Virus record (IMG/VR): IMGVR_UViG_3300031992_000005
Span: 160,001-224,000 of that record
DNA length: 64,000 bases
Origin: a virus
Reading direction: 5' to 3' (one strand)
In this document: positions 1 to 64,000 of the stretch, piece by piece
Layout: each line of letters starts with the position of its first letter
Numbering within the stretch: position 1 is the first letter of the stretch
Program-made: the position numbers and the translations under genes
Notes under the pieces: generated by a model
Told to the model about the DNA's origin: nothing
The model's database searches: none
Seen by the model: only the letters and a program-made list of their open reading frames with translations

Positions 1-120
1 GACGAACTTCTCGCCAGTGGATTTAATACGAGACAGACTGATGTAAGACCAGCAAACAGTATTAATACTGCTTTGCAACTTGTAGCTGTAATATTCCAAC
101 TTCAGAGTTTACAGCAATTT
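1..120 (+). CDS. nrdD: anaerobic ribonucleoside-triphosphate reductase NrdD, exon a (5' end outside window)
   Basis: Frame 1 is open from the window edge (...INTALQLVAVIFQLQSLQQFG). It continues as GVSASHLDWTLVPYVKKSF at 387 once 121..386 is removed. Confidence 0.75.
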
Positions 121-386
121 GGTAGGCAAAACTGCCTGTTAAGCCCTTTCCACTAATCAGTGGGGTATAGATGTAATCTATGCTAACGATGAAGCCTAAG
201 TGTTCAGTGATGCGACATAAGGTAATATCGTGGGAATGTAATTTAATAAAATTACAAGCCTGTATCGACTATCTGCGGATCGGCAGAGTAAGGCAACTAT
301 TGATACGTTGTTTGAAATGGGCTTTGCTAGATTTATTAAGTCTAGTTAAGATATAGTCAGTGCATATAGAAATATATGATAAAACG
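121..386 (+). mobile_element. group I intron, ORF-less (nrdD intron 1)
   Basis: The 5' exon ends in U. It has gtatcgactat (P7 5' strand) and aagatatagtcagtgc (classic S element GATATAGTC). The P9 hairpin is catata-gaaa-tatatg and the terminal G is at 386. Confidence 0.65.
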
Positions 387-658
387 GGTGTATCGGCATC
401 ACACCTCGATTGGACTCTTGTTCCATACGTTAAGAAATCGTTTTATAAGCATTTCAAGACAGGAGCAGAATTCATTGAAGGAGTAACAATTCCTATTGAG
501 GAATTTAACGATAAAATGTCGCTCGATGATGAGAAGTATAAGTCGAGCGGAAAAGTTTATACATTTGCTATTAAGCAGACAGAGAAAGAACTAAAGCAAG
601 CAGTGGAGGGAATGTATCATAATCTCAATACACTCCAATCACGTAGTGGGAACCAATT
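387..658 (+). CDS. nrdD: NrdD exon b
   Basis: Reads GVSASHLDWTLVPYVKKSF...MYHNLNTLQSRSGNQ(L). ORF 360..662 runs into a stop just past the junction. Confidence 0.75.
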
Positions 659-1830
659 ATAACTTGCTGATTATCAGCTAGTTACGAAAGTAGCGAAATA
701 TTGATTGGCTATGTAGAAATACATTGAAATAATCGGGGCAAAATCGGTGAACCCTAAATTTTAAATTGTAAAAATTAATTCATTTCACTTTAATAGAAAT
801 TATTATATGGGTAAAAGAGTAAAAATCACAGAAGAATTAAAAAAAGATATTATAAATTTTTATCGCAGTAAGCCAATGTCATTTCTTACAGTAAGCGAAA
901 AATACGGTTTATGTTTGCCAACAATAAGTAAGATTTTAAAAGACGAAGAAAGATACAAGAAAGCGTCTATTTTTAATCCAGACTTTGATGAAGCGTATTT
1001 TGAAAATATTGATACAGAAGCAAAGGCATACTTTTTTGGATTAATAATTGCTGACGGTAATGTTTTTATCGACGAAAAAAATAAAAAAGCGAATAGGCAA
1101 GCAGTTATATCAATAATGCTAAATTCAAGTGATGAATATATACTAGAGCGCTTTAAAAACGAGGTAAAAACAAATACTATTGTTGGACATGATGGTAGAG
1201 GGTGTTCACAAATAGCGGTTAGAAGTAATAAAATGTCAAAAGACTTGGAAAAATATGGTGTTGTGCCAAGAAAAAGTTTTATAACTTATTTACCACAAAT
1301 AGATAAAGAGTTAATGCCGCATTTAATAAGGGGCATAATGGATGGAGACGGCAGTATAAATGCCCATTTAATTAAAAGTGGTAGATTTTTACATTCGATT
1401 GCATTTTGTGGAACTCATAGATTAATGTCTGAAATATCTGATTTTATATATTCTAATGCGAATTTGAATACAAAACCCAAAGTGTATGATTATAAAACTA
1501 GAACACTTAGTGAAATTGCTGTAAGAGGTATCGATGATATGTTTAAACTTGGGGAATTTATTTATAACAATTCAACCATATACTTAAACAGAAAAAGAGA
1601 AACTTATAATATGTTTTTAGAACATTACAATTTTTAAAACAAGGGAATACCGAGGTAATTTCTGAGATTGCGAAAGGCTCAGAAATACCGTAGAGCGTAG
1701 GAGGTGAATAAATATAATCCTCCCAAGAGTGTCCCCCCTTAGCGAGTAAAGTCGAAGGTGAAAATGTACGCCGACCTTATGGGAAACCATAAGAACTATG
1801 GGATAAAAAGCCTGTAGGATAACATAAGTG
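659..1830 (+). mobile_element. group I-like intron carrying a LAGLIDADG homing endonuclease gene (nrdD intron 2)
   Basis: P1 is AAUU/GAUU with U.G at 658. The 3' module ctatgggataaaaagcctgtaggataacataagtg ends in G at 1830. The same 5' (ggggcaaaatcggtgaa) and 3' modules recur in two polA introns. Confidence 0.7.
807..1637 (+). CDS. LAGLIDADG-family homing endonuclease (intron-encoded)
   Basis: Two LAGLIDADG-type motifs, FFGLIIADGNV and LIRGIMDGDGSI. The ORF lies wholly inside the intron. Confidence 0.85.
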   Translation: MGKRVKITEELKKDIINFYRSKPMSFLTVSEKYGLCLPTISKILKDEERYKKASIFNPDFDEAYFENIDTEAKAYFFGLIIADGNVFIDEKNKKANRQAVISIMLNSSDEYILERFKNEVKTNTIVGHDGRGCSQIAVRSNKMSKDLEKYGVVPRKSFITYLPQIDKELMPHLIRGIMDGDGSINAHLIKSGRFLHSIAFCGTHRLMSEISDFIYSNANLNTKPKVYDYKTRTLSEIAVRGIDDMFKLGEFIYNNSTIYLNRKRETYNMFLEHYNF

Positions 1831-1951
1831 GCCATTTACATCTATCAATTACGGTACATGTACGTCCGTAGAAGGTAGAATGGTGATAAAAGCCTTGCTT
1901 GAAGGTTCGATTAATGGTGTGGGTAAATTTCATAGAACATCCATATTCCCT
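1831..1951 (+). CDS. nrdD: NrdD exon c
   Basis: Reads (L)PFTSINYGTCTSVEGRMVIKALLEGSINGVGKFHRTSIFP, containing the NrdD PF(S/T)SINYG block. It is absent from the ORF track because it is short. Confidence 0.75.
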
Positions 1952-2266
1952 AAAAGTACCATTGGGGAAATAAAACAAGGTGAACTGTCAGAGACAGGTG
2001 TGGAAGTAGAATATAGTAGGAAATGACTATTGAGATACTTTTGCTAACAGGGGAAATCTAAACTTTAAATTAAAGCACGACAATCCTGTGCCAAGTTCTT
2101 TTATAGAAAAGGTCAAACGACTATCCTATGACGTTATTTAACTGAGGAGTAGGTCTATAGCGATATAGTTCCGAAGTGCCTTGTACTACTGAAGAGTAGT
2201 AATGATATAGTCTAATCCGGCTTCCTAGTAAGCGTTAAAGTATTGCGAAAGCAACGGTATATAATG
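1952..2266 (+). mobile_element. group I intron, ORF-less (nrdD intron 3)
   Basis: P1 is UCCCU/GGGGA with U.G at 1951. It has aacgactatcctatgacg ... aatgatatagtctaatcc and terminal G at 2266. The core is nearly the same as polA intron 59638..59932. Confidence 0.7.
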
Positions 2267-2449
2267 TGTGGAATTTTCCAGTATATGAAGGGTGTTAATG
2301 ATAAGCCTGGAACGCCAAATTATGATATGTATAAACTTGCATTAGAGTCAACAGCAAAACGTTTGTATCCAAATTATGCGAACGTTGACTGGAGTGGGAA
2401 TGCTGGATATGATAGAAATGATCCAAAAACTTACTTCAGCACGATGGGT
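2267..2449 (+). CDS. nrdD: NrdD exon d
   Basis: Reads CGIFQYMKGVNDKPGTPNYDMYKLALESTAKRLYPNYANVDW...YFSTMG. The N-terminal MRKQRYIM of ORF 2243..2452 is intron read-through. Confidence 0.75.
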
Positions 2450-2703
2450 TAGTGTAAATGTAGCTCATCTAAAATCTCTTGAACCGTGCCAACGGGTGTC
2501 CAGAAATGGGCTAACTGCCAGGCCCTAAAGTTTTAGGGTGAAGCAGTGCTAAGCTTAGAAGAATTTCTAAGAAAGTGTATCGACTATTGGTGATGAATGT
2601 AGCCAAGTAGGGGAGGAGATAGGCACCTCTTCGAAGCGGGAGACTTCTCAGGAAAATGAGAAGAAGATATAGTCAGTGCCTTTGGTAACAAAGGGTTAAC
2701 ATG
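2450..2703 (+). mobile_element. group I intron, ORF-less (nrdD intron 4)
   Basis: P1 is AUGGGU/GCUCAU with U.G at 2449. It has gtatcgactat ... aagatatagtcagtgc, P9 cctttg-gtaa-caaagg and terminal G at 2703. Confidence 0.7.
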
Positions 2704-3642
2704 TGCAGAACTGCAAACGGTTTTGATATAAATGGTTTAGGTCAGTTAAAGGATGGTAGAGGAAATGTATGTCCAGTTACTATCATTATGCCGACCTTAG
2801 CGATGGAAGCCGACAGAGATGTAGAGAAGTTCATGCGTCTCTTAGGAAGAAAAATTGAAGAAGCAAAAGACATGTTAATTGAGAGATTCAACTGGATTTG
2901 TAGTCAAAGTCCAGAGTCTGCTAGATTTATGTATGAGAATAATACTATGGCGGGTTATGTTCCGTCAGAGGGTATTAGGTCTGCATTAAAGCATGGAACT
3001 CTCAGTTTAGGTCAGCTTGGCTTAGCAGAAACTCTCCAGTTATTGATTGGAACGGATCATACAACAGAGGAGGGTATGAAGTTAGCCAAGAGAATTGAGT
3101 CTCTTTTCAAGAAGAGATGTGCAGAATATAAAGAAAAGTATAAATTAAACTTTGGTGTATACTACACACCAGCCGAAAATCTCTGTTATACTGCATTGAA
3201 GAAATTCAGAACAAAATATGGAGTAATAAAGGATGTAAGTGATAAGGAATTTTTCACTAATTCCATCCATGTTCCTGTATGGAGAGATATGAACCCATTT
3301 GAGAAGATTGATATTGAATCTCAGCTCACGGGTTATTCTTCGGCGGGTTGTATTACTTATGTTGAACTCCCATCCACAGTATTAAATAATATTGAGGCTT
3401 TGGAGACGTTAGTGAATTATGCAATGGATAAGGATATTCCTTATTTTGCAGTTAATGTCCCAAATGATACTTGTATGGAATGTGGTCATACTGGTGAGTT
3501 CGATGTTTGTCCTGAATGTGGTTCAGATAATGTAAGTCAGTTAAAGCGAGTTACTGGCTACTTGAATCTAGATTACAGAACTTCTTTCAATGAAGGAAAG
3601 CAGGATGAAGTACGGTATAGAGTAAAACACATCAAAGGTTAG
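2704..3642 (+). CDS. nrdD: NrdD exon e (C-terminal part, glycyl-radical region)
   Basis: Reads CRTANGFD...GRGNVCPVTIIMPTLA. It has a C-terminal Zn ribbon CMECGHTGEFDVCPECG followed by KRVTGYL (glycyl radical motif RVxGY). Confidence 0.85.
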   Translation, partial: CRTANGFDINGLGQLKDGRGNVCPVTIIMPTLAMEADRDVEKFMRLLGRKIEEAKDMLIERFNWICSQSPESARFMYENNTMAGYVPSEGIRSALKHGTLSLGQLGLAETLQLLIGTDHTTEEGMKLAKRIESLFKKRCAEYKEKYKLNFGVYYTPAENLCYTALKKFRTKYGVIKDVSDKEFFTNSIHVPVWRDMNPFEKIDIESQLTGYSSAGCITYVELPSTVLNNIEALETLVNYAMDKDIPYFAVNVPNDTCMECGHTGEFDVCPECGSDNVSQLKRVTGYLNLDYRTSFNEGKQDEVRYRVKHIKG

Positions 3643-3645
3643 TTT

Positions 3646-4143
3646 ATGAGGTATATTAAAATAACAGGCCCTGATGTAGAAAATGGTCTAGGTTTTAGAA
3701 CTACGTTATGGATTTCTGGGTGTAAGTGCCATTGTGAGGGATGTCATAATCCTGAAACATGGTCCTTCACATTCGGAAAGGAGTTCACTGATGAATCTTA
3801 TCAGGAGCTAAAGGAAAATTTATCCAAGCCTTATATCAAGGGGCTAACTTTATCTGGTGGTAATCCAGTTGATTCCCCGGAAGATTTATTAAGTTTATTG
3901 AAAAGAGTAAGAGAGGATTTTGGTAATTCAAAGGACATTTGGCTTTATTCTGGCTATGTATTTGAAGATCTCCTAAAGGATCCTCTATGTAAAGAAATTT
4001 TAGGCTTAGTTGATATAGTGGTAGATGGTCCATTTATCCTAAGCAAAAGAAATACAGCGCTCCCCTTCAGAGGTTCAGAGAATCAAAGAATTATCTTGGT
4101 TCAAGAATCCCTGAAAGAGGGAAATATAATCCTAAAGCAATAA
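3646..4143 (+). CDS. nrdG: anaerobic ribonucleotide reductase activating protein (radical SAM)
   Basis: Has the CxxxCxxC cluster in GCKCHCEGCHNPETW. It starts 3 nt after the nrdD stop. Confidence 0.85.
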   Translation: MRYIKITGPDVENGLGFRTTLWISGCKCHCEGCHNPETWSFTFGKEFTDESYQELKENLSKPYIKGLTLSGGNPVDSPEDLLSLLKRVREDFGNSKDIWLYSGYVFEDLLKDPLCKEILGLVDIVVDGPFILSKRNTALPFRGSENQRIILVQESLKEGNIILKQ

Positions 4144-4493
4144 TAAATAATCCATTCCTCAGGAGAAAACTCTTGGGGAATGGCATCTGCTGAATGAAAA
4201 ATATTCATTTATATCAAAAAATATTCAAAAATAAGCAAGCTTTTTAAAATCACGTGATATTTATATATGAATACTAAGATAAATAATAAAAAAAAATAAG
4301 TGAACTTATGAAACATAAAAATATTAAAGTTGTTTCGATTGACACTGAAAATATGTTGTATACTTGTGACGATGGTAATGAATCCATTAATGGATGGGCT
4401 TGAAACATTGTCAATAGAAGAGTTACAGAAACACATAGATAGTGCAAAACAAGCAACACTTGATATAATTGAAAAAAAAATAGAAAGTAGGCT

Positions 4494-6134
4494 ATGATTA
4501 TACAGAGTAAGTATACAAAGATATTCCATTCAAAGGATTTAACTCGTCAGAAGTATGATGAGTTAAATGACTTTGCTGTGCTTATTCAAAACCATAAAAA
4601 CACCGTGTCACAATACGTTAATGATAACATTCTTCATTTCTTGGAATACAATAAGTTCCAATTCCTTAAGGTAATGAGAGAACGTTTCAAAGAAGTTATC
4701 CCAAGTTCATTTGATGCACAACTTTATACACAAGTGTTCACTTGTTATCAGAATAAATTCGATGCAATACAACGTAAACTTGTCTTTGAAATCGTTACAT
4801 TTAAAGGATTTGAGTTTTATAAACGTGATACCAAGAAACATAAGGAAGGTGACTTGAAAAAAGTAGTTTTTGATAAGAAACAAACACCATTATCTAACTG
4901 TCTTACTTATCTTGCGAGATACAGTAATGAGAATACAATAGACTACATCAATGACAATATAAGCAAGTGTGACGAGAAGAAACGTGAGTTCTATAACAAC
5001 ATACTAAGATGTTGTGATAAATTCGGATTTGAACGTCTCTACAATCTTGCTTTGTCAAAAAGAAAACGTGTTGTCAAGCATTATTCTGAATATCCTATTG
5101 AGTTCAAGTCATTAACGTTCAGTGGTAGGTGTAGGAAGACAAGGATAATAGACTACAACAGTAGGTTTGGTTCAGTAATCAATTCATTCGTAAGTCTCAG
5201 TGGAATTGGTAGGAAATCATTTGATGTACCAGTTACCTTTAATAAAGGTTGGCATGGAAGTATGAAGGATTACAGAAAGAAAAATAACGATTATGAATAC
5301 ACGCTTACATTTAATGAAAAGAATCACCAAGTGAATATTCATCTGTGTAAAGATGGAGAAAGGTATATACCACAAGTACATGGTGAAACAATAGGCATTG
5401 ATGTTAATTGCAAACATAATTTGTTCAGTTTGTCAGATGAAACCACTTATGACTATGATAGAAAACTTGTTAATGACTTCTGTAAACTATCTCTTGAAAT
5501 AGATAAATTGAAAGAAAAAGATAAAAAATATAAGGTTGGTAAACGTAAACAGCAGAAACTTGATACTCTCAAATCCAAAATGATTAAGTCTGAGCAGCAA
5601 CTTATTGCTAATATGTGTAAGGTATTACATTCACAAGGTGTGGGGCATATTGTAATGGAAGACCTTGATAATGGATTTGGCAAATGCTATGTTAAAGATA
5701 AGGATAATGAGAATATAAATTACAACAGAAAGGTTAAATTCCTTGGCTTGAGTAGTCTTAAACAAGAAGTTGAGCGTATTGCAAAGAAATATGATATTGC
5801 GGTTTCAACAGTTCAAGCAAGTTATACATCGAAGATGTGTCCTATGTGTGGATGTATTGAGGACGAAAACAGACCAAACCAAGAAACATTTGAATGTGTT
5901 GAATGTGGACATAAAGATAATGCAGACTTTAATGCTGCAAAGAACATAAGGAACAGAGTGCTTGTAATCGTGTTACGAGATTTGCTCTTAAAACAAAAGG
6001 ATAATGGTGCTTTTGAGCCTAAGAAACTTAAACGTGAGAAGGTAAAGGAGGTATTGTTATCGTTTCGAAGAAGCCTACAAAATGTAGGAAGTGAATGTAC
6101 AGAAAGTAGTGTGACTACTTTTGACTATGTTTAA
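4494..6134 (+). CDS. tnpB: TnpB-like (IS200/IS605 OrfB / Cas12-ancestor) RNA-guided endonuclease, no tnpA nearby
   Basis: RuvC-I is IGIDVN, RuvC-II is HIVMEDL, the Zn ribbon is CPMCG...CVECGH and RuvC-III is NADFNAAKNI. All catalytic positions are present. Confidence 0.85.
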   Translation: MIIQSKYTKIFHSKDLTRQKYDELNDFAVLIQNHKNTVSQYVNDNILHFLEYNKFQFLKVMRERFKEVIPSSFDAQLYTQVFTCYQNKFDAIQRKLVFEIVTFKGFEFYKRDTKKHKEGDLKKVVFDKKQTPLSNCLTYLARYSNENTIDYINDNISKCDEKKREFYNNILRCCDKFGFERLYNLALSKRKRVVKHYSEYPIEFKSLTFSGRCRKTRIIDYNSRFGSVINSFVSLSGIGRKSFDVPVTFNKGWHGSMKDYRKKNNDYEYTLTFNEKNHQVNIHLCKDGERYIPQVHGETIGIDVNCKHNLFSLSDETTYDYDRKLVNDFCKLSLEIDKLKEKDKKYKVGKRKQQKLDTLKSKMIKSEQQLIANMCKVLHSQGVGHIVMEDLDNGFGKCYVKDKDNENINYNRKVKFLGLSSLKQEVERIAKKYDIAVSTVQASYTSKMCPMCGCIEDENRPNQETFECVECGHKDNADFNAAKNIRNRVLVIVLRDLLLKQKDNGAFEPKKLKREKVKEVLLSFRRSLQNVGSECTESSVTTFDYV

Positions 6135-6164
6135 TTCTTCGGAATGGAGTAAATTAATAGTGAG

Positions 6165-6419
6165 ATGGAATTATACAAAGAAGATTTATTTGGTATAGGT
6201 ATTCCTGATAAAGATTCAGAAGATAATACCTTTTTTGCACTTGAGCATGGTTCTGGCACTTATGTAGCCAAAATTATTCTTAGAGAAGTTTTAAGGCTTT
6301 GGAATTATGAAATCAAGGAGGAGAAGGACATTGTTATGGATTCTCAATTCATGTTAGGTTGTTATACTAACATGCCTTGGTCTGTATTTAAAGATTTTCG
6401 CAAAAATTTTGTGAAATAA
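6165..6419 (+). CDS. hypothetical protein
   Basis: From the ORF track. It starts 30 nt after tnpB and could overlap the TnpB guide-RNA region. No motif recognised. Confidence 0.4.
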   Translation: MELYKEDLFGIGIPDKDSEDNTFFALEHGSGTYVAKIILREVLRLWNYEIKEEKDIVMDSQFMLGCYTNMPWSVFKDFRKNFVK

Positions 6420-6489
6420 TAGTAGGTTGTTGTTAATAATAGATTAATGAACCTATAAAATTACATTTAAGATGAAGTAAAGAATCGTT

Positions 6490-6870
6490 ATGACGGAGAA
6501 GCAGATAGATCTTTTAATAGATCTAAGAAATCAATGTATAGGAAGAGGTGTAATGTATTTAACCATTCCTGAGCAGAAGCCGGAGTCTATTAGTAGTAGT
6601 ACTAGTATTATTGCTTCTACTCCTAAGAATCCGTTCACAAAGGAAGAGGTAGACCTTCTTATTCAGATGTTATTGAAGACATTTGAATTTAAGGGAATTA
6701 TGAAAAAGGGTGATGAGCATTTTCTATGGTCGAGTATCCTAGGAGATCATGCAACAAATCCTTTTTACATATTCGAGTCTCCTGGTTATCGCATTGAACT
6801 GACAACAGTAGATAAGCGCTTTATAGCTGAATTAAGGGCAACTGTCGAGGAAACATCTTCCAAATCGTAA
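6490..6870 (+). CDS. hypothetical protein
   Basis: From the ORF track, tiling with same-strand neighbours. No motif recognised. Confidence 0.5.
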   Translation: MTEKQIDLLIDLRNQCIGRGVMYLTIPEQKPESISSSTSIIASTPKNPFTKEEVDLLIQMLLKTFEFKGIMKKGDEHFLWSSILGDHATNPFYIFESPGYRIELTTVDKRFIAELRATVEETSSKS

Positions 6871-6972
6871 AAACTCTGTTATGAGAACTTAAAACTCTTA
6901 CTTAAGATTAAACAAAAAGAGATTCAGGTCTCTGTTGAGTTAGATTATAACAATTAATTTTTTATATATTAT

Positions 6973-8103
6973 ATGTTTGATGATGAAGATTTTCTTCTAG
7001 ATGATGAAGATTCAGATTCGGGTTATATAGTAACCCCAGCGGATGAAGATGCTGAGGATGACAATGACGATGAGAATGGGTCGGAAGTTGAAGAAGAAGC
7101 CAAACCCACTAGAAAAAAGAAAGCAACTGAGGATGATTATGATAATCGAATGACTCATGATGAGTTAGCCCTTAGTAGTGCTTACGATGATATTCGGGCT
7201 GCTAGTAAGAATCCGGATAAGATTTCTGTGGGTGGTAAAATGTTTGATCAAAACATTATAGATGCGGTAAGAACTATTATTGGTTGTTCACCAGCTAATA
7301 CTTCTACTCACTTTATTGAGAAGATAACACTTGAATTCTTCCAATCTCAGGGTCATAATCGTATTCCATCCAGCGTATATACTCCAGATCAGCCATTACG
7401 TGGAAGTTCAATTGGTGAGGAATTTGGTGGTCAGGATGATAATGGTTTCAATGAGCAATATGCTAAAGAAGCCAGAGAGCAGATTGCGAGGTTTATAAAA
7501 TACTTGGCGGATAGAGATTTGAGTAAAGATTCTACTGTAAGTAGAAAAAGGAAGTTAAGACAGCTCCCTGCTTTTATCATTTTCCTATTCAGTTCTGGTA
7601 TGTACGACCTTCTCCTGAACTGTGAGACATTACCACCGGAGTATAAAACTCAGGTGAATAATGCTTTCAAGAGAATTCAGAAACAGAAATATGATATTGT
7701 TGAGGCATTGGCTAAGCGTTATGAAGAGCTAGGTAGGCAGGCTATAGCAGATAGAGTGAGAAAAATGGGTCTCACTTGGTTTGATAAGGAGCCAGCTGAA
7801 TTAACGGGGTTAAAGACTTTCAAAGATCTTGACCTAACCCATGAGGATATCATGGTATATCGTGAATTTAGACCTAGATATGTAAACGCTAGTAAAAATA
7901 TAACTCAGGAATTAATATCAGATATGATTGAAGTTGTCTTAGTCCCTGGCAAGATTTATGAAAAGCTAAAGGATAAGACTAGATTTGATGCTATCTCTGA
8001 TGTTAAGCAAGTCTACAAAGATTGGTCCGCTAATAATGCAGTGGATTCTGAGCTTGCCTCAAAAATTATCTGGAAAGATCCTAAATTAGTAAATAAACAA
8101 TAA
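6973..8103 (+). CDS. hypothetical protein with highly acidic N-terminus, immediately upstream of RNAP beta-prime gene
   Basis: A 376-aa ORF with an N-terminal D/E-rich run. Its stop is 2 nt before the beta-prime start. Confidence 0.6.
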   Translation: MFDDEDFLLDDEDSDSGYIVTPADEDAEDDNDDENGSEVEEEAKPTRKKKATEDDYDNRMTHDELALSSAYDDIRAASKNPDKISVGGKMFDQNIIDAVRTIIGCSPANTSTHFIEKITLEFFQSQGHNRIPSSVYTPDQPLRGSSIGEEFGGQDDNGFNEQYAKEAREQIARFIKYLADRDLSKDSTVSRKRKLRQLPAFIIFLFSSGMYDLLLNCETLPPEYKTQVNNAFKRIQKQKYDIVEALAKRYEELGRQAIADRVRKMGLTWFDKEPAELTGLKTFKDLDLTHEDIMVYREFRPRYVNASKNITQELISDMIEVVLVPGKIYEKLKDKTRFDAISDVKQVYKDWSANNAVDSELASKIIWKDPKLVNKQ

Positions 8104-8105
8104 AT

Positions 8106-9244
8106 ATGGCAGATGTAAATCTAGAATTATTAACAGACGAAGATATTATTGACTATACTAGATCAGATGGTCGTGATAGAATTGTTAATAATCATAGAGA
8201 CTTAAACTTAAGGTTTGATTACATAAAACCAGAAGGTGGTGGAGTGTATGATACTGAAATTTTTGGTTCCCCATATGAAGATAGATGTATTTGTGGTTAT
8301 ATTAGACAACCCTCGGCAGAGCCTTGTCCTAACTGCGGAGCACGTGTATATTCTATGGAAGAAGGCTTGAGACGTTTTGCCAGAGTTGAATTACCATTTT
8401 ATTATCTTAATGAACTTAGATTTAATATCTTTAAGGAATTTTTCGATAAGATATTTGAAGGGAGTACCATTAAGCTTGAATTTTTTGGTGATGACTTAAG
8501 GAGAAACGGTTATGCTGAAGGACGAAGTAAGAAAAAGCTTGGTATTAAAGTTTTTGATACTTGCCAGTTTGAGTATAATAAAGCTAAGAAGGAACTAACT
8601 ATTTCAGAGTTTATTACCGACGAATCCAAATGTTCCTACGAAGGTCTCATGAAGATTATTGAGGAAAATTTTCCTGAGAGTCTCATGGACTATAAACGGC
8701 TGATCAATAGATATTATCTTATACTACCAGCTATGATGAGAAGATTTAGTCTTGTCAAGGAAGGTACATCTACGAAGATGAATACTAACAAGCTGAGTAT
8801 ATGGTATTCTATTATAATTCGTCTCTGTTGTGTAGAAGATGATAAGAAAAATCCATCCAACTATAAAACAGTGATGGACATGTTTAAGACTCCTGGTGAG
8901 AGAGTAAGATATACTGCTCTCCTAAGAGCTCTTATTAATGTAGGTAAGAAACAGTCAACGGAGCTTCTAAATACTTCAAAGAAAAACTTATCACGAAAGG
9001 TTTATTCAGTTCGTGTAAAGAATTCTGCCAGAAGCCCTATTGTTCCAAGTACTACCTTGAAAGTAGATGAACTAGGTGTTCCTAGATATCTTGCTTATGA
9101 AATGTGTAGAGAGGGATTCATAAAATATCTTTGTGAAGAACTAAACTTTACTCCAGAACAAGCAAGAAAATCTACAAAAGATGAATCTGATAATCTTGAA
9201 CTGCAAAGACTCTTTAAGGAGTATGCAGAGAAAAGATACGTGCT
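8106..9244 (+). CDS. multisubunit RNA polymerase beta-prime-like subunit, exon 1
   Basis: N-terminal Zn motif CICGY...CPNCG. It ends ...KRYVL, and YVL|VTRQPVLH is restored after splicing (cf. LNRAPTLH). Confidence 0.8.
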
Positions 9245-9958
9245 AGTGTACTAATTGGTACGTAATTTTGAGAATTGCTGAAACCTGAATAAATCCGGGA
9301 ACCAGCAGCTAGTTTTGGGTTTCTACAAAATAATGCCTATGATAGAAGAAGAAAAGCCCTGGTCTAGGAGTGAACATATGAAATACCTACACAGTCAAGG
9401 AAGATATCTTGGCACAAGTAAGATAGGTCAATGGAATTCTAGTCCAGAGAAACATCTTAGGATGATATCAATTCGTGAAAAGAATCTCTTAGATAAATCG
9501 TCTCATGGTTATGGGTCGGAATATCATATGAGGTTAGCAAATAGAACCCTATTACATAATAAATTTCAAGGAGAGGAAGGTTTTCTTTATTTCTTAGATT
9601 TTCCCGCTAGTGTTAAAGTGGGATTTTCAAAAGATTGGGAAAGAAGGATTAACCAACAATTGCCAAAGCAGATATTAGGTGGGAAAGTTATAGCGATTAT
9701 ATCAGGTCCCACTAATGACCTGGCTGATCTGGAATTTGATACTTTTGTCAAGTTCCAGAAATATACTAAATTAGATTCCACCGGAACTAGGTATACTGAA
9801 TTCTTGGAGAAAAGAAAAAAATCAGAAATCTATAAGTTCTTGAAAGAGTCTGTTAAAAATAATAAGAACCTTAAATTTGAAATTCAAAACTAGTTCAACG
9901 ACTATGTGCAAAAGAAAAAGATATAGTCTGTCCTAGGTCGAAAGACTTAGGGGTAACG
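9245..9958 (+). mobile_element. group I intron with endonuclease-like ORF (beta-prime intron 1)
   Basis: P1 is GUGCU/GGUAC with U.G at 9244. It has aagatatagtctgtcc, P9 cctaggtc-gaaa-gacttagg and terminal G at 9958. Confidence 0.7.
9315..9893 (+). CDS. intron-encoded protein, T5orf172/GIY-YIG-superfamily-like putative homing endonuclease
   Basis: GFLYFLDF...VKVGFSKDWERRI ... YTEFL resembles the T5orf172 pattern (GxVYIL...KIGxT...R...EWF). It lies inside the intron. Confidence 0.5.
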   Translation: MGFYKIMPMIEEEKPWSRSEHMKYLHSQGRYLGTSKIGQWNSSPEKHLRMISIREKNLLDKSSHGYGSEYHMRLANRTLLHNKFQGEEGFLYFLDFPASVKVGFSKDWERRINQQLPKQILGGKVIAIISGPTNDLADLEFDTFVKFQKYTKLDSTGTRYTEFLEKRKKSEIYKFLKESVKNNKNLKFEIQN

Positions 9959-10978
9959 AGTAACACGACAGCCAGTACTTCATGAATATAATATTTACTG
10001 TCAGAAGATTAGGATAGTTGATCAAGATGCAGTAGCTTATCCAATTGAGCTCTGTGGACCACTTAACGCTGACTTTGATGGTGATACTGTATCTATGATC
10101 CTGGTTCCTGATGAAGTAGCTGAGGATACCTATAAAAAGATGAGTCCTAGGTATAACAAGATTTATAAGAAAAATCTTGAAAATGTCTTTGTATTCAATC
10201 ATGAAACTCTTAATGGTCTAGCCAATGCTACTGAATATACTCCTGACGATCCTAATGATCTGAAGGAACCTAAGTATTATTACACTGATTATACAGAACT
10301 CCTAAAAGATGTTGAGGTTAATCATAAGATTAATTATGGTACACCTATTGTCTTTACAGGAAAAATAGGGGATGTAGATTATCAGAGTAAGATTACTACA
10401 TACGGACGTCTTAGAATATCTAAGATAATTGATGCAGACCTTGATGAGATCCGAGTAGAAGGTAAGCCTATTATGGAAAATCCGTATGAAAGACTAAACG
10501 CGAAGACAGCAGGTAAACTGATGTCTTATCTCTATGGTTTCGATAACTGGGTAGAGAAGGCAAATGAATTACAAAAATTTGCCCTAAAGGTTGTAACTAA
10601 GACAGGTGTAGTAACATTTGACTATTCAACCTTGTATGCTGATACTGATAATGAAACTTATAGAGATATTAGAAAAATTGCTGATTCGGAAGATCTTACA
10701 GATAAGCAGAAACTTACCTTAATTACAGAGAGATATGGAAAATATCTCAAAGGCCTTGAGAGAGATTTTAGTTCCGACCTGAAGAAAGAACTAGATAGAT
10801 CTGCTAGGGTAAAGTTAAATTCCATTATTGCTATTAATGCACCGTCATTGATTATCAATGGTCCGGAAGAAAAGGTAGTAGTAACTCATGGAAATCTTTT
10901 GGAAGGTTTTAGTGAAAAGGAATACTTGTATCATGCTATCGAAAATAGATCCCTCCTGACGATCAAGCAGAGTGGCGT
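9959..10978 (+). CDS. RNAP beta-prime-like subunit, exon 2 (catalytic loop)
   Basis: Reads VTRQPVLHEYNIYCQKIRIVDQDAVAYPIELCGPLNADFDGDTVSM. The absolutely conserved NADFDGD is at about 10065..10085. Confidence 0.8.
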
Positions 10979-11344
10979 CAATAGTTTTTATCGGTGCGTC
11001 ACTATAAAAACCACAACTATTGCTGGAAAATAATAAAATAAATTATAATCAGCAACTTATTATGAAAGAAAAAGTATTAAATTGGGTAGAACTACTAACT
11101 GCAGTGGCAGCTGTTATTGGTGGTATTGGAGAGATCCTCAAGCAATTTGGAATTGCCTCTGACAAAGTGAAGGAGACAATTAAAGCTAAGAGGGAAGAGG
11201 CTTTTATGAATAATAAGCCCAACGACTATTGTTGTGGCACTCAGGAAGAACAGAGTGAGAAACCTGAGTGATGGTATAGTCTATCCTGGATTGAAAGATT
11301 CAGGGCGGCGTGGGTTGAAAACTAACTCACGTCTGGCCGATTGG
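10979..11344 (+). mobile_element. group I intron (beta-prime intron 2)
   Basis: P1 is GCGU/GUGC with U.G at 10978. It has cgactat ... ggtatagtctatcc and P9 cctggatt-gaaa-gattcagg. The 3' site was chosen so that ...KQSGV|GYLTRQ is restored, so the boundary is +/-3 nt. Confidence 0.6.
11020..11271 (+). CDS. possible small intron-internal ORF (one hydrophobic segment)
   Basis: An 83-aa ORF inside the 366-nt intron, overlapping the P7 5' strand. It may be fortuitous. Confidence 0.25.
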   Translation: MLENNKINYNQQLIMKEKVLNWVELLTAVAAVIGGIGEILKQFGIASDKVKETIKAKREEAFMNNKPNDYCCGTQEEQSEKPE

Positions 11345-12545
11345 TGGTTATTTAACTAGACAGATCTCATTCTTGTTGAATAATTACACTTATAGAGAAA
11401 AGGGAGAAGATAAGGAAAATCCTGGTCTTCTTATTCCTAGATACGTGGCTACTGGTAGAACTTCTCCTACAGGAAAGGTATATCCAGCAGTTACAAAGAA
11501 AAATGAAGATGAACTAGTACCTGTTAGATCTATTGTAACTAAATGTAAAGGAAACTTATATGAAGTTACTCCAGATCTCTTGGGCAAAGCTTTCTTAAAG
11601 GCTAGTTTTCCTGATGGATCTGCAATCGGTCCTAGTGTTGGTACTAGTTTTACAGAAAGTACTACTCAAGGTATCCTTGCTCTTAAACATGGTGGTCATG
11701 AAAGAAAGCAAGCAGTTGAAGGAAACTTATATGCACCTAAAGATTGCGAGCTTATTGAAGATGGTAAGTTCTTGAAACTAAAAGTAAGAGGTAACAAAGA
11801 ATTAGTCTATCCTAAACCTAGTAATTGGGTTGGACTTGGTAAAACGGAGTTCAAGGAAGGTGAATTGGTCGGTACTGCTTACAATACTTCTTCGCCAATT
11901 ATCATGCTTAATTCTGTCTTAAAGCTTATGCAGGCTAAGGGCGGAACTGGTAGTAAATACTTTGAAAAGGATAACGTTATTATATCAGACTGTTATGCTT
12001 ATGAAGAAGGTGTAATAAACTACGTTGAGGATAAGCATGGAAGAATGAATGTAACTATTGGAAATAGATACTATGCTTATAATCCAGAGGCTATGTATTA
12101 TTATCCTTCAGGAACTACTATTAAGAAGTTTCAGAGATTTTGTTCTGGTGTAGTTAATATGAGACAGGTTTCTTCTGACTTAGGTGGTGATCTTAGCTCA
12201 ATCTTTAATATTTTCCGAAGACAATATTATACATTGGTTAAGGATGATTTTATTGAAAATGGAGTTGGACCACATGATATGCCAGAGGAAATTGTAGAGA
12301 TTGTATTTGCTGGACTTACTAATATTGTTAGAACAGATAAGGGCGATGTAACTGAAGTAGAGTTTCAGGGAACTCAGACGTCTATTACAAACAATAAGAG
12401 TAAATCATTCTTTACTGCTCTGTCATTCGGTTGGTCAGAAAGTGCAGTCGATAAGGCTATTAGAGGAGAACTTAATCTTGAAAAGGATACCATGACTGAA
12501 ACAGTACTTGGTTTGTTATTAAATGATAATTTAGATAAAGTTTAG
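11345..12545 (+). CDS. RNAP beta-prime-like subunit, exon 3
   Basis: Begins (V)GYLTRQISFLL (cf. SGYLTRRLVDV) and stays open to the stop at 12545. Confidence 0.75.
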
Positions 12546-12547
12546 TA

Positions 12548-12775
12548 ATGGGATTAGTAAAATTTGAAGTAGAAATCCCAGACTTTGACAATGAATTAAC
12601 GATTTCAGTTACTTTAAAAAAGGACGGTGAAGTAGTAGAGGAAAATACTACTTCACTTCCTGATCAAAGTCAGGGGAAAAGAAAAATTGCCAGAACTAAG
12701 CCGGTTAATAATTCAGGGGGAACTGAAGCAAAACCGGCAAGAGTTGCTGGAAACTTAATGAACGAAGATTTCTAA
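12548..12775 (+). CDS. hypothetical protein (between RNAP subunit genes)
   Basis: From the ORF track. It starts 2 nt after the beta-prime stop. Confidence 0.5.
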   Translation: MGLVKFEVEIPDFDNELTISVTLKKDGEVVEENTTSLPDQSQGKRKIARTKPVNNSGGTEAKPARVAGNLMNEDF

Positions 12776-12783
12776 GAACGGCT

Positions 12784-13149
12784 ATGAATAAAAATAATGA
12801 TAGTTATTATTACAAAATAGTTTTGGCGTATGAAATACCATACAACGTCTTAGATAGTAACGATCCTGATAAGATCTTAGCTAGGGAGAATCTATATCAA
12901 GCGATAACTAAGATTATTCCCACTAGTAAGTATGATAAATTTTCAGTTAAACTTATGCTTTTTCAATTAAAGGATACGTTTAACTACGTGGTGATGTTTG
13001 ACTCTTTCTTTAGGTCTACAGAAGGTTTACCTATGAGTGAGTACACTGAGGCTAGTAAGATTAAACAGGCAGCTAAGGATGAACTAGAGAAATACTTTAA
13101 TTCACTCGACTGCGATTATAAACCACTGAATATAATTACATTATTATAA
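12784..13149 (+). CDS. hypothetical protein (between RNAP subunit genes)
   Basis: From the ORF track. Its stop overlaps the beta start (ATAATG). Confidence 0.55.
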   Translation: MNKNNDSYYYKIVLAYEIPYNVLDSNDPDKILARENLYQAITKIIPTSKYDKFSVKLMLFQLKDTFNYVVMFDSFFRSTEGLPMSEYTEASKIKQAAKDELEKYFNSLDCDYKPLNIITLL

Positions 13150-16100
13150 TGAGTAATTTTAATCAATTTTTCAAAAATCAAGGGGCAAAGACGATGGTAG
13201 AGCGTTTCTTTACCGGAATAGATGAATATACGCCAAATAAGAAACTAACAAACCTAACTTGGCATCTAGCCGAAGAAGATAAACGCCCAGCTTCATATTT
13301 CATAGAAAATGGATTAACTGCAACTCATAAGGTAATCCTGGAGTATACAATTAACTATGATGATGAAATTCGTACATCTGAGTTTGAAGTCCCTAGAGAA
13401 ATAGACGGTGTATTTATTATAGAAGGAGCTTATCGTATTGCTACTAATAACCTAGGAAAAGACTATGATTGTAGAATCAATATGTCAGGTACTGGTAGAC
13501 AATACATTAACTTTGACTATGGTAGAGAATATGACATCAAGACTGGTATTCTTAAAATAAAGAGGGTAAATCCTGACTTAGGTTTACCTGAAAAAGTAAG
13601 AGAATATAAGTTAGATGAAATAGATGAACTCAGTGGTATTGAAAAAGAAGTTCTAAAACTTTCTGAAAGACAGAGAAAGAAGTTTCAGGTAAAGCTTGAT
13701 ATTGATTATTCCCCGGATTATATTTCAAAGAAGCTTATCGAGGATTGTATTGCTTATGGCGATGATAGAATTCGAGATCTTATTATTGATAAGAAGATTG
13801 ATTCTGTTCCCGTTGGTTTTATGAAGTATATCTTCAATGGAGGTAATAATAAGAACTTCTATGGTACAAAATCCCAACTAAGAAACTATTGGAGTAAGCA
13901 AGGTAAGTTACAGGACCAGATTAATGTACTTACAAATCTTTGTGCTAGATACTGGAAAGGTAGTAGTTCAAAGAAGAAAGGAGAGGATAATGATGTTCAA
14001 GTTTCTCCTGGTGTAAATGCCATGAACCTGGAAAGTATCACGAATAAAATCTATATTCCTGAAACTGTAGCTTATAATACTACCTTTAGTGACTTGATTT
14101 GTGTTGGTGCTACACCAAATAATGGTAACATCGGTAAGCAGAATGCCTTGACTGTATCTACCCATATTACAGATGAGGATGTTCTCTTTGACTGTTATAC
14201 TACCAAGTTTCAAAAGATCACTATCCCATACTTGGATTATCTTAATCATAAGGTATGTGCTAGTGAGTACGTTGACTATGATACTAATACCGTTAAACCC
14301 GATAAGGATGGTAAGGTAGAAGTTAAGCATAGAATGCGTAGAAAGATGGTACCAGTGGAGGAAATTGAGTTAATTGACCTTCACCCAGACTATCGTTTAT
14401 CAGAAGAAGTAAGACGTATACCGTTTGTGAATTTTACTGACTCTGTTCGTATCTGTATGGGTAGTGGTATGTTAAAGCAAGCTATTCCACTTGTTAATGC
14501 AGAAAGACCTCTAGTAGATACAGGTAACTATGAAGAGCTTCATACAAACGTCTTGAATGAACGTTTTAAAGAAGAGTCTGGTGTAGTTAAGGATGTAAAT
14601 GAAGAGGGAGTATTAATAGAACTTCCTAATAAGGATGAAATTCTTATTCCAAGAAAAACTGCTATTCAGAGTATAAATGATGTTGACGTCTTTACTGAGC
14701 CTAAAGTTAAGAAAGGCCAAAAGGTAAAGAAGGGTGATGTTATTACTGGAGCAGTTGGCTTGGAAGAAGATACCTATAAAATGGGTATTAATGCTCTCGT
14801 CTTATTCCATGCAATGTTTGGTGATGTCAATGAAGATGCCTTAGTAGTTAGTGAGTCTTTCTCAAAGAAAATGCACTCTTACTCTGTTATCGACCTGATA
14901 TATGAAGTAAGAACTAATGAGGCAATCAAATGGATAGCTCCAATAGGTCAACAGGTAAAGTCTAAAGATCCCGTCATGATGACCTATAAGGCTGTTAAAC
15001 TTGACTTAGTCAATAAGGCCTTGAATGATAAATTAGGTGGTATCTTTGGAGATCAAAAACTAGATCTCTCTGAATATACTATTGAAAGTAACTTGGAAGT
15101 TCCTAATGACATTGATGAAGCTTATGTTAGTGATGTTAGAATTCAGGAAAATTTACACCCTAGAGTTCCTGGTGGTACTAAGAGACCTGACTTAACTTAT
15201 GCTCATACATCAGAGGAGACTATCAAAGATTATAATTTTGATAGAAAAATTATCTATGATAGATATCCAGAATATATTGCAGCAGATAGACTTAAGGATA
15301 TATCATTAGCAGATAAGGATTATAAGATTGTTTATGTAGTTCGTATTAGACTTATTAAGAGAACAAATCTTATGATCGGATCTAAGGTTACCAACCGTTA
15401 TGGTGGTAAGGGTGTCATTTCTAAGATCTTGCCAGATGATAAGATGCCAATCATGGTAGAATCTGCAACTGGTAATAAGAAAGTTGTGGATATTGTCATG
15501 AACCCTTATAGTACAATTAACCGAAAGATTCCTTCTGTTAATATGGAGAGTCTCTTAGGTTCAATTGCGCATAGAATTCATGACATAGTAGATGAGAGGA
15601 AAAATGATAAGAAAAAACAGGAAACTATCATGCCTCTTGTTCAGAAGTATTATCCTGGTCGATTTGATGGAATGACATTAGAGAAGTTCTTGAAGTTACA
15701 TGAAAATAGTAAACTTGAGGACGTATATTACTTCAATGTAGGTAGTTACTCTAGACTTACTCCAAAGCAGATAGATGAATGGGCAAAGGAATTAGGTGTT
15801 ACACCTCAATCAAAGATTCTCATGCCTAGTGATACTATCGCTGACCTTGATGAGCTTAAAGCGAACTTAAGTGAGGAAGAATATAATACCGCCGTTAAGA
15901 ACTTGACAGGTAGATACGTAGAAGTTGAAAAGCCACTTAGTGTTGGTTATATGACTATGGAAGAACTATATCAAATTCCAACTTATAGTGATAAGGTAAC
16001 TTCTAGTATGTTCGGTGTTGATGTTAATGAGTGGGTAGATTCTCCTATTATGGGTAGAGGTGGTTATAGAAAAACTGGTCAGATTATCGGTGAAATGGAG

Positions 16101-16310
16101 CTCATGGCATACTTGTCAAGAAATGCCAGAGATTTCATTAAGCTCTCTAGAGGAGATACCTCAAGAGAAGATAATCAGCTCTTCTTGAATAACCTCTTAG
16201 GTCTTGGTCTAACTGTTACAGACAGTAAGGGTTATAATCAGGGCGGTTCATCTCTCAAGAGTAGACTTGGTGAGATGAAGACTAAATTCAGACTAAAGAA
16301 TCAGAAATAA
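13149..16310 (+). CDS. multisubunit RNA polymerase beta-like subunit
   Basis: TNRYGGKGVISKILP (cf. SRHGNKGVISKI), VDIVMNPYSTINRKIPS (cf. LNPLGVPSRMN) and GQIIGEMELMAYLS (cf. GEMEVWALEAYG). Uninterrupted, 1053 aa. Confidence 0.85.
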   Translation: MSNFNQFFKNQGAKTMVERFFTGIDEYTPNKKLTNLTWHLAEEDKRPASYFIENGLTATHKVILEYTINYDDEIRTSEFEVPREIDGVFIIEGAYRIATNNLGKDYDCRINMSGTGRQYINFDYGREYDIKTGILKIKRVNPDLGLPEKVREYKLDEIDELSGIEKEVLKLSERQRKKFQVKLDIDYSPDYISKKLIEDCIAYGDDRIRDLIIDKKIDSVPVGFMKYIFNGGNNKNFYGTKSQLRNYWSKQGKLQDQINVLTNLCARYWKGSSSKKKGEDNDVQVSPGVNAMNLESITNKIYIPETVAYNTTFSDLICVGATPNNGNIGKQNALTVSTHITDEDVLFDCYTTKFQKITIPYLDYLNHKVCASEYVDYDTNTVKPDKDGKVEVKHRMRRKMVPVEEIELIDLHPDYRLSEEVRRIPFVNFTDSVRICMGSGMLKQAIPLVNAERPLVDTGNYEELHTNVLNERFKEESGVVKDVNEEGVLIELPNKDEILIPRKTAIQSINDVDVFTEPKVKKGQKVKKGDVITGAVGLEEDTYKMGINALVLFHAMFGDVNEDALVVSESFSKKMHSYSVIDLIYEVRTNEAIKWIAPIGQQVKSKDPVMMTYKAVKLDLVNKALNDKLGGIFGDQKLDLSEYTIESNLEVPNDIDEAYVSDVRIQENLHPRVPGGTKRPDLTYAHTSEETIKDYNFDRKIIYDRYPEYIAADRLKDISLADKDYKIVYVVRIRLIKRTNLMIGSKVTNRYGGKGVISKILPDDKMPIMVESATGNKKVVDIVMNPYSTINRKIPSVNMESLLGSIAHRIHDIVDERKNDKKKQETIMPLVQKYYPGRFDGMTLEKFLKLHENSKLEDVYYFNVGSYSRLTPKQIDEWAKELGVTPQSKILMPSDTIADLDELKANLSEEEYNTAVKNLTGRYVEVEKPLSVGYMTMEELYQIPTYSDKVTSSMFGVDVNEWVDSPIMGRGGYRKTGQIIGEMELMAYLSRNARDFIKLSRGDTSREDNQLFLNNLLGLGLTVTDSKGYNQGGSSLKSRLGEMKTKFRLKNQK

Positions 16311-16311
16311 A

Positions 16312-16974
16312 ATGGAAGATACTCAGAACATTAGTAGCAGCTGTATTATGTTAGCTGCTAATCTCAGTACTCCCGTGTCTATGAAGGCTATTTTTGATTC
16401 GGGAGATCTGAAGGATACAGGAATTGAATTTGATTCACATATAACATTACTCTATGCCAGGAAGTTTATTGATAAGAGAGAAATATTACCTCTTCTTAGA
16501 ACCTTTGATTTTGGAGATATTCCAGACTTAGGTGGAAGAAATATACAGGACTTCTTGGAATATCAGAAGAATCCACTAGACTTTTCATGTCCAGTTTATG
16601 ATATTTTTGAATTGAGTAGTTTTGAAAATGATAGTGGGTATGTTATATTGAAGTTGAAAAATAATAATCTCTGGTATGATGTATGTTCCCAGATCAATAA
16701 GGTATTTGGGAAATATTATAATGTAACCAGTGATTTTAGTACTTACACACCTCATCTAACTTTAGCAGAATTAGAGCCAGGATTAACTGAAAAATATCTT
16801 GACAATGAGACTCTAAAGTTAGTTCTAAGGGATAGTATTGTTCATTTTGAAGACTTAGTTATCTCCTATAGTAGGGAAGATTCTAAGGAGTATGATCAAT
16901 ATAATATCACAACTAATCGTGCTGTTGATAGATTCTTTAGAGAAAGGGAGCTTAGGAGCGTCGAAATTGAGTAA
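16312..16974 (+). CDS. 2H phosphoesterase superfamily protein (LigT / 2',5'-RNA ligase / cyclic phosphodiesterase-like)
   Basis: Two H-x-T-x motifs about 100 aa apart, FDSHITLLYA and YTPHLTLAEL. Confidence 0.65.
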   Translation: MEDTQNISSSCIMLAANLSTPVSMKAIFDSGDLKDTGIEFDSHITLLYARKFIDKREILPLLRTFDFGDIPDLGGRNIQDFLEYQKNPLDFSCPVYDIFELSSFENDSGYVILKLKNNNLWYDVCSQINKVFGKYYNVTSDFSTYTPHLTLAELEPGLTEKYLDNETLKLVLRDSIVHFEDLVISYSREDSKEYDQYNITTNRAVDRFFRERELRSVEIE

Positions 16975-16994
16975 AAACTCACTTCCTGAGCTGG

Positions 16995-17195
16995 GAAATC
17001 CTTATGTGTGTGGAAATAAGTCTCAGTTGAGAGGGCTTGCGGGGAAAATCAATGAATACGTGGCGCAGTATTCTCCGGTCTGTTTTATCAGGATAAAAAT
17101 TGAGAAAACCTCTCCTTAAAAAATAAAAACCTCGCCTCTTTTTTCGAGGGGTCATGCGTAATATAGGCGCTCTACAAGGTTCGAATCCTTGGTGG
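16995..17195 (+). promoter_or_regulatory. promoter-like motif plus about 190-nt structured leader ending in a tRNA T-arm/acceptor-like element
   Basis: gggaaatccttatgtgtg matches the phage promoter consensus. There is a hairpin cctcg...cgagg, and caaggTTCGAATccttg+gtggcct looks like a tRNA T-arm plus 3' acceptor strand. No complete tRNA can be drawn. Confidence 0.3.
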
Positions 17196-17205
17196 CCTCC
17201 TAATT

Positions 17206-17409
17206 ATGTTACAGAATTTTAGTTTAAACAATATTGAGTACGAACGTGCTCAGCAATTTGAAAAAGACCATAGTCACAGAGAAGAAGGTGGTGCAATCGG
17301 CGGTTACATTTCAGTTAGATTTAATATAACTAGTATTGGTACACTAAAAACCATAAAATGTAGTGTATGTGATTGTGAGATGAATATAACAGACTACGAT
17401 TCAATTTAA
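17206..17409 (+). CDS. hypothetical small protein (first ORF of methyltransferase operon)
   Basis: From the ORF track. It has a C-terminal CSVCDC and its stop is 5 nt before the MTase start. Confidence 0.45.
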   Translation: MLQNFSLNNIEYERAQQFEKDHSHREEGGAIGGYISVRFNITSIGTLKTIKCSVCDCEMNITDYDSI

Positions 17410-17414
17410 GGAAA

Positions 17415-18524
17415 ATGAGAAAGAAAAAAGAAAAAGAAAAAGTAAAAGTAGATCAGCCTGAATTGATCGAAGAGGTTGTAGAACAACAGCCTGAAGAAAA
17501 CCTGGCTAAGGAAAATTCGGCTGAAGAAAAAGTTGTAGCGGAAGTTCCTAAGAAAAAGACTTCGAGAAATTCAAATCTTCACGAAGCTAAACGTGCGAAG
17601 AATGATGAATTCTATACTCAATTAACGGATATTGAAAAGGAATTGTCACATTATAAAAAACATTTTAAAGGGAAAGTTGTTTTTTGTAACTGTAATGATG
17701 CAATTCATGGTAACTTTGCCAAATATTTTTCTTTAAGCTTTGAAGCCCTAGGATTAAAACAACTAATCTGTACTTCCTATGGAGAGAATGCTAAGGTCTT
17801 TATCTATAGTGGAGATAAGAATGGCAATAGAGTCCCAGACTTAGAAGATTGGGAAATTCAAGACTTAAAGGGTGACGGTGATTTCAGGAGTGATGAAATG
17901 ATTGAACTCCTTAAGAAGGCTGATATTGTTTGTACAAATCCACCATTTTCTTTGTTTAGGGAGTATATCGCTCAGTTAATTCAGTTTGATAAAAAATTCC
18001 TCATCATTGGTAATGGAAATGCTGTTACATACAAGGAGTTTTTCCCACTTATAAAAGAAAATAAAGTATGGCTTGGATGCACCTTATTCTGTGGAAAAAT
18101 GCCTTTTTTTAAGGTTCCAAATGACACAGATGTTTCTAAAGGCGCAAAGCATTACTATGATAAGAACGGAGAGCTTTTTAAACAAGTAAATTCTATTGCA
18201 TGGTTTACTAATCTTGACCATAACCGTCGTCATCAGCCAATAGATTTATATAAGAAATATACTCCAGAGGAATTTCCAAAGTATGACAATTATGACGCTA
18301 TCAACGTAGACAAAACTTGTGATATTCCAATAGATTATAATGGAGTTATGGGTGTGCCAATTTCATTTCTAGATAAATATTGTCCTACTCAATTTCAAAT
18401 CATAGGAATAACAGAAAATGCGAATTATCTAAGTGGTTTATATATTAAAGGCTGTGATAAATATGACAGACCTTATATTAATGGGAAAAGAATGTATAGT
18501 AGAATTTTAATTAAGAAACTATAA
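17415..18524 (+). CDS. N6-adenine DNA methyltransferase (EcoRI-methylase-like family)
   Basis: NDEFYTQ ... VFCNCND ... IVCTNPPFSLF (motif IV NPPF). The N-terminus is K/E-rich. Confidence 0.8.
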   Translation: MRKKKEKEKVKVDQPELIEEVVEQQPEENLAKENSAEEKVVAEVPKKKTSRNSNLHEAKRAKNDEFYTQLTDIEKELSHYKKHFKGKVVFCNCNDAIHGNFAKYFSLSFEALGLKQLICTSYGENAKVFIYSGDKNGNRVPDLEDWEIQDLKGDGDFRSDEMIELLKKADIVCTNPPFSLFREYIAQLIQFDKKFLIIGNGNAVTYKEFFPLIKENKVWLGCTLFCGKMPFFKVPNDTDVSKGAKHYYDKNGELFKQVNSIAWFTNLDHNRRHQPIDLYKKYTPEEFPKYDNYDAINVDKTCDIPIDYNGVMGVPISFLDKYCPTQFQIIGITENANYLSGLYIKGCDKYDRPYINGKRMYSRILIKKL

Positions 18525-18532
18525 TTTTCACA

Positions 18533-19630
18533 ATGAACATTACTCATAGATCAATAGCGATAAGAGAAATTTTTGAAGGTTATAAGGACAATCAAGAAGA
18601 AGGTGTTACAGCATTTAATGGAAAATTAAATGTTAGGCCACCTTATCAGAGAGAATTTGTTTATGACGATAAAAAGCGAAATGCCGTCATAGAGACCATT
18701 AAGAAAGGTTTTCCGCTTAATGTTATGTATTGGGCGAAGAATTCAGACGATTCTTATGAAGTTCTTGATGGTCAGCAGAGAACTATTTCATTTTGTCAAT
18801 ACTTAAATGGTGATTTTTCAGTAGATAATTTATATTTTTATAATCTCACTGATGTTGATCAGAGTAAGATATTGAATTATGAAGTAGAAATATACATCTG
18901 CGAAGGGAATGATAAAGAAAGGCTGGATTGGTTTGAGACTATAAATATAGCAGGTGAAAGATTAACCAAACAGGAGCTTAGAAATATTAACTATACTGGA
19001 AAATGGTTATCTGATGCTAAGAGAAAATTCTCAAAGACCAACTGTGTTGCCTATAAAATAGGATCGAAATACTTAAAAGGATCCCCTATTAGACAAGAGT
19101 ACCTGGAGACTGTCTTATCTTGGATAAGTCACGGAGATATTGAAGGTTACATGGCATTCCACCAGAAGGATGATAATGCTTCTGCGCTCTTGGCATATTT
19201 TACTGCTGTAATAGACTGGATTACTAAGGTATTTCCTCCTAAGTATTATCGAAAAGAATTGCAGGGCTTAGATTGGGGAAGATTATACGAAGCTTATCAT
19301 AAAAATGAGTATTCCCCAGAAGAGATGGAGAAGAAAGTAAAGGAGCTAATTTTAGACGATGAAGTGACGAGTAAGAAAGGTATTTTTGAATATCTTTTGT
19401 CAGGCTGTACTAAAGAGTCCTGCCTTAGTCTTAGAAAGTTTTCAGATGCTCAGAAATTAGCGGCTTATGAAAAGCAAAAGGGTATTTGTCCTATTTGCGG
19501 AAAGAAATTTTCTATCGATGATATGGACGGTGATCATATAGTTCCTTGGTCACAGGGAGGAAAGACAACTCCAGATAATCTGCAGCTCTTATGTCGTACC
19601 TGCAATCTGAAAAAGGGAGCAAAAAAATAA
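18533..19630 (+). CDS. DUF262 (GmrS/ParB-like) domain protein fused to C-terminal HNH nuclease
   Basis: RPPYQREFV ... VLDGQQRT (DUF262 signature). The C-terminus is CPICG...DGDHIVPWSQGG...NLQLLCRTCNLKKG (HNH). Confidence 0.8.
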   Translation: MNITHRSIAIREIFEGYKDNQEEGVTAFNGKLNVRPPYQREFVYDDKKRNAVIETIKKGFPLNVMYWAKNSDDSYEVLDGQQRTISFCQYLNGDFSVDNLYFYNLTDVDQSKILNYEVEIYICEGNDKERLDWFETINIAGERLTKQELRNINYTGKWLSDAKRKFSKTNCVAYKIGSKYLKGSPIRQEYLETVLSWISHGDIEGYMAFHQKDDNASALLAYFTAVIDWITKVFPPKYYRKELQGLDWGRLYEAYHKNEYSPEEMEKKVKELILDDEVTSKKGIFEYLLSGCTKESCLSLRKFSDAQKLAAYEKQKGICPICGKKFSIDDMDGDHIVPWSQGGKTTPDNLQLLCRTCNLKKGAKK

Positions 19631-19732
19631 AGCTATTTGTTTGTCATACAATTGGGGGATTGGATAGAAATCTTATCCAAAAGTTCGTTCAATCCCCTAC
19701 TTTTTTGCTTACACATTTGAATTAAACTAAGT

Positions 19733-20365
19733 ATGATAACTTTTAGACCTAAACCTACTGCCACTATAGAACTTTCTTCAACTTCAGTTAAACTGATTCA
19801 GGGTGGTAAATTCTATAAGACCGTTACTAATACAGCTTCTTATCTAAAGAATAACATCTTAGATCCGGAGCTATACAAGGAAAATGTTCTTCCAGCTATA
19901 AAGGAATATGTAAAGATGTCGGGAGTTTCCCCAGACAGGATTAACTGTATTGGTACGGCTGTTTATAGAAATTCCAGGAATATCGATGAAATTAAAGCTA
20001 TAATTCGGAAAGAAACTGGGCTTAGATTACGAGTATTATCTGGAAAGGAAGAGGCAATGCTGCCACTTCAGAAATACATGGGATATACCAAGAAATATGA
20101 CTACGTATTGACTATAGATGCAGGTGGTTTGAGTACGGATATAGCTTGTTCCTCTGATGATTGGATATCGCTGAATGTCGGATCCAGGGACTCCAGTAAG
20201 CTAACGAAAGAACTTCAGAGGCTAGAGAAGGCTTTTGGTTGGTTGAGAAATGAAGATAGTGTTATTATGATAGGACTAGGAAAATTACATAGTTCTCCTA
20301 GGCCAAAATATTTGGTGGAAATCTTAGAGGTTCTTGGAAACCATAAACTTATATTGGAGAGGTGA
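19733..20365 (+). CDS. Ppx/GppA-like ASKHA-fold phosphatase (single N-terminal domain)
   Basis: Phosphate-1-like TIELSSTSVKLI and phosphate-2-like TIDAGGLSTDIA. Confidence 0.5.
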   Translation: MITFRPKPTATIELSSTSVKLIQGGKFYKTVTNTASYLKNNILDPELYKENVLPAIKEYVKMSGVSPDRINCIGTAVYRNSRNIDEIKAIIRKETGLRLRVLSGKEEAMLPLQKYMGYTKKYDYVLTIDAGGLSTDIACSSDDWISLNVGSRDSSKLTKELQRLEKAFGWLRNEDSVIMIGLGKLHSSPRPKYLVEILEVLGNHKLILER

Positions 20366-20385
20366 GTCCATCGCAAAATATATAT

Positions 20386-20458
20386 CGCGGGATGGAGCAG
20401 TTGGTAGCTCGCCAGCCCCATAAGCTGGAGGTCGGGGGTTCGAATCCTTCTCCCGCAA
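20386..20458 (+). tRNA. tRNA-Met (CAT), initiator-like
   Basis: Cloverleaf is CGCGGGA-TG-GAGC/AGTTGGTA/GCTC-G-CCAGC/CCCATAA/GCTGG-AGGTC-GGGGG/TTCGAAT/CCTTC-TCCCGCA-A. It has a C1.A72 mismatch as in bacterial tRNA-fMet. No CCA is encoded. Confidence 0.85.
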
Positions 20459-20537
20459 CTATAATAATTTTTAAGGCCACCCAAATCCTTATAATTGTAC
20501 TAAAATTCAATTTTTTATTAACTTAATTAAAGTGTTT

Positions 20538-21599
20538 ATGAAAAAAATTTTATTTACTTTGGCACTTATTTTAGTAAGTGTATTGGACATTAACGCGCAA
20601 TCAGCACGAGAAGTTTCTTCGGGTGTTTTTGACGGTACTTATGTTGGCGTCAATTTCGGATTATCAAGCAAGACGGTTCAGCCAGGCGGAGGTTGGTTTA
20701 AGCAGACCTTCGAAAATCTCAATACGAACGCAGGAATCCGTCTAGGTAAGTGGATTACTCCTGTTTGGGGTGTGGCTATTGATGCAGATGCTTATTTCCG
20801 GAATGCTCCAGCTCCAAGTACGGGCACCTTTGTTCGAGCAGCAGACTTTACTGCCCTCGCTACAATGAACCTATCTAATCTTATTGGTAGATACAAAGGC
20901 TATCCTAGGACATTTGAAGTTATTCCTGTTGCTGGTTTTGGAATCGGAAAAGTCTTCCGAGAGTCTCATTCAGATCATCCTAAGGTGAAGCGAGGTTATC
21001 TTACTACAAAACTTGGTATTGACTTTGCATGGAACTTAGGAAAAGCGAAGGCTTGGCAATTTTATCTAGAACCTTCCATTAATCATATCCTGAATGCCAA
21101 TAAACACCTGGAATTCAATGTAAATCATTCGTTCCTTCAGGTAAAGGCTGGTGTAGTGTATAAGCTTCCATTCAAGGGTACTGGCCTGCACTACTTCCGA
21201 CTACATGATATTGATTATTACGACGCAAAGGTAGCGGCTCTCCAGAAGGACGTAGAGTATCAGAAGGAGCTCTTGGCCAATAGAAAGGGAGAGGTTGTTC
21301 CTGGGCAAGATCGAGTTGTAAAGATCTCTGATACTTATGTGGTAGAGTTTGCAAAAGATAGCTATGAACTTACCACAGTGGCTAGGGAAACTCTCAGCAA
21401 GATCAAGAAAGGCGTAGCAGTTGATATTACAGCTGGTGCTACCAATGAAGGATCTAGTGAATACAACCTAGTTCTCTCTCAGAATCGAGCAAACATTGTG
21501 GCTGAATATCTTCGCCAGAGAGGTGTAAGAATTGATTCAGTTAAGGGCCTTGGTGCGAGTGAGACAGGTAATCGTATTGCTATTGTCAAGATTAAGTGA
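20538..21599 (+). CDS. OmpA-family outer-membrane protein (beta-barrel + coiled coil + OmpA-like domain)
   Basis: Signal peptide MKKILFTLALILVSVLDINAQ. C-terminal block is NLVLSQNRANIVAEYLRQRGV...NRIAIVKIK. It is visibly richer in G+C than the surrounding genes. Confidence 0.8.
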   Translation: MKKILFTLALILVSVLDINAQSAREVSSGVFDGTYVGVNFGLSSKTVQPGGGWFKQTFENLNTNAGIRLGKWITPVWGVAIDADAYFRNAPAPSTGTFVRAADFTALATMNLSNLIGRYKGYPRTFEVIPVAGFGIGKVFRESHSDHPKVKRGYLTTKLGIDFAWNLGKAKAWQFYLEPSINHILNANKHLEFNVNHSFLQVKAGVVYKLPFKGTGLHYFRLHDIDYYDAKVAALQKDVEYQKELLANRKGEVVPGQDRVVKISDTYVVEFAKDSYELTTVARETLSKIKKGVAVDITAGATNEGSSEYNLVLSQNRANIVAEYLRQRGVRIDSVKGLGASETGNRIAIVKIK

Positions 21600-21822
21600 G
21601 AAATTATGGGGAAGTGATCTAAAGTCACTTCCCTTTCTCTTTATTAAGAATATCATATTTAACATAATAAAACCTTTTAGTGGTCACTGGAACCTAGCCA
21701 CAAACTCGACACTATTAAAGCTCTAATATGCCAAACTATTATCTGGTAATAGGTGTTGGAGTTACAAACAGTTATCTAGGCACGGGGAAGGAGAGGTTGA
21801 CTTCCCCCATTTTTTATATAAC

Positions 21823-22710
21823 ATGGACATCGATTTTGTTATTACTTATGTGGATTGTAATGATCCTGTTTGGCAAGAAACTTATGCCAAGAATGTAAAA
21901 AGAAAATCTTTCAATGCCTCAAGATATAGAAGTTGGGATAACCTAGTTTATCTCTTCAGAGGCGTAGCTAAATTTATGCCTTGGATACGTAACTTATATC
22001 TCGTTGTCCAAAGCGAAAGTCAGGTACCTGCTTGGGTAAATAGAAGTACCGTAAAGGTTATTACACATGATATGATTATACCTAAGAGGTTTCTTCCTAC
22101 ATTTAATTCGTGTACGATAGAAATGTTCTTATGGAAAATTCCAGGTCTTAGTGAGAATTGGATTTATTCAAATGATGATACGTTTCCCATCGGAGACTTA
22201 AAAGAATCTGATTTCTTTGCCTCCAATGGTTATCCTAAGATTCATTTTAAAGGCCCAATGAGATTTAATGATTTTAATCTTTTTAGAAGCCAGTGTAGAT
22301 CTGGAATGGATATCTCGGGAGTTTTCCCAGATGAAAGAAATATTATCATTAAGCCAGATCATATTTTCTTAGCTCATAGGAAATCGACTGGTGAAAGACT
22401 TTATGCTGCTAATAATAGCAGAATTCATGACACAATAACAAAAACTAGACACAGAAAAAACTGTAATCAATATATTTATTCTTACAGTGAATATAGATAT
22501 AAAACTTACATTGATCACAAAATAAATTATATTTATTCTTGTTTCTCACAAACACCACTTAAGAAAATGTTAAGTGCCATTACATCAGGAAAATATCAAG
22601 CAATATGCGTGAACGATGATATGATGGACATTGATTTTGAGTATTATAAAAAATCAATAAATTCTGCTTTCTCAGCTATCCTGGGAGAGAAATCTAAGTA
22701 TGAGATATAA
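21823..22710 (+). CDS. Stealth-family-like capsular sugar-phosphotransferase
   Basis: N-terminal DIDFVITYVDCNDPVWQ resembles Stealth CR1, and IYSNDDTFP resembles CR2. Confidence 0.6.
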   Translation: MDIDFVITYVDCNDPVWQETYAKNVKRKSFNASRYRSWDNLVYLFRGVAKFMPWIRNLYLVVQSESQVPAWVNRSTVKVITHDMIIPKRFLPTFNSCTIEMFLWKIPGLSENWIYSNDDTFPIGDLKESDFFASNGYPKIHFKGPMRFNDFNLFRSQCRSGMDISGVFPDERNIIIKPDHIFLAHRKSTGERLYAANNSRIHDTITKTRHRKNCNQYIYSYSEYRYKTYIDHKINYIYSCFSQTPLKKMLSAITSGKYQAICVNDDMMDIDFEYYKKSINSAFSAILGEKSKYEI

Positions 22711-23038
22711 CGAAGAATATTTAAACATTCCAATTAGTAAAGTAGCAATTGACTTAGCTTATAATAATCACGGGTACAGTGTCTTTTATAACGTATTAAT
22801 GAGAGTAGCTAAGCTATATAAGGGAGGAGATCCCCTCTTATTGAGAAGAATTATTGAAGACATTGCCTTGAAACACTCTAAGAGTATATACTACGGGAAA
22901 ATATGTGGAATATCAGGACAAGATTATTTTCCTAGTAGTATGGCTGAATTCATTCAACATACTCTTCTGAGATACATGGTTGTAGCTGAATTGGAATGGA
23001 ATATTAGTGGCATAATAAGTGAAAGATATGAACGATGA
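22700..23038 (+). CDS. hypothetical protein
   Basis: From the ORF track. It overlaps its neighbours at both ends (operonic). Confidence 0.5.
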   Translation: MRYNEEYLNIPISKVAIDLAYNNHGYSVFYNVLMRVAKLYKGGDPLLLRRIIEDIALKHSKSIYYGKICGISGQDYFPSSMAEFIQHTLLRYMVVAELEWNISGIISERYER

Positions 23039-25028
23039 ACAATATATGTTTGTATTTGATTCGGATGAAGAAAGAATAGCTCACGAAGAGGGAGACACTT
23101 ATACGGAACCATATGTCTCCCTTATTCGGGGAACGGATCAAGTACGTTATAATAGTGAAGGGGTAGAAGTGACTTACTTAATTCCCCAAAATATATGGAA
23201 TGGTCCAGGAATTTATCCTTTCTGGGCTGGAACTACAACGACAGACTACCCTTTTAATAGAATACTGGTTGATGGAAAAGACTCCTATGATATAGAAGAT
23301 CTTAATCCAAAGACCGGGGTTTTTTTTAATACCCCCGGAGTACATACAGTTAGATTTTTCTTAACTGATAAGACATTCTTTGGAAATACTGATAATAAGC
23401 CATTTTTTGAAAATATTCCATTAATGGTTTTAGGGATAAAATTTCCGAATACATTAACTGAAATTGGGGATAATTTATTAGCTGGTAGTGGTCAATACAT
23501 AGAACACCTAGTAATACCAGAAGGAGTTACTACGATAGGAAATCATGCATTTCCCGTTTGTGTAAAATTAAAGTCCCTTAGCCTTCCAAGTACATTAGTA
23601 AGTATTGGTACTGCAGCATTTCTTGCTATGGGATATGAAAATGAATCACCACTAAATATAGTATTACCTAACTCTGTTACTACTATAGGTACCGATTGTT
23701 TTCAGGATGCTAAGATAGGTTCAATTATATTGAGTTCTTCCTTAGAGAGAATTCCAGAGAGAGCATTTATGAATTGTACTTATTTAACAAGAATTGTTAT
23801 CCCTTCTAGTGTAGTTGATATTTTTGATCGTGCTTTTTATGGAGATACTTTACTGAGTACAGTTGAATTGTTTGAGGGAGAATTAGATTATATTGGAGTA
23901 AAGTCTTTTTTCGGGTGTCCAATTAATCGTCTTGTCATACCAGAGGGAGTAATTAGTTTGGGTTCAAATTTCATAACAAGCCATGAGTTAGAAACTTTAG
24001 TAATACCTGACTCTGTTACTGAAATAGATGGAAATTATTCATCACCCCTCTTTAGAGAAGAGGATGAAATTATTGTTCATAATCTAAAAATTGGCTCTGG
24101 ATTTCCATTTACTCACGGGTATACTTTAGGAATTCATCAAGTGGGAACTGTCGAATATAGTGGAAATACTATACCAGACCATTTTATTAGTAATAATTTC
24201 GGTAGTGTTGATGAAATTAAGTTAACAGGTTCTCCAACTACAATTGGAGAGAGTGCTTTTAGAGGATTTTATGGTGAGTACTTAGATTTACCACAGAGTA
24301 TAACTACGCTTGGGAGAGGTGCTTTTAGAGATTGTCCTGATTTGAAGAAGCTTATCATACCCCCATTAGTTACAGAATTACCTCCTGCTTTGTGTATGGG
24401 AAACAATTCCCTTAAAGAAGTTATTTTACCGAGGAACCTAGTATCTATGGGTGATAGTGCATTCTCTGATTGTATTTTTACTGAAATTACCCTACCTAGT
24501 ACGTTAACTTCTATAGGAGTCGAGGCTTTCCCTTATACTTTAAAAACAATAAATATACCAGCTAATATAAATCTACAGTATGTAGGAACTGGATCTTTGA
24601 CTGAAATTAAGTGGTATTCAACTTTAGTCGGTGAAGTATATATAGGAAAAGTATTAATTAAGCCAGTATTAGATTTGCAAGGTAGATATGTAGTCAAAGA
24701 GGGGACGACAAAAATATGTGATAAGACTTTTCAAAACTCAACATCATTGGTACGTGTAACTTTGCCAAGTACCCTAGTAGAGATAGGTGAGCATGCATTT
24801 GCTGGTTGTAGAAATTTATCTATTATAGTAAGCAATGCAGTGGAAGCACCTTTAGCTGAATATAGGGCATTTGGAGATAGCAGAGAAGGATATGCAGGTG
24901 CAGCTGGTAGTGTAAATCCAGGTACTAATAAATTATATGTTCCAATAGATGCAACTGGTTATGATCAAGATGAATGGTCAGTATTAATAAATGAATCTAA
25001 AGGAGGATTTCAAATTATAAATGGCTAA
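23019..25028 (+). CDS. BspA-type leucine-rich-repeat protein, putative tail fibre/receptor-binding protein
   Basis: Many repeats of the form IPEGVTTIGNHAF..C..L.S..LP.S (LRR_5-like). The true start is probably ATG 23028. Confidence 0.75.
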   Translation: MKDMNDEQYMFVFDSDEERIAHEEGDTYTEPYVSLIRGTDQVRYNSEGVEVTYLIPQNIWNGPGIYPFWAGTTTTDYPFNRILVDGKDSYDIEDLNPKTGVFFNTPGVHTVRFFLTDKTFFGNTDNKPFFENIPLMVLGIKFPNTLTEIGDNLLAGSGQYIEHLVIPEGVTTIGNHAFPVCVKLKSLSLPSTLVSIGTAAFLAMGYENESPLNIVLPNSVTTIGTDCFQDAKIGSIILSSSLERIPERAFMNCTYLTRIVIPSSVVDIFDRAFYGDTLLSTVELFEGELDYIGVKSFFGCPINRLVIPEGVISLGSNFITSHELETLVIPDSVTEIDGNYSSPLFREEDEIIVHNLKIGSGFPFTHGYTLGIHQVGTVEYSGNTIPDHFISNNFGSVDEIKLTGSPTTIGESAFRGFYGEYLDLPQSITTLGRGAFRDCPDLKKLIIPPLVTELPPALCMGNNSLKEVILPRNLVSMGDSAFSDCIFTEITLPSTLTSIGVEAFPYTLKTINIPANINLQYVGTGSLTEIKWYSTLVGEVYIGKVLIKPVLDLQGRYVVKEGTTKICDKTFQNSTSLVRVTLPSTLVEIGEHAFAGCRNLSIIVSNAVEAPLAEYRAFGDSREGYAGAAGSVNPGTNKLYVPIDATGYDQDEWSVLINESKGGFQIING

Positions 25029-28000
25029 TAAAAAATATATGCATAGGTTCAGTACTACAGTGGATAGACTGAACTATGAAGATAATCCTACTATCTACAC
25101 CGAGCCTTATCTTAGTGTAGTAGAGGAAAACAAACTAACAGTATATTATAATAAGTCAAGTGCAGAAACTGGATATCTGAAATTTACTCAACTTGGAGAA
25201 GATGGTGGTACAATTGGTATTATTGAAAATAATAATAATATCAACTTAGAATATTCTTTCGATGGGAAAATCTGGATTCCCTTTCCAGTATCTGGGTTAT
25301 TTTTGAATAGTGGTGAAAGTGCTCTCTTAAAGGGAAATAATACTACAATATATCCAGCTAGATTTACAATGACTGGATTAGTGAGAGCCTCTGGTAGTAT
25401 AATGTCTATTCTCTACGGCGAATCTTTCAAAGATAGTACTACTATTCCATCAGAGAATTGTTTTCAAGGATTATTTTCAAACTGTACTTCACTTACTTTT
25501 GCCCCTGAACTTCCCGCTACAACTTTAACGGAAGGTTGTTATGCAGCTATGTTTCAGGGCACTAGTATAACTAATTTCCCAACTTTACCTGCTTCATATG
25601 TACCTAACGGATCTTATGCTAGAATGTTTTTTGACTGTACGAATCTTAGGGGTACTGGTTATATATCAGCTCTAACTAGTGAGGAAAATTCGTTCTTTAG
25701 GATGTTTTCGAGAGCAGGTTTACAAGGGGAATTAACTATAGTTAGACCACCTAATGCTACTTGGCCAGTTGAAGAGTTTATAGGAGAGGGCGTTAATGTA
25801 ACATCAGTTCCAGACGAAAATGATAAGATCCAGGTAAGAAGATTGTATAAGACCGAAACAAAGTATTCTACTGATAATGGTAGTGTAGGAAATTTATACT
25901 ATGACGATGAAGAGTGGTATGAGTATGTAGGAAGACATGTAATCGATGGACATAGCTATTATTTGTGGGAAAAGAATGATAATAGGAGTAGTGGAAGTGA
26001 GCGGAATTCTGTTATGAAGCGTTATGCAATAACAGAAAATAGATACCCTACGTGTGATCTTGAATATCCATATACACCTCTAGGTTTCTTAACAAGCGAT
26101 TTTGATGCTAGTTATTCGGGTCCTGATATTAGTGACACTTTTTTTGTTTACTACGATTCACAAAACGATAGGTTGTATAAAGAGGCACTTAGTTACTTAG
26201 GACCAGACCTAGTAGATTGGTATGAATATTCGAACCCAATTATTATTGATGGGTATACATATCATGCGTGGAAAAAGAAAACTTCTTCTAGGGTCGAGGG
26301 AGAACACCTTATTAACACTGCAGGTACTACACGACCTTCTCATTTCTACCTTTTACTTGATACATTAAACCCTGTATGTAGTGGTAGTAATCCAATTACT
26401 GCATTAGGGTATTTGAGACCTGATCAGTCTATGTATTTTATGAATTCTGGGTCTGATTATATCATCAAGTATGATAGTCGGACGCTAGGTTGGAAAAGAT
26501 GGTGTAGGGCAGAGAACAACGAAACAGGCGCATATGCAGAATTTTTTACAATAGATGGATATAGCATTGAGTATGAGACTTTACGTAGTGTTTTCTTGGA
26601 TCAATTAGACGGTATCGCTGGGATAAAGCTAATTATTGGGTATGAAGGTTTATTAGATATTAATCTTGAGTTATTAGGGCTTTCTAGTCTAGTAAAAGAT
26701 TTAGTCCTAGTTGGTTCTCTAAAAAGTTGTAAAATACCTGGCATTAATTCACTACAGACATTAAATCTAGAAAATTCATCTATAACCGATCTTAATATTT
26801 CAAGTGGAAGTACTAATCTAAGAAGTATTGTTTTTCCACCTAACTTAGAGTTTATTGGAAGTATTAAGGAAACTGCGATGAGTGAGCTTGTAATACCTCC
26901 TACTGTAAAATATATAAGTTCTCATGCCTTTACGGGAAGCACACGTTTAAATAATGTGGTTTTATCAAGTGGATTGTCTGGTATTGGATCTGAAGCATTT
27001 GAAGGGTGTACTTCATTGGAAGAAATTGTTATTCCGAGAAGTGTTATTTATTTAGGGACAAACTTATTTTCTGATAGTGGGTTAAAAACTGTAGTTGTTA
27101 ATGCAAGTATTAAGTCTCTTCTTAAAGTCTTTAATGATTGCCCTAATTTATCCCAAGTAACTCTACCAGAGTGTTTGGAAAACATAGGTAACTATTGTTT
27201 TAGTTACTGTACTCAACTGACGAGTATTAATCTACCTAATGGATTAAATAGTCTAGATGACCATGCATTTTCGGCTTCAGGAATTACATCTATACAAATA
27301 CCCCCTCAGGTTAATGTTATAGGTAGTAGTGTTTTCTATGATTGCTCTGAACTTACCGATGTAGAGATACAGACTACCAATAATACTGTCGAGGTCCAAA
27401 AGAATGCTTTTTATAACTGTACTAAATTGACGCATATTAATTTAGAAAAATTAACAACTATAGACGAATATGCATTCTGTAATTGTAATAGTTTAACTTC
27501 TGTTAATTTAGAGAAAATTTCTACAATTAAGGCCAATGCTTTTGCGAGGTGTACTTCTTTAACCGATGTTAGCATTTCATCTCCAGTAACTAGAGTAATC
27601 TCCAGTAATACTATCTTTCCTAACTGTGATAATATAAAAACAGTTTATATCAATTGTACAAACTTTAGTACTTCAATTTTTTCCACAACTTCATTGAATA
27701 GTGTGGAGGAAGTTATACTTGGAACTAAGTGTTCATCTATTCCTGGAAAATTTACTAACTTCGCTAATCTTAGGTCTGTCATAATACAAGGAAATCTAAT
27801 AAGGTCTTTAGGTTTAAATTTATTTAAGGGTTGTACTAATCTGACCTCGCTTGAGATACCATCTTCTGTTACGAGTATTGGGTCTAATGCTTTTAAGGAA
27901 AGCGGTTTAGAAGAAATAACTATTCCAGATTCAGTAAAAACTATATCTTCTCATGCTTTCGACGGATGTACTAGTTTGGCGAGAGTTAGTGTTGGATCTG

Positions 28001-28620
28001 GCTTAACAAATGTTGGTGATAGTTCATTTGGTAACTGCTCTTCTCTAGAGTATTTATATGTTAATAATTCTAATATCGCCTTATATGATCTCGGATTGGA
28101 TGGGACAACAAATATTAAAGAAATTGTATTAGGTGACTTAGTTAATAGGGAATTTCTTGACTCTGGTCGTCTTGAATTACGAGAATATGAGCCTAATATA
28201 GAAACCTTTACTTTTGGTGCGGGCTTTGATAGACTTTGCAAAAAATTTTTCAAGAAGTGTACTAAATTGAAGTCTGTTACTCTTGGTAAAAACATGACTT
28301 CTATAGAAGAAAACGCCTTTCTTGGGTGTACTATGTTACCATCCATTGTTATTCCTGCGTCTGTAACTAGTATTGGTGAGTATGCTTTCTCAGATTGTAT
28401 TAGACTAAAGGATATCACTTCAAAAAATCCAACTCCACCAACAGTAGCGGATAATACTTTTGGAACTGGTCAGCCAGATAATGGATTTACTGGTCGAAAT
28501 ACATATAACCAGAATGTTAATAAACTTCATGTGCCTAAGGGAGCAACTGCCTATAATACTGCTTGGAGTAGGTTGTTGGTTTATTATTGGTCAGGATTTA
28601 CAGTAGAATACAATGGATAA
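25021..28620 (+). CDS. large BspA-type leucine-rich-repeat protein, putative tail fibre/receptor-binding protein
   Basis: 1199 aa. It has an N-terminal module shared with 23019 and 45748, an internal duplication (...WYEY...IDG.SY..W.K...) and a long LRR_5-like array. Confidence 0.75.
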   Translation: MANKKYMHRFSTTVDRLNYEDNPTIYTEPYLSVVEENKLTVYYNKSSAETGYLKFTQLGEDGGTIGIIENNNNINLEYSFDGKIWIPFPVSGLFLNSGESALLKGNNTTIYPARFTMTGLVRASGSIMSILYGESFKDSTTIPSENCFQGLFSNCTSLTFAPELPATTLTEGCYAAMFQGTSITNFPTLPASYVPNGSYARMFFDCTNLRGTGYISALTSEENSFFRMFSRAGLQGELTIVRPPNATWPVEEFIGEGVNVTSVPDENDKIQVRRLYKTETKYSTDNGSVGNLYYDDEEWYEYVGRHVIDGHSYYLWEKNDNRSSGSERNSVMKRYAITENRYPTCDLEYPYTPLGFLTSDFDASYSGPDISDTFFVYYDSQNDRLYKEALSYLGPDLVDWYEYSNPIIIDGYTYHAWKKKTSSRVEGEHLINTAGTTRPSHFYLLLDTLNPVCSGSNPITALGYLRPDQSMYFMNSGSDYIIKYDSRTLGWKRWCRAENNETGAYAEFFTIDGYSIEYETLRSVFLDQLDGIAGIKLIIGYEGLLDINLELLGLSSLVKDLVLVGSLKSCKIPGINSLQTLNLENSSITDLNISSGSTNLRSIVFPPNLEFIGSIKETAMSELVIPPTVKYISSHAFTGSTRLNNVVLSSGLSGIGSEAFEGCTSLEEIVIPRSVIYLGTNLFSDSGLKTVVVNASIKSLLKVFNDCPNLSQVTLPECLENIGNYCFSYCTQLTSINLPNGLNSLDDHAFSASGITSIQIPPQVNVIGSSVFYDCSELTDVEIQTTNNTVEVQKNAFYNCTKLTHINLEKLTTIDEYAFCNCNSLTSVNLEKISTIKANAFARCTSLTDVSISSPVTRVISSNTIFPNCDNIKTVYINCTNFSTSIFSTTSLNSVEEVILGTKCSSIPGKFTNFANLRSVIIQGNLIRSLGLNLFKGCTNLTSLEIPSSVTSIGSNAFKESGLEEITIPDSVKTISSHAFDGCTSLARVSVGSGLTNVGDSSFGNCSSLEYLYVNNSNIALYDLGLDGTTNIKEIVLGDLVNREFLDSGRLELREYEPNIETFTFGAGFDRLCKKFFKKCTKLKSVTLGKNMTSIEENAFLGCTMLPSIVIPASVTSIGEYAFSDCIRLKDITSKNPTPPTVADNTFGTGQPDNGFTGRNTYNQNVNKLHVPKGATAYNTAWSRLLVYYWSGFTVEYNG

Positions 28621-29044
28621 GGAAATTTTAGTAGGAAGTAGGGCTTTTTTCTCTGAGTTTCCAGATTTTAATTCAAAAGATAAAGATTTGGTTAAATTAG
28701 TAGATTCAAGCCCCTTCTTTAAAAAATATGGTCAGATACATTTAAGAAACCTTTGTTGTTTTGAATTTATCATGACCACAAAAGAACAATTTATACAAGA
28801 TGCGTTAGATTCAGAATTAGGGATGACATTGGGAAAATTTTTAGTTCCAGAATTTTGTAAAGAAATAGATTTTACAATAGAAGATCTTCCTAGGCTAAGA
28901 CACCTAGTTGAGATCTTAGACCCTAAACATTCTTATGAGAAGTTGATTTATGACTTCTACTTAGAGAATGGAGAAATGATTCTAACAAAAAATCAATTAC
29001 AAATAGTCTACGAAGAATATAAGAAAACTCGGGAGGCGGAATAA
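28613..29044 (+). CDS. hypothetical protein
   Basis: From the ORF track. Its start overlaps the stop of the LRR gene. Confidence 0.5.
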   Translation: MDKEILVGSRAFFSEFPDFNSKDKDLVKLVDSSPFFKKYGQIHLRNLCCFEFIMTTKEQFIQDALDSELGMTLGKFLVPEFCKEIDFTIEDLPRLRHLVEILDPKHSYEKLIYDFYLENGEMILTKNQLQIVYEEYKKTREAE

Positions 29045-29074
29045 TATGTTCCCCTCCCATTAATAATAATTGTT

Positions 29075-29497
29075 ATGAAGAAATTAGTTATGGCTGCCTT
29101 CCTCTTGTTGCTATCTTGGAAGGTTTTTGCTCAGGATTCAACCAATTATTGGACCCCGATTATAGAAGCAATAATAAAAGTAGAAAGTGGCGGAAATCCT
29201 AAGGCAGTGTCTAGGACAGGAGCTTACGTTGGTATACTTCAGATCTCAAAGGGCCTAGTTGATGATGTTAATTCTTACCTAAGACATAAAGGTGAAACAA
29301 CTAGGTACGCTTATTCCGATCGACTTAATCCTGATAAATCTAAGGAAATGTTTATCCTATATCAGGAAAAGTACAATAAGCATAAAAGTGTAGAAAAAGC
29401 AATAAGAATCTGGAACGGTGGTCCTAAGCATACCATCAAAGGAACACAAGCTTACCTAAAGAGAGTTCTGAGACACCTGGAACCAGGGGAGGGATAA
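29075..29497 (+). CDS. secreted lytic transglycosylase / lysozyme-like (SLT domain)
   Basis: Signal peptide MKKLVMAAFLLLLSWKVFAQ. Catalytic region is IKVESGGNPKAVS...GILQIS. Confidence 0.75.
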   Translation: MKKLVMAAFLLLLSWKVFAQDSTNYWTPIIEAIIKVESGGNPKAVSRTGAYVGILQISKGLVDDVNSYLRHKGETTRYAYSDRLNPDKSKEMFILYQEKYNKHKSVEKAIRIWNGGPKHTIKGTQAYLKRVLRHLEPGEG

Positions 29498-29541
29498 AAA
29501 CCTCCCTCTAGGAAGCCACTATTTCCTTACTAATGGAGGTT

Positions 29542-29627
29542 GCCGGGATGACGGAATGGGTGAGACGTGACAGATTTAAAATCTGTTGGCTATTGCAGCC
29601 GTGTGGGTTCGAATCCCATTCCCGGTA
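29542..29627 (+). tRNA. tRNA-Leu (TAA)
   Basis: Acceptor is GCCGGGA/TCCCGGT and the anticodon arm is ACAGA/TTTAAAA/TCTGT. The long variable arm is GGCTATTGCAGCC and the T-arm is GTGGG/TTCGAAT/CCCAT. Confidence 0.85.
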
Positions 29628-29706
29628 CTTACAGCATTCGAACATGATATTTTTATGGTTTTTTGGAAGGGTCCGTCCGTGAGGGATAGATCCTTCTTTT
29701 TTTCTT

Positions 29707-29727
29707 CCCCTTAATGCCTTATATATG
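29707..29727 (+). promoter_or_regulatory. phage promoter-like consensus
   Basis: CCCCTTAATGCCTTATATATG. Confidence 0.5.
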
Positions 29728-29841
29728 TAATGTTTATTTTTCATTATTAATTTATTTTATATGTAATGTTTATTTTTCATTATTAATTTATTTTGAATTG
29801 GGAAGAGTCAGTCCGGGATGGATAGACTCTTTTTTTTTTAT

Positions 29842-29864
29842 CCCCCCAATGCCTTATATATAAG
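29842..29864 (+). promoter_or_regulatory. phage promoter-like consensus
   Basis: CCCCCCAATGCCTTATATATAAG. Confidence 0.5.
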
Positions 29865-29936
29865 ATTCCATTTTTATATTTTTATATTGGTTTTAGAAGG
29901 ATCAGTCCGAGATGGATAGATCTTTCTTTTTTATTC

Positions 29937-29960
29937 CCCTTAATGCCTTATATATATAGA
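29937..29960 (+). promoter_or_regulatory. phage promoter-like consensus
   Basis: CCCCTTAATGCCTTATATATATAG. Confidence 0.5.
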
Positions 29961-30031
29961 AATTTTGTTTTTACCATATTTAAATTGGGAAGAGTCAGTC
30001 CGAGATGGATAGGCTCTTTTTTTTTACCCTT

Positions 30032-30056
30032 CCCCATTAATGCCTTATGTATATAA
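30032..30056 (+). promoter_or_regulatory. phage promoter-like consensus (drives gene at 30068)
   Basis: CCCCATTAATGCCTTATGTATATAA. The ATG at 30047 lies inside this motif. Confidence 0.5.
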
Positions 30057-30067
30057 ATTTAATAAAA

Positions 30068-30328
30068 ATGCAATGTATGAACTATGAAAGGTTATATTCC
30101 CCGGATACGAAAGTGGTTTGTAAAACAGTAGGGGAAGATATCTCTGCTACTCACATAGCGGAGATATTAAAGAATAAGTTTTTAGAGAATGATATCTTCC
30201 TTCAGGAGGGTGATCATTTTATATTGGGGAAATCGCAGTATTTCATTGTCCTAGTTTCCCCAGTGGTGAACGAAGGAATGGATTTCTTTGAGGAGATCCA
30301 ATTTACAGTTGAAACGGTAGAGATGTAG
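30068..30328 (+). CDS. hypothetical protein
   Basis: This is ORF 30047..30328 trimmed to the first ATG downstream of the promoter motif. A terminator hairpin agatgta-gaaa-tacatct overlaps the stop. Confidence 0.5.
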   Translation: MQCMNYERLYSPDTKVVCKTVGEDISATHIAEILKNKFLENDIFLQEGDHFILGKSQYFIVLVSPVVNEGMDFFEEIQFTVETVEM

Positions 30329-30396
30329 AAATACATCTTTACTTTTTTCTTTCCTTAAAAGCTTTAATAATGTATAGTTAATAAATAAGAAAAATT

Positions 30397-31059
30397 ATGA
30401 AATACCTATTAGAGTATTTAGAAGAAGTTGTTAAAATAACACCAAAAGGTGAAGTAACGACAGAAGAAGACGAAATTAATGGTCTTTCAGGTGAAAGTGT
30501 TTATATAGATGGTAAGTGTAGTGATATTTTCGTCGCCCACGTAGATTATCTTAGGTGGATTGAAAGAGTTTTAGAGGAAAGTATCGCTGATGAAAGATAT
30601 AATGTTGGCGATTGGGTTATCGACGAAGATGGATGCGCATGGTTTATTGAGGAAATTAATCCCGTAAGCTATAAATTAGTGTCTAAGTCAGCCCAAAGAA
30701 AACTGATAAGTAGATCTGAAGCTCGCACTACACTTAGACCTTGGACGATAGATGATGCTAAGGCATTCGATTACTTGATGGTGAGAAGCAAAGATTACGG
30801 CTATGTGGCTATTATTATGTGTGGTCAAGATAGTACTAATGGTCTCATTTGTGGTATATGTGGAATTGAGCTCGTAAAGAACGAAAACATACATGCTCCT
30901 TGGTTAAAAGGAATATCCACAAAGGATTATATTATTGTACCAGCATTAGATGGTCAGAGGCAAGAATTATCGAAACTTGGGCCAAACTCTCCCGAAGTAA
31001 TTATGAGTGAGGAGATGAGGAGAGAGTTCTTAGCTTATTCAATTACTAACCGATCATGA
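30397..31059 (+). CDS. hypothetical protein
   Basis: From the ORF track. Its stop overlaps the next start (ATGA). Confidence 0.55.
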   Translation: MKYLLEYLEEVVKITPKGEVTTEEDEINGLSGESVYIDGKCSDIFVAHVDYLRWIERVLEESIADERYNVGDWVIDEDGCAWFIEEINPVSYKLVSKSAQRKLISRSEARTTLRPWTIDDAKAFDYLMVRSKDYGYVAIIMCGQDSTNGLICGICGIELVKNENIHAPWLKGISTKDYIIVPALDGQRQELSKLGPNSPEVIMSEEMRREFLAYSITNRS

Positions 31060-31250
31060 CAAGTTCATCCAAGTATTTCTTTAAAAAGAATAGAAGACGT
31101 ATTGCAACCAGTATTTGGTTTATTGCATTTATCGTATGGTGTATTTATCTACCAACTGTAACGAGGATTGAACCTTTGTGGGTTTGGGTAGTACCGTACG
31201 TAATCGCATTCTTGTTTGCATCAATTGTTTACTTAGCTATAGTCAGATAA
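31056..31250 (+). CDS. small 2-TM membrane protein, paralog 1 of 7
   Basis: MTSSSKYFFKKNRRRIATSIWFIAFIVW... followed by a second hydrophobic segment. Confidence 0.6.
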   Translation: MTSSSKYFFKKNRRRIATSIWFIAFIVWCIYLPTVTRIEPLWVWVVPYVIAFLFASIVYLAIVR

Positions 31251-31251
31251 T

Positions 31252-31455
31252 ATGATAAGCAGTAGGAAGTATTTTTATGAGAGATATAAGGGTGCAATTG
31301 CATTTGTAATTGCAATAGTAGCACTTATGGTATTTTTCGCATTTCTCGTTAAAGTGATAGATACTGGAGATAATTTATTAATAGTGTCGTATGTAACGCT
31401 ATTCCTTATTACGTTTGCAGTATATTTATTCATCGTACTTTACAAATTTACATGA
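31252..31455 (+). CDS. small 2-TM membrane protein, paralog 2 of 7
   Basis: MISSRKYFYERYKGAIAFVIAIVALMVF... Confidence 0.6.
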   Translation: MISSRKYFYERYKGAIAFVIAIVALMVFFAFLVKVIDTGDNLLIVSYVTLFLITFAVYLFIVLYKFT

Positions 31456-31649
31456 AAAGTTCGTATAGTTATTTTACTGAAAAGTACTGGGAAGGCATTT
31501 CTATCGGTATTTGGATAGTAGCACTTATAGTTTGGGCAATATTTGCACCAACCGTAAAAGAGATAGGGGCTGTTTGGTTTATACTATATACGCTTTTATT
31601 CATTATTGCATCGCTCGCGTATTTTGTTATACTATCACGCCATGATTAG
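31452..31649 (+). CDS. small 2-TM membrane protein, paralog 3 of 7
   Basis: MKSSYSYFTEKYWEGISIGIWIVALIVW... Confidence 0.6.
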   Translation: MKSSYSYFTEKYWEGISIGIWIVALIVWAIFAPTVKEIGAVWFILYTLLFIIASLAYFVILSRHD

Positions 31650-31848
31650 TTCAAGGAAATACTTTTTTAAGAAAAATAGACGTATAATTGTTTTCTGTAT
31701 TTGGGCAATTATAGCTGTATTTTGGGGAATATATTTACCCAAAGCTGCATGTACTTCAATCTCAATCTTCCTGGTATACTTTATACTGGGCATTGCTATG
31801 TCGGTATTATTATTTCATAAGTACATTATACCGGAAGACGATGACTAG
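31642..31848 (+). CDS. small 2-TM membrane protein, paralog 4 of 7
   Basis: MISSRKYFFKKNRRIIVFCIWAIIAVFW... This is ORF 31606 trimmed to the family-conserved Met. Confidence 0.55.
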   Translation: MISSRKYFFKKNRRIIVFCIWAIIAVFWGIYLPKAACTSISIFLVYFILGIAMSVLLFHKYIIPEDDD

Positions 31849-32047
31849 TTATAGGAAATATTTATATAGAAAATATAAGAGCGGTTTATACTATTGTATT
31901 TCAGTAGTTCTTTCCGTAACTTATGCGATCTACTCAATTATGTTTATGGCTATGAATGGAATAAAGATATTCACATGGTTTTTATTCACTATTCCTATAG
32001 TTATATTAGTAATAATATTTTTAAACCACCTAGCAAGACATAGTTAA
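31841..32047 (+). CDS. small 2-TM membrane protein, paralog 5 of 7
   Basis: MTSYRKYLYRKYKSGLYYCISVVLSVTY... This is ORF 31793 trimmed to the family-conserved Met. Confidence 0.55.
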   Translation: MTSYRKYLYRKYKSGLYYCISVVLSVTYAIYSIMFMAMNGIKIFTWFLFTIPIVILVIIFLNHLARHS

Positions 32048-32048
32048 T

Positions 32049-32276
32049 ATGCAAAGTCCATTTAAGTATTTTCTAAAAAAGCATAAAGAAGATATATACT
32101 TTTATGTATGGGTATTGTTAACTATAGTAGATGCAATTTATTTGGCTATATCCTTGGCATTATCCATAATTGATGAAAGTAAAGGTGCTTTTTATGCGCG
32201 GTGTAGTACAATATTAGCTTTTTGCGCATTTGGAATCTTTACCGTGATATTAAGTTATTTAAAAGAAAAAGGTTGA
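32049..32276 (+). CDS. small 2-TM membrane protein, paralog 6 of 7
   Basis: MQSPFKYFLKKHKEDIYFYVWVLLTIVD... Confidence 0.6.
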   Translation: MQSPFKYFLKKHKEDIYFYVWVLLTIVDAIYLAISLALSIIDESKGAFYARCSTILAFCAFGIFTVILSYLKEKG

Positions 32277-32280
32277 AGAT

Positions 32281-32517
32281 ATGCAAAGTTCATTTAGTTA
32301 TTTCAGAAGAAAACACCTAGGTAATATCCTAGTAATTACGTGGGTACTAATAATAGTGGTAGGGTTAATTGATTTACTGGTTTTCGCAAATTGTTTGTTA
32401 TTTGAGGTTGAATCTGTGTGGAAACCAGCCTTACTTTGGTTTGGGATACTGTTTGCGGCATTTATTCTAATAACAGTATTAATGATGTACTTATTTGCTA
32501 CGAATCGGATAGAATAA
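32281..32517 (+). CDS. small 2-TM membrane protein, paralog 7 of 7
   Basis: MQSSFSYFRRKHLGNILVITWVLIIVVG... Confidence 0.6.
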   Translation: MQSSFSYFRRKHLGNILVITWVLIIVVGLIDLLVFANCLLFEVESVWKPALLWFGILFAAFILITVLMMYLFATNRIE

Positions 32518-32804
32518 TGACAAAAAAGTATTGGAATGATTGGAAAAGAAGAATAGGTGAAACTATAAATATACACCTATTCTGGAACCGCATAGATGGA
32601 ACAATAATACGGAAAGCCAATAGTGGATTATTAGATCCAGAGGATAGAATAGTCAAGGCGACATTTCATGAAAAATCTGTTGACTTAACTATCGAACGTA
32701 GCAATTATTATTATATCGGTTCACACTATCTTTCTAAAAATGAATATATTACTTTGGAAAGAGAAAAAATAGCATGTATAATTTTTAAGAAAAATGGAAA
32801 ATAG
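32517..32804 (+). CDS. hypothetical protein
   Basis: This is ORF 32418..32804 trimmed to ATG 32517 (TAATG overlap). It reads MTKKYWNDWKRR... Confidence 0.5.
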   Translation: MTKKYWNDWKRRIGETINIHLFWNRIDGTIIRKANSGLLDPEDRIVKATFHEKSVDLTIERSNYYYIGSHYLSKNEYITLEREKIACIIFKKNGK

Positions 32805-32946
32805 CTGGTTATTATTAGAGAACGGTAGAGTAATAGAAGAATATCCTTCTAAGACAAAAGCTAAAAATGCTAAGTGGTGGAAGGAAAAAGAAGCCAGAGA
32901 AAACTGGCTAGACCTAAGTTATGAAATTAAGCCAAAAACTGAATAA
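32794..32946 (+). CDS. hypothetical 50-aa protein (below ORF-track cutoff)
   Basis: Reads MENSWLLLENGRVIEEYPSKTKAKNAKWWKEKEARENWLDLSYEIKPKTE. It fills the gap between its neighbours. Confidence 0.35.
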   Translation: MENSWLLLENGRVIEEYPSKTKAKNAKWWKEKEARENWLDLSYEIKPKTE

Positions 32947-32947
32947 T

Positions 32948-33334
32948 ATGTTAACAGTTTATACTGCCGATGAATACGGTTTGTTACGATTAACTAGGAC
33001 AACCTATTCTTGGCCTGAAGAGAAAAGATCTCCTCGAGAACAGATTAATTGGATTAAGATTCGCATTAAGAATCTTAGGGGCAAAGAATCTATAAAAACT
33101 TTTAGTCCTTACATTTTGAATTATCTCAACTTAGCCCTTGAAAAGGGAGATATCAAGCCAGAAGATCTTGAGGTAATAGAAGTTATCAGATGTGATGATA
33201 GTGTCGAAGAAGTAAGCTTAAAAGTTAAAGATGATAAGGGGAGATGTTTAATAGATACTAGATCTCTATCAGATCCAATTTCTGAAATTTATCAAGAATT
33301 TAATAATCTTAGAAAAAATGAAAATCGAGTATGA
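32948..33334 (+). CDS. hypothetical protein
   Basis: In the ORF 32921..33334 frame. ATG 32948 directly follows the preceding stop. Confidence 0.5.
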   Translation: MLTVYTADEYGLLRLTRTTYSWPEEKRSPREQINWIKIRIKNLRGKESIKTFSPYILNYLNLALEKGDIKPEDLEVIEVIRCDDSVEEVSLKVKDDKGRCLIDTRSLSDPISEIYQEFNNLRKNENRV

Positions 33335-33608
33335 AGATTTAAAAAAGCACATGATCGTTCATTTAAAGATTAATAATGTAAACGTGATCGTATTTTATTT
33401 AACGGCTCAGGAAATAAAAAAGAAACGTATAAATGCTGATGAAGAAGGTTTCTATGGATTTAGAGGTCTTTGGTATAAAGGTAATGGTACGAGATATTCT
33501 TCCTATGGGAAAATTTATAACTTGAGCTATTACAAGAAAGACATGGAATTAGTAAGGACAGGTATTCATGGACTGTCGAAGAAAGAATTAAGGCATATTG
33601 TCAGGTAA
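33318..33608 (+). CDS. hypothetical protein
   Basis: From the ORF track, tiling on the same strand. Confidence 0.5.
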   Translation: MKIEYEDLKKHMIVHLKINNVNVIVFYLTAQEIKKKRINADEEGFYGFRGLWYKGNGTRYSSYGKIYNLSYYKKDMELVRTGIHGLSKKELRHIVR

Positions 33609-33609
33609 A

Positions 33610-33972
33610 ATGAGAAATTGTACTAACTTATCCCAATCGAAGGACTTGAAGAAGTACCTTCCACTTAATAGTGCGGATATGTATTATACTCCGCCCTTAG
33701 TGAATGGATTTACAGAATACTTAGTACATCCGATAAGAAAATTACCCATTGATTGGGAAGTAGAACAAGCTATTCCGTGTTGGACTTTGACTGCTTTGAT
33801 CAACATTCTACCAAGTTCAACACTTGATATATCCGACGATCATTATTGTAGAGTTTCTACGATGAATAGGAGTTCTGAATGGCATGGTAATCCAGTTGAT
33901 GCTTGCGTAGAAATGATTAAGAGATTACATAATTTAGGATTGATGAAAAATGGGAAAGTACGTAGACGTTGA
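33610..33972 (+). CDS. hypothetical protein
   Basis: This is ORF 33598..33972 trimmed to its first ATG. Confidence 0.5.
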   Translation: MRNCTNLSQSKDLKKYLPLNSADMYYTPPLVNGFTEYLVHPIRKLPIDWEVEQAIPCWTLTALINILPSSTLDISDDHYCRVSTMNRSSEWHGNPVDACVEMIKRLHNLGLMKNGKVRRR

Positions 33973-34072
33973 TGCAGTTATTGCAGAGTTAAAGAAAAGA
34001 AAAAAGAAAAACCCCCTAAACGAAGGCGCTTTTGAGGAAGATATTAAACTTCATGAACAAAAACTACTGTAG
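33950..34072 (+). CDS. hypothetical 40-aa protein (below ORF-track cutoff)
   Basis: Reads MGKYVDVDAVIAELKKRKKKNPLNEGAFEEDIKLHEQKLL. It fills the gap between its neighbours. Confidence 0.3.
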   Translation: MGKYVDVDAVIAELKKRKKKNPLNEGAFEEDIKLHEQKLL

Positions 34073-34074
34073 GT

Positions 34075-34380
34075 ATGGGACGACAATATATAGAAAAAAG
34101 TGAATTAGTAAAGGAGATAGAGAAAAGAATAAAAAAATTAAAGGATCTTCATTTTGATACAGTTACGGGTTATGCTGGAGAAATTTCAGGCTTAGAAAGA
34201 CTACTTTCTTTCCTCGATACTCTTGAGACGAAAGAGGTTGTGGCAGAACAGGAAGGTATATGTAATGGCATACTCAATACCATTATAGGAGATACTACTT
34301 GGCATCTTAAGATCCCACTTGATAAGGTAGGGTTAAAACACGGAGATAAAGTAAAAATATTCATAACAAAAGAAAAGTAG
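34075..34380 (+). CDS. hypothetical protein
   Basis: From the ORF track. Confidence 0.5.
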   Translation: MGRQYIEKSELVKEIEKRIKKLKDLHFDTVTGYAGEISGLERLLSFLDTLETKEVVAEQEGICNGILNTIIGDTTWHLKIPLDKVGLKHGDKVKIFITKEK

Positions 34381-34387
34381 TTTGATT

Positions 34388-34729
34388 ATGAAAGCAAAAA
34401 TACGAAAAACAGGTGAAATAGTAGACGTAATTTGTTATGGAGGGAGTCCTAATAGGAGAAGTGATGCACTTGACTACGTGAATTATATTGATTCACGGGG
34501 TGTTGAGCATACAGAATCAAATAACTTAAATTATTATTGGGACTTTGAACCAATAGAGACTACTGATGAGTATTGGCAAGAAGTAAGAAAACGTGCTGCT
34601 ATTGCTGCTTTACAGGGTCTTTCAGCAAATCCCGATTTAGTCTATGATAACGGTGATGAGAAAGTAGACATTGTTGCAAGAGCAATGAGATACGCTGATA
34701 AACTTGTTGAGAGACTTAAAAAGAAATAA
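34388..34729 (+). CDS. hypothetical protein
   Basis: This is ORF 34382..34729 trimmed to its first ATG. Confidence 0.5.
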   Translation: MKAKIRKTGEIVDVICYGGSPNRRSDALDYVNYIDSRGVEHTESNNLNYYWDFEPIETTDEYWQEVRKRAAIAALQGLSANPDLVYDNGDEKVDIVARAMRYADKLVERLKKK

Positions 34730-34731
34730 TT

Positions 34732-35100
34732 ATGGCAACGATTAAGAGCAATTTACTAATTAAAATTGACAGCTTAAAAAACGCTGTAGAAAAAGAAGAT
34801 GTAGAGGTTTTAATCCACTTAATTGATGATATGGGTTTTGACAACAGAAAATCATCAATGATAGTGGATTTTGCAAAACAAATCATTATAAATTTTATAT
34901 CAGACTATATTAAGGAAAAAGATATAGAGACATTAAGAATAAGTAGAACTGGTGAGTATGGCACAAAAACATACGATACATATAGGAGATGTAAAGAAGA
35001 GCTTTTCCGAAATGGAACTAATGTGCAATGGACTTCTTTAGGTAAACTATATCAGGCGTATAAGTATATAAAGTATTGTATAAAGTATGGCAACAATTAA
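34732..35100 (+). CDS. hypothetical protein
   Basis: From the ORF track. Confidence 0.5.
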   Translation: MATIKSNLLIKIDSLKNAVEKEDVEVLIHLIDDMGFDNRKSSMIVDFAKQIIINFISDYIKEKDIETLRISRTGEYGTKTYDTYRRCKEELFRNGTNVQWTSLGKLYQAYKYIKYCIKYGNN

Positions 35101-35111
35101 GTCATTTGATT

Positions 35112-35360
35112 ATGGAACAAATTTTAGTGAATTTAAGTAACAGTCAAGTACAAGATATCTTAGAAGAACTTGGAATGCTTGAAGATGGCAATTGTTCTTA
35201 TACTGCGGAGGAAATATTTATAGCAGGAATGGAATATGCTATAAATAACGGATTATCGTGGTTAGATAAAAATATAGATTTTGAGCACGACTATCCATCA
35301 TCCAAAGAGGAACTAATTGAAAATTTACTTAAAGCAATGAAAGCAGAAAAAGTAGAATAA
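35112..35360 (+). CDS. hypothetical protein
   Basis: This is ORF 35076..35360 trimmed to the ATG after the upstream stop. Confidence 0.5.
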   Translation: MEQILVNLSNSQVQDILEELGMLEDGNCSYTAEEIFIAGMEYAINNGLSWLDKNIDFEHDYPSSKEELIENLLKAMKAEKVE

Positions 35361-36046
35361 TGTTTATGGAAAATAAATTTAAGATTAAGAAAGGTAATTG
35401 GTATGTTTGCATAAGAAGTTTAGACGATGATTATGGAACAAGGGCATTTCGTAAAGGAGATGTGTATTACTCCACAAAGGATGAAACTCTTATGCCAGAC
35501 AATTCTAACGTTCCTACTAAATTCTCATATTGTTGCCTAGATCAGTATTTCCGTCCTTGGTCTATTAAAGATGCAAGGGAAGGTGACATACTTGCATCTA
35601 AATCAGGGAAAAGAATATTTTCGTATAGCGGAAAACTTGATTTAAAGAATAGACCTTGTGCAAATTATGGTATTTACGAAACATATGATGGATTTATTCT
35701 AACTAAATGTGCTTTTGGTAATTTCTTTACATATGAAGAAGTATATCCTGCCACTAGAGACCAACATAATTTCCTTTTGAGGAAAATGCAAGAGGCTAAT
35801 TGGTCTTGGGATATAAGTAGTAACATGAAGTTAGGCATAAATACAAGAGGGAAGGATGTAGTCATATTTTCTAATGAGACAACTCAGTCTTTTAAGCAGA
35901 ACCATACTTGGAGTGAAGAGGATGAAGAAATGTTCGACTATGCTCTTGATATGGTAGAATGGTATGGAGGTAAAAATGAAGGAAAATCAAGAGATGTATC
36001 TGATTGGATTAAATCTCTTAAGCAAAGAATAAAAGGAAATGGCTGA
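35360..36046 (+). CDS. hypothetical protein
   Basis: From the ORF track. It has start/stop overlaps at both ends. Confidence 0.55.
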   Translation: MFMENKFKIKKGNWYVCIRSLDDDYGTRAFRKGDVYYSTKDETLMPDNSNVPTKFSYCCLDQYFRPWSIKDAREGDILASKSGKRIFSYSGKLDLKNRPCANYGIYETYDGFILTKCAFGNFFTYEEVYPATRDQHNFLLRKMQEANWSWDISSNMKLGINTRGKDVVIFSNETTQSFKQNHTWSEEDEEMFDYALDMVEWYGGKNEGKSRDVSDWIKSLKQRIKGNG

Positions 36047-36326
36047 AAAGATAGGTGGAAAATACAAGCAACCTTGGACTGAAGATCTTCTTGCGCAGAT
36101 AAACAACGAAGATAGTATTACCAAGCGACATCATTTAATCTCAAGGTATCTTCATCAAAGGGAACAACAGATAGAACGTATACTCGCCAATATTGAAAAC
36201 GATGATATTGACTTAACTCTTGTCGTTGAACAGTTATGGGAAGACCTAAAACTCGCCCATAAACAAATTCGACATACAATGGACAGAAGTGATTTTTATG
36301 CTAAATATTATAAATTAGATAAATAA
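36039..36326 (+). CDS. hypothetical protein
   Basis: From the ORF track. Confidence 0.5.
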   Translation: MAEKIGGKYKQPWTEDLLAQINNEDSITKRHHLISRYLHQREQQIERILANIENDDIDLTLVVEQLWEDLKLAHKQIRHTMDRSDFYAKYYKLDK

Positions 36327-36826
36327 TGGACATAAAGGAAGAGCACGTAAGCTTTGAAATAGCAAAACTCCTTAGAGAAAAGGGGTTTGATGAGCATACT
36401 GTTTGTAGATATGTTGACGACAATGGAGCAACTGAGAAATGGTATGACAATTACAGAGAAAAAGTATTACGGTTTGAGCTAAATGCAGGTGACCTAATAG
36501 AACCATCAATAGAACCTAAAGAAAAATACGAACTATATGGTGATACGATCCCTGCACCAACTCTCTATGGGGTAATGGAGTGGTTGAGAAAAAAGTATAA
36601 GCTCTTCTTAGGAGTTGGATTTGGTAATGATGATAAAGGCGAGTTTCTCTATATGGTAGATATTTATGACTTAACTGGCGAAGCTATTGAGGGTAAATAT
36701 AAACCTATTGTAGAAGCAGACGATTATCTTACTGTTAATCCGAAAACTCCAGCAGAAGCTATAGGAGAAGCATTAAAATATTTACTCAAAAAATCTGATT
36801 TATTGGAATGTTATTATAAAAAATAA
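36326..36826 (+). CDS. hypothetical protein
   Basis: From the ORF track. Confidence 0.55.
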   Translation: MDIKEEHVSFEIAKLLREKGFDEHTVCRYVDDNGATEKWYDNYREKVLRFELNAGDLIEPSIEPKEKYELYGDTIPAPTLYGVMEWLRKKYKLFLGVGFGNDDKGEFLYMVDIYDLTGEAIEGKYKPIVEADDYLTVNPKTPAEAIGEALKYLLKKSDLLECYYKK

Positions 36827-36838
36827 AATAATATAGGT

Positions 36839-37126
36839 ATGGACGATAAAATTAAGCTTGATGTGGAAATTAATCCAGTCGTAACACTAAGATTACATGG
36901 TGTTAATAAATATGGTGGTATTATGGATATTAACTATAAGGACATCGAAAGGGTTAGAATTGATCGTGGTAAAACAATGATTCTGTATAAAACAGGTATT
37001 GAGGATAAACCTCTTGATGGATTTTATGTTCAAGAGTCTGTTGAAGAAGTCAATATGCTTATTGAAAAGGCAAAAGAAACTTATTCAATGGCATTAATAA
37101 GTTATAAAGCAGTCAAAATAGATTAA
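36839..37126 (+). CDS. hypothetical protein
   Basis: From the ORF track. Confidence 0.5.
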   Translation: MDDKIKLDVEINPVVTLRLHGVNKYGGIMDINYKDIERVRIDRGKTMILYKTGIEDKPLDGFYVQESVEEVNMLIEKAKETYSMALISYKAVKID

Positions 37127-37168
37127 TTCGATAACGTTAAGAGCAATTAAGTATTGTTTAAAAAAATT

Positions 37169-37393
37169 ATGAAACAGTATAAGTATATAGACAAAGATGC
37201 TTTAGTAGCAGAGTTAGAGAATAAGAAAAAGTACGCTCAGACTTTAGGCGATAATGCTATTAACGGAAGTATGCAGCAGTTCTATGATGGAATGAAGCAA
37301 GGTTGTGTTGATATTCTTTCTTTTGTCAATTCTCTTAAAGTAGTAAAAGTGGATTTGGATGAAGAAATTAAGCGCCTTAAAAGAACTTTATGA
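37169..37393 (+). CDS. hypothetical protein
   Basis: This is ORF 37154..37393 trimmed to its first ATG. Confidence 0.45.
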   Translation: MKQYKYIDKDALVAELENKKKYAQTLGDNAINGSMQQFYDGMKQGCVDILSFVNSLKVVKVDLDEEIKRLKRTL

Positions 37394-37496
37394 AACTAAA
37401 GTGTAATAAGAACAGTCGCCAAATACTTCTATGAACTTGGTCTTAGGAAATAGATCCTATTAATTCTATATTTATATAACATAAACTTATAGTATT

Positions 37497-38288
37497 ATGG
37501 ATAATTGTATAGAAGAATTAAGACAAAATTTGAAAGAATTAGAACTAAAATCAGAGTGGGAAACTTTACATGAGAAGTACTTATCAAAGAAGAAACTGTT
37601 TGAAGGTAAGTGTCTCAGCTCTCATGCACTCGCAAAGCCGCTTTATTCCTATAGTGGGAGAGAAGGGACCTATTTCTCGGCTAATCGTATAGATAAGGTC
37701 TATATTGGCCTCTCATCCTACGGCTACAGAGGCGAAGGACCTGTTATAGAAACCTTCGAGGATTTCAAGGCAATCGGTGGGCAATCCGCGATAATTGCAA
37801 AAGGCGAATGTATATCAATCCGGTTACTACCAGATAATGAGTATGAAATACAATCTAGATCCTTCAGGGAGATATTTGGCCCATCAACTTCTTTTGGTGA
37901 ATATGCACTGTCATTACAGTTATATGAATCACTCAAGGGATTGTTGCGTGGATCTTGTGACAATTTTTTCCACGTTGCTACTAAGAAGTTACAATTTGAT
38001 GTTCACCCTTGTAAGGAACAACTAGAACTATTAGAGGCACATGGGGCAAAGATGATAGACCTGGAGGATGATGAAGTGTACCTATTACATGACAAACCTT
38101 TCAGGTATGGAAGAAAATTGGTAGTGAACGAGATTTCACGGGCAATAATAAAAGATCTTTTAAGGGATGCTAGGGATAGCGACCTAAAAGATAATGGGTT
38201 CTCCGTTAAAGGTGTGTATTATCCACCAACTGGATTTTATAAGAGGATGGTAACTACATTAAGTAATGTCCTAGCAAAAATGAATTAA
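37497..38288 (+). CDS. hypothetical protein
   Basis: From the ORF track, 263 aa. Confidence 0.6.
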   Translation: MDNCIEELRQNLKELELKSEWETLHEKYLSKKKLFEGKCLSSHALAKPLYSYSGREGTYFSANRIDKVYIGLSSYGYRGEGPVIETFEDFKAIGGQSAIIAKGECISIRLLPDNEYEIQSRSFREIFGPSTSFGEYALSLQLYESLKGLLRGSCDNFFHVATKKLQFDVHPCKEQLELLEAHGAKMIDLEDDEVYLLHDKPFRYGRKLVVNEISRAIIKDLLRDARDSDLKDNGFSVKGVYYPPTGFYKRMVTTLSNVLAKMN

Positions 38289-38644
38289 TGGAAAAGAAGA
38301 AAATAATCCCAATCGCTACAAATTACGAACAGGGAAAGATCTTAGAAGAACTTATTGGCACGGATAGTGCAGATATGGTTTATATAGACTATGGATATGC
38401 AACACGACTCTTACCAAAGAATGATATTGATGCAAATTCATATCCTGTAATATGTTGTGCATGGTCATTGCCAGCATTACTTGATATATTGCCTGAGATA
38501 CAGGGTACGTCGCCTGTAGTCCATACTCATGATAATTCTATATCTTATGCAGGTAAGGATGGGTTGACTGTCGTGTCGGATTCTCTTATCAGTGCTAGTT
38601 ATGAGATTATATTAAAACTTCATAAATTAAACTATGTTGGATAA
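38288..38644 (+). CDS. hypothetical protein
   Basis: From the ORF track. Loosely similar to 33610..33972 (...CWTLTALINILPS / CAWSLPALLDILPE...). Confidence 0.5.
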   Translation: MEKKKIIPIATNYEQGKILEELIGTDSADMVYIDYGYATRLLPKNDIDANSYPVICCAWSLPALLDILPEIQGTSPVVHTHDNSISYAGKDGLTVVSDSLISASYEIILKLHKLNYVG

Positions 38645-38972
38645 TTTAAAAATTTGGTTGAGCAGAATCTTTAGGCTTCCAGTATCAAGAAAGGCAATTC
38701 TTAATCGAGTAGTAAAATTGTATAAGGGGAAAACTGATGGATTGTGTGAAGCATTGGAGTGGTCATTGATAGATTATGGGATCTATCTTCATGCAGCTGA
38801 TGTTTTTTCTGAATTTCTTACTCAAGAGAATGCTAAGGGATTTGGTGGTATCCTTCCTGGTTTTTGGTGGCCAAGAAAAGACTGGACGTCTGGAAGATCA
38901 GAGTTCCTAGATTGGCTAATTGAACAGTACAAGAATGATAAAACAAACCTAAGAAATTATGTTCAAAGATAA
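38634..38972 (+). CDS. hypothetical protein
   Basis: From the ORF track. Confidence 0.5.
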   Translation: MLDNLKIWLSRIFRLPVSRKAILNRVVKLYKGKTDGLCEALEWSLIDYGIYLHAADVFSEFLTQENAKGFGGILPGFWWPRKDWTSGRSEFLDWLIEQYKNDKTNLRNYVQR

Positions 38973-39333
38973 TTGTCCTTGGGGAGCTGATGTACCAGAG
39001 GCACCCTGGAATAGAACGGATGCGCCAGAGGAGAACTTTAATGTAGCCATAACTCAAGTTTTGGTCAAGGAAACGGAGATTATGACTAATGATTATAAGT
39101 TAATACCCGGCAGCGAGAACCGAGATACTGATAATACAGATTGGAAGAATGCTTATTACAACAATGATAAGTATACTCCCCTGGATTTGATCAATAAGTT
39201 CAAGGAACTCTTAGAGGAAAATATTCCAGATAAAAAAGTTGATCGCAAGAAGCATTTTTTATACAAAAAGCTTATAAAAGAATGCGATAACTGGATAGTA
39301 AGCGATCTGAATTTTGAAAGAATAGGGGGATAA
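38959..39333 (+). CDS. hypothetical protein
   Basis: From the ORF track. It is followed by the terminator gggggataatatctccc plus a T-run. Confidence 0.5.
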   Translation: MFKDNCPWGADVPEAPWNRTDAPEENFNVAITQVLVKETEIMTNDYKLIPGSENRDTDNTDWKNAYYNNDKYTPLDLINKFKELLEENIPDKKVDRKKHFLYKKLIKECDNWIVSDLNFERIGG

Positions 39334-39354
39334 TATCTCCCTTTCTTTTTTCCT

Positions 39355-39384
39355 CCCCAAAGAAAAAGAAATGCCTTATATATG
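39355..39384 (+). promoter_or_regulatory. phage promoter-like consensus
   Basis: CCCCAAAGAAAAAGAAATGCCTTATATATG. Confidence 0.5.
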
Positions 39385-39442
39385 TAAGAGGAGATATCGG
39401 GATGCCTATAAAAGAACCGGTTAACTTTTAAATATTTAGATT

Positions 39443-39637
39443 ATGTTAAGTAAAGAACAGCGTGAGAAATATCTAGAAATTCTTCGTAAGTGTCTGAAAG
39501 ACGAAGAAGACGAAGAAAATTCTGATATTGAGGGCAATCATAGAATTGCCGACATGGTCTTGACCGATGCTCTTTTGGCATTGGGAGAGAAAGAAATAGT
39601 ACAGGAGTGGGAAAAGCTCGAGAAATGGTATGCATGA
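39443..39637 (+). CDS. hypothetical acidic protein
   Basis: From the ORF track. It lies downstream of a promoter motif, and the antisense ORF 39441..39641 is rejected. Confidence 0.5.
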   Translation: MLSKEQREKYLEILRKCLKDEEDEENSDIEGNHRIADMVLTDALLALGEKEIVQEWEKLEKWYA

Positions 39638-39658
39638 TCATTTCTCATTCGATTAGAA

Positions 39659-39693
39659 GAAAGGAAGCAGAGATTGTTTCCCTTTCTTTTTTT
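39659..39693 (+). terminator. intrinsic terminator, copy 1 of a 3-copy hairpin family preceding tRNA cassettes
   Basis: GAAAGGAAGCAGAGATTGTTTCCCTTTC plus a T-run. The same hairpin occurs on the - strand at 52031-52058 and 52807-52834. Confidence 0.6.
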
Positions 39694-39734
39694 CTTCTCA
39701 GAACCGCCTAAATCCTTACTACTGTAATAAAGTC

Positions 39735-39810
39735 GGGCCTTTAGCTCAGTTGGTCAGTTAGCAACACGCTCATAACGTGGAGGTCGTGGGTTCAAGTCCC
39801 TCAAGGCCCA
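39735..39810 (+). tRNA. tRNA with CAT anticodon (elongator Met or Ile2)
   Basis: Acceptor is GGGCCTT/AAGGCCC and the anticodon loop is CTCATAA. The T-arm is GTGGG/TTCAAGT/CCCTC. Confidence 0.8.
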
Positions 39811-39858
39811 CTTTATTTTTTATTTTTATAGAAACAATAACAAATTAAGAGAAAAAAA

Positions 39859-40047
39859 ATGATTACATTAACTTTCAATTTTTGGTGGATTCCAGTTATA
39901 ATTATTGTATTGTTTGGAATCATCGTATTTATTAAAGCGTATGTCAATAAGAATGATAAATTTGGTTTTGGCGCATTCTTTGGTCTCATTGTTCTCATTG
40001 GTTGTATATTATTGGCGGTTGCTATAGGAGGGTTTACGATTTGGTGA
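39859..40047 (+). CDS. small 2-TM membrane protein
   Basis: From the ORF track, with two hydrophobic segments. The antisense ORF 39813..39998 is rejected. Confidence 0.5.
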   Translation: MITLTFNFWWIPVIIIVLFGIIVFIKAYVNKNDKFGFGAFFGLIVLIGCILLAVAIGGFTIW

Positions 40048-40098
40048 AGATGAAATATTTTTACAGTGATAATAAAATTATTAGTATTTTATTAAACT

Positions 40099-40506
40099 AT
40101 GAATAAAACAGAGATAGTTGAGAAAATTCAGTCAAAGGTTGATTATAAGGTCGGAGATTGGGTTGAAACATGTAATTTTCTCCCAGGCATAGTGCAGAGC
40201 ATTGACATAGGGTATGTCAAGAGAGATGACTATGTGAAAGATGTAGTTGAGATATTTTACCCTCATATGGCTTTTGACAAGAAATATAATGGGAAATATT
40301 GTGGAGGAAGTATTTGTTCCGCCGATAATTGTGGAATACATAAAATCACTTCAGAATATGCCTGTAAACTCATGGCATTGGGTTATGATAGACTTAGTAA
40401 TCTTTGGGAAAGAGCTTGTGAATATTGGAAAACTGATGATAAAAAAGCATGGAAGGATTTTGTAGAAGAAGAGTATAAAAAAGTATTTGAAAGAGCAGAC
40501 CAATAG
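40099..40506 (+). CDS. hypothetical protein
   Basis: From the ORF track. Confidence 0.5.
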   Translation: MNKTEIVEKIQSKVDYKVGDWVETCNFLPGIVQSIDIGYVKRDDYVKDVVEIFYPHMAFDKKYNGKYCGGSICSADNCGIHKITSEYACKLMALGYDRLSNLWERACEYWKTDDKKAWKDFVEEEYKKVFERADQ

Positions 40507-40593
40507 TGGCTCTGCTTTTTATTTTTCCCTTCAATGCCTTAATAATAAGAGATAATTAAAAATAGTATTAACTTTTTAAAATCAAAAAAAAAA

Positions 40594-41001
40594 ATGAGTG
40601 ATGTTAAATTTGGTAGGCAGAAAGGAAATCCAAATGTTGATGATAAGGTAATCATCCGAACTCAAGAAGCTAGAATAAGAAGTCTTGAGGAAAAGCTCGA
40701 GGCTAGTGAAAGAAAAAATAAAACCCTACAGGATGTAATTGATAGGTATCAAGAACACGACAAAAGGCAAAAAGAGATATTCTACGAAGGAACTCTAAAA
40801 AATGCCGTTGACTTCCTATTAAAGTCAATTAAGAGTAAAGAGGAGAACTGTCGTATTATCCTAGACGAGACTAATCAAATGATTAATCTAAATAGCTCTT
40901 GCAGAGGAAAAATTCGAAGCCTGATCAACTACTTAACAAAAACCAGGCTGAAGGAAGAAACTCTTTTAGAGAAACTTCAAGCAATGCTAGAAAATTCCTA
41001 G
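40594..41001 (+). CDS. hypothetical coiled-coil protein
   Basis: From the ORF track. A promoter-like cccttcaatgccttaataataag lies upstream. Confidence 0.5.
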   Translation: MSDVKFGRQKGNPNVDDKVIIRTQEARIRSLEEKLEASERKNKTLQDVIDRYQEHDKRQKEIFYEGTLKNAVDFLLKSIKSKEENCRIILDETNQMINLNSSCRGKIRSLINYLTKTRLKEETLLEKLQAMLENS

Positions 41002-41088
41002 GTTTCCCTAGGGATTTTTTTTTCATCTCAAATCCCTTTAAAATCTTATAGATAGATATAATAATTAAAAATACAAATTTCAAAGATC

Positions 41089-41709
41089 ATGAAAATTACA
41101 ATTACTAGAGCATTAGCAAAATTAACTTCTTTAAAGAAAGAGGTAAAGAAAGACATTCTCACTTATACACCTACAGCTGTTCAGCACGGTAAGATCTTAA
41201 GATCTCCTCATTCAGCTATGACAAGAGAAGTGTTTGAAGATAAGGCGAAGAGTGGTTTCCAATCACTTCATGATAAGCTTAGTTTAATCGAAAAGTTAAA
41301 CAAAGCAATTCTTATCTCAAATGCTACTACTGAAATCGAGATAGCAGGTGTTGTAATGACAGTTGAACAGGCTCTTCTTATTAAGAGGGAAGTTATTCCT
41401 TTAAAGGAAGATATGCTTAGTAGGTATAAGTCGGTCTGGACTGAAACTCGTAAATCCTATGAAGCTGCGCTTAGTGAAAATGAAGCGAAAGTAGAGAGGA
41501 TGATTAGAGATGCTGGTGATAATGACCAGAAGAAGTCCAGAATTGATGCAGAGACTTACGTAAATCAGTCTAAGGCAGTGGATATTGTTGACCCATTGAA
41601 ATTACCTGATGTGATTGAGTCTCTAGAGAAGGAAATAAATGACTTCAATCTTAACGTAGACTATGCTCTCAGCGAGAGTAATAGTACTACATTCATTGAG
41701 ATTGATTAA
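41089..41709 (+). CDS. hypothetical protein
   Basis: From the ORF track. It is the last gene of the + block. Confidence 0.55.
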   Translation: MKITITRALAKLTSLKKEVKKDILTYTPTAVQHGKILRSPHSAMTREVFEDKAKSGFQSLHDKLSLIEKLNKAILISNATTEIEIAGVVMTVEQALLIKREVIPLKEDMLSRYKSVWTETRKSYEAALSENEAKVERMIRDAGDNDQKKSRIDAETYVNQSKAVDIVDPLKLPDVIESLEKEINDFNLNVDYALSESNSTTFIEID

Positions 41710-41717
41710 GTAATATA

Positions 41718-42040
41718 TTCGATGTCATATCGAAAGTGGGCAAAAATAACGCCTTCTTTTGTGTCAAGAAGTGAAATAATGATACGTTATGTAAATCGCA
41801 AACTTACATTGTTAAATCACTTCAAAGCTCAAAGGAAAAAGCTCAAAGCTCAAAGATCAAAGTTTAACTGTTCACTACAATTTAACTTGGTGGAGTTATG
41901 ACTGTCGGTAGTGAACATCAAAGCTTAAACATGAAAGATCCAAAGCTTTACAAAATCCCTGAGTTAATTCATCATGGCAACATGTAGGAGTTTTGCAGTT
42001 ATGCCTCCGCTTACTTATACAGGGCTGATATGACATTGAA
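41718..42040 (+). other. ORF-free element bounded by 14-nt inverted repeats, with a 6x heptamer (CAAAGNT) tract and nested hairpins. Candidate ncRNA or iteron/origin-like region
   Basis: TTCGATGTCATATC (41718) pairs with GATATGACATTGAA (42027). The tract caaagct caaagga aaaagct caaagct caaagat caaagtt spans 41823-41864. Stems are GAAGTGA/TCACTTC and GTTCACTAC/GTAGTGAAC. Confidence 0.4.
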
Positions 42041-42045
42041 TTTTG

Positions 42046-42089
42046 AAAAAAAAAAGAGGTTGAGAATAAAACTCAGCTTCTTTTTTTTT
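42046..42089. terminator. bidirectional intrinsic terminator between convergent blocks
   Basis: A-run, then aggttgag-aataaaa-ctcagctt, then a T-run. Confidence 0.65.
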
Positions 42090-42098
42090 ATTGGCTCA

Positions 42099-42605
42099 TC
42101 AAAGAGCCGCGATTTTACTCAAGAGGCGGGTTAGTTTTGAGTTATCCACCTCCTTCACTGCATAACTTCCTTGGAGGTCACACAATGCCAACTTCGCTAG
42201 ATTTTGGATTGTGCATCCCTCTGGCATATTAGCCAGCTTCTGAGCATCCTCTACGGATCTCCAGAAAAGTGGCTTGATGTGGTTTTGAATATACCACTTT
42301 ATTTCCTCAAAGTGAGGATGATCACGTGGTATAAACTGATTTAAAATCTCTCCACCCACTTTTGCGTGGTTTGGGTAAGACCAGTCCCCTTTGCCATTGC
42401 GGACTGATGTCTTAATTTTTCCAATATCATGGAGAAGGGCAACTAATTGCATGGTTTTATTGCCCTTGAATATTTTTCTTGCTGCCCGCCATACTAAGAT
42501 TGTGTGTTGGTAGGCATTTCCTTCACGGTGGTATTTTACGTGCCCACCAATACACTTTAATACTTGAAGGCGTTTGATTACCCTCCTTGTTGTGCATCTT
42601 TTCAT
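42099..42605 (-). CDS. HD-domain phosphohydrolase
   Basis: VALLHDIGK plus an upstream His (NAYQHT). Confidence 0.65.
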   Translation of the reverse strand: MKRCTTRRVIKRLQVLKCIGGHVKYHREGNAYQHTILVWRAARKIFKGNKTMQLVALLHDIGKIKTSVRNGKGDWSYPNHAKVGGEILNQFIPRDHPHFEEIKWYIQNHIKPLFWRSVEDAQKLANMPEGCTIQNLAKLALCDLQGSYAVKEVDNSKLTRLLSKIAAL

Positions 42606-42713
42606 ACACAGACTGACCTATAGCTTCAAAAGCCCCGGACGTCAGATTCCGGTAATTTATATTCTATTAATAAGGCATTAATAGTAGGAAGGAGAGGAAA
42701 AAAGAAGGGAGGA

Positions 42714-43019
42714 CTATGCCTCTACCTTCTCTTCTCTTGGTCCAAGCAATGAAAGCAATTCTTCATACGAAGAGCATCCCAGAATATTCTGACTAAATTC
42801 CTCAATGTTTTTTCCTTTCATGGCTAACAGTTTTACCTGTGTGCCAATTTTAATCATTTCGAGAATATCCTCAGGATCTTTGCTATTCTGCTTACTGAAA
42901 AATTTATCTCTTAGTTCTCTCGAAGTATGAGCGGCCTCTTCAGCCTCCTTCTTTAGAACATTTAACATCTCAGTCTTCATAAACATGAAGCCGAGTAGTT
43001 GTTCAAAGTTTTCGTTCAT
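42714..43019 (-). CDS. hypothetical protein
   Basis: This is ORF 42714..43043 trimmed to ATG (MNENFEQLL...). The promoter motif ctctatatataaggcatt lies upstream on the - strand. Confidence 0.5.
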   Translation of the reverse strand: MNENFEQLLGFMFMKTEMLNVLKKEAEEAAHTSRELRDKFFSKQNSKDPEDILEMIKIGTQVKLLAMKGKNIEEFSQNILGCSSYEELLSLLGPREEKVEA

Positions 43020-43109
43020 AATTTTTTGCTTTTTATTGAACACTTAGTTATTTAACTCTATATATAAGGCATTTCTTTTACTTTGGGAAGGAAAAAAGAA
43101 AGGGAAGAA

Positions 43110-43316
43110 TTATCTTCCCCCTTCTATGAATTCATCAAAGGCCCTATCTATGTCAGCATATGTCTCGGCCTTTTCTAAGGATTCCTCTAGGCTAGATAAA
43201 TCCCAGCCAAAAAGTGCATTAGATCTTGCTTTTTCATCATCATCTTTGTCATTAACACTTTTTGAAAGTTCTATTTTTTCTTGTTTCACTAATAATATAA
43301 ATTCTATTACATTCAT
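43110..43316 (-). CDS. hypothetical acidic protein
   Basis: From the ORF track. A - strand promoter motif is at about 43345-43370, and the antisense ORF 43126..43335 is rejected. Confidence 0.5.
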   Translation of the reverse strand: MNVIEFILLVKQEKIELSKSVNDKDDDEKARSNALFGWDLSSLEESLEKAETYADIDRAFDEFIEGGR

Positions 43317-43424
43317 TTTTGTTTTTTTTTATTAAGTTAATAATTATATATATAAGGCTTTAAGGGGAAAAACTCACTTGAGGACCCCTCTATTCTTTAC
43401 CTATGAATATAAATTTAAAGTTTA

Positions 43425-43805
43425 ATGTTGAAAAGATTATTATTTATTATACTTCTTGCATTGTTTGGGAGTTCTATATATGCTCAGAATACATACACAA
43501 AGCAATATGAACTGTCAGGGGTAGAAGAAGTTGATTCAGGAAAAATCAAAAAAGCCACTGGATGCGTTAAAGTCAAGTATAACAATGATTTTAATGTAGT
43601 GGAATTAAAGTACATAGTGAATCCAGAGTCCTACTGGCATTTGATTAAGTTGGAAGATGTTATCCTAGAATCTTCTCCTAGGTCTTTTATCTGTAAAAGA
43701 GAAGATGATATTATTTTTGAAATAAAGGAATCCGGAGACGGATATTCCTACATATTAATAAATTATAGTAAAATTAAAAACAAAAACAATGAAGCAAGTA
43801 ATTAA
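43425..43805 (+). CDS. secreted hypothetical protein
   Basis: Signal peptide MLKRLLFIILLALFGSSIYAQ. Confidence 0.55.
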   Translation: MLKRLLFIILLALFGSSIYAQNTYTKQYELSGVEEVDSGKIKKATGCVKVKYNNDFNVVELKYIVNPESYWHLIKLEDVILESSPRSFICKREDDIIFEIKESGDGYSYILINYSKIKNKNNEASN

Positions 43806-44349
43806 ACCTGGTATGGAGTATATACCAGAAAGAGAAAATGTTCGTATTTTCTTAGCGGGAACAATCGACAACGGTTCTTCCGAAGATTGGCAGAAAGAGT
43901 TAACAGACGCTGTAAAAGATGATGCCCCTATTACATTCTTTAATCCTAGACGAGATAAATGGAATCCTGATGAGGGTGAAGAAGGTCTAATTAGGCAGAT
44001 CAAGTGGGAACAGTATTATCTGGATAAGGCAGATGTTATTCTACTGAACTTCGTGGGTAGTAGTAAGTCTCCAATTAGTCTATTGGAGTTGGGTATCTAT
44101 TCTCAGACTAATAAACTTATCGTTCTTTGTCCAAAAGAATACTATAGGTTTATGAATGTAAAGCTAACTTGTGAGAAATATGGTATTCCACTAGTTGAGT
44201 CTGATGATTGGGCAGATCAATTAAATGTACTCAGTCAGATTCTGGAGTTAGAAGGCCCAGCATTACTCGTTAAGCCAGAGTACCTTGAGGATTCCGTTGA
44301 GGAAGAGAATGTAGAGGAAGGAAATAATGATGAATCTGGAAAAGCTTAG
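43789..44349 (+). CDS. nucleoside 2-deoxyribosyltransferase-like protein
   Basis: IFLAGTIDNG (Rossmann-like start) and SPISLLELGIY (catalytic-Glu context of the NDT/Rcl fold). Confidence 0.55.
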   Translation: MKQVIKPGMEYIPERENVRIFLAGTIDNGSSEDWQKELTDAVKDDAPITFFNPRRDKWNPDEGEEGLIRQIKWEQYYLDKADVILLNFVGSSKSPISLLELGIYSQTNKLIVLCPKEYYRFMNVKLTCEKYGIPLVESDDWADQLNVLSQILELEGPALLVKPEYLEDSVEEENVEEGNNDESGKA

Positions 44350-44941
44350 CCTATACCTTAGATCTTGTTTCGCAGGTATATGTATAAGTTTAGGTTGTAT
44401 AATATATCTTAAAGTTGGTGGAGTTATTGGGGCCTGTCTATTCTCGATAGGCCTCATCTCCGTCGTAAGATATGAACTCGACTTATACACTGGTAAAGCT
44501 GGATTTATCAATCTCTTAGGCTTACCTGATTATGCTTACCTAGGAAGAGTTCTTTTGGGCAATATTATAGGATGCCTAATAGTAGGACTCTTATGTAGAT
44601 TTGCATTACCTGACTTGATCGAACCTGCTCAACATATCATTGAGACTAGGGTAACAAAAGGTCCATTAGCAAATGGAATACTTGGAATTGGTTGTGGCAT
44701 GTTAATGACAACCGCAGTATTATTTGCTAAGGCGGATGATGATTATGTACCACTTCTCTTTGCGGTTCCAGTATTTATCTTATCTGGGTTTGTACACTCC
44801 ATCGCAGATTCATGTTACTTCGTAATATCTGGAGGACTTCATTTCTTTACTTATGTATTGAATTACCTCTTTATAGTAATCGGAAATTTTATCGGATGCA
44901 ATGTGTACAGATTTTCTAAAAAGCCTGATGAAATCAATTAA
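44327..44941 (+). CDS. formate/nitrite transporter (FNT) family-like channel, short form
   Basis: YELDLYTGK (cf. ELFTGN), GIGCGMLMTTAV (cf. GILCNWLVCLAV) and GFVHSIADS (cf. GFEHSIANM). There are six hydrophobic segments. Confidence 0.6.
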   Translation: MMNLEKLSLYLRSCFAGICISLGCIIYLKVGGVIGACLFSIGLISVVRYELDLYTGKAGFINLLGLPDYAYLGRVLLGNIIGCLIVGLLCRFALPDLIEPAQHIIETRVTKGPLANGILGIGCGMLMTTAVLFAKADDDYVPLLFAVPVFILSGFVHSIADSCYFVISGGLHFFTYVLNYLFIVIGNFIGCNVYRFSKKPDEIN

Positions 44942-45200
44942 ACGTTTTCTGAGATTAGGCCCAATTGAAGATTATCCAAAGAAAGTGAAAAACCTTAAGC
45001 CTGGAGATGTAGTATTTGGACTAGATGATGGAACATTCTTAGGCACAAGAACTAGGGTTAAAACAATTAGCAGTGATGGTGGAATTTTTAAAGTTTCATT
45101 TGAAAATGATAGTCATAGCTTCTCCGTTGATATTCCAAAAATCTCGGGGAATAGACTAGCATATACATCACAAGAACAGCTTAATAATTATTACAAGTAA
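44928..45200 (+). CDS. hypothetical protein
   Basis: This is ORF 44901..45200 trimmed to ATG 44928. Confidence 0.45.
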   Translation: MKSIKRFLRLGPIEDYPKKVKNLKPGDVVFGLDDGTFLGTRTRVKTISSDGGIFKVSFENDSHSFSVDIPKISGNRLAYTSQEQLNNYYK

Positions 45201-45201
45201 T

Positions 45202-45312
45202 ATGATTTATCTTATCATTGGTTTAGTAGTTGGCTTCTTCTTAGGCCAGCGTTTTTCAGATGTATCTATTAAAGATATTTATCTAAAGATAAAAGAAAAA
45301 ATTAAGAAATAA
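45202..45312 (+). CDS. hypothetical 36-aa single-TM peptide (below ORF-track cutoff)
   Basis: Reads MIYLIIGLVVGFFLGQRFSDVSIKDIYLKIKEKIKK. Its stop overlaps the next ATG (TAATG). Confidence 0.35.
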   Translation: MIYLIIGLVVGFFLGQRFSDVSIKDIYLKIKEKIKK

Positions 45313-45716
45313 TGACAGTAGAAGAAATTCTCAGGCTCGAATCGTTATTAGAAAAACGAGGCTATGTAAAATCCTCAAGTAAAGGGCTTAGATTAACTAA
45401 TGAAGACCATTACTGGTATAAAGGGTTTGGAAGAAAAAATAATCCTTATGAAGAAGGAAGAGCACAATACCAAGTGTTCTTTGCCATATGGGATTTTGAG
45501 AAATATCAGAGGGATGCGGGTTGGAGTTATCAAGTTTATGTGGAAGTAAGTAGGACTGTCTCTGAACTTGTTAAAATAGTCCTGACATCTATTGATAGTA
45601 GTTCTACTATTGAAGAAGTAGAACAAATGGCCGAGAAATTCTTTAAGTTCGTGGATGAGAATTTTTCTATAGGACAAGAATGGATATTAATTAAAAATAA
45701 TAAGAGTAATCCTTGA
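45312..45716 (+). CDS. hypothetical protein
   Basis: From the ORF track. The antisense ORF 45393..45677 is rejected. Confidence 0.5.
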   Translation: MTVEEILRLESLLEKRGYVKSSSKGLRLTNEDHYWYKGFGRKNNPYEEGRAQYQVFFAIWDFEKYQRDAGWSYQVYVEVSRTVSELVKIVLTSIDSSSTIEEVEQMAEKFFKFVDENFSIGQEWILIKNNKSNP

Positions 45717-45747
45717 TTTATTCAAGGGTTACCCTTTCTTTTTCATT

Positions 45748-47004
45748 ATGGAAGAATATATAAAATATTTTGAAACTCAAGAAGAGTATGATGAGTATGT
45801 AACAAGTGGAAATATGAAAAACCCCAATGTATCTTATTGTGAAGATGTTAAGGATGTGCATTATAATCCTTGGACTTGGGCTGATGAATATTTTACAACA
45901 GTTGCATTGGAGAATGGCACGATAACGTTAAACGTACCAGGACATATAGATACACATAATATTTCGTATGTTTCTTATTCAATAAATGGTGGAGCATCAT
46001 GGGTTGACACTGTTGATGTAAATGACTTTGTGGAAGAAACCCCAATAACTATCAATGTTTCTAAGGGTGATGCAATTTTGTGGAAATGTGGAAGTAAGTA
46101 TTATGAAATTCCAAGTGGACTTGGTGGGTGCTTTTTCTCATCTACGTGTAATTTTAACGTAATGGGAAATATAATGTCATTGGCATGTGGTGACAACTTT
46201 AAGGGAGCAAATAGAGGTTCAGAATTTAGCAACTTATTTAAAGATGTTAATGGGAACAAAGAGTGCCTTTTGGTAGATGCATCAAATCTTATCTTTCCAG
46301 CAGTATCTATTGGCTGTAAATCAATGTTTAGTGGCTGTACGAGCTTAGTAAAAGCTCCAAAACTTCCCGCTACTACATTATTGTACTACCAATGTTATTA
46401 TAGTATGTTCCAAGGTTGTACTTCATTAACTACCGCTCCTGAACTTCCTGCTACAACATTAGTTAGTGATTGTTATAGTAGTATGTTCTCTAATTGTACA
46501 AGTTTAACTACCGCCCCTGAGCTTCCCGCTACTACGTTGGCAGACCACTGCTATAGTAGCATGTTCAGTGGTTGTATCTCATTAACTACTGCACCTGAAC
46601 TTCCTGCTACAACGTTGGCAGATTATTGTTATAGCGGTATGTTCAAAGGTTGTACTTCATTAATTGCTGCACCTGAGCTTCCTGCAACGACATTAAGTAG
46701 TAGCTGCTATAGCTGTTATCAGAGTATGTTCGAAGGTTGTACAAGTTTAACAACTGCTCCTGAGCTCCCTATAATAAATCTTAATTCTAGTTATGGTTGT
46801 TATTGGAGAATGTTCTATGGTTGTACAAGTCTTAATTATATTAAAGCGATGTTCACAACAGAACCTTCTTCAGCATATACAAGAGATTGGGTTGATGGTG
46901 TTTCTGCAAATGGTACATTTGTGAAAAATGCAAATGCAACATGGGATGTAAGTGGAACTAATGGTATTCCGACCGGTTGGACAGTAGAAACAGTGACAGT
47001 ATAA
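45748..47004 (+). CDS. repeat protein (GCTSLTTAPELPATTL...CY..MF units), putative fibre/receptor-binding protein
   Basis: It has 7-8 tandem units of about 24 aa. The same unit occurs in 25021..28620 (NCTSLTFAPELPATTLTEGCYAAMF). The N-terminal module is shared with both LRR proteins. Confidence 0.65.
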   Translation: MEEYIKYFETQEEYDEYVTSGNMKNPNVSYCEDVKDVHYNPWTWADEYFTTVALENGTITLNVPGHIDTHNISYVSYSINGGASWVDTVDVNDFVEETPITINVSKGDAILWKCGSKYYEIPSGLGGCFFSSTCNFNVMGNIMSLACGDNFKGANRGSEFSNLFKDVNGNKECLLVDASNLIFPAVSIGCKSMFSGCTSLVKAPKLPATTLLYYQCYYSMFQGCTSLTTAPELPATTLVSDCYSSMFSNCTSLTTAPELPATTLADHCYSSMFSGCISLTTAPELPATTLADYCYSGMFKGCTSLIAAPELPATTLSSSCYSCYQSMFEGCTSLTTAPELPIINLNSSYGCYWRMFYGCTSLNYIKAMFTTEPSSAYTRDWVDGVSANGTFVKNANATWDVSGTNGIPTGWTVETVTV

Positions 47005-47092
47005 ATTTAGGGGAAGACTAGTAATAGTCTTCTCCGTTCTTTTTCCTTTAAATCCTTACATGTGTATTATTATAAATAAAATTTTAAATATT

Positions 47093-48082
47093 ATGGAAAA
47101 AGCAGTAAAAGAAAAGAAAGGATCTGTAGTAAATGACATGTTAAACATGTGTGTTATCTATGCTTCAGATTTTGTAGAAAGAATGAATGCGGCTTCAACT
47201 CAGTCAAAGAAAGCTGAGCTCCTGAACAAAGTAGGTTTTGTAAATACTATTGAGTCCGTTAAGTACAAGGAGATGAGTGCGCTCTTTAAGAGAGCAGAAG
47301 GTTTTTACAAAATTCTCAATCCGATTATTGAGGGTAATTCCCAGGCTTTTTTCGTACCAGCGCAAGGTTTCTTAGAGGTATTGAAGAAATATGACCTTGT
47401 ATGTGGTACATTCAAGCAATATAAGGGCGATGTTCCCCTAGAGAACTTGGAAATAATTAATGATATTCAAGATAAGTACATTAGGAATTACTACCGCTAT
47501 GACTTCTACGGCCTTGATTATCGGACTGATATGGTAAGTGAGATTCGTCCGCACATCAGTCTCAGTAGTAGATGTAGTAGCGCTGATCGGGATTACCTGG
47601 AGAGCTACTTTGTAGATAAAGATTACTGTGAGCTGGATATCATGAAGGATCTCAATCGATTCCCATTCCTGGGTATGATAGATGATTTTGACGATGACGC
47701 AATTGAACGTAAGATTAGGACGCACCTCTTCAAGAAGACTGCAAATGTATTTCAGCGCATATTTAACATATCCAGTTTCTTTGAGAAGAATGCTACTATT
47801 AGAACTACAACTATGACAGAAACAAAGGATAACCTGTTTATCTGTGCGCCAAGAGTGGATATGGTACCTAATATCATAGAAGTAAAGGCTAACGTTGAAC
47901 TGGAAGTGGTGAAGGATCCACTTATTGTATCTCTTGTCAAGACTAATGATATCAAGGGAGTCGTAGTTCATACTGGTTGGGGTATGGAAATCAATACAGA
48001 TGAGATGACCAGAATGAAAGATGCAACTGGAAATTTCATGAGAACTTTCAAGGACTTCGAAAAAAGGTTTTGTATTAAATAA
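47093..48082 (+). CDS. hypothetical protein, paralog of 48091..49041
   Basis: This is ORF 47060 trimmed to the ATG downstream of the promoter-like tttaaatccttacatgtg. It shares ...FICAP...VKDPLIVSL...VVHTGWGMEIN. Confidence 0.55.
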   Translation: MEKAVKEKKGSVVNDMLNMCVIYASDFVERMNAASTQSKKAELLNKVGFVNTIESVKYKEMSALFKRAEGFYKILNPIIEGNSQAFFVPAQGFLEVLKKYDLVCGTFKQYKGDVPLENLEIINDIQDKYIRNYYRYDFYGLDYRTDMVSEIRPHISLSSRCSSADRDYLESYFVDKDYCELDIMKDLNRFPFLGMIDDFDDDAIERKIRTHLFKKTANVFQRIFNISSFFEKNATIRTTTMTETKDNLFICAPRVDMVPNIIEVKANVELEVVKDPLIVSLVKTNDIKGVVVHTGWGMEINTDEMTRMKDATGNFMRTFKDFEKRFCIK

Positions 48083-48090
48083 TTAGTGTT

Positions 48091-49041
48091 ATGGGATATT
48101 TTAGTAAACTGATCAAGAGAGCTCCCACAATGGATGTGGCAGATAGCCTCTTGGTTAAGAGTGACAAGATGTTACTCGGATTAGTGGAGCAGATGAGAGA
48201 ACTGGTTCTCCAGGCGGAGAAAGTAAAGCTTATCCGTGAACTAGGTTTTACTAACTCAGAAGAATCCAGTAAAGTAAAGAAAGTAATAAATCTACTTGAA
48301 GAGATTGAAGAAACCTATAATATTCTGAAATCCCTGACGGATAAAAATGATGACACATTCTTTATTCCATTTCAGGTTTTCAAGGATATCCTGAAAGAAT
48401 ACAACCTTTTCTGCGGAACTTTTGACAAGTACAAAGGAGACATTCCACTAGAGAGCTTGAGGACTATTAAGAAAGTCAAGGATAATATGGATAAAACGAG
48501 CCCATATATCCCGGCTCGAATTGATGTATGTGATAGAATTGATATAATTATTCGTACATTCTATTCATACCAACAAAGTCCAATTACTGACGAGATTAAT
48601 CAGGCATTCTTAAATGGTAGACTTTCATCTATCCTAATGGATTTTCTCAGATTACCATTATCAGATCATAATCTTCCACAAGTTTATGCCAATATACAGA
48701 GATTTATTTCTGAAACGGCCTATGCTCATAATCTATATCCAGTTAATATGCACCAAACTATCAATATCAATAAGAAGAATGTCGAAAATCTTCTTATCTG
48801 TGCACCCGCTGATAAAATGAATACAATGGTGGAGAAAATAACATTCGACGTAAAAGAGGTTAAGCCAATAACAAAGGACCCACTGATAATATCAATTACT
48901 AGATCTTCTTCGGGGGTCATTGTTCATACCGGTTGGGGTATGGAAATGAACTTAGATGTTGTAAAAAGTTATCAGGAATCAACTAAGAGGTTCTTAGAAA
49001 AAGCAGAGCCTTTTATGGAGGGAATGAAACAAATCGTATGA
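48091..49041 (+). CDS. hypothetical protein, paralog of 47093..48082
   Basis: Shares ...LICAP...TKDPLIISI...IVHTGWGMEMN and N-terminal KVGFVNT/ELGFTNS blocks. Confidence 0.55.
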   Translation: MGYFSKLIKRAPTMDVADSLLVKSDKMLLGLVEQMRELVLQAEKVKLIRELGFTNSEESSKVKKVINLLEEIEETYNILKSLTDKNDDTFFIPFQVFKDILKEYNLFCGTFDKYKGDIPLESLRTIKKVKDNMDKTSPYIPARIDVCDRIDIIIRTFYSYQQSPITDEINQAFLNGRLSSILMDFLRLPLSDHNLPQVYANIQRFISETAYAHNLYPVNMHQTININKKNVENLLICAPADKMNTMVEKITFDVKEVKPITKDPLIISITRSSSGVIVHTGWGMEMNLDVVKSYQESTKRFLEKAEPFMEGMKQIV

Positions 49042-49457
49042 AACAATTTCTTGTAAAAAAGCCAATTAAGACGTTTAAGATCGTTAAGCTGTTAAAGGAT
49101 AATACATTTGTTCCTTACTTCTTTAGCGATTCTATGAACTACAAACTTGGCGAGTTGTATGAAAAAGACGACTTTTCATTCGAGAAAAAAGACGCCTACT
49201 TTTCATATGACATGAAGAAAAGAGGTTTTTGGATAACAGATACTAAAATCATTACGTTTGAATTACTATTAGGCTTTATCCCAAATCTGTTTACAATATT
49301 TACGTATAGGAAGCATCCTGGCTCATTTGACCTTGCTATTCTGGAGTGTGAAATCCCAGAGGGATCTTATGCTACAAATATAGGGCAGGGGAAAATAGCT
49401 AGTAATAAGTTAAGAGTTAAGCACATAATGTATGTGTTGGACTGGGAAATCTTCTGA
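49038..49457 (+). CDS. hypothetical protein, paralog of 49432..49941
   Basis: KPIKTFKIVKLL...FVPYF compares with KPVVTFKLVVLK...FSPMY. Confidence 0.5.
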   Translation: MKQFLVKKPIKTFKIVKLLKDNTFVPYFFSDSMNYKLGELYEKDDFSFEKKDAYFSYDMKKRGFWITDTKIITFELLLGFIPNLFTIFTYRKHPGSFDLAILECEIPEGSYATNIGQGKIASNKLRVKHIMYVLDWEIF

Positions 49458-49941
49458 TAGAAAATTTGCGTTTAAACCAGTAGTGACTTTTAAACTAGTG
49501 GTATTAAAAGCAAGCGGATTATTTTCCCCAATGTACGCTCTGTCTAACTTCTTCTATTACAAAGGAAGACGATGTGATAGGGTTGAGTTAGTAGAGGAAC
49601 CATCAGAACTATTTCAAGGGCTAATTGATATACATAAAGGATATCATTCTTATTCTCAGGATAAAGTAAGATTTTCTGCAAATAAGCTAAAAATTATAAC
49701 CAGCATAGATATACTTAATGCTGATAATAAACTGATCGATAAGATAATAACCTATATGGATATCAATGGTGAAATACGAGAAATGTGTAACAAGGAAGTA
49801 CTAGTATTCTTAAGATGTACTGTACCACAAGGATCACCCTATTACGAAAATTCTGATGGAGAAATAGTAAGCGAATTCTTGGATATAGAGGAAAGTTGGA
49901 CTGTAAATGAACTTATGAAATATCATGACTCCAGAAACTAG
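49432..49941 (+). CDS. hypothetical protein, paralog of 49038..49457
   Basis: From the ORF track. It overlaps the upstream gene by 26 nt. Confidence 0.5.
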   Translation: MCWTGKSSDRKFAFKPVVTFKLVVLKASGLFSPMYALSNFFYYKGRRCDRVELVEEPSELFQGLIDIHKGYHSYSQDKVRFSANKLKIITSIDILNADNKLIDKIITYMDINGEIREMCNKEVLVFLRCTVPQGSPYYENSDGEIVSEFLDIEESWTVNELMKYHDSRN

Positions 49942-50419
49942 ATATAAAAGTGATAGAGAGAAATATCTGAAAAAAGAAGAATTAGGTTATTCAACTATAG
50001 ATGTTGAATTTGGGCCTAATTATAACATATATACTTTGAATTTTAAGGATAATATTGTCGTAAATCTTTGGATCTCATTAGATGATGATACTGAACCAGA
50101 TGATGAAGCCATAGCATCTTTTGAGAAGAATGGAGTCCTAATGAGAATCCTCCCAGTGAGGTTGAAAATTCTATCTTCATTCCTAAAAGAGAATACAACA
50201 ACGCTCAAAGAATATATTAAGCCGCAAATAAAAGAAAAGATTGAAGTAAAAACTAACATCCTATCAAAGGAGGGAGAAGAACCGGAGCCTAATTCAGGAC
50301 AAGAAGAACTTCCTCTCCCAGAACCTAAGAAGGTTTATCACAAACCAAAGATGAAGGTAAAAAAAGATACTGGCTTCATTGGACTAGTAAGAAATCTTTG
50401 GAAAGCATGGATAGGATAA
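49925..50419 (+). CDS. hypothetical protein
   Basis: From the ORF track. It is the last gene of this + block. Confidence 0.5.
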   Translation: MTPETRYKSDREKYLKKEELGYSTIDVEFGPNYNIYTLNFKDNIVVNLWISLDDDTEPDDEAIASFEKNGVLMRILPVRLKILSSFLKENTTTLKEYIKPQIKEKIEVKTNILSKEGEEPEPNSGQEELPLPEPKKVYHKPKMKVKKDTGFIGLVRNLWKAWIG

Positions 50420-50437
50420 AAAAGAAAGGGAACCCCA

Positions 50438-51028
50438 TTAAGAGGGGCTCTCTTTTTTTATTGTTCCCGTCCACCTACCTTTGGCGGTAGTGCCAGGAGT
50501 TAAGATGTCGATTCTCCTAATCCATCTGGGATTCATTCTATCATGGATGGTATATGTTCCATCCACGGAGCCAGTACCTGTTAAGGTAATTCGGTCTCCA
50601 TACTTAAAATGTTCCAGAAGATCAGGGGAGATTGCAATCCACTTTTCCTTCCCGGTTTTTATCTTACTACCATCGGCCGTAATAGATGGTGTACTATCAC
50701 ACTGCGACCGAACTGGATTATACCTAGTTACGGTCACCCTAATTTCCTTTACCTGTCGTATGGGTACAGGCCTAGGGGTTTCTTTGAGCCTCAATGCGTC
50801 CTCACGACGCTGCTGAAGCTCCTTCTCATAATCATCTAGATCGACATTGTACAAGACTGTGTCGACCCTAAGGTCATAATGCTCCTCCTCATACTCCCGG
50901 AGCAAGTGGGAGCGGTGCTGTTCCTTTGCCGCACCGAACAGAAAGTATAATACTACCCCTAAAAAGAAGTAGAGTATTATCTTACCTATGTAGTCAATGA
51001 CCACAGGGTTGTTAATAGGATTTTTCAT
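50438..51028 (-). CDS. membrane-anchored 3D-domain (MltA/RlpA-like) cell-wall hydrolase
   Basis: N-terminal TM segment. It has VTVTRYNP..QCDSTPSITADGSKI...IAISPDLL...GDRITL...YTIHDRMNPRW..RIDIL. Confidence 0.65.
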   Translation of the reverse strand: MKNPINNPVVIDYIGKIILYFFLGVVLYFLFGAAKEQHRSHLLREYEEEHYDLRVDTVLYNVDLDDYEKELQQRREDALRLKETPRPVPIRQVKEIRVTVTRYNPVRSQCDSTPSITADGSKIKTGKEKWIAISPDLLEHFKYGDRITLTGTGSVDGTYTIHDRMNPRWIRRIDILTPGTTAKGRWTGTIKKESPS

Positions 51029-51068
51029 AATTCTTAATTTTTTTTTCGTTAGACATTTTCTTTATAAA

Positions 51069-51093
51069 CTCTATATATAAGGCATTAATGGGG
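51069..51093 (-). promoter_or_regulatory. phage promoter-like consensus (- strand, drives 50438..51028)
   Basis: Reverse complement is CCCCATTAATGCCTTATATATAGAG. Confidence 0.5.
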
Positions 51094-51150
51094 AGAACAA
51101 AAAAAAACACAGCGTTTACTGTGTTTTTTGAAAAGCTTCAACAGTTCCTC

Positions 51151-51447
51151 TTATAAATCTCCAGCTTTTACGAGCTGTTCGAGGAACGACTGAAGGTCGT
51201 CCTTCTTCAAAGGATTTCCGGCCATATCAAAAAGGCCGTATCCCCCGACGTTAACCTTCTTGCCACCTACGATATAGTCGCAAGAAGCAACTATGTCACT
51301 TAAGTAAGCCTTATGGTTGTCGACGTATTCTAACGCCTTATACCTTACGTCAACAACCATTCCGGCGAATTTACCGGAAGTTGGGATCATCTCAATAATG
51401 TGATAGACCCGAGATCCATCATCATGCTTTGAAAATAAGTATTCCAT
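51151..51447 (-). CDS. hypothetical protein
   Basis: From the ORF track. It has its own upstream promoter motif (ctcataaataaggcattg). Confidence 0.55.
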   Translation of the reverse strand: MEYLFSKHDDGSRVYHIIEMIPTSGKFAGMVVDVRYKALEYVDNHKAYLSDIVASCDYIVGGKKVNVGGYGLFDMAGNPLKKDDLQSFLEQLVKAGDL

Positions 51448-51531
51448 AATCTTTTTTTTAAATTAAACATTAATTAATTATCTCATAAATAAGGCATTGA
51501 TTATTCTTTGGGGAAGAAAAAAGGGGAGGCC

Positions 51532-51843
51532 TTAGACCTCCTCCTCTTTAAACTCGTTTATTACACTTAACAGAGTATCCTCGGTTTCCTTTACCAAGGA
51601 TACTATGAAATTTTTCGCTTCTTTGTCATTTTCGACTTCTCTTTCTGAAATTTTTAAAACCTCTATCAGATATCTTAACTCATTACATTGAAAAACAAGA
51701 TTAAGCATCAATAGAGATACTATATCTTTTTCACTTGCCTCATTTGCCGCTAACCACTTTTGAATCTCCTCTGCAGTCCCTTTGCATCTAACTCCAAGGT
51801 CTTTGGCCCTGAGTGCTAAATTTTTTAATACTTTTGTTTCCAT
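51532..51843 (-). CDS. hypothetical protein
   Basis: From the ORF track. It has its own upstream promoter motif (cctatatataaggcaata). Confidence 0.55.
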   Translation of the reverse strand: METKVLKNLALRAKDLGVRCKGTAEEIQKWLAANEASEKDIVSLLMLNLVFQCNELRYLIEVLKISEREVENDKEAKNFIVSLVKETEDTLLSVINEFKEEEV

Positions 51844-51920
51844 CTTTTTTGTTTTTTATAAATTAAACCTATATATAAGGCAATAACGACATTGATTAAC
51901 ATTTGGGGAAGAAAAAAAAA

Positions 51921-51994
51921 TAATCCGAGAGGGATTCGAACCCTCGACCCCAACATTAAAAGTGTTGTGCTCTGGCCAACTGAGCTATCGAATT
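51921..51994 (-). tRNA. tRNA-Lys (TTT)
   Basis: Cloverleaf is AATTCGA-TA-GCTC/AGTTGGCCA/GAGC-A-CAACA/CTTTTAA/TGTTG-GGGTC-GAGGG/TTCGAAT/CCCTC-TCGGATT-A. The promoter motif ctcatatataaggtttt is directly upstream. Confidence 0.85.
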
Positions 51995-52030
51995 ATATCT
52001 CATATATAAGGTTTTGAAGGGAAAGAAAAA

Positions 52031-52058
52031 GAAAGGGAAACAATCTCTGCTTCCTTTC
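52031..52058 (-). terminator. terminator hairpin family copy 2
   Basis: Reverse complement is GAAAGGAAGCAGAGATTGTTTCCCTTTC plus a U-run. Confidence 0.55.
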
Positions 52059-52085
52059 TTTTCTTATCCTAGTTCTCTCTCAGAC

Positions 52086-52592
52086 CTAAAACAATCGTTC
52101 GAGAACTTGTTGGAATTGAAGTTCATTACCTGTTTGCCACTTGTCTTGGCAAAGATGTAACTGAACCTCGCCCCACTTGGAGGCAAACGTTATCACTTCC
52201 CCTTCTTTTCTCCCTTCGAATAATTCTATTGGGAGATAGCTTGGGAATCTATAATTATCTCGGAGAGCAAGCCACTCTCCTACTGCTGTGCTTTTTCGTG
52301 GCACAAAGGCATCAATACCCTCTTTTGCCCAATCGGACAATGTGCCAATACCTAAGTTACATGACTCGCAGTGGACCCTAACCAGTCCCTTAGAGTCCTT
52401 GAACTCCTTGATTCCGGAATTATTTGCATAAGCATCTAGAATCTCGGAATAACGATCACTGTTCTTCTCTGAAATAGTATCAGTATCGATGCCAAGAACG
52501 ATCGATACGTTACCTTCCAAAACTTGTTCCATACTTGTCTCCATATTCAAATACACTAAATACGTGTCGTGCGCAACATCTAAATTAAACAT
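52086..52592 (-). CDS. hypothetical protein
   Basis: From the ORF track, with a promoter motif upstream. Confidence 0.55.
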   Translation of the reverse strand: MFNLDVAHDTYLVYLNMETSMEQVLEGNVSIVLGIDTDTISEKNSDRYSEILDAYANNSGIKEFKDSKGLVRVHCESCNLGIGTLSDWAKEGIDAFVPRKSTAVGEWLALRDNYRFPSYLPIELFEGRKEGEVITFASKWGEVQLHLCQDKWQTGNELQFQQVLERLF

Positions 52593-52640
52593 TACTCTAT
52601 ATATAAGGCATTAGTTAACATTTGGGGAAGAAAAAAAAAA

Positions 52641-52761
52641 TAATTCGAGAGGGAATCGAACCCCCGACCTCCCCGATATATTAGCTTTATATACCTGGTG
52701 TTCTACCTCAGAAAACCTAAACATAAGATCTAATCGTAGATTTTCTCTGAACTATCGAATT
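52641..52761 (-). tRNA. aberrant 121-nt tRNA-like gene (canonical acceptor and T-arm, expanded D-loop and anticodon arm, anticodon undetermined)
   Basis: AATTCGA-TA-GTTC-[45-nt loop with hairpin AGAAAATCTA...TAGGTTTTCT]-GAAC-A-[28-nt arm CCAGGTATAT/AAAGCTA/ATATATCGGG]-AGGTC-GGGGG/TTCGATT/CCCTC-TCGAATT-A. It has the same promoter/terminator cassette as tRNA-Lys. Confidence 0.45.
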
Positions 52762-52806
52762 ATTCTTATATATAAGGCTTTGAAGGGTTATATGGAAGAA
52801 AAAAAA

Positions 52807-52834
52807 GAAAGGGAAACAATTTCTGCTTCCTTTC
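52807..52834 (-). terminator. terminator hairpin family copy 3
   Basis: Reverse complement is GAAAGGAAGCAGAAATTGTTTCCCTTTC plus a U-run. Confidence 0.55.
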
Positions 52835-52856
52835 TTTTTATGTTGTTTTAGAAGGG

Positions 52857-53066
52857 TTATTTCCTTCTGATAATGTACCCCTTCTTTTCGAGGTAGTCAA
52901 CCTCGCTCTCCAGAATGGTATATTCGTCACCCTTATTCGTGGTGAGAGTATAAGAGAAAACGCCTTTTGGGTCTCTTACACATTTGTAAAAATCTTCAGG
53001 ATTTAACATTACCGTTGTTGGCGATACTACTGCTTTTTGATCCCAAATTTTAATTTCAACTAACAT
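52857..53066 (-). CDS. hypothetical protein
   Basis: From the ORF track, with a promoter motif upstream. Confidence 0.5.
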   Translation of the reverse strand: MLVEIKIWDQKAVVSPTTVMLNPEDFYKCVRDPKGVFSYTLTTNKGDEYTILESEVDYLEKKGYIIRRK

Positions 53067-53211
53067 AATTTTCTTAATTTTATTAAATTTAACATCATAT
53101 TAATTATCTCTATATATATAAGGCACTAATATGGTTTTGGGGAAGGAAAAAAAGATCCACCTTCACAGGCAGATCCTTTCATAATTCTCGAAAAATTCAA
53201 CAATACATATG

Positions 53212-53285
53212 TGATCCGGAAGAGATTCGGACTCTTGACCTACAGTTTAGAAGACTGTTGCTCTATCCAGCTGAGCTACCGGACC
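53212..53285 (-). tRNA. tRNA-Arg (TCT)
   Basis: Cloverleaf is GGTCCGG-TA-GCTC/AGCTGGATA/GAGC-A-ACAGT/CTTCTAA/ACTGT-AGGTC-AAGAG/TCCGAAT/CTCTT-CCGGATC-A. A family hairpin terminator lies at 53151-53179. Confidence 0.85.
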
Positions 53286-53366
53286 ATTATACTCTATTTA
53301 TAAGATTTTAAGGGGATTTGAGATGAAAAAAAAAAAGAAGTGGCCATTACCACCCCTTTACTATGT

Positions 53367-53819
53367 TTATGCGAACAGGCATATTAAGCTCGCAACAAAG
53401 TAGACTATATGGCAAACTACGTTAGTCGCAAACGCAGCTTCATCGTTATCCTTTGAAGCTTTTTGCCATCTTCGCCACGAAACAATGCTTAATACCAAGA
53501 GAAATATTCCAATTACTATTCCCAAAATATCTGTGTATAATAATTTCCAGATTACTATACCGATGGCAACTCTTCCTAGGTGTGTATTTGAAATTCTCTG
53601 AGCTGAACCCTCAATCGCTCTAAGGCATTCATTAACAGCTATGCCTATCTGCTTGCCAATGTTTGCCCACTTATCGGCGGATTCACTACTCTTCTGGAAG
53701 TTAATCTTTTCTCTTGTTTCACTAGGCAGCTGATTCCACTGCTCTTCTGTTAATACTCTGTCTGCTTGAACATTTAGTCCAAAAAACAGAACACTAAATA
53801 AAAATAATAATCTCTTCAT
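53367..53819 (-). CDS. membrane protein with signal peptide and two C-terminal TM segments
   Basis: MKRLLFLFSVLFFGLNVQA, then hydrophobic segments VAIGIVIWKLL...IVIGIFLLVLSIV and VVCHIVYFVASLICLF. Confidence 0.55.
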   Translation of the reverse strand: MKRLLFLFSVLFFGLNVQADRVLTEEQWNQLPSETREKINFQKSSESADKWANIGKQIGIAVNECLRAIEGSAQRISNTHLGRVAIGIVIWKLLYTDILGIVIGIFLLVLSIVSWRRWQKASKDNDEAAFATNVVCHIVYFVASLICLFA

Positions 53820-53926
53820 AATTGTTGTTTTTAAGTTAATATTAATATATTAGTAAGGATTTTGGGGGATAAAAAAGAAAGAGGTATAGACCTCTGTTCT
53901 TTCTGTACTTTGAAAAGTCAGTTTGA

Positions 53927-54205
53927 CTATGAAACACCAAAGAAAGATACCTCTCTTGTGTTTCCTAAGAATACCTCAGTAAATACTGGCTTTTCGTTAG
54001 CAAATTGTTTGGGCGTGCCTGCCCACAGTATTTTTTCCCCTTCGAAAAGGTAAGGGGCAACCTGATTCTTAGTACCTGCTAGTGCAGATACATAAAAACC
54101 TCCCTCATAGTCAGGGGATTGAATTACACAAAATCCTTTCCCCTCGTTGAATAAGTTGGCTTTCGCCAAAATCTGTAAACTAGTAACTTCCATGACTCTC
54201 ATCAA
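53927..54205 (-). CDS. hypothetical protein
   Basis: From the ORF track, with the - strand promoter motif ctcatatataaggcattt upstream. The overlapping + ORF 53862..54053 is rejected. Confidence 0.5.
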   Translation of the reverse strand: MMRVMEVTSLQILAKANLFNEGKGFCVIQSPDYEGGFYVSALAGTKNQVAPYLFEGEKILWAGTPKQFANEKPVFTEVFLGNTREVSFFGVS

Positions 54206-54267
54206 TTTAAGTTAAACAAATGAATTATCTATCTCATATATAAGGCATTTCTTTTACTTCGGGAAGG

Positions 54268-54375
54268 AAAAAAAATCCATAGCTAGGTAAGACACATTCT
54301 GTCGTTTAGTTGGCTGAGCGGGTTATGTGAATTACTAAGAATCACCGCAAGCATCTTATCTGCTATGGACTATAG
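54268..54375 (-). ncRNA. candidate structured RNA co-transcribed 3' of tRNA-Leu (8-bp closing stem plus U-tract)
   Basis: On the - strand, TCCATAGC...(78 nt)...GCTATGGA is followed by U8. An internal arm GTGATT/CTTAGTA/AATCAC mimics a TAG anticodon loop, and there is no T-loop. Confidence 0.3.
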
Positions 54376-54458
54376 TGCGCCTGACAGGACTCGAACCTGC
54401 ACGTCACCGAGACACTTGATCCTAAGTCAAGCTTGGCTACCAATTACAACACAGGCGC
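54376..54458 (-). tRNA. tRNA-Leu (TAG)
   Basis: Acceptor is GCGCCTG/CAGGCGC and the anticodon arm is CTTGA/CTTAGGA/TCAAG. It has a long variable arm, and the T-arm is GCAGG/TTCGAGT/CCTGT. Confidence 0.85.
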
Positions 54459-54513
54459 ACATAATATACATTAGTAAGGTTTTTGGACTTCCTCAGCTTC
54501 CTTTTCCTTATTT

Positions 54514-55920
54514 ATGAAAAATATTAACATTATGGTATATATATTAACTTGTGAAGAAAGACGTTATTGTTACATTGGATTTGACAATAATGAACAAACA
54601 ATAGAGCAAATCTTGGAGGTGTTTGTGAAATATAATCCAAGTATAGAAGAATATCTTGTCTTAGATGAAGCTAATGAGGAGGATGCATTATCATTGAGTC
54701 TGTTATTTAAAGACCAGGAACATTGCCCGGGTTGGTACAAGTCTGAAAAAATTCTAGAGTTCCTAGGGAAATATGATAGACTGGATCTACTTAGAAAAGA
54801 ATTACCCCATACGAAAGCTAACCTAAGTCCCCAAGATATTGATCAGGGCATGGTTAATTCAATAATGGAATTTTGTGAAGTAAATTCGCAAGAAGACTTA
54901 GTCATATCTATGGTAAATCAAGGAATAGCTACGGGAGATTCATTTAAGTTATTCCTGTCCCATGATTTTCCAGAAAAAGATCAGTTAATTTATGAGTTTT
55001 GGGAAGGTAGGAAAGGAAAGTGGAGTGCAGATGATATTATTACTTACAGTAAGATAAAAGACCTGGTAAAGGGCATAAGTAGTAAAGCTGAACTTTATAA
55101 GTACTTATGTACTATCGATCTTCCTTTCATTGGACTCTTAGAAAAAGACGGGTTATATGAAGCTAAAGTAGTAGTTACTCTTGGAAAAAGAAGAGTAAGG
55201 GGGAATCCAGATCCTGAATATGACTATGAACTTCGTCAAATAGATCAAGTGGCATTGGAAGAGGAGATAAGAAATTCTTTCAAGCTATGGTCTTGCTATA
55301 CAAATCAGGAAATAGAAAACATTTTTTGTGGAATAAAAAGGAGATTAGAAATATCACCTAAGATTCATCTTAATATTAATAAGTATTTCTCTTTTGAGAA
55401 TACTAAAGTAAGAAGACCAGGGACGAGACATTTCCAATCCGCAAAGATACTGTGTGATTGGCTTGGTGATGAACCTAATGCAGAGTCCAGTTTTAAAAAA
55501 GAGCTTTTTAAACTCTTTCCTATTGGGGATAAAATGCCAGTAACTGTGGCAAGAAATAGGTTAAACTATCTCTATAGTAAAGTACAAGGATTTACAAAAA
55601 CTGCAAAAGCAACTGACCTTAGTAGATGGTTTGTGGTTAAATATTGTTGGGTTGATAAGCTCTATAGGGGCGTAGAGATAAAAGCTAAATTGGGAGATCC
55701 TAGTCCACAAAATTTTATTGATATACTAAAACCTCTTGTCCTAGAGAAGTTTAAGTATCAAACTAAAGCAAGTACTGCATCTATAATGGTGTTCCTGGAC
55801 CAATTGTTTCAAGGTTGTGGGTATTGGAGAAAGCCAAAAATAAAGTATATAAAATATTGGTATCCAAATTCAAAGAAATGTATGGTCCTAGGAAAACCTG
55901 GATATAAATTCAATAAATAA
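54514..55920 (+). CDS. hypothetical protein (468 aa), lone + strand gene between - strand blocks
   Basis: From the ORF track. No motif recognised. Confidence 0.6.
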   Translation: MKNINIMVYILTCEERRYCYIGFDNNEQTIEQILEVFVKYNPSIEEYLVLDEANEEDALSLSLLFKDQEHCPGWYKSEKILEFLGKYDRLDLLRKELPHTKANLSPQDIDQGMVNSIMEFCEVNSQEDLVISMVNQGIATGDSFKLFLSHDFPEKDQLIYEFWEGRKGKWSADDIITYSKIKDLVKGISSKAELYKYLCTIDLPFIGLLEKDGLYEAKVVVTLGKRRVRGNPDPEYDYELRQIDQVALEEEIRNSFKLWSCYTNQEIENIFCGIKRRLEISPKIHLNINKYFSFENTKVRRPGTRHFQSAKILCDWLGDEPNAESSFKKELFKLFPIGDKMPVTVARNRLNYLYSKVQGFTKTAKATDLSRWFVVKYCWVDKLYRGVEIKAKLGDPSPQNFIDILKPLVLEKFKYQTKASTASIMVFLDQLFQGCGYWRKPKIKYIKYWYPNSKKCMVLGKPGYKFNK

Positions 55921-55963
55921 AAAAAAGTGAGCAAATCCTTTTGGGACTAGCTCACTCTCTCTT

Positions 55964-56242
55964 TCATTGGAAGGATTGAATTATTCTCTCTTTCACTTCA
56001 TCAAAAAGAGAATAAATTAATTCTATTGGTTGGTTTCTTAACCTTTCCTTTTCCCCCGTTGGTATGGTTCTGTAATAAACTATATCAGATTCTAATACCA
56101 ACTCGTGGTGTGAGTCTTCTTTCAGTGGAAAGATTTCCATCTCCCCCTTCTTCATCCACTTCCCGATAAAGTGGCATCTTGAAAACTTATTGTTACATAA
56201 AGATGCCAAATCTTTTAAGAATTGTTCCTTGTCTAGTTTCAT
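55964..56242 (-). CDS. hypothetical protein
   Basis: From the ORF track, with the promoter motif cttatatatataaggcattaataggg upstream. Confidence 0.5.
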   Translation of the reverse strand: MKLDKEQFLKDLASLCNNKFSRCHFIGKWMKKGEMEIFPLKEDSHHELVLESDIVYYRTIPTGEKERLRNQPIELIYSLFDEVKERIIQSFQ

Positions 56243-56351
56243 ATTTAATCATTTTTTTTTATTGTTAAACTTATATATATAAGGCATTAATAGGGAAGGA
56301 TAAAAAAAAGTAGACCAACCGCCGTTAGTCTACTATAATACGAATTCTTGT

Positions 56352-56861
56352 TTACTTAATGATAAGTCCGCCCTCTTCTTTCCAAACATTCCTGAAATTT
56401 TCTGTCTTCCTCAAAGACTTAATGAGCTCTTTGAACTCTCTTAGGTTACGGTTCTTAATCTTGACACTGATAGCGGTGTCACTGGACTTTCCCCAAATGT
56501 TTTCAGAGGAAAAGTATTGACGATCTTTTGGATCAGCTAGAACTTCATCAAGCTCCTTCTCACGAAAACAGCTTCCGATAGTATCAGCTACAATGTCACG
56601 TGCAGATACCTCCTTTGCCGTGTCATAACCCGAACCAAGGAGAACATCAATCAACCTCTTTTGTGCCTCCTGACTTCTAACCAAGATATAAATCTCAGAT
56701 ACTCTACCATTGAGCGAAGTCTGAAAAAGGTCATTCAAGTCTTCCGTCAGACATTCCTCTTCACAAGAATAGTTTAAGTACGGATATACCTCAATAATCC
56801 CGAACTCTTTCGCTTCATTTTCTTTTGAAGCCTCAATCTTTACATAATACTCGTCGTTCAT
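56352..56861 (-). CDS. hypothetical protein
   Basis: From the ORF track, with the promoter-like aaagtaaggcattgagggg upstream. Confidence 0.55.
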   Translation of the reverse strand: MNDEYYVKIEASKENEAKEFGIIEVYPYLNYSCEEECLTEDLNDLFQTSLNGRVSEIYILVRSQEAQKRLIDVLLGSGYDTAKEVSARDIVADTIGSCFREKELDEVLADPKDRQYFSSENIWGKSSDTAISVKIKNRNLREFKELIKSLRKTENFRNVWKEEGGLIIK

Positions 56862-56938
56862 AGAATTAAAAAAATTAAATATTATTTACAATACAAAAGT
56901 AAGGCATTGAGGGGAGAAAAAAAATACCCCTTCAGAAA

Positions 56939-57369
56939 GGGGATAATGCCTTATATATGTAATTTATATTATCTTTCATACATGTTTACTAAAGGGGATC
57001 GTCCGTGATGGATATATCCCCTCATTTTTTTGTTCAAAAAAAATAGGATCGAGATATACATATTACTATGTATAACCCTGACTGACTATTCTTTTTGAGA
57101 TTTATTATACTCTATATATATCTATTTATAAGGCATTAAGGGGAGAAAAAATACCGCCCCAGAAAGAGAAAAATGCCTTATATATAGAAACAGACGCATA
57201 ATAATTTAATTTCATAATAATAACTAGGGGATCGGTTCGTGATGAATAGATCCTTTTTTTTTCATATCCCTTTAATGCTTTATATATGATCATAAAAAAT
57301 ATTTTTTTAAGTTTGAAAATAATGATTGGAGGATCAGTCCGGGATGGATAGATCCTCTTTTTTTTTTTG
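56939..57369. repeat. four ORF-less mini-cassettes (three on +, one on -)
   Basis: + promoters are at 56939, 57170 and 57267, with family hairpins at 56993-57022, 57226-57255 and 57328-57357 plus T-runs. The - promoter is at 57110-57145, with a hairpin plus U-run at 57036-57075. Confidence 0.55.
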
Positions 57370-57403
57370 TTCAAAAAAAATCCCCCGACACGGGGATTCC
57401 TTT

Positions 57404-57655
57404 TTATACACTTACGTTGAAGCCTAGGATATATTTATAAAATAAATCAGAGATCCTTTCATATATGCTTGGCTTTCCTGTGTAAAATTTTAATACTGAT
57501 CTTCCACTCTTAGTTAGTTTCCATGTTTCACCACTTGGAGAAACTGAAACGCTAATGTAGCCAAGCCTTAGTAATTCATCTACGTCTACTAAGCTTTCAA
57601 TGTCCTTCAATAGGCCTTTAGTTGAACTTAAAGCGTCTTTTAAATTTTTATTCAT
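57404..57655 (-). CDS. hypothetical protein
   Basis: From the ORF track. Its terminator is aatccccgtgtcgggggatt plus a U-run, with the promoter-like cccctcttaatacctt upstream. Confidence 0.55.
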   Translation of the reverse strand: MNKNLKDALSSTKGLLKDIESLVDVDELLRLGYISVSVSPSGETWKLTKSGRSVLKFYTGKPSIYERISDLFYKYILGFNVSV

Positions 57656-57702
57656 AATTGTTAGGTGTTGTGTTTATATACTCTTAAGGTATTAAGAGGG
57701 AA

Positions 57703-57848
57703 GAAAAAAAAAGAGAGGGGAACCCGTTTTAGAGAGTTGACTGATCGTCTGTGCGTCTGTGGGTTCCCCGGAGTGCAGCTGAGCCCGTCCTTTCGATCAT
57801 CGGCGGGGTCCGATCTGCTGCAATTTTCTAAAATCTAATTCCTTTATG
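57703..57848 (-). ncRNA. candidate G+C-rich structured ncRNA of unknown class with own promoter and terminator
   Basis: The - strand promoter CCCCTTAAATCCTTATATATG is at 57851-57871. Stems are TGCAGC/GCTGCA, ATCGG/CCGAT and GGGGAACCC/GGGTTCCCC plus a U-run. It is strikingly GC-rich in an AT-rich context and has no ORF. Confidence 0.5.
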
Positions 57849-57850
57849 TT

Positions 57851-57871
57851 CATATATAAGGATTTAAGGGG
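57851..57871 (-). promoter_or_regulatory. phage promoter-like consensus (- strand)
   Basis: Reverse complement is CCCCTTAAATCCTTATATATG. Confidence 0.5.
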
Positions 57872-57885
57872 ATTTCAGATTCTTC

Positions 57886-58497
57886 AAAAAAAAGAGAGGA
57901 TCTATCCGTCTCGGACCAATCCTCTAAAAATTATTTAACCTAAATATGATTGTTATGAATGTTTTACATATATAAGAGTTTAAGGGGATAAAAAAAAGAG
58001 GATGACCTATCACAGGCGACCCTCTTCTTCAATAACAAAAATTTAAATCTTTAAATCTATGGATATAATATACAACATATATAAGGGTTTAAAGGGATAA
58101 AAAAAAGAGGAGATCTATCCATCTCGGACTGATCTCCACCTGACATCTGAATATACATCATACTAAAATGAGAGTATTACACGTTAATAAGGAATTAAGG
58201 GGATAAAAAAAAAGAGAATCTATCCATCTCGGACTGATCCTCTAATAAGAAACATTCTATTAATTCTTAAACTTTTACATATATAAGAATTTAAGGGGAT
58301 GAAAAAAAAAAAGAGAATCTATCCATCACGAACTGATCCTCTTCAGAGTAAAATAAACATTACACGTACATATATAAGGCATTTAAGGGGTATAAAAAAA
58401 ATGACCGACTCATCACGAGCCAGCCATTGAATAATTTTTGAACTTTTTTTACCCAAGAAAAATAAGTACTTTCATTTATAAGAATTTAAAGGGATTT
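57886..58497 (-). repeat. tandem array of six ORF-less mini-cassettes directly downstream of polA
   Basis: Period is about 100 bp. Promoter motifs are at about 57967, 58073, 58175, 58272, 58363 and 58470. Family hairpins are at 57894-57925, 57998-58027, 58107-58137, 58214-58243, 58313-58344 and 58402-58426, each with a U-run. Confidence 0.6.
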
Positions 58498-58545
58498 GAG
58501 AAAATAGACCAGCCCCACATTAAAGGCTGGCCCACAGAATTAATA

Positions 58546-58935
58546 TTATAGTCGGTGAAACCTAACGGTCACCTTTGATACATCCATCGATATAGAACAA
58601 CCATTTTCTAAGATTGTTCTGTAATATGGATCTTCAATCATCTTCTTTTCTGATACTAGCTCTTCCCTAGTCTTATCACATTCACACCTGATACTAGGGG
58701 AATTCATTAATTTGTCATAAATTAATATAAGATTACTAGCAGGACCAGAAAATTCTATCGTATTTTTGTCTATCTGCGTTAATGGACATGCAGATTCATA
58801 TCCATATCCACACAAAAGATCAAACAGTAACTTTATCTTTGGCCCAATAGTTGCACAATAATCCGTATATTTTTCATCATAATATGCCCTAATATCAAAT
58901 ATGTGATCTATTGGAATAAGATTAGTATTAGAATC
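58546..58935 (-). CDS. polA: family-A DNA polymerase, last exon
   Basis: Begins DSNTNLIPIDHIF..., and joining to ...QPIITVH restores motif C (VHD). The first 4 codons of ORF 58546..58947 are intron. Confidence 0.65.
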   Translation of the reverse strand, partial: DSNTNLIPIDHIFDIRAYYDEKYTDYCATIGPKIKLLFDLLCGYGYESACPLTQIDKNTIEFSGPASNLILIYDKLMNSPSIRCECDKTREELVSEKKMIEDPYYRTILENGCSISMDVSKVTVRFHRL

Positions 58936-59237
58936 CGTTCTCTTCACATAAATTCGCTACATTTATGCCGGGCAATGCCACAGCTAATCATCTCTGATTA
59001 GACGAGACTATATCTTCAGTAAATAATTACTGCCTACTTTTTCGAACACCCATCGCTTGTGCTCTACTCTACTCACTTCTTCAGGTTTCCCCTATGCTTT
59101 CGATAGTCGTTGAATAAGTTTATAACTTACTGCTGATTGACTCTATTCATTGGATTTTTACTTCTATTCGATAGTACCAATGACCTAACAAGTTGTTCCA
59201 GCAATTAAGTAGGTTTATAGTGCACCATAAACTAACA
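58936..59237 (-). mobile_element. group I intron, ORF-less (polA intron 5)
   Basis: P1 is GUGCAU/GUGCAC with U.G at 59238. It has the Q element AATCAGCAG, CGACTATCG ... AAGATATAGTCTCG and terminal G at 58936. It is homologous to the ends of intron 60663..62159. Confidence 0.7.
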
Positions 59238-59637
59238 ATGCACTGTAATAATAGGTTGTAATGGTTGCTTCCAACCATCTTTAATTGATGACCTAATATT
59301 ATTAAAGAATCCACTAGCCATAATTGTACTAGTTCCTCCTTGAATAGGTAAATTTACACCTAATCTTTTGATTCTGGCAATTATATTTTGCGCTTCTTTT
59401 TGATCTTTTGCTTTTGGCAAATATTCATAATACTCCCTTAACCTTAATTTGTCTCCTAACATGGTATTAATGTAACCATCATGATCTAATGGATACTGAC
59501 CCTGAGACTCCACATATTCCCTGAGCTTTGGAAAAGACTTATATAAACTCTGGATAATATTCTCAGCTTCTTCAACAGAACTATCTAGTCGAGCTGCTAA
59601 GGAATTTTTCCCTAAGCCGTACAATACACCCAAGAAT
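59238..59637 (-). CDS. polA: family-A DNA polymerase exon (fingers/motif B)
   Basis: Reads (I)FLGVLYGLGKNSLAARL... and NLPIQGGTSTIMASGF (cf. N.PIQGSAAD), ending ...IITVH. Confidence 0.8.
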
Positions 59638-59932
59638 CATTACTACTCATAATTTCTTATGAGATTAGACTATATCATTATCCGATTATTCGGATAGGTT
59701 GCACTTCGGAATAGAGAATTTCACTCTAAACCTACTCCTCGGTTAAAATTATTTTAACGTCATAGGATAGTCGTTACACTTTCTTAGACTAATCTAAGCT
59801 TAGCACGGTATTGGCATATCTTATTATTAAGACTTAGCTTTCCACCGTTAGCACTAATAAATTAGTACACCCTAGATTTCTAGGTTCACAACCTTTTCAT
59901 TAACTAATTACTTAGTTATGCCACATCTATCT
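59638..59932 (-). mobile_element. group I intron, ORF-less (polA intron 4)
   Basis: P1 is CCAU/GUGG with U.G at 59933. It has AACGACTATCCTATGACG ... AATGATATAGTCTAATC and terminal G at 59638. It is near-identical in core to nrdD intron 3. Confidence 0.7.
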
Positions 59933-60080
59933 ATGGTCTTGAATTTCTTTCTATAAGTCTTTTGTTCTTTTTTACTAAGGTTATTCCAACCTTCTTCACC
60001 TAAATATAGTTTCGAACTATATATGTATATGTCTTCTCCAGCGTTGAACTTACTTATTAGATCAGGATCCAAAGACGCGT
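59933..60080 (-). CDS. polA: family-A DNA polymerase exon
   Basis: Reads (Y)ASLDPDLISKFNAGEDIYIYSSKLYLGEEGWNNLSKKEQKTYRKKFKT(I), cf. Pol I ...S.D..L..AF..G.DIH..TA......R..AK..NFG. Confidence 0.7.
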
Positions 60081-60336
60081 CAATTTTGTTATCCTTAGAA
60101 CTTTTTATTTCTAAGTTCAATTGATTCTTAATTCTCAATTGTTCAGCATATATTTTCACCCTATTAGATAGGGTGGGGAACACTCGTGGTAGGATTATTC
60201 TATTCGTCACCTACTATGCGTTACACTACTAGGATACCTTTAATATTATCTTAGTTAGCACGGTATTGGCATCTCAGCTTTCACCGTTTTTGCTCCCTGT
60301 ACCCCGTAATATTACTATTACGGTGGGCAATTTTTT
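60081..60336 (-). mobile_element. group I-like intron, ORF-less (polA intron 3, same family as nrdD intron 2)
   Basis: P1 is GGGU/GCCC with U.G at 60337. It has GGGAGCAAAAACGGTGAAAGCTGAGATGCCAATACCGTGCTAAC. The 3' module CTTAGAAATAAAAAGTTCTAAGGATAACAAAATTG ends in G at 60081. Confidence 0.6.
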
Positions 60337-60350
60337 ACCCCGCGCTCTTA
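60337..60350 (-). CDS. polA: inferred 14-nt polA micro-exon
   Basis: TAAGAGCGCGGGGT supplies ..(I)KSAG(Y).. between two introns, which keeps the frame and motif A. Confidence 0.4.
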
Positions 60351-60647
60351 CAGATTGTTACCCTATAGGCTTTTTATCCTATAGTTCTATGGATTCATTT
60401 TATCCATAGCTCGGCATATATTTTCATCCTAGATAACTAGGATGACGGACACTCGTGGAGAGATTATATTTATTCACTCTCTATGCTCTACACTACTTAC
60501 TTAACCTTTCGCAATTTAAATAAGTTAGCACGGTATTGGCATCTCAGCTTTCACCGTTTTTGCCCGTTTATTATCACTTACATTACTATAAGTGACGGCT
60601 AAATTTTAACCTCGGCACTACTACATTGTGTTCAGGAGGCACGTTAC
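60351..60647 (-). mobile_element. group I-like intron, ORF-less (polA intron 2, same family as nrdD intron 2)
   Basis: P1 is GGAGAU/GCCUCC with U.G at 60648. It has GGGCAAAAACGGTGAAAGCTGAGATGCCAATACCGTGCTAAC. The 3' module CTATAGGATAAAAAGCCTATAGGGTAACAATCTG ends in G at 60351. Confidence 0.6.
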
Positions 60648-60662
60648 ATCTCCCGGTTCTCA
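60648..60662 (-). CDS. polA: inferred 15-nt polA micro-exon
   Basis: TGAGAACCGGGAGAT supplies (I)ENRE(I). Its Glu aligns with the conserved motif-A Glu (DYSQIELR). Confidence 0.4.
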
Positions 60663-62159
60663 CTTAGCTAAAACTAAGATGAACTCCTACATATCTCTAT
60701 GCAGATCAGACTATATCTTAATCTCATTTCTGAGATTCTTACCGTTTCCACTTAACGATTTCAAGTGTACTCCCATTACTGGGATAGTCGTTGGGGTTTA
60801 AGAATTTAATCAGTTAGTCGGGCTGATTTTCTTTTATTTTTTGAATAAGGACATTACTGTCTGTAATTACTTCAGTGAAATATCCATATTTTTCGTAAAT
60901 TTTTATTTCATTAGTGAAATATAATAATGGTATATTATTTTTCTTAGCATAATCGTACTTCAGATGATCCCTTTTTATAGCAATTTCTGAATAACGTTTA
61001 TCGTTAGGATCAAAATGTTGACACCCATGATACTCTACTAAGATATTATATTCTGGTAAATAAAAGTCAAACCTAAGATGTGATATATTCTTTAAATCTG
61101 GGTAAGTTTTCTCAGATGTAAATTCAATATTATTTCCCGTAAATAGGTCTGCCAAAAATAGTTCCCCATTAGAGTTAATGAGCGGGAATATGCTATCTTT
61201 ATCATCATCAGATAATAATAAGAACCTATAATAGCAATTACGAAATCTTCTATAAAAATCCTTCCTAGATAGGATATTATTGTCAGCAATAAATACCTTA
61301 AAATCTTCTACCGTATTAATATTAGAGTAATCTCTATTATTGTTTGGTAATAGACTTTCTTTCTCCTCTTTAGATAAGAGTCTACTAAATCTGCAATATA
61401 CTTGCTCAAATCTACGACAAAGATCTATTCTGGAGGTTATATTATTTTCTTGAATAAATGAACGAAAATCCTCATATGTATTTATATACGAATAATCTTT
61501 TAGCATACTAGGGAGAATTCTATTTTGATCTTCACTACTCAATTTAATAAACTTATTATATCCTCCTCGAAATCTTTTTTGAAAATCATAACGGCCTACA
61601 ATTTCGTATGTTTTAATGAATTTCCTAAAATCATCCTCAGTATTCAAAGTAGAGTAATCTGCCTTTTTTATAGTTCCTTTATAAGGTAAAATAGTTTCTT
61701 GCTCTTCCTTTGATAGAAAGTTTAAGAACCTAAGATAAGCCCCAGGATATTCAGTATGTAATGTTTTTCGAGAGTGAATATTATTAGTTTTAATAAACCT
61801 TTTAAAGTCGTTTGCAGTATTGAGATTAGAATAATTACCTAAGTTCGAAGGCAGTAATTTTTCTTGTTCATCATTACTTAATTTCTTGAAGCAATTATAA
61901 ACCTTTCTATACTCCTCTCTCAGCCTAGACCTCTTCTCAATACCATTATCTTTTATAAATTTTTTTATTTCCTCATAATCCATTTTTTTTTTAAATTTTA
62001 ATTTTTTTCGTTCTTCTTAAACCTGCTGATTAACTCTATTCCCTAGATTGTTACTGCCGTGACTAAATCGGCTAGTACTAGAGACCTAACAAGTCTTTCC
62101 AGCATTTAGTAAGTTTGTTTTTCATAAGGTCACCCTTATGTGACACTAGTTTCTAGTTA
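60663..62159 (-). mobile_element. group I intron with homing endonuclease gene (polA intron 1)
   Basis: P1 is GACAU/AGUGUC with U.G at 62160. It has the Q element TTAATCAGCAGG, CGACTATCC ... AAGATATAGTCTGATC and P9 CTGCATA-GAGA-TATGTAG. The terminal G is at 60663. Confidence 0.7.
60814..61983 (-). CDS. intron-encoded homing endonuclease, PD-(D/E)xK / Vsr-like (EDxHD-type) nuclease domain with 5 N-terminal tandem repeats
   Basis: It has five repeats of about 55 aa (N.x.DF+.FI..NNI.SR...). The C-terminus is ELFLADLF...LRFDFYLPEYNILVEYHGCQHF...KRDHLKYDYAKKNNIPLLYF. Confidence 0.65.
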   Translation of the reverse strand: MDYEEIKKFIKDNGIEKRSRLREEYRKVYNCFKKLSNDEQEKLLPSNLGNYSNLNTANDFKRFIKTNNIHSRKTLHTEYPGAYLRFLNFLSKEEQETILPYKGTIKKADYSTLNTEDDFRKFIKTYEIVGRYDFQKRFRGGYNKFIKLSSEDQNRILPSMLKDYSYINTYEDFRSFIQENNITSRIDLCRRFEQVYCRFSRLLSKEEKESLLPNNNRDYSNINTVEDFKVFIADNNILSRKDFYRRFRNCYYRFLLLSDDDKDSIFPLINSNGELFLADLFTGNNIEFTSEKTYPDLKNISHLRFDFYLPEYNILVEYHGCQHFDPNDKRYSEIAIKRDHLKYDYAKKNNIPLLYFTNEIKIYEKYGYFTEVITDSNVLIQKIKENQPD

Positions 62160-64000
62160 ATGTCAAAATATGTTAGTAATTGGTCATCCCCACCATATAT
62201 GATATTTCCATTTTTGTTCCGAATTGGAGCAGGAATTAAGCAATTTTTGACAGGGCTATGTGAGGGAATCGTATGAAAACTTGATGACCAGCGTTTACTT
62301 GATTTTTTGAGTACTTCGTATGGAGTAAAATTCTTCTTTACTGCTCCTGGTTCATCCGGATCTGCATCTCTAATTGGAATATGATGCTCATCTTCAATTA
62401 CCCATTTTGCCCTCTTATTAAACATTCCATCTGGACCTACATACACACTTAACATTTTCGCATGTTTCTTATATATGAGGTAGTTGAGTGTGAATTTTCT
62501 CATAAAGTAGAAATCATTACTGAGATCTACCTCAGGATCAAATGGGCTTTCATAATTTAAGTAATCACCCTGATACTCTGGAAAAAGTTGTGTTTGTGTG
62601 TTAAATCCAAGAAAATCTGTCCAAATTTCCTTTACTTTATCTGCGGTTTGATATAAAACTGTCTCTACACCTTTCACACTAACTTTTTTTCCAAGTTTAG
62701 GGCTACCATAAAATTCGAATGCTAGGTCAAATACTTTCTTCGGGTATAATGGGCTTTCGTATTCGCCATTACTGTCATAATACTTTTTCCATTCATCTAA
62801 CATTTCTTGATAACCTTCATCTATATCAGTAATACCTCTACTTGAATAGAATTTTGTTGTCTCAGGTAACTGCTGGATACTTTCTGACATGGCAGCTAAG
62901 AAAGCAGTTTTTCCTTTAAGTCCAGGAATGATAGGATTAACCATCATATCATATACGATTTTATCATTCTGTTCTGGACTAAGACACATGAAATAATTAT
63001 CAGATAGAAACTTAGAATACTCCAAGAGATCCATTTTCTTACCAAAGATATATATTTTCTCTGGGATATTATGAATATCCTTAAGCTGTTTTTTATTTAT
63101 TTTTTCCAGCTCAGTATATATCTTTCGATAATACATGTATTTCTCAAGTTCTATATGCTTCTTATTAATCTTTCCCTCTGAATCAAATTTAAGACTATCA
63201 ATTCCGAAGAGATGTATTGTTTTTTCTGCCAGGACCCCTAAGAATTTCTTTTTCCTAATAATACCTTCGTCGATCTTACCCTTTAACTTAACTTCGCTTG
63301 CAGCTTGTCTAACAAAATCTACGAATTTTTCTCCAAAGTCCTGTCCATATTTCATAACAAGTCCTCCCTCATTTAATCCAGTTTCTGTTGAATCTAGGTA
63401 ATCGAGATTACTTGTTAAGATATATTTTAAGATTTCAATTATATTACCTTGAAAAAAGTTTCCTTCTTCCAATAGTTTTACAGCAATTGGCTTATATCTC
63501 TTTATATTAGTAGCCAAGGATTGATGTTTTTGCATCTTTATCCAACAAAGAGCTCTAGTTGCCCAAGTACTAGACCAAGCCATCATCTCCTTACAATACT
63601 TTTCAAATCTAAGTCTGAATGGCTCATCTATATAGTGGCCATGTGACATAAGTCTTGCGCCAAGTCTCAGGTTATCTAAGAAAACGTTGAAACACTCTTC
63701 TGTATACTCAGACTTTTTCTTAAGATAAATCATAAGAGTATAGAATGAGTCAAGGCAGCAATACTTTCCTAAGATTTCACTTGGGATAGGCATGAATTGA
63801 TTTCCCCAATACTCTAAGATCAGTTCCTTAAATTCATCTTCATATCCAGGATATCTCTTACAAATTTCTCCCCATTCAGGAGTATTTGTAAAGTTTTCTG
63901 GGGTTACTTTTAATTCTAGGTGAATGTCCTTCTTAAGTTTACCAACTTCCTCCAATAGCATGTGTTCAATTAAGTCACTAAGTCTATCGAAGTCAGAATC
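62160..64000 (-). CDS. polA: family-A DNA polymerase, upstream exon (5' end outside window)
   Basis: The frame is open to the window edge (DSDFDRLSDLIEHMLLEEV...). It ends ...GGDDQLLTYFD(I) at the start of motif A. Confidence 0.75.

Follow-up and report, generated by a model that had tools for sequence, protein, structure and literature searches.

A family-A DNA polymerase gene of an uncultivated jumbo phage predicted to be split by five group I introns

The window analysed here is a 64,000-nt stretch of DNA (positions 160,001 to 224,000 of IMG/VR record IMGVR_UViG_3300031992_000005) which ends within a family-A DNA polymerase gene (polA). It belongs to an uncultivated jumbo phage; contigs carrying identical proteins reach ~354 kb, and no relative of this phage was present in INPHARED. 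The window also carries a split nrdD and a gene of a multisubunit RNA polymerase, it encodes BspA-type LRR proteins, and the standard code fits its long ORFs throughout. The polA coding sequence comprises 3630 nt (1209 aa) and the five predicted introns a total of 2647 nt, arranged as follows:

58546-64000 (visible part), minus strand: polA, starting 822 nt past the window end
62160-64000, minus strand: exon 1 (visible part), a 602-aa ORF in the window, ending ...TTTGACAT
60624-62159, minus strand: intron 1 (I1), 1536 nt, predicted group I, IA-like, omega-G G60624
60814-61983, minus strand: putative homing endonuclease ORF of 389 aa, P6 loop of intron 1
60609-60623, minus strand: exon 2 (corrected), 15 nt, TAGTAGTGCCGAGGT, coding for (I)SSAE(V) of motif A
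60351-60608, minus strand: intron 2 (I2), 258 nt, predicted group I, omega-G G60351
60337-60350, minus strand: exon 3, 14 nt, TAAGAGCGCGGGGT, coding for (V)KSAG(Y)
60081-60336, minus strand: intron 3 (I3), 256 nt, predicted group I, omega-G G60081
59933-60080, minus strand: exon 4, 148 nt, ending ...AAGACCAT in motif B (RKKFKT|I)
59638-59932, minus strand: intron 4 (I4), 295 nt, predicted group I, omega-G G59638
59238-59637, minus strand: exon 5, 400 nt, IFLGVLYG to ITVH, holding NLPIQGGTS
58936-59237, minus strand: intron 5 (I5), 302 nt, predicted group I, omega-G G58936, splitting motif C (VH|DS)
58546-58935, minus strand: exon 6, DSNTN to a TAA stop at 58546-58548

Very probably, polA is interrupted by five IA-like group I introns, removal of which would join six exons into a continuous polymerase. 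This reading is supported by matches to the Rfam model RF00028, by gap-free alignment to homologues, by presence and absence of introns among relatives and by compensatory base pairs, all four of which agree with a first-pass annotation proposing five such introns; the Pfam DNA_pol_A match of the spliced product lends further support. Five of the exon pieces in that annotation (exons 1, 3, 4, 5 and 6 above) proved base-exact on DNA alignment to an intronless homologue and to L002, a close relative without intron 3, and its piece at 60648-60662 was wrong. The alignment with the intronless gene (L001) breaks off at 62160, and L033 supplies the full 889-aa ORF of exon 1.

The protein alignment to family-A polymerases suggested as a check was continuous, with no gaps at the junctions. 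The 935-aa product as originally spliced matched DNA_pol_A (5.4e-22), aligned with Taq and Klenow across junctions and was gap-free against 20 uninterrupted homologues (45-74% identity); the corrected product has the same length and differs in only four residues. Uninterrupted homologues of ~1200 aa run gapless through all five junctions. The corrected splice forms a single ORF reading ...TYFDISSAEVKSAGYASLDPD... and restores motif A, DISSAEVK, exactly.

All five introns interrupt catalytic motifs (A three times, B and C once each), and three of them fall within ten codons at motif A, spaced by the 15- and 14-nt exons alone. We are confident that the six ligated exons would restore motifs A (DISSAEVKSAGY, exons 1+2+3+4), B (RKKFKT|IFLGVLYG) and C (VH|DS). 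Restoration of all three had been claimed previously and holds, for motif A once exon 2 is corrected; the assignment of NLPIQGGTS to motif B does not, as this stretch lies unsplit inside exon 5. Motif B we take to be the O-helix, RKKFKT|IFLGVLYG, split by intron 4, and alignment with Taq places it at that site.

The RF00028 search, likewise suggested earlier and run over 8 kb, matched all five elements, of which four scored under the curated gathering score of 50 bits. I5 exceeded it (63 bits, E 1.6e-14), followed by I4 (49.6 bits, E 1.6e-10), I1 (on its 3' half) and I2 (each 38 bits, E 4.9e-7), and the weakest match was I3 (17.2 bits, E 0.82). The latter is assigned to group I because of its homology to I2 (76% identity over 216 nt, E 7.6e-30), of which it is a clear paralogue.

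At the corrected junctions the terminal U of each 5' exon pairs with a G in P1, which involves 3-7 exon base pairs, and the last intron nucleotide is G in all five cases, both as originally described. In I1, P1 is UGACAU/GUGUCA (U62160 paired with G62146) and adjoins P10 (UAGU/ACUA) in the guide, so that ACUA^GUGUCA pairs with exon sequence on either side of the ligation point. For I2, P1 (GGU|UAA / UUAGCC, U60609 paired with G60599) is the first hairpin of the RF00028 match alignment, and P10 is UAAG/UUUA. The corresponding elements are GGGU/GCCC (U60337 paired with G60328) with a weak P10 of 1 bp in I3, CCAU/GUGG with a P10 of 3 bp in I4, and AGUGCAU/GUGCACU with a P10 of 0 bp in I5. The layout of I4 is atypical, with two hairpins intervening between the best 5' strand of P3 and P4. 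Also as first annotated, the signature blocks AATCAGCAG and GACTAT...GATATAGTC were found in I1, I4 and I5, a second-family variant, GCATAG...ATATGC, was found in I2 and I3, and an in-frame stop follows 1-8 codons past every 5' junction.

Covariation was assessed in small sets of four to five related sequences, with pairs counted on RNAalifold structures from the same alignments: 13 of 106 pairs were compensatory in I1 (four homologues; P9.2 CGGGAG/CUCCUG), 26 of 69 in the I2/I3 family, 14 of 79 in I4 and 19 of 94 in I5 (five homologues at the same site). P3 is compensated between I3 and I2 (GGGAGC/GUUCCC versus ACGGGC/GUCCGU). When the P7 pseudoknot of I4 was written in, 99.7% of cells paired versus 33-41% in slid controls, with 14 double-change pairs versus 0-1; the P3 helix of I4 showed no covariation in four sequences. 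P1 of I4 is supported by a compensatory exon/guide change, CUAU/GUAG, in the relative L020.

Near-identical relatives lack single introns at exactly the predicted boundaries. In L003, the 96-99% identical partner of L001, introns of the I1 and I4 types occupy the same sites, and by comparison L001 lacks the whole I1 stretch including its tail; I2 is missing in both. L002 and L020 have introns of the I1, I2 and I4 types and no I3, which in L002 is exactly missing.

The exons are under purifying selection, exon 1 differing from L002 (94% identity) by 89 synonymous and 12 nonsynonymous codons. This counts against the best-surviving alternative, in which polA is decaying into a pseudogene, part or all of its insertions have become relics unable to splice and replication depends on another polymerase. 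We regard that scenario as very unlikely. It could draw on the four introns under the gathering threshold, the four without an endonuclease, the weak P10 of I3 and I5, and the fact that databases yielded no spliced product: no junction-spanning protein of at least 95% identity occurs among 5.8 billion predicted proteins, and thus no spliced cDNA contig was found. However, all catalytic motifs are intact after splicing, compensatory changes preserve intron helix pairing, the arrangement is kept in three samples and, of 76 introns of broadly this kind predicted in Jug (jumbo gut) phages, 37 have their splicing backed by metatranscriptome reads (PMC12880540).

Exon 2 had originally been placed at 60648-60662 (TGAGAACCGGGAGAT, 'ENREI'), with intron 1 ending at 60663 and intron 2 starting at 60647, a model that is already refuted by the comparative data and to which we attach almost no credence. 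It keeps the frame and the motif A spacing of Taq, which is why its 935-aa product was still recognised by DNA_pol_A and aligned with Taq, and the piece is preceded by G60663 and ends in T60648; because both versions are 15 nt long, the reading frame masked the error. The misplaced micro-exon nevertheless made motif A wrong: it gives DIENREIK, whereas DISSAEVK is invariant in 17 of 17 uninterrupted homologues, and the cDNA would read ...GACATTGAGAACCGGGAGATTAAG... instead. L003 and L020 contain the same sequence ahead of an intact SSAEV exon, which makes it intronic there. The intronless allele L001 lacks it, and L002 has C rather than G just before its counterpart. The piece is in fact the 5' strand of the conserved P9.2 hairpin in the tail of intron 1; as an exon it would offer the intron 1 guide no P10 partner, and the proposed P1 would carry an A.C mismatch adjoining the splice site. 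Placing exon 2 at 60609-60623 moves the end of intron 1 to G60624 and the start of intron 2 to 60608. Contiguous TAGTAGTGCGGAAGTAAAG can be read directly in L003 and L001, and differences in exon 2 among the window, L002, L020 and L003 are confined to third codon positions. Exon 3 aligns with the homologue consensus VKAAGY, and in L002 its amino acids are unchanged, joined to exon 4 and encoded by different synonymous codons.

Similarly slim is the chance that the true count is four, I2 and I3 having arisen from one intron through misassembly or through tandem duplication in the recent past. Their similarity, the mere 14 nt between them and the occurrence of just one of the two in L002 and L020 would fit such an origin, but at 76% identity they are too diverged for short-read collapse or expansion, and the five-intron sequence is present in three independent assemblies (99.8-100% identity). 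Furthermore, each has its own P1 matching its own upstream exon, P3 and other helices are mutually compensated, and the intervening 14 nt code for the expected KSAG(Y). The flanks of I3 carry clustered synonymous changes relative to L002, a pattern typical of DNA acquired from a diverged donor: exons 3 and 4 are 77% identical to L002, compared to 94-96% for the other exons, with the divergence of exon 4 concentrated in ~85 nt after the I3 site. This stretch beside intron 3 is a co-conversion-like tract. Inteins, group II introns, recoded stop codons or programmed frameshifts are barely conceivable as the interruptions, since although related gut phages use inteins and stop-codon recoding (PMC7886860), every reading frame of the insertions is full of stops (no more than 53 aa stay open in I2-I5), the Rfam search gave no group II or other match, the standard code fits the long ORFs, and close relatives differ in the intron 1 tail by indels (39 vs 37 nt) that are not multiples of three.

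With group I introns as the preferred reading, the earlier observation that only one of them holds a homing endonuclease agrees with the short open stretches of I2-I5. The intron 1 ORF, flanked on both sides by the P6 strands GUUUAAG/CUUAAAC, matched phrog_9084 'homing endonuclease' (5e-19). Its AF2 model (pLDDT 88.9) supports a predicted C-terminal Vsr-like/EDxHD-type PD-(D/E)XK nuclease domain, with Foldseek probabilities of 1.00 for Vsr and 0.99 for the catalytic domain of I-Bth0305I (3r3p, TM 0.69-0.75); no sequence match to the nuclease domain was found in PDB or Pfam. I-Bth0305I is likewise encoded within a phage group I intron. The two share a catalytic-domain fold at only 13-14% sequence identity and differ in the N-terminal part, which in the intron 1 ORF consists of five helical repeats of ~55 aa each.

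Among cultured phages, DNA polymerase genes with group I introns are listed for SPO1, Bastille and Bastillevirinae, and three introns for Twort orf142, in PMC11878797 and references therein. Those polymerase introns are also IA-type, self-splicing and located in conserved motifs, some with a homing endonuclease in a peripheral loop (PMC11878797). Their genes carry one to three introns, whereas polA has five, three of them around motif A. The intron density, called unusual in the first-pass annotation, is indeed so against cultured phages (at most two to three introns per gene, PMC11878797), but not within the clade, given seven RF00028 matches in the polA of one relative and the intron load of Jug phages in PMC12880540. 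Jug phages, as outlined there and in preprint PMC12363816, have genomes of 360-402 kb, a standard code, a mean of 18.5 group I introns per genome and fragmented nrdD, terL and DNA polymerase genes. The split nrdD and polA and the standard code of the window resemble these features, its multisubunit RNA polymerase gene and BspA-type LRR proteins are further points of likeness, and membership of its phage in that clade is putative. Homologues of polA were located on ~400-kb IMG/VR contigs, and the exon 1 product shares only ~58% identity with the most abundant cluster of 883-aa polA fragments.

Crowding of this type has thus already been reported in giant gut phages and is not unique to polA here; what stands out are the 15- and 14-nt micro-exons and the apparently fresh co-conversion tract. 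In crAss-like phages (Zeta and Delta groups) one MCP gene lies in five fragments and genomes hold up to 14 introns (PMC7886860). These belong to another phage order and concern other genes (PolB, MCP), often with stop-codon recoding in addition, and their introns were recognised mainly via endonuclease domains (PMC7886860), while four of the five described here are ORF-less. Very short exons between neighbouring group I introns of a highly conserved gene are likewise found in fungal and placozoan cox1 (PMC5436844, PMC12308204), though these cases are mitochondrial and splicing is often maturase-assisted.

We infer self-splicing and its order, as well as the activity and target of the endonuclease, along the following lines. 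A single precursor transcript would be made from polA, in which each intron would fold into a P1-P9 ribozyme whose guide pairs with the last 3-7 exon nucleotides, with a U.G wobble where cleavage occurs. An exogenous guanosine would first attack at the 5' splice site; the exon released in this way would then attack after the terminal G. In co-infection the intron 1 endonuclease presumably targets intronless polA alleles, cutting them near motif A and driving homing. For the four ORF-less introns, situated 15, 29, 177 and 577 nt beyond the intron 1 site in the spliced mRNA, the most likely routes of spread are recombination, transfer within co-conversion tracts or the action of endonucleases in trans. 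With exons of 14-15 nt, exon skipping is possible; reports from cultured phages include both small internal exons and exon skipping, the latter in Twort and SIOphi according to work cited in PMC11878797.

The first visible open reading frame of the DNA polymerase gene (polA), on the minus strand at 62153–63961, encoded 602 aa and terminated at TYFDIN*, and the gene runs past the end of the window. Contigs reaching further placed the start of exon 1 a further 822 nt upstream, outside the window, so that the full polA comprises 3630 coding nucleotides (1209 aa) and 2647 nt of intron. The five-intron sequence was found at 99.8–100% identity in three independent assemblies, the agreement of which indicates that the intron array is not an assembly artefact. 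Samples containing the genome are ENA ERZ27257202 and ERZ27257205 and JGI 3300032030. Beyond exon 1, the gene was resolved into the following parts.

Introns (I) and exons (E) of polA in the window
62159–60624, minus strand, I1
60623–60609, minus strand, E2 as corrected here, 15 nt, TAGTAGTGCCGAGGT
60608–60351, minus strand, I2
60350–60337, minus strand, E3, 14 nt
60336–60081, minus strand, I3, 256 nt
60080–59933, minus strand, E4
59932–59638, minus strand, I4
59637–59238, minus strand, E5
59237–58936, minus strand, I5
58935–58546, minus strand, E6

Removal of the introns left the gene colinear with intronless alleles; when the unspliced DNA was aligned to the intronless gene of a related contig (L001), the alignment broke at 62160, 59932/59637 and 59239/58935. 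The spliced protein matched Pfam DNA_pol_A (PF00476; 5.4e-22, 78.7 bits, cutoff 34.3) and carried motifs A, B and C (DISSAEVK, RKKFKTIFLGVLYG and TVHDS) with the catalytic Asp, which places it in family A. Alignments to Taq and Klenow were continuous across the junctions, from motif A (D...E) through the O-helix RxxxKxxxFGxxYG to an end at VH|D. A search of 5.8 billion predicted proteins returned uninterrupted homologues of 1180–1211 aa at 45–74% identity, many of them on contigs of 300–400 kb, and 20 of these aligned to the spliced product with no gap at any of the five junctions. No protein with at least 95% identity across the junctions, such as a contig of spliced cDNA or an intronless allele nearly identical to this one would give, was present in the same 5.8 billion.

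All five introns lie in catalytic motifs. I1, I2 and I3 fall in motif A within 29 nt of mRNA (D|ISSAE|VKSAG|Y), I4 interrupts the O-helix motif B (RKKFKT|IFLGVLYG, aligned with RRAAKTINFGVLYG in Taq), and I5 interrupts motif C (VH|DS), exactly where the Klenow alignment stops. The first-pass annotation, made from the sequence alone, had proposed that splicing restores motifs A, B and C, and this was borne out for all three provided that exon 2 is corrected; its motif B, NLPIQGGTS, was however a separate conserved block which is not interrupted.

The covariance model search proposed with that annotation (RF00028) gave five matches on the minus strand, all within 58984–60889, recognising the conserved catalytic core (P3–P9 with the P7 strands). 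With 63 bits, I5 exceeded the gathering score (50); it was followed by I4 (49.6 bits, E 1.6e-10), I1 and I2 (38 bits, E 4.9e-7 each) and I3, which matched only weakly (17.2 bits, E 0.82) and was assigned to group I on account of its 76% identity to I2 over 216 nt; its P3 is fully compensated relative to that of I2. The attributes described earlier for each intron were present in all five once the exon 2 junctions had been moved: a U.G wobble at the 5′ exon end in P1 (3–7 exon and 1–3 intron base pairs), a terminal G (omega-G), and core blocks including P7 strands GACUAU/AUAGUC or GCAUA/UAUGC. P10 comprised 4 bp in I1 and I2 and 3 bp in I4, but a single pair in I3 and none in I5. In each of the five introns the P7 5′ strand and P3′ are separated by a large insertion, which corresponds to P7.1/P7.2, a hallmark of subgroup IA in the Michel-Westhof scheme.

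Structure was also assessed with RNAalifold on homologues from related loci, each family separately, since aligning I2, I3 and I4 together in MAFFT misplaced P4–P6. P1, P2, P3 or P7, P4–P6, P7.1/7.2, P8, P9 and extensions were recovered, and compensatory pairs numbered 14/79 in the I4 family, 26/69 in the I2/I3 family, 19/94 in the I5 family and 13/106 in the I1 family, in small sets of 4–5 sequences each. With a hand-written P3/P7 pseudoknot, 99.7% of cells in the I4 alignment could pair and 14 pairs showed double changes, compared with 0–1 when partners were moved by 1–3 columns. P1 of I4 was further supported by matched changes in exon and guide (CCAU/GUGG to CUAU/GUAG): in the related contig L020 the exon changed synonymously from ACC to ACT and the guide from GUGG to GUAG. 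We infer from these sequence features that the polA introns are self-splicing.

In I4 (59638–59932, minus strand), the best P3 5′ strand, AGGUUGUG, pairs with UGCAACCU just ahead of P8. It is situated upstream of two pre-P4 hairpins, compared with a position directly before J3/4-P4 in I2 and I3. The helix was invariant in 4 sequences, and covariation speaks neither for nor against it.

The position of exon 2 required revision; the other exon pieces were kept. The first-pass annotation had placed exon 2 at 60648–60662, which splices to DIENREIK, whereas the segment DISSAEVK is invariant among 17 uninterrupted homologues. A related contig, L003 (IMGVR_UViG_3300026549_000047), carries a homologue of I1 at the same site, the tail of which contains TGAGAACCGGGAGAAGTAACGTACCTCTTGAACACAAATG and is followed directly by TAGTAGTGCGGAAGTAAAGGCAGCTGGG, encoding (I)SSAEVKAAG. 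The tail of I1 in the window is the same (...GAACACAATG, ending at 60624) and is followed by TAGTAGTGCCGAGGT at 60623–60609. The match between the two tails identifies 60648–60662 as intron sequence, with the true exon 39 nt beyond it, and the L001 allele, 96–99% identical to L003, is devoid of the whole stretch including the I1 tail. Positions 60648–60662 form the 5′ strand of a hairpin (CGGGAG/CUCCUG, P9.2) kept in 4 homologues. Additionally, the I1 guide ACUA^GUGUCA pairs on both sides of the junction, with six nucleotides at the end of exon 1 and four at the start of exon 2 as corrected, and variation in this 15-nt exon among the window, L003 and two further relatives, L002 and L020, is confined to third codon positions. 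The corrected product reads ...TYFDISSAEVKSAGYASLDPD... and contains one stop only, the terminal one. I2 begins after U60609, and the U60609–G60599 pair sits in the hairpin which forms the first stem of the Rfam alignment.

Recoding of stop codons was rejected because long standard-code ORFs occur throughout the window. Splicing after the end of the Rfam model at G60687, which would yield D-M-S-S-S, was also rejected, as an in-frame TAG comes next; a length of 39 nt compared with 37 nt in L002 likewise argues that this stretch is non-coding. The earlier misplacement concerned a single micro-exon and kept the frame intact; exons of 15 and 14 nt escape protein-based methods. Gene callers see four to five unrelated ORFs at this locus (889, 389, 100, 133 and 133 aa on one contig), while the corrected model gives a complete polymerase of 1209 aa. 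Apart from this one micro-exon, the observation of five group I introns in a family-A polymerase was real and its interpretation is supported by the RF00028 matches, the gapless alignment to homologues, presence and absence among relatives, and compensatory changes.

As previously noted for this gene, only one intron contains an endonuclease: a 389-aa ORF (60814–61983) lies in the P6 loop of I1, between strands GUUUAAG and CUUAAAC, and I2–I5 have none. Pfam, NCBIfam and PDB sequence searches gave no useful match, so a fold search was needed to place the protein; it matched phrog_9084 ("homing endonuclease") at 5e-19 and had 87 homologues, mostly on 300–400 kb contigs. An AlphaFold model (33 homologues, pLDDT 88.9) predicted five helical repeats with an alpha/beta domain after them. 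In Foldseek this domain resembled Vsr (1cw0/1vsr, probability 1.00) and the catalytic domain of I-Bth0305I (3r3p, probability 0.99, TM 0.69–0.75), with weak E-values (0.01–0.35), as the search was run with the full multidomain protein. D306, E317, H323, D339 and K342 were invariant across the 33 homologues. The predicted PD-(D/E)XK fold, the acidic and His residues and the intron-encoded location point to an EDxHD/Vsr-like enzyme of the I-Bth0305I type. I1 presumably homes by means of this putative endonuclease, with the intronless, L001-type allele (...TTTGATATCAGTAGTGCGGAAG...) as the candidate target.

Intron content was nested among the relatives.

Introns in polA of the window and related contigs
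L001, none
L003, I1 type, I4 type and a 136-nt element
L002 and L020, I1, I2 and I4 types
Window, all five

Across the polA family, insertions occur at no fewer than eight sites. The gene of a further relative, L005 (IMGVR_UViG_3300012979_000028, 7000–15000), gave seven RF00028 matches of 33–64 bits, two of which, in tandem at 12541–12800 and 12829–13104, have another micro-exon between them. L002, with an exon 1 94% identical to that of the window, is exactly without I3: its sequence TAAATCAGCAGGT|TACGCCAGT corresponds to TAAGAGCGCGGGGT[256 nt]ACGCGTCT in the window, and around this site both encode the same amino acids despite seven synonymous differences. Exon 1 differed from that of L002 by 89 synonymous and 12 nonsynonymous codons, an excess reflecting purifying selection on polA. 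Exons 3 and 4 were 77% identical to L002, compared with 94–96% for the other exons, and the differences were concentrated in the ~85 nt that follow the I3 site. This pattern is as expected if I3 came by recombination from a diverged donor, leaving a co-conversion tract.

In L003, 136 nt are inserted in polA at 12227–12362, three nucleotides downstream of the window's I5 site, and are absent from the 96–99% identical L001 allele. The insertion follows an exon-terminal U and itself ends in G, with a 6-bp P1 (CAUGAU/GUCAUG) and blocks AAUUGCUGG...AAUCAGCA and GACUGU...ACAGUC. RF00028 gave no match to this insertion, which is possibly a group I-like intron in miniaturised form, far below the usual size.

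The three-intron stack in motif A, the nested series and the I3 tract could conceivably reflect continuing competition among co-infecting jumbo phages, with stacking an interference or defence trait and not passive parasitism, although we consider this unlikely. The I1 endonuclease would cleave the intronless polA of competitors, adjacent ORF-less introns would hitch-hike in its co-conversion tract, and each added insertion would remove the recognition site of another homing endonuclease, conferring immunity. Competition mediated by introns has reportedly been described in PhiKZ-like phages.

The locus offers a natural series of intronless, three-, three- and five-intron alleles, plus the relative with seven RF00028 matches. 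It makes testable how group I introns build up side by side within the catalytic motifs of a gene that is essential, whether ORF-less introns are carried by a neighbour's endonuclease, and how ribozymes 14–15 nt apart fold and splice without micro-exon skipping.

Elsewhere, the window encodes proteins identical to those of a 353,905-bp contig, together with the following features.

Other features of the window
1–3642, plus strand, nrdD region, with C-terminal exon at 2701–3642 (Pfam NRDD 6.8e-80)
807–1637, plus strand, LAGLIDADG-like ORF in nrdD
1646–1824, plus strand, I2-like core in nrdD
1942–2235 and 2355–2695, plus strand, RF00028 matches in nrdD (39.8 and 35.2 bits)
3646–4143, plus strand, NrdG activase
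4494–6134, plus strand, TnpB/Cas12f-like protein of 546 aa adjoining nrdDG (Pfam Cas12f1-like_TNB 1e-16)
13149–16310, multisubunit RNA polymerase beta-like gene
23019–28620 and 45748–47004, plus strand, large BspA-type LRR proteins (Pfam LRR_5, down to 1.5e-101)
20386–20458, 29542–29627, 39735–39810, 51921–51994, 53212–53285 and 54376–54458, both strands, six tRNA genes

The nrdD gene, too, appears to be interrupted by several group I introns. The published jumbo gut phages named Jug have genomes of 360–402 kb, the standard code and 18.5 group I introns per genome; their nrdD, terL and DNA polymerase genes are split, and metatranscriptomes back splicing of 37/76 introns (PMC12880540). The window fits this description and its phage is a candidate member of the clade, on indirect evidence: proteins identical to those of the window lie on a 353,905-bp contig, and nrdD and polA are split. 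The impression that five introns are unusually dense holds against cultured phages, with at most two or three per gene (PMC11878797), but not against L005 or the Jug phages, and crAss-like Zeta phages have comparable densities (PMC7886860). In organelles, group I introns separated by micro-exons have been described (PMC5436844). Among INPHARED phages, megablast and tblastn found no polymerase relatives, and short intron-core matches only. The window's polA is a well-resolved further case of what has already been reported in jumbo gut phages, and its base-level anatomy extends that account; of greatest interest are the pair of micro-exons in motif A and the presence/absence series with its co-conversion tract.

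Directly after the polA stop, at 56880–58510, lies an array of approximately nine units of ~100 nt. Each unit (minus strand) has a GC-containing hairpin, GAGGATC...GATCCTC, followed by a T-run and a conserved ATCCCCTTAAA...TTATATATGT block, and the array produces spurious 'KKKRIYPSRTDP' ORFs. The units resemble terminator/promoter-like or small-RNA elements in repeated copies.

Follow-up and report, generated by a model that had tools for sequence, protein, structure and literature searches.

The window analysed here is a stretch of 64,000 nucleotides from a viral genome (positions 160,001 to 224,000 of IMG/VR record IMGVR_UViG_3300031992_000005). With high confidence, it contains part of the family A DNA polymerase gene (polA) of a large intron-rich phage, namely the 3' two-thirds, interrupted by five group I introns and arranged in motif A as mapped below. 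On the minus strand polA has five Rfam Intron_gpI matches within 3.3 kb; the matches themselves fall in 58984-60889, and all five introns lie in catalytic motifs A, B or C. Motif A alone carries three adjacent group I introns, which leave micro-exons of 15 and 14 nt. The three insertion sites, separate and independently used, fit into just 29 nt of coding sequence: intron 1 follows GACAU; intron 2 follows GAGGU; and intron 3 follows GGGGU. From 5' to 3', the features are these:

62160..64000, minus strand: polA exon 1, an open frame from 64000, where the gene leaves the window; ends ...TATTTTGACAT
60624..62159, minus strand: intron 1, group I, 1536 nt (Rfam match 60687-60889, 38 bits, E 2.4e-7)
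60814..61983, minus strand: putative homing endonuclease ORF of intron 1, 389 aa, N-terminal part made of repeated modules, C-terminal part a probable nuclease domain
60634..60684, minus strand: two adjoining hairpins in the intron 1 3' tail, GUUC..GAAC and CGGGAG..CUCCUG
60609..60623, minus strand: micro-exon 2, 15 nt, TAGTAGTGCCGAGGT
60351..60608, minus strand: intron 2, group I, 258 nt, without an ORF (Rfam 38 bits, E 2.4e-7)
60337..60350, minus strand: micro-exon 3, 14 nt, TAAGAGCGCGGGGT
60081..60336, minus strand: intron 3, group I, 256 nt, without an ORF (Rfam 17.2 bits, E 0.4; fold kept in a four-sequence alignment)
59933..60080, minus strand: exon 4, 148 nt, starting ACGCGTCTTTGGAT... 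and ending ...AAGACCAT
59638..59932, minus strand: intron 4, 295 nt, in motif B between KTI and FLGVLYG (Rfam 49.6 bits)
59238..59637, minus strand: exon 5, 400 nt (Pfam DNA_pol_A on the spliced product)
58936..59237, minus strand: intron 5, 302 nt, in motif C between TVH and DS (Rfam 63 bits)
58546..58935, minus strand: exon 6, to the stop codon

Joined together, the exons form an ORF of 2808 nt, with 935 codons in one open frame and a sole, terminal stop. Its product matches Pfam DNA_pol_A (PF00476) at 83 bits against a cutoff of 34.3, and matches the Taq and Klenow polymerases (E 3e-12) with no gap over motif A. Motifs A (DISSAEVK), B (KTIFLGVLYG), and C (VHDS) are all intact after splicing. 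Across the micro-exons the product reads YFD-ISSAEV-KSAG-YASLD, that is, YFDISSAEVKSAGYASLD, and this motif A aligns without gaps to DYSQIELR of Taq Pol I (LDYSQIELRVLAHLSGD). Uninterrupted homologues read YFDISSAEVK(A/S)AGYASGD; the spliced product reproduces DISSAEVK(A/S)AGYAS.D residue for residue. Because the homologue consensus is reproduced, and because the joined form occurs in public contigs, this map is not a product of chance.

The group I identity of the introns draws on several features. In all five, a P1 helix can be read whose U.G wobble falls at the 5' splice site (CCAU/GUGG in intron 4; GUGCAU/GUGCAC in intron 5), and each terminal G (G60624, G60351, G60081, G59638, and G58936) lies directly 5' of an exon, the 3' exon starts being fixed by homologues and joined contigs. 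Only intron 5, at 63 bits, exceeds the Rfam RF00028 gathering score of 50 bits; introns 1 to 4 score 38, 38, 17.2, and 49.6 bits. The Rfam search that the original prediction had proposed as a check does find introns 2 and 3, but both below the gathering score. These two introns have a compensated P7, GCAUA/UAUGC replacing GACUA/UAGUC, and we infer that this change lowers their scores. Their common fold was examined in four sequences: window introns 2 and 3 and one intron each from the related loci L020 and L021. It comprises 68 pairs, with 98.5% of alignment cells paired, versus 28-44% when the partners are slid; 38 of the 68 pairs have changed on both sides, and none of 500 shuffles reached this, a result that rests on four sequences and so is indicative rather than a probability. 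At the site of intron 3, exon and P1 covary (window GGGU/GCCC, L021 GGAU/GUCC). Between P7 and the 3' strand of P3 there is an extra helix (columns 140-144/161-165), with four of its five pairs compensated, as expected of P7.1/P7.2 in subgroup IA. By resemblance only, then, these introns may be called IA2-like.

Intron 1 is the only one of the motif A introns with an ORF. The last base of exon 1, U62160, is the U of the U.G pair in its P1 (GACAU/GUGUC). Its internal guide sequence is ACUAGUGUC, from which P1 and P10 (UAGU/ACUA) were read, and a P6 helix (GGUUUAAGAA/UUCUUAAACC), likewise read from the sequence, encloses the ORF; P7 is GACUA/UAGUC. At the site of insertion, intron-free relatives run directly from TTCGACAT into TAGTAG, and same-site homologues of intron 1 in L001, L018, L022, L023, and L025 end ...GAACAnAwUG immediately before TAGTAG. 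The two-hairpin tail is predicted, with compensatory changes, in the window and in L001, L018, L023, and L022. A joint Rfam E-value scan of four related loci returned no match despite clear intron 1 homologues in them; this null result is attributed to stricter filters on larger inputs and is no proof of absence. Residues 270-366 of the ORF product match PHROG 9084, annotated 'homing endonuclease' (E 5e-19), a Pfam search of the protein gave no match, and the motifs FDFYLP..VEYHG may point to a PD-(D/E)XK-like fold class. An identical protein is encoded on 14 public contigs.

The two micro-exons are short but informative. Micro-exon 2 completes an Ile codon, specifies Ser-Ser-Ala-Glu in full, and supplies the beginning of Val; the motif A Glu, which follows the catalytic Asp by five residues, is thus encoded here. 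It is contiguous with neighbouring exons in L001, L018, L020, L021, L023, and L002. Micro-exon 3 finishes Val, encodes Lys-Ser-Ala-Gly, and starts Tyr, where homologues have KSAGY or KAAGY. Intron 2, which lies between them, has its U.G pair at U60609, in a P1 formed by GGU of the exon plus UAA of the intron with UUAGCC, and the alignment of the Rfam model itself places P1 there; its P10 is UAAG/UUUA. In intron 3, P1 pairs GGGU plus AA with UUGCCC, and there is almost no P10. Introns 2 and 3 are paralogues, 68% identical with an exact 41-nt stretch in common, and lie 14 nt apart.

Related loci use the same three sites singly or not at all. Intron 1 is alone in motif A of L001, L018, L022, L023, and L025; only the intron 2 site is occupied in L020, and only the intron 3 site in L021; motif A of L002 and of 16 IMG/VR contigs is without an intron. 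L001 and L018 represent the closest separate lineages (polymerases 78-81% identical to that of the window). Both have an empty intron 4 site, and L018 has at the intron 5 site an endonuclease-bearing intron that ends ...AAGCG before GATTCC. Identical copies of the full three-intron arrangement occur in L149 (100% over 5.6 kb), L150, and L151, giving at least three long assemblies, and L152 agrees with it as far as the contig extends. The nearest contigs to the window's genome measure 94-185 kb. Pattern scans of IMG/VR or JGI contigs found no second genome with the tandem arrangement: the intron 2/14-nt exon/intron 3 pattern gave nothing beyond chance matches in the IMG/VR and JGI contigs, and the intron 1/exon/intron 2 pattern, sought in IMG/VR only, gave no match. 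Megablast of the region against GenBank phages returned only short intron-core matches, the phage itself being absent there. The nrdD gene of the window is also split.

Seven short contigs from seven samples (L153, L154, and L158-L162) are identical or nearly so to the window and retain intron 1. In L153, L154, and L158 exons 2, 3, and 4 are joined, as CACAATG TAGTAGTGCCGAGGT TAAGAGCGCGGGGT ACGCGTC, and L159, L160, and L162 continue across the 60609/60350 junction. That junction is thus joined in six of the seven, three of which are also joined at 60337/60080. Contig ends carry information as well: L160 and L162 end exactly where a path into intron 3 and one into exon 4 would first differ by a base; L161 ends at the equivalent point for intron 2 and exon 3; and L160 and L161 start at 62187, the first 31-mer that separates exon 1 plus intron 1 from GACAT joined to TAG.... 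L152 served as a check of this k=31 reasoning: it stops one base short of the 41-nt repeat that introns 2 and 3 have in common. Relatives and contig end points together point, indirectly, to a junction at 62160/60623. At the contig level only forms that include the micro-exons are seen; skipped forms need read-level data.

The original prediction had proposed that motif A is assembled from 15- and 14-nt micro-exons between three consecutive group I introns, and this holds, as do the end of exon 1 at U62160 with its P1, the 14-nt exon at 60350..60337 (joined on both sides in three of the short contigs), and intron 3 with P1 GGGU/GCCC and terminal G 60081. The first micro-exon had been misplaced. 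Intron 1 was said to end at G60663 rather than G60624, followed by a 15-nt exon at 60662..60648 (TGAGAACCGGGAGAT, encoding IENRE) and by a 297-nt intron 2 starting at 60647, with P1 GGAGAU/GCCUCC, in place of the 258-nt intron with P1 GGUUAA/UUAGCC. The mistake is understandable: at 15 nt, either candidate exon preserves the frame, and the earlier candidate also puts a Glu five residues after the Asp, is preceded by a G, and ends in a U. Virtually no credence is left to it, however. The stretch that it occupies forms the two conserved tail hairpins of intron 1, which are also present in five relatives that lack intron 2; its P1 would have an A.C mismatch beside the U.G pair; an exact coding block for ISSAEV, with (I)SSAE(V) at 60623..60609, lies 39 nt downstream; intron 2 paralogues align from 60608, not 60647; the six contigs named above join 60609, not 60648, to 60350; and the Logan contig start that it predicts is 62188, whereas 62187 is observed. 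The predicted junctions 62160/60662 and 60648/60350 consequently fall, although the positions 62160, 60350, 60337, and 60080 themselves stand; likewise, the joined pieces do keep the frame, but the product contains ISSAEV and not IENRE. It is also very improbable that polA goes unspliced, either expressed as separate polypeptides that end at in-frame stops or surviving as a decaying pseudogene overrun by selfish elements. Gene callers do report separate pieces (889, 100, 133, and 133 aa), and in-frame stops come 0-8 codons past every 5' splice site. Stops early in the intron, however, are usual for phage group I introns. The separate polypeptides would lack the motif A Glu and KSAG, since these are encoded only by the micro-exons; moreover, every exon is in frame and conserved, the ribozyme helices carry compensatory substitutions, the same arrangement recurs in several samples, and joined forms exist.

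What the joined forms represent bears directly on splicing. The short contigs are probably partly spliced RNA; more specifically, and with confidence just short of even, they can be read as metatranscriptome assemblies in which the small introns have been removed and the micro-exons ligated while intron 1 is still in place. They might instead be DNA of phage variants without introns 2 and 3, in which case they would prove the insertion sites but be silent on splicing and its order. Polymorphism for intron presence is common in this phage group, which lends that alternative some weight, but on the whole it is rather unlikely. None of the seven contigs reaches 2 kb; intron 1 is at the centre of each, and the exon sequence on each side amounts to 0-153 nt, whereas in four assemblies the same phage is represented by contigs of 9 to 185 kb. 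In their flanks the seven match the intron-bearing genome at 99.5-100% identity, without co-conversion differences. Furthermore, judging by where the Logan contigs end, intron-bearing and intron-less forms coexist at several junctions within one sample, and such forms are most simply explained as splicing intermediates.

These observations suggest a model for maturation of the polymerase message. Each ribozyme would find the 5' splice site by means of a short P1 with a U.G pair at its end, using five exon nucleotides for intron 1, three for intron 2, and four for intron 3, and would align the next exon through P10 (four nucleotides for introns 1 and 2, about one for intron 3). From the 15-nt exon, intron 1 would use UAGU and intron 2 GGU; from the 14-nt exon, intron 2 would use UAAG and intron 3 GGGU. 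In neither micro-exon would the two stretches overlap. Self-splicing would then yield ...YFD ISSAEV KSAG YASLD..., restoring the Asp and Glu of motif A. Presumably the joining of exons is autocatalytic, introns 2 and 3 are removed before intron 1, and the arrangement arose through successive homing into conserved active-site sequence.

Several implications follow. Three ribozymes of ~250 to 1500 nt must fold and act only 15 and 14 nt apart, and the similarity of introns 2 and 3 is high enough for cross-folding to be a danger, along with skipping of the exon as seen in staphylococcal phage Twort (below). If the short contigs are metatranscriptomes, they would contain the shortest RNA-supported internal exons between group I introns found in this analysis for a phage or bacterial gene, and they would reveal an ordered pathway in which the downstream micro-exon is ligated before the first-transcribed intron is removed. 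Exons shorter than 16 nt are invisible to gene callers and the motif A Glu is encoded only there, so automated annotation reports a broken polymerase. Finally, the confinement of all introns to motifs A-C, together with the single use of the motif A sites in relatives, clearly portrays an essential gene whose most conserved part has been the target of homing again and again, insofar as homing may be inferred.

The claim that no phage polymerase gene is known to be so organised was overstated: both small exons between phage introns and intron-rich polymerase genes have been published. The closest precedent is orf142 of Staphylococcus phage Twort, in which three group I introns include two highly similar IA2 introns separated by a 23-nt exon, with exon skipping (Landthaler & Shub 1999, as related in the available text of PMC10136302 and PMC11878797). 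Here too, two similar introns (2 and 3) lie close together, with 14 nt of exon between them, and the pair might act as one large ribozyme that skips the exon. Unlike the Twort case, there are two consecutive short exons (15 and 14 nt versus 23), they lie in the active site of a DNA polymerase rather than in a tail tube gene, and splicing is predicted from sequence. Skipping of the 14-nt exon would, moreover, shift and so destroy the frame, and therefore this natural construct could test what enforces exon inclusion.

Polymerase genes of the Bastillevirinae (SPO1, Bastille, and others) contain up to three group I introns, many with homing endonucleases, and a small internal exon (in phiNIT1) and exon skipping were seen by cDNA sequencing (both from the available portions of PMC11878797). 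As in SPO1 and Bastille, the window has a family A polymerase from a large phage lineage of Gram-positive type, with group I introns; unlike theirs, its single polymerase gene has five, and the protein is only ~25% identical to Herelleviridae polymerases. In its available portions, that paper describes no pair of motif A micro-exons and states no length for its small exon, and the word 'micro-exon' is absent. The jumbo gut (Jug) phages, whose genomes measure 360-402 kb, average 18.5 group I introns per genome; their nrdD, terL, and DNA polymerase genes are split, and some splicing has been confirmed by metatranscriptome reads (PMC12880540). Uninterrupted homologues of the window's polymerase, 65-66% identical to it, are encoded on IMG/VR contigs of 232-401 kb. 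The window resembles the Jug phages as part of an intron-rich large phage with split DNA polymerase and nrdD genes, but its genome belongs to a different lineage, and the Jug phage paper mentions neither exons nor micro-exons (PMC12880540).

Smaller exons are known from organelles, where mini-exons between group I or group II introns can be 3 nt long or, at the extreme, 1 nt (available text of PMC8971849, citing Cummings et al. 1990 and Osigus et al. 2017). Those too are tiny coding pieces between self-splicing introns, easily missed in annotation. Mitochondrial splicing, however, is often assisted by proteins, whereas the present case is a bacteriophage gene. In Coxiella burnetii, a 34-nt exon separates two group I introns in 23S rRNA (PMC10136302); there, in contrast, the gene encodes rRNA, the introns belong to different subgroups, and the exon is longer. 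The polA locus is thus of a known kind, taken to a greater extreme: two consecutive exons of fewer than 16 nt, set in the active site of a polymerase.

A family A DNA polymerase is encoded on the minus strand between 58.5 kb and the window's end at 64000, where the gene is cut off. When 58500-62400 was scanned with Rfam at permissive settings, five Intron_gpI matches were returned: 58984-59262 (63 bits), 59646-59892 (49.6 bits), 60687-60889 (38 bits), 60387-60618 (38 bits), and 60118-60346 (17.2 bits). In the scan of the whole window, only the match at 58984-59262 lies above the gathering score (50 bits). The last two matches lie within 60081-60647, where the original prediction placed group I introns.

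Corrected map of the polA gene
..62160, minus: exon 1, exits the window
62159..60624, minus: intron 1, 1536 nt
60623..60609, minus: exon 2, 15 nt
60608..60351, minus: intron 2, 258 nt
60350..60337, minus: exon 3, 14 nt
60336..60081, minus: intron 3, 256 nt
60080..59933, minus: exon 4, 148 nt
59932..59638, minus: intron 4, 295 nt
59637..59238, minus: exon 5, 400 nt
59237..58936, minus: intron 5, 302 nt
58935..58546, minus: exon 6, 390 nt

Intron 1 houses a 389-aa ORF (61983..60814), which matched a PHROG homing-endonuclease family (E 5e-19) and no Pfam family. The spliced polA ORF (2808 nt; ...LLTYFDISSAEVKSAGYASLDPDL...) contains a single, terminal stop. Its product matches Pfam DNA_pol_A (83 bits) and gives an ungapped alignment with Taq Pol I over LDYSQIELRVLAHLSGD; thus the motif A aspartate comes from exon 1, and the glutamate at +5 residues from the 15-nt exon. 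Introns 4 and 5 split motif B (KTI/FLGVLYG) and motif C (VH/DS), respectively.

The original prediction placed the first micro-exon at 60662..60648, followed by a P1 of GGAGAU/GCCUCC. Joining those pieces does keep the frame (YFD-IENREIKSAGY-ASLD) at a length that agrees with homologues, but reads 'ENR' where they read 'SSA'. A search with the spliced C-terminal 413 residues, followed by alignment, identified five homologues with an uninterrupted motif A: four read YFDISSAEVK(A/S)AG(Y/F)..., then ASGD or KSMD, and P0031, the remotest of the five, has YFDISGMEVRTLAYLSGD. The nearest relatives, contigs L001 and L018 (polymerase 78% and 81% identical to the window's), both contain an intron 1 homologue with endonuclease. 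Its tail, ...GAGAACCGGGAGAAGTAACGT..CTC..GAACAnAATG, is followed directly by TAGTAG(T/C)GC.GA.GT.AA..CAGC.GG.TAC, which codes (I)SSAEVK(S/A)AGY without further intron. The window has the same tail, then TAGTAGTGCCGAGGT at 60623..60609, the true 15-nt exon. Because all three share this tail, the proposed exon and P1 belong to intron 1, and both were rejected; that P1 also contains an A.C mismatch. The stretch instead folds as two adjacent hairpins, the same in the window, L001, L018, and two further relatives (L022 and L023), followed by a 9-10 nt single-stranded tail with terminal G. The stems differ compensatorily among these five.

Joined molecules are present in public contigs, 14 of which were recovered by exact look-up of the intron 1 endonuclease protein. 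L149 (ENA ERZ27257202, 185 kb) shows 100% identity with the window across 5.6 kb and is its probable source; L150 and L151 are 99.84% identical to the window, with the intron region wholly so; and L152 agrees with the window up to its own end, inside intron 2. Intron 1 is kept in all of seven more contigs, which come from seven other samples and are each shorter than 2 kb. L153, L154, and L158 read ...CACAATG TAGTAGTGCCGAGGT TAAGAGCGCGGGGT ACGCGTCTTTGGATCC: exons 2, 3, and 4, exactly joined. The predicted 14-nt exon and its 60337/60080 junction are thereby upheld, and the predicted 60648/60350 junction gives way to 60609/60350. L159 extends into exon 3. L160 and L162 break off after ...GGGGTA, beyond which the exon 3-exon 4 and exon 3-intron 3 paths differ, and L161 breaks off after ...GAGGTTAA, beyond which exon 2-exon 3 and exon 2-intron 2 differ. 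L160 and L161 start at 62187, with the first 31-mer by which exon 1-intron 1 (GACATTAA) can be told apart from a form that reads GACATTAG. Exactly this start is predicted by the corrected exon 1-exon 2 junction, whereas the earlier 62160/60662 predicts 62188. The k=31 reasoning was checked on L152, whose end (60534) falls exactly one base before the first 31-mer within the exact 41-nt repeat common to introns 2 and 3. The original prediction is thus partly confirmed as an observation and partly supported in its interpretation: the phenomenon is real, and one boundary was wrong.

The short contigs' ends imply that intron-bearing and intron-less forms coexisted at several junctions in one sample. 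The seven short contigs close around intron 1, with 0-153 nt of exon flank per side. This tight fit, together with the coexisting forms, makes it quite likely that they are partly spliced RNA. If they were instead intron-less DNA alleles, they would still fix 60609/60350 and 60337/60080. With partly spliced RNA as the likelier source, RNA-level support for the motif A micro-exons is probably already in public assemblies.

The folds, sites, and joined forms are demonstrated; each intron would self-splice through the standard two-step, guanosine-initiated pathway. In L160 and L162, 31-mers connect the intron 1 tail with exon 3. If the contigs are RNA, these molecules would have lost intron 2 with intron 1 still in place, which suggests that the 1.5-kb, ORF-bearing intron 1 is the slow one. 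In-frame stops lie 0-8 codons past each 5' splice site, as is usual in phage group I introns. By computation, a transcript that skips the 15-nt exon would keep the frame but lack SSAEV, glutamate included, and skipping the 14-nt exon, or both, would shift the frame. Selection should therefore favor exon inclusion. Engineering work found that distinct guide sequences favor inclusion (PMC10136302), and those of introns 2 and 3, which are distinct, fit this.

Relatives fill the motif A sites singly. Intron 1 alone is present with the endonuclease ORF in L001 and L018, and without it in L022, L023, and L025; intron 2 alone in L020 (TTCGACATTAGTAGCGCCGAGGT, intron, AAAGGCCGCTGGATTT); and intron 3 alone in L021 (GACATTAGTAGTGCTGAGGTCAAGAGCGCTGGAT, intron, ATGCGAGCTTGGAC). 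Motif A is intron-free in L002 and in sixteen contigs from IMG/VR, the longest of which measures 401 kb. In the window, all three sites are filled together.

Other polA sites vary as well. In the otherwise intron-free L002, a ~170-nt insert (~747-918) splits polA after WRKR. The insert begins much like an intron of the 2/3 type (..TTGGGCCGTCTATGGTAGTAATACTATAGATTATTAATGAG), and the exon restarts at TCAAAACTGTATTCCTGGGC; this may be a further insertion site, holding a group I intron that is miniaturised or degenerate. L023 has an extra 286-nt group I intron of the intron 4 type (4268-4553) at FHTI/ISHGD, upstream of motif A, a site empty in the window. At the motif C site, the L018 intron (1560-2771) includes a ~290-aa ORF (~1703-2573) that window intron 5 lacks.

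With the start of intron 2 set at 60608, window introns 2 and 3 and those of L020 and L021 align over their full lengths. Each window intron is closest to its same-site counterpart (71% and 73% identity), against 68% between the two. RNAalifold helices comprise P2, P3, P4, P5, P6, P8, P9, P9.1, and an extra helix between P7 and the P3 3' strand; P7 (GCAUA/UAUGC) was added as a pseudoknot before pairs were counted. Across the four introns, the 68 pairs are 98.5% paired, versus 28-44% with slid partners; 38 of the 68 changed on both sides; and none of 500 shuffles reached the observed values. Covariation support for this fold is strong, within a small sample (n=4 sequences) that carries no formal probability. 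P1 and exon change together at the intron 3 site (window GGGU/GCCC, L021 GGAU/GUCC).

P1 and P10 pairings read off the sequence
Intron 1: P1 GACAU/GUGUC; P10 UAGU/ACUA
Intron 2: P1 GGU+UAA/UUA+GCC; P10 UAAG/UUUA
Intron 3: P1 GGGU+AA/UU+GCCC; P10 about 1 bp

Each micro-exon accommodates the P1 and P10 needs of its two flanking introns without overlap.

A 41-nt stretch spanning P3-P6 is identical in introns 2 and 3 (60563..60523 and 60293..60253, minus; GCAAAAACGGTGAAAGCTGAGATGCCAATACCGTGCTAACT) and interrupts k=31 assemblies; strong constraint could explain the identity, as could gene conversion from one adjoining intron to the other. At least 119 IMG/VR contigs, from L026 onward, carry the core signature of this intron type (CCACGAGTG..TGAAAATRTATGC, P7 variant GCAUA/UAUGC), a widespread phage subfamily that receives low scores from Rfam RF00028.

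Elsewhere in the window (1-4143, plus), translations read as nrdD (anaerobic ribonucleotide reductase, ending at 3642) and its activase nrdG (3646-4143). At least three group I introns apparently interrupt nrdD: one with a LAGLIDADG-type ORF (807-1637), ending near 1830 with a 3' end like the intron 2/3 type; and two at Rfam matches 1942-2235 (39.8 bits) and 2355-2695 (35.2 bits), with short exons left between. In a 546-aa ORF (4494-6134, plus), NADFNAAKNI comes after a C-terminal zinc ribbon (CxxC...CxxC); by its translation, the ORF looks like a TnpB/OrfB-type transposon-associated nuclease. Two short ORFs downstream of polA (57126-57374, minus; 58299-58430, plus) share the peptide KKKRIYPSRTDP, which suggests an inverted DNA repeat in this intergenic region. 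Six tRNA genes are spread over 20386-54458 on both strands.

The motif A arrangement, which sits in an essential polymerase gene, was originally presented as having no known counterpart among described phage polymerase genes; its kind is already known, and its degree is new. In the literature searched, no phage was described in which micro-exons separate group I introns. Bastillevirinae polymerase genes contain up to three introns, and within this group phiNIT1 has a small exon and SIOphi shows exon skipping (PMC11878797). In Jug jumbo gut phages, the nrdD, terL, and polymerase genes are split, and the mean number of group I introns in a genome is 18.5 (PMC12880540); likely relatives of these phages are the IMG/VR contigs of 232-401 kb, which have a polymerase 65-66% identical to that of the window. 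Short exons between group I introns include one of 23 nt in Twort orf142, where the flanking IA2 introns are similar and exon skipping occurs, and one of 34 nt in Coxiella 23S rDNA (PMC10136302); mitochondrial mini-exons can be as short as 3 nt or 1 nt (PMC8971849). Beside these, what is new is two consecutive exons below 16 nt, with three introns in 29 coding nt, inside motif A.
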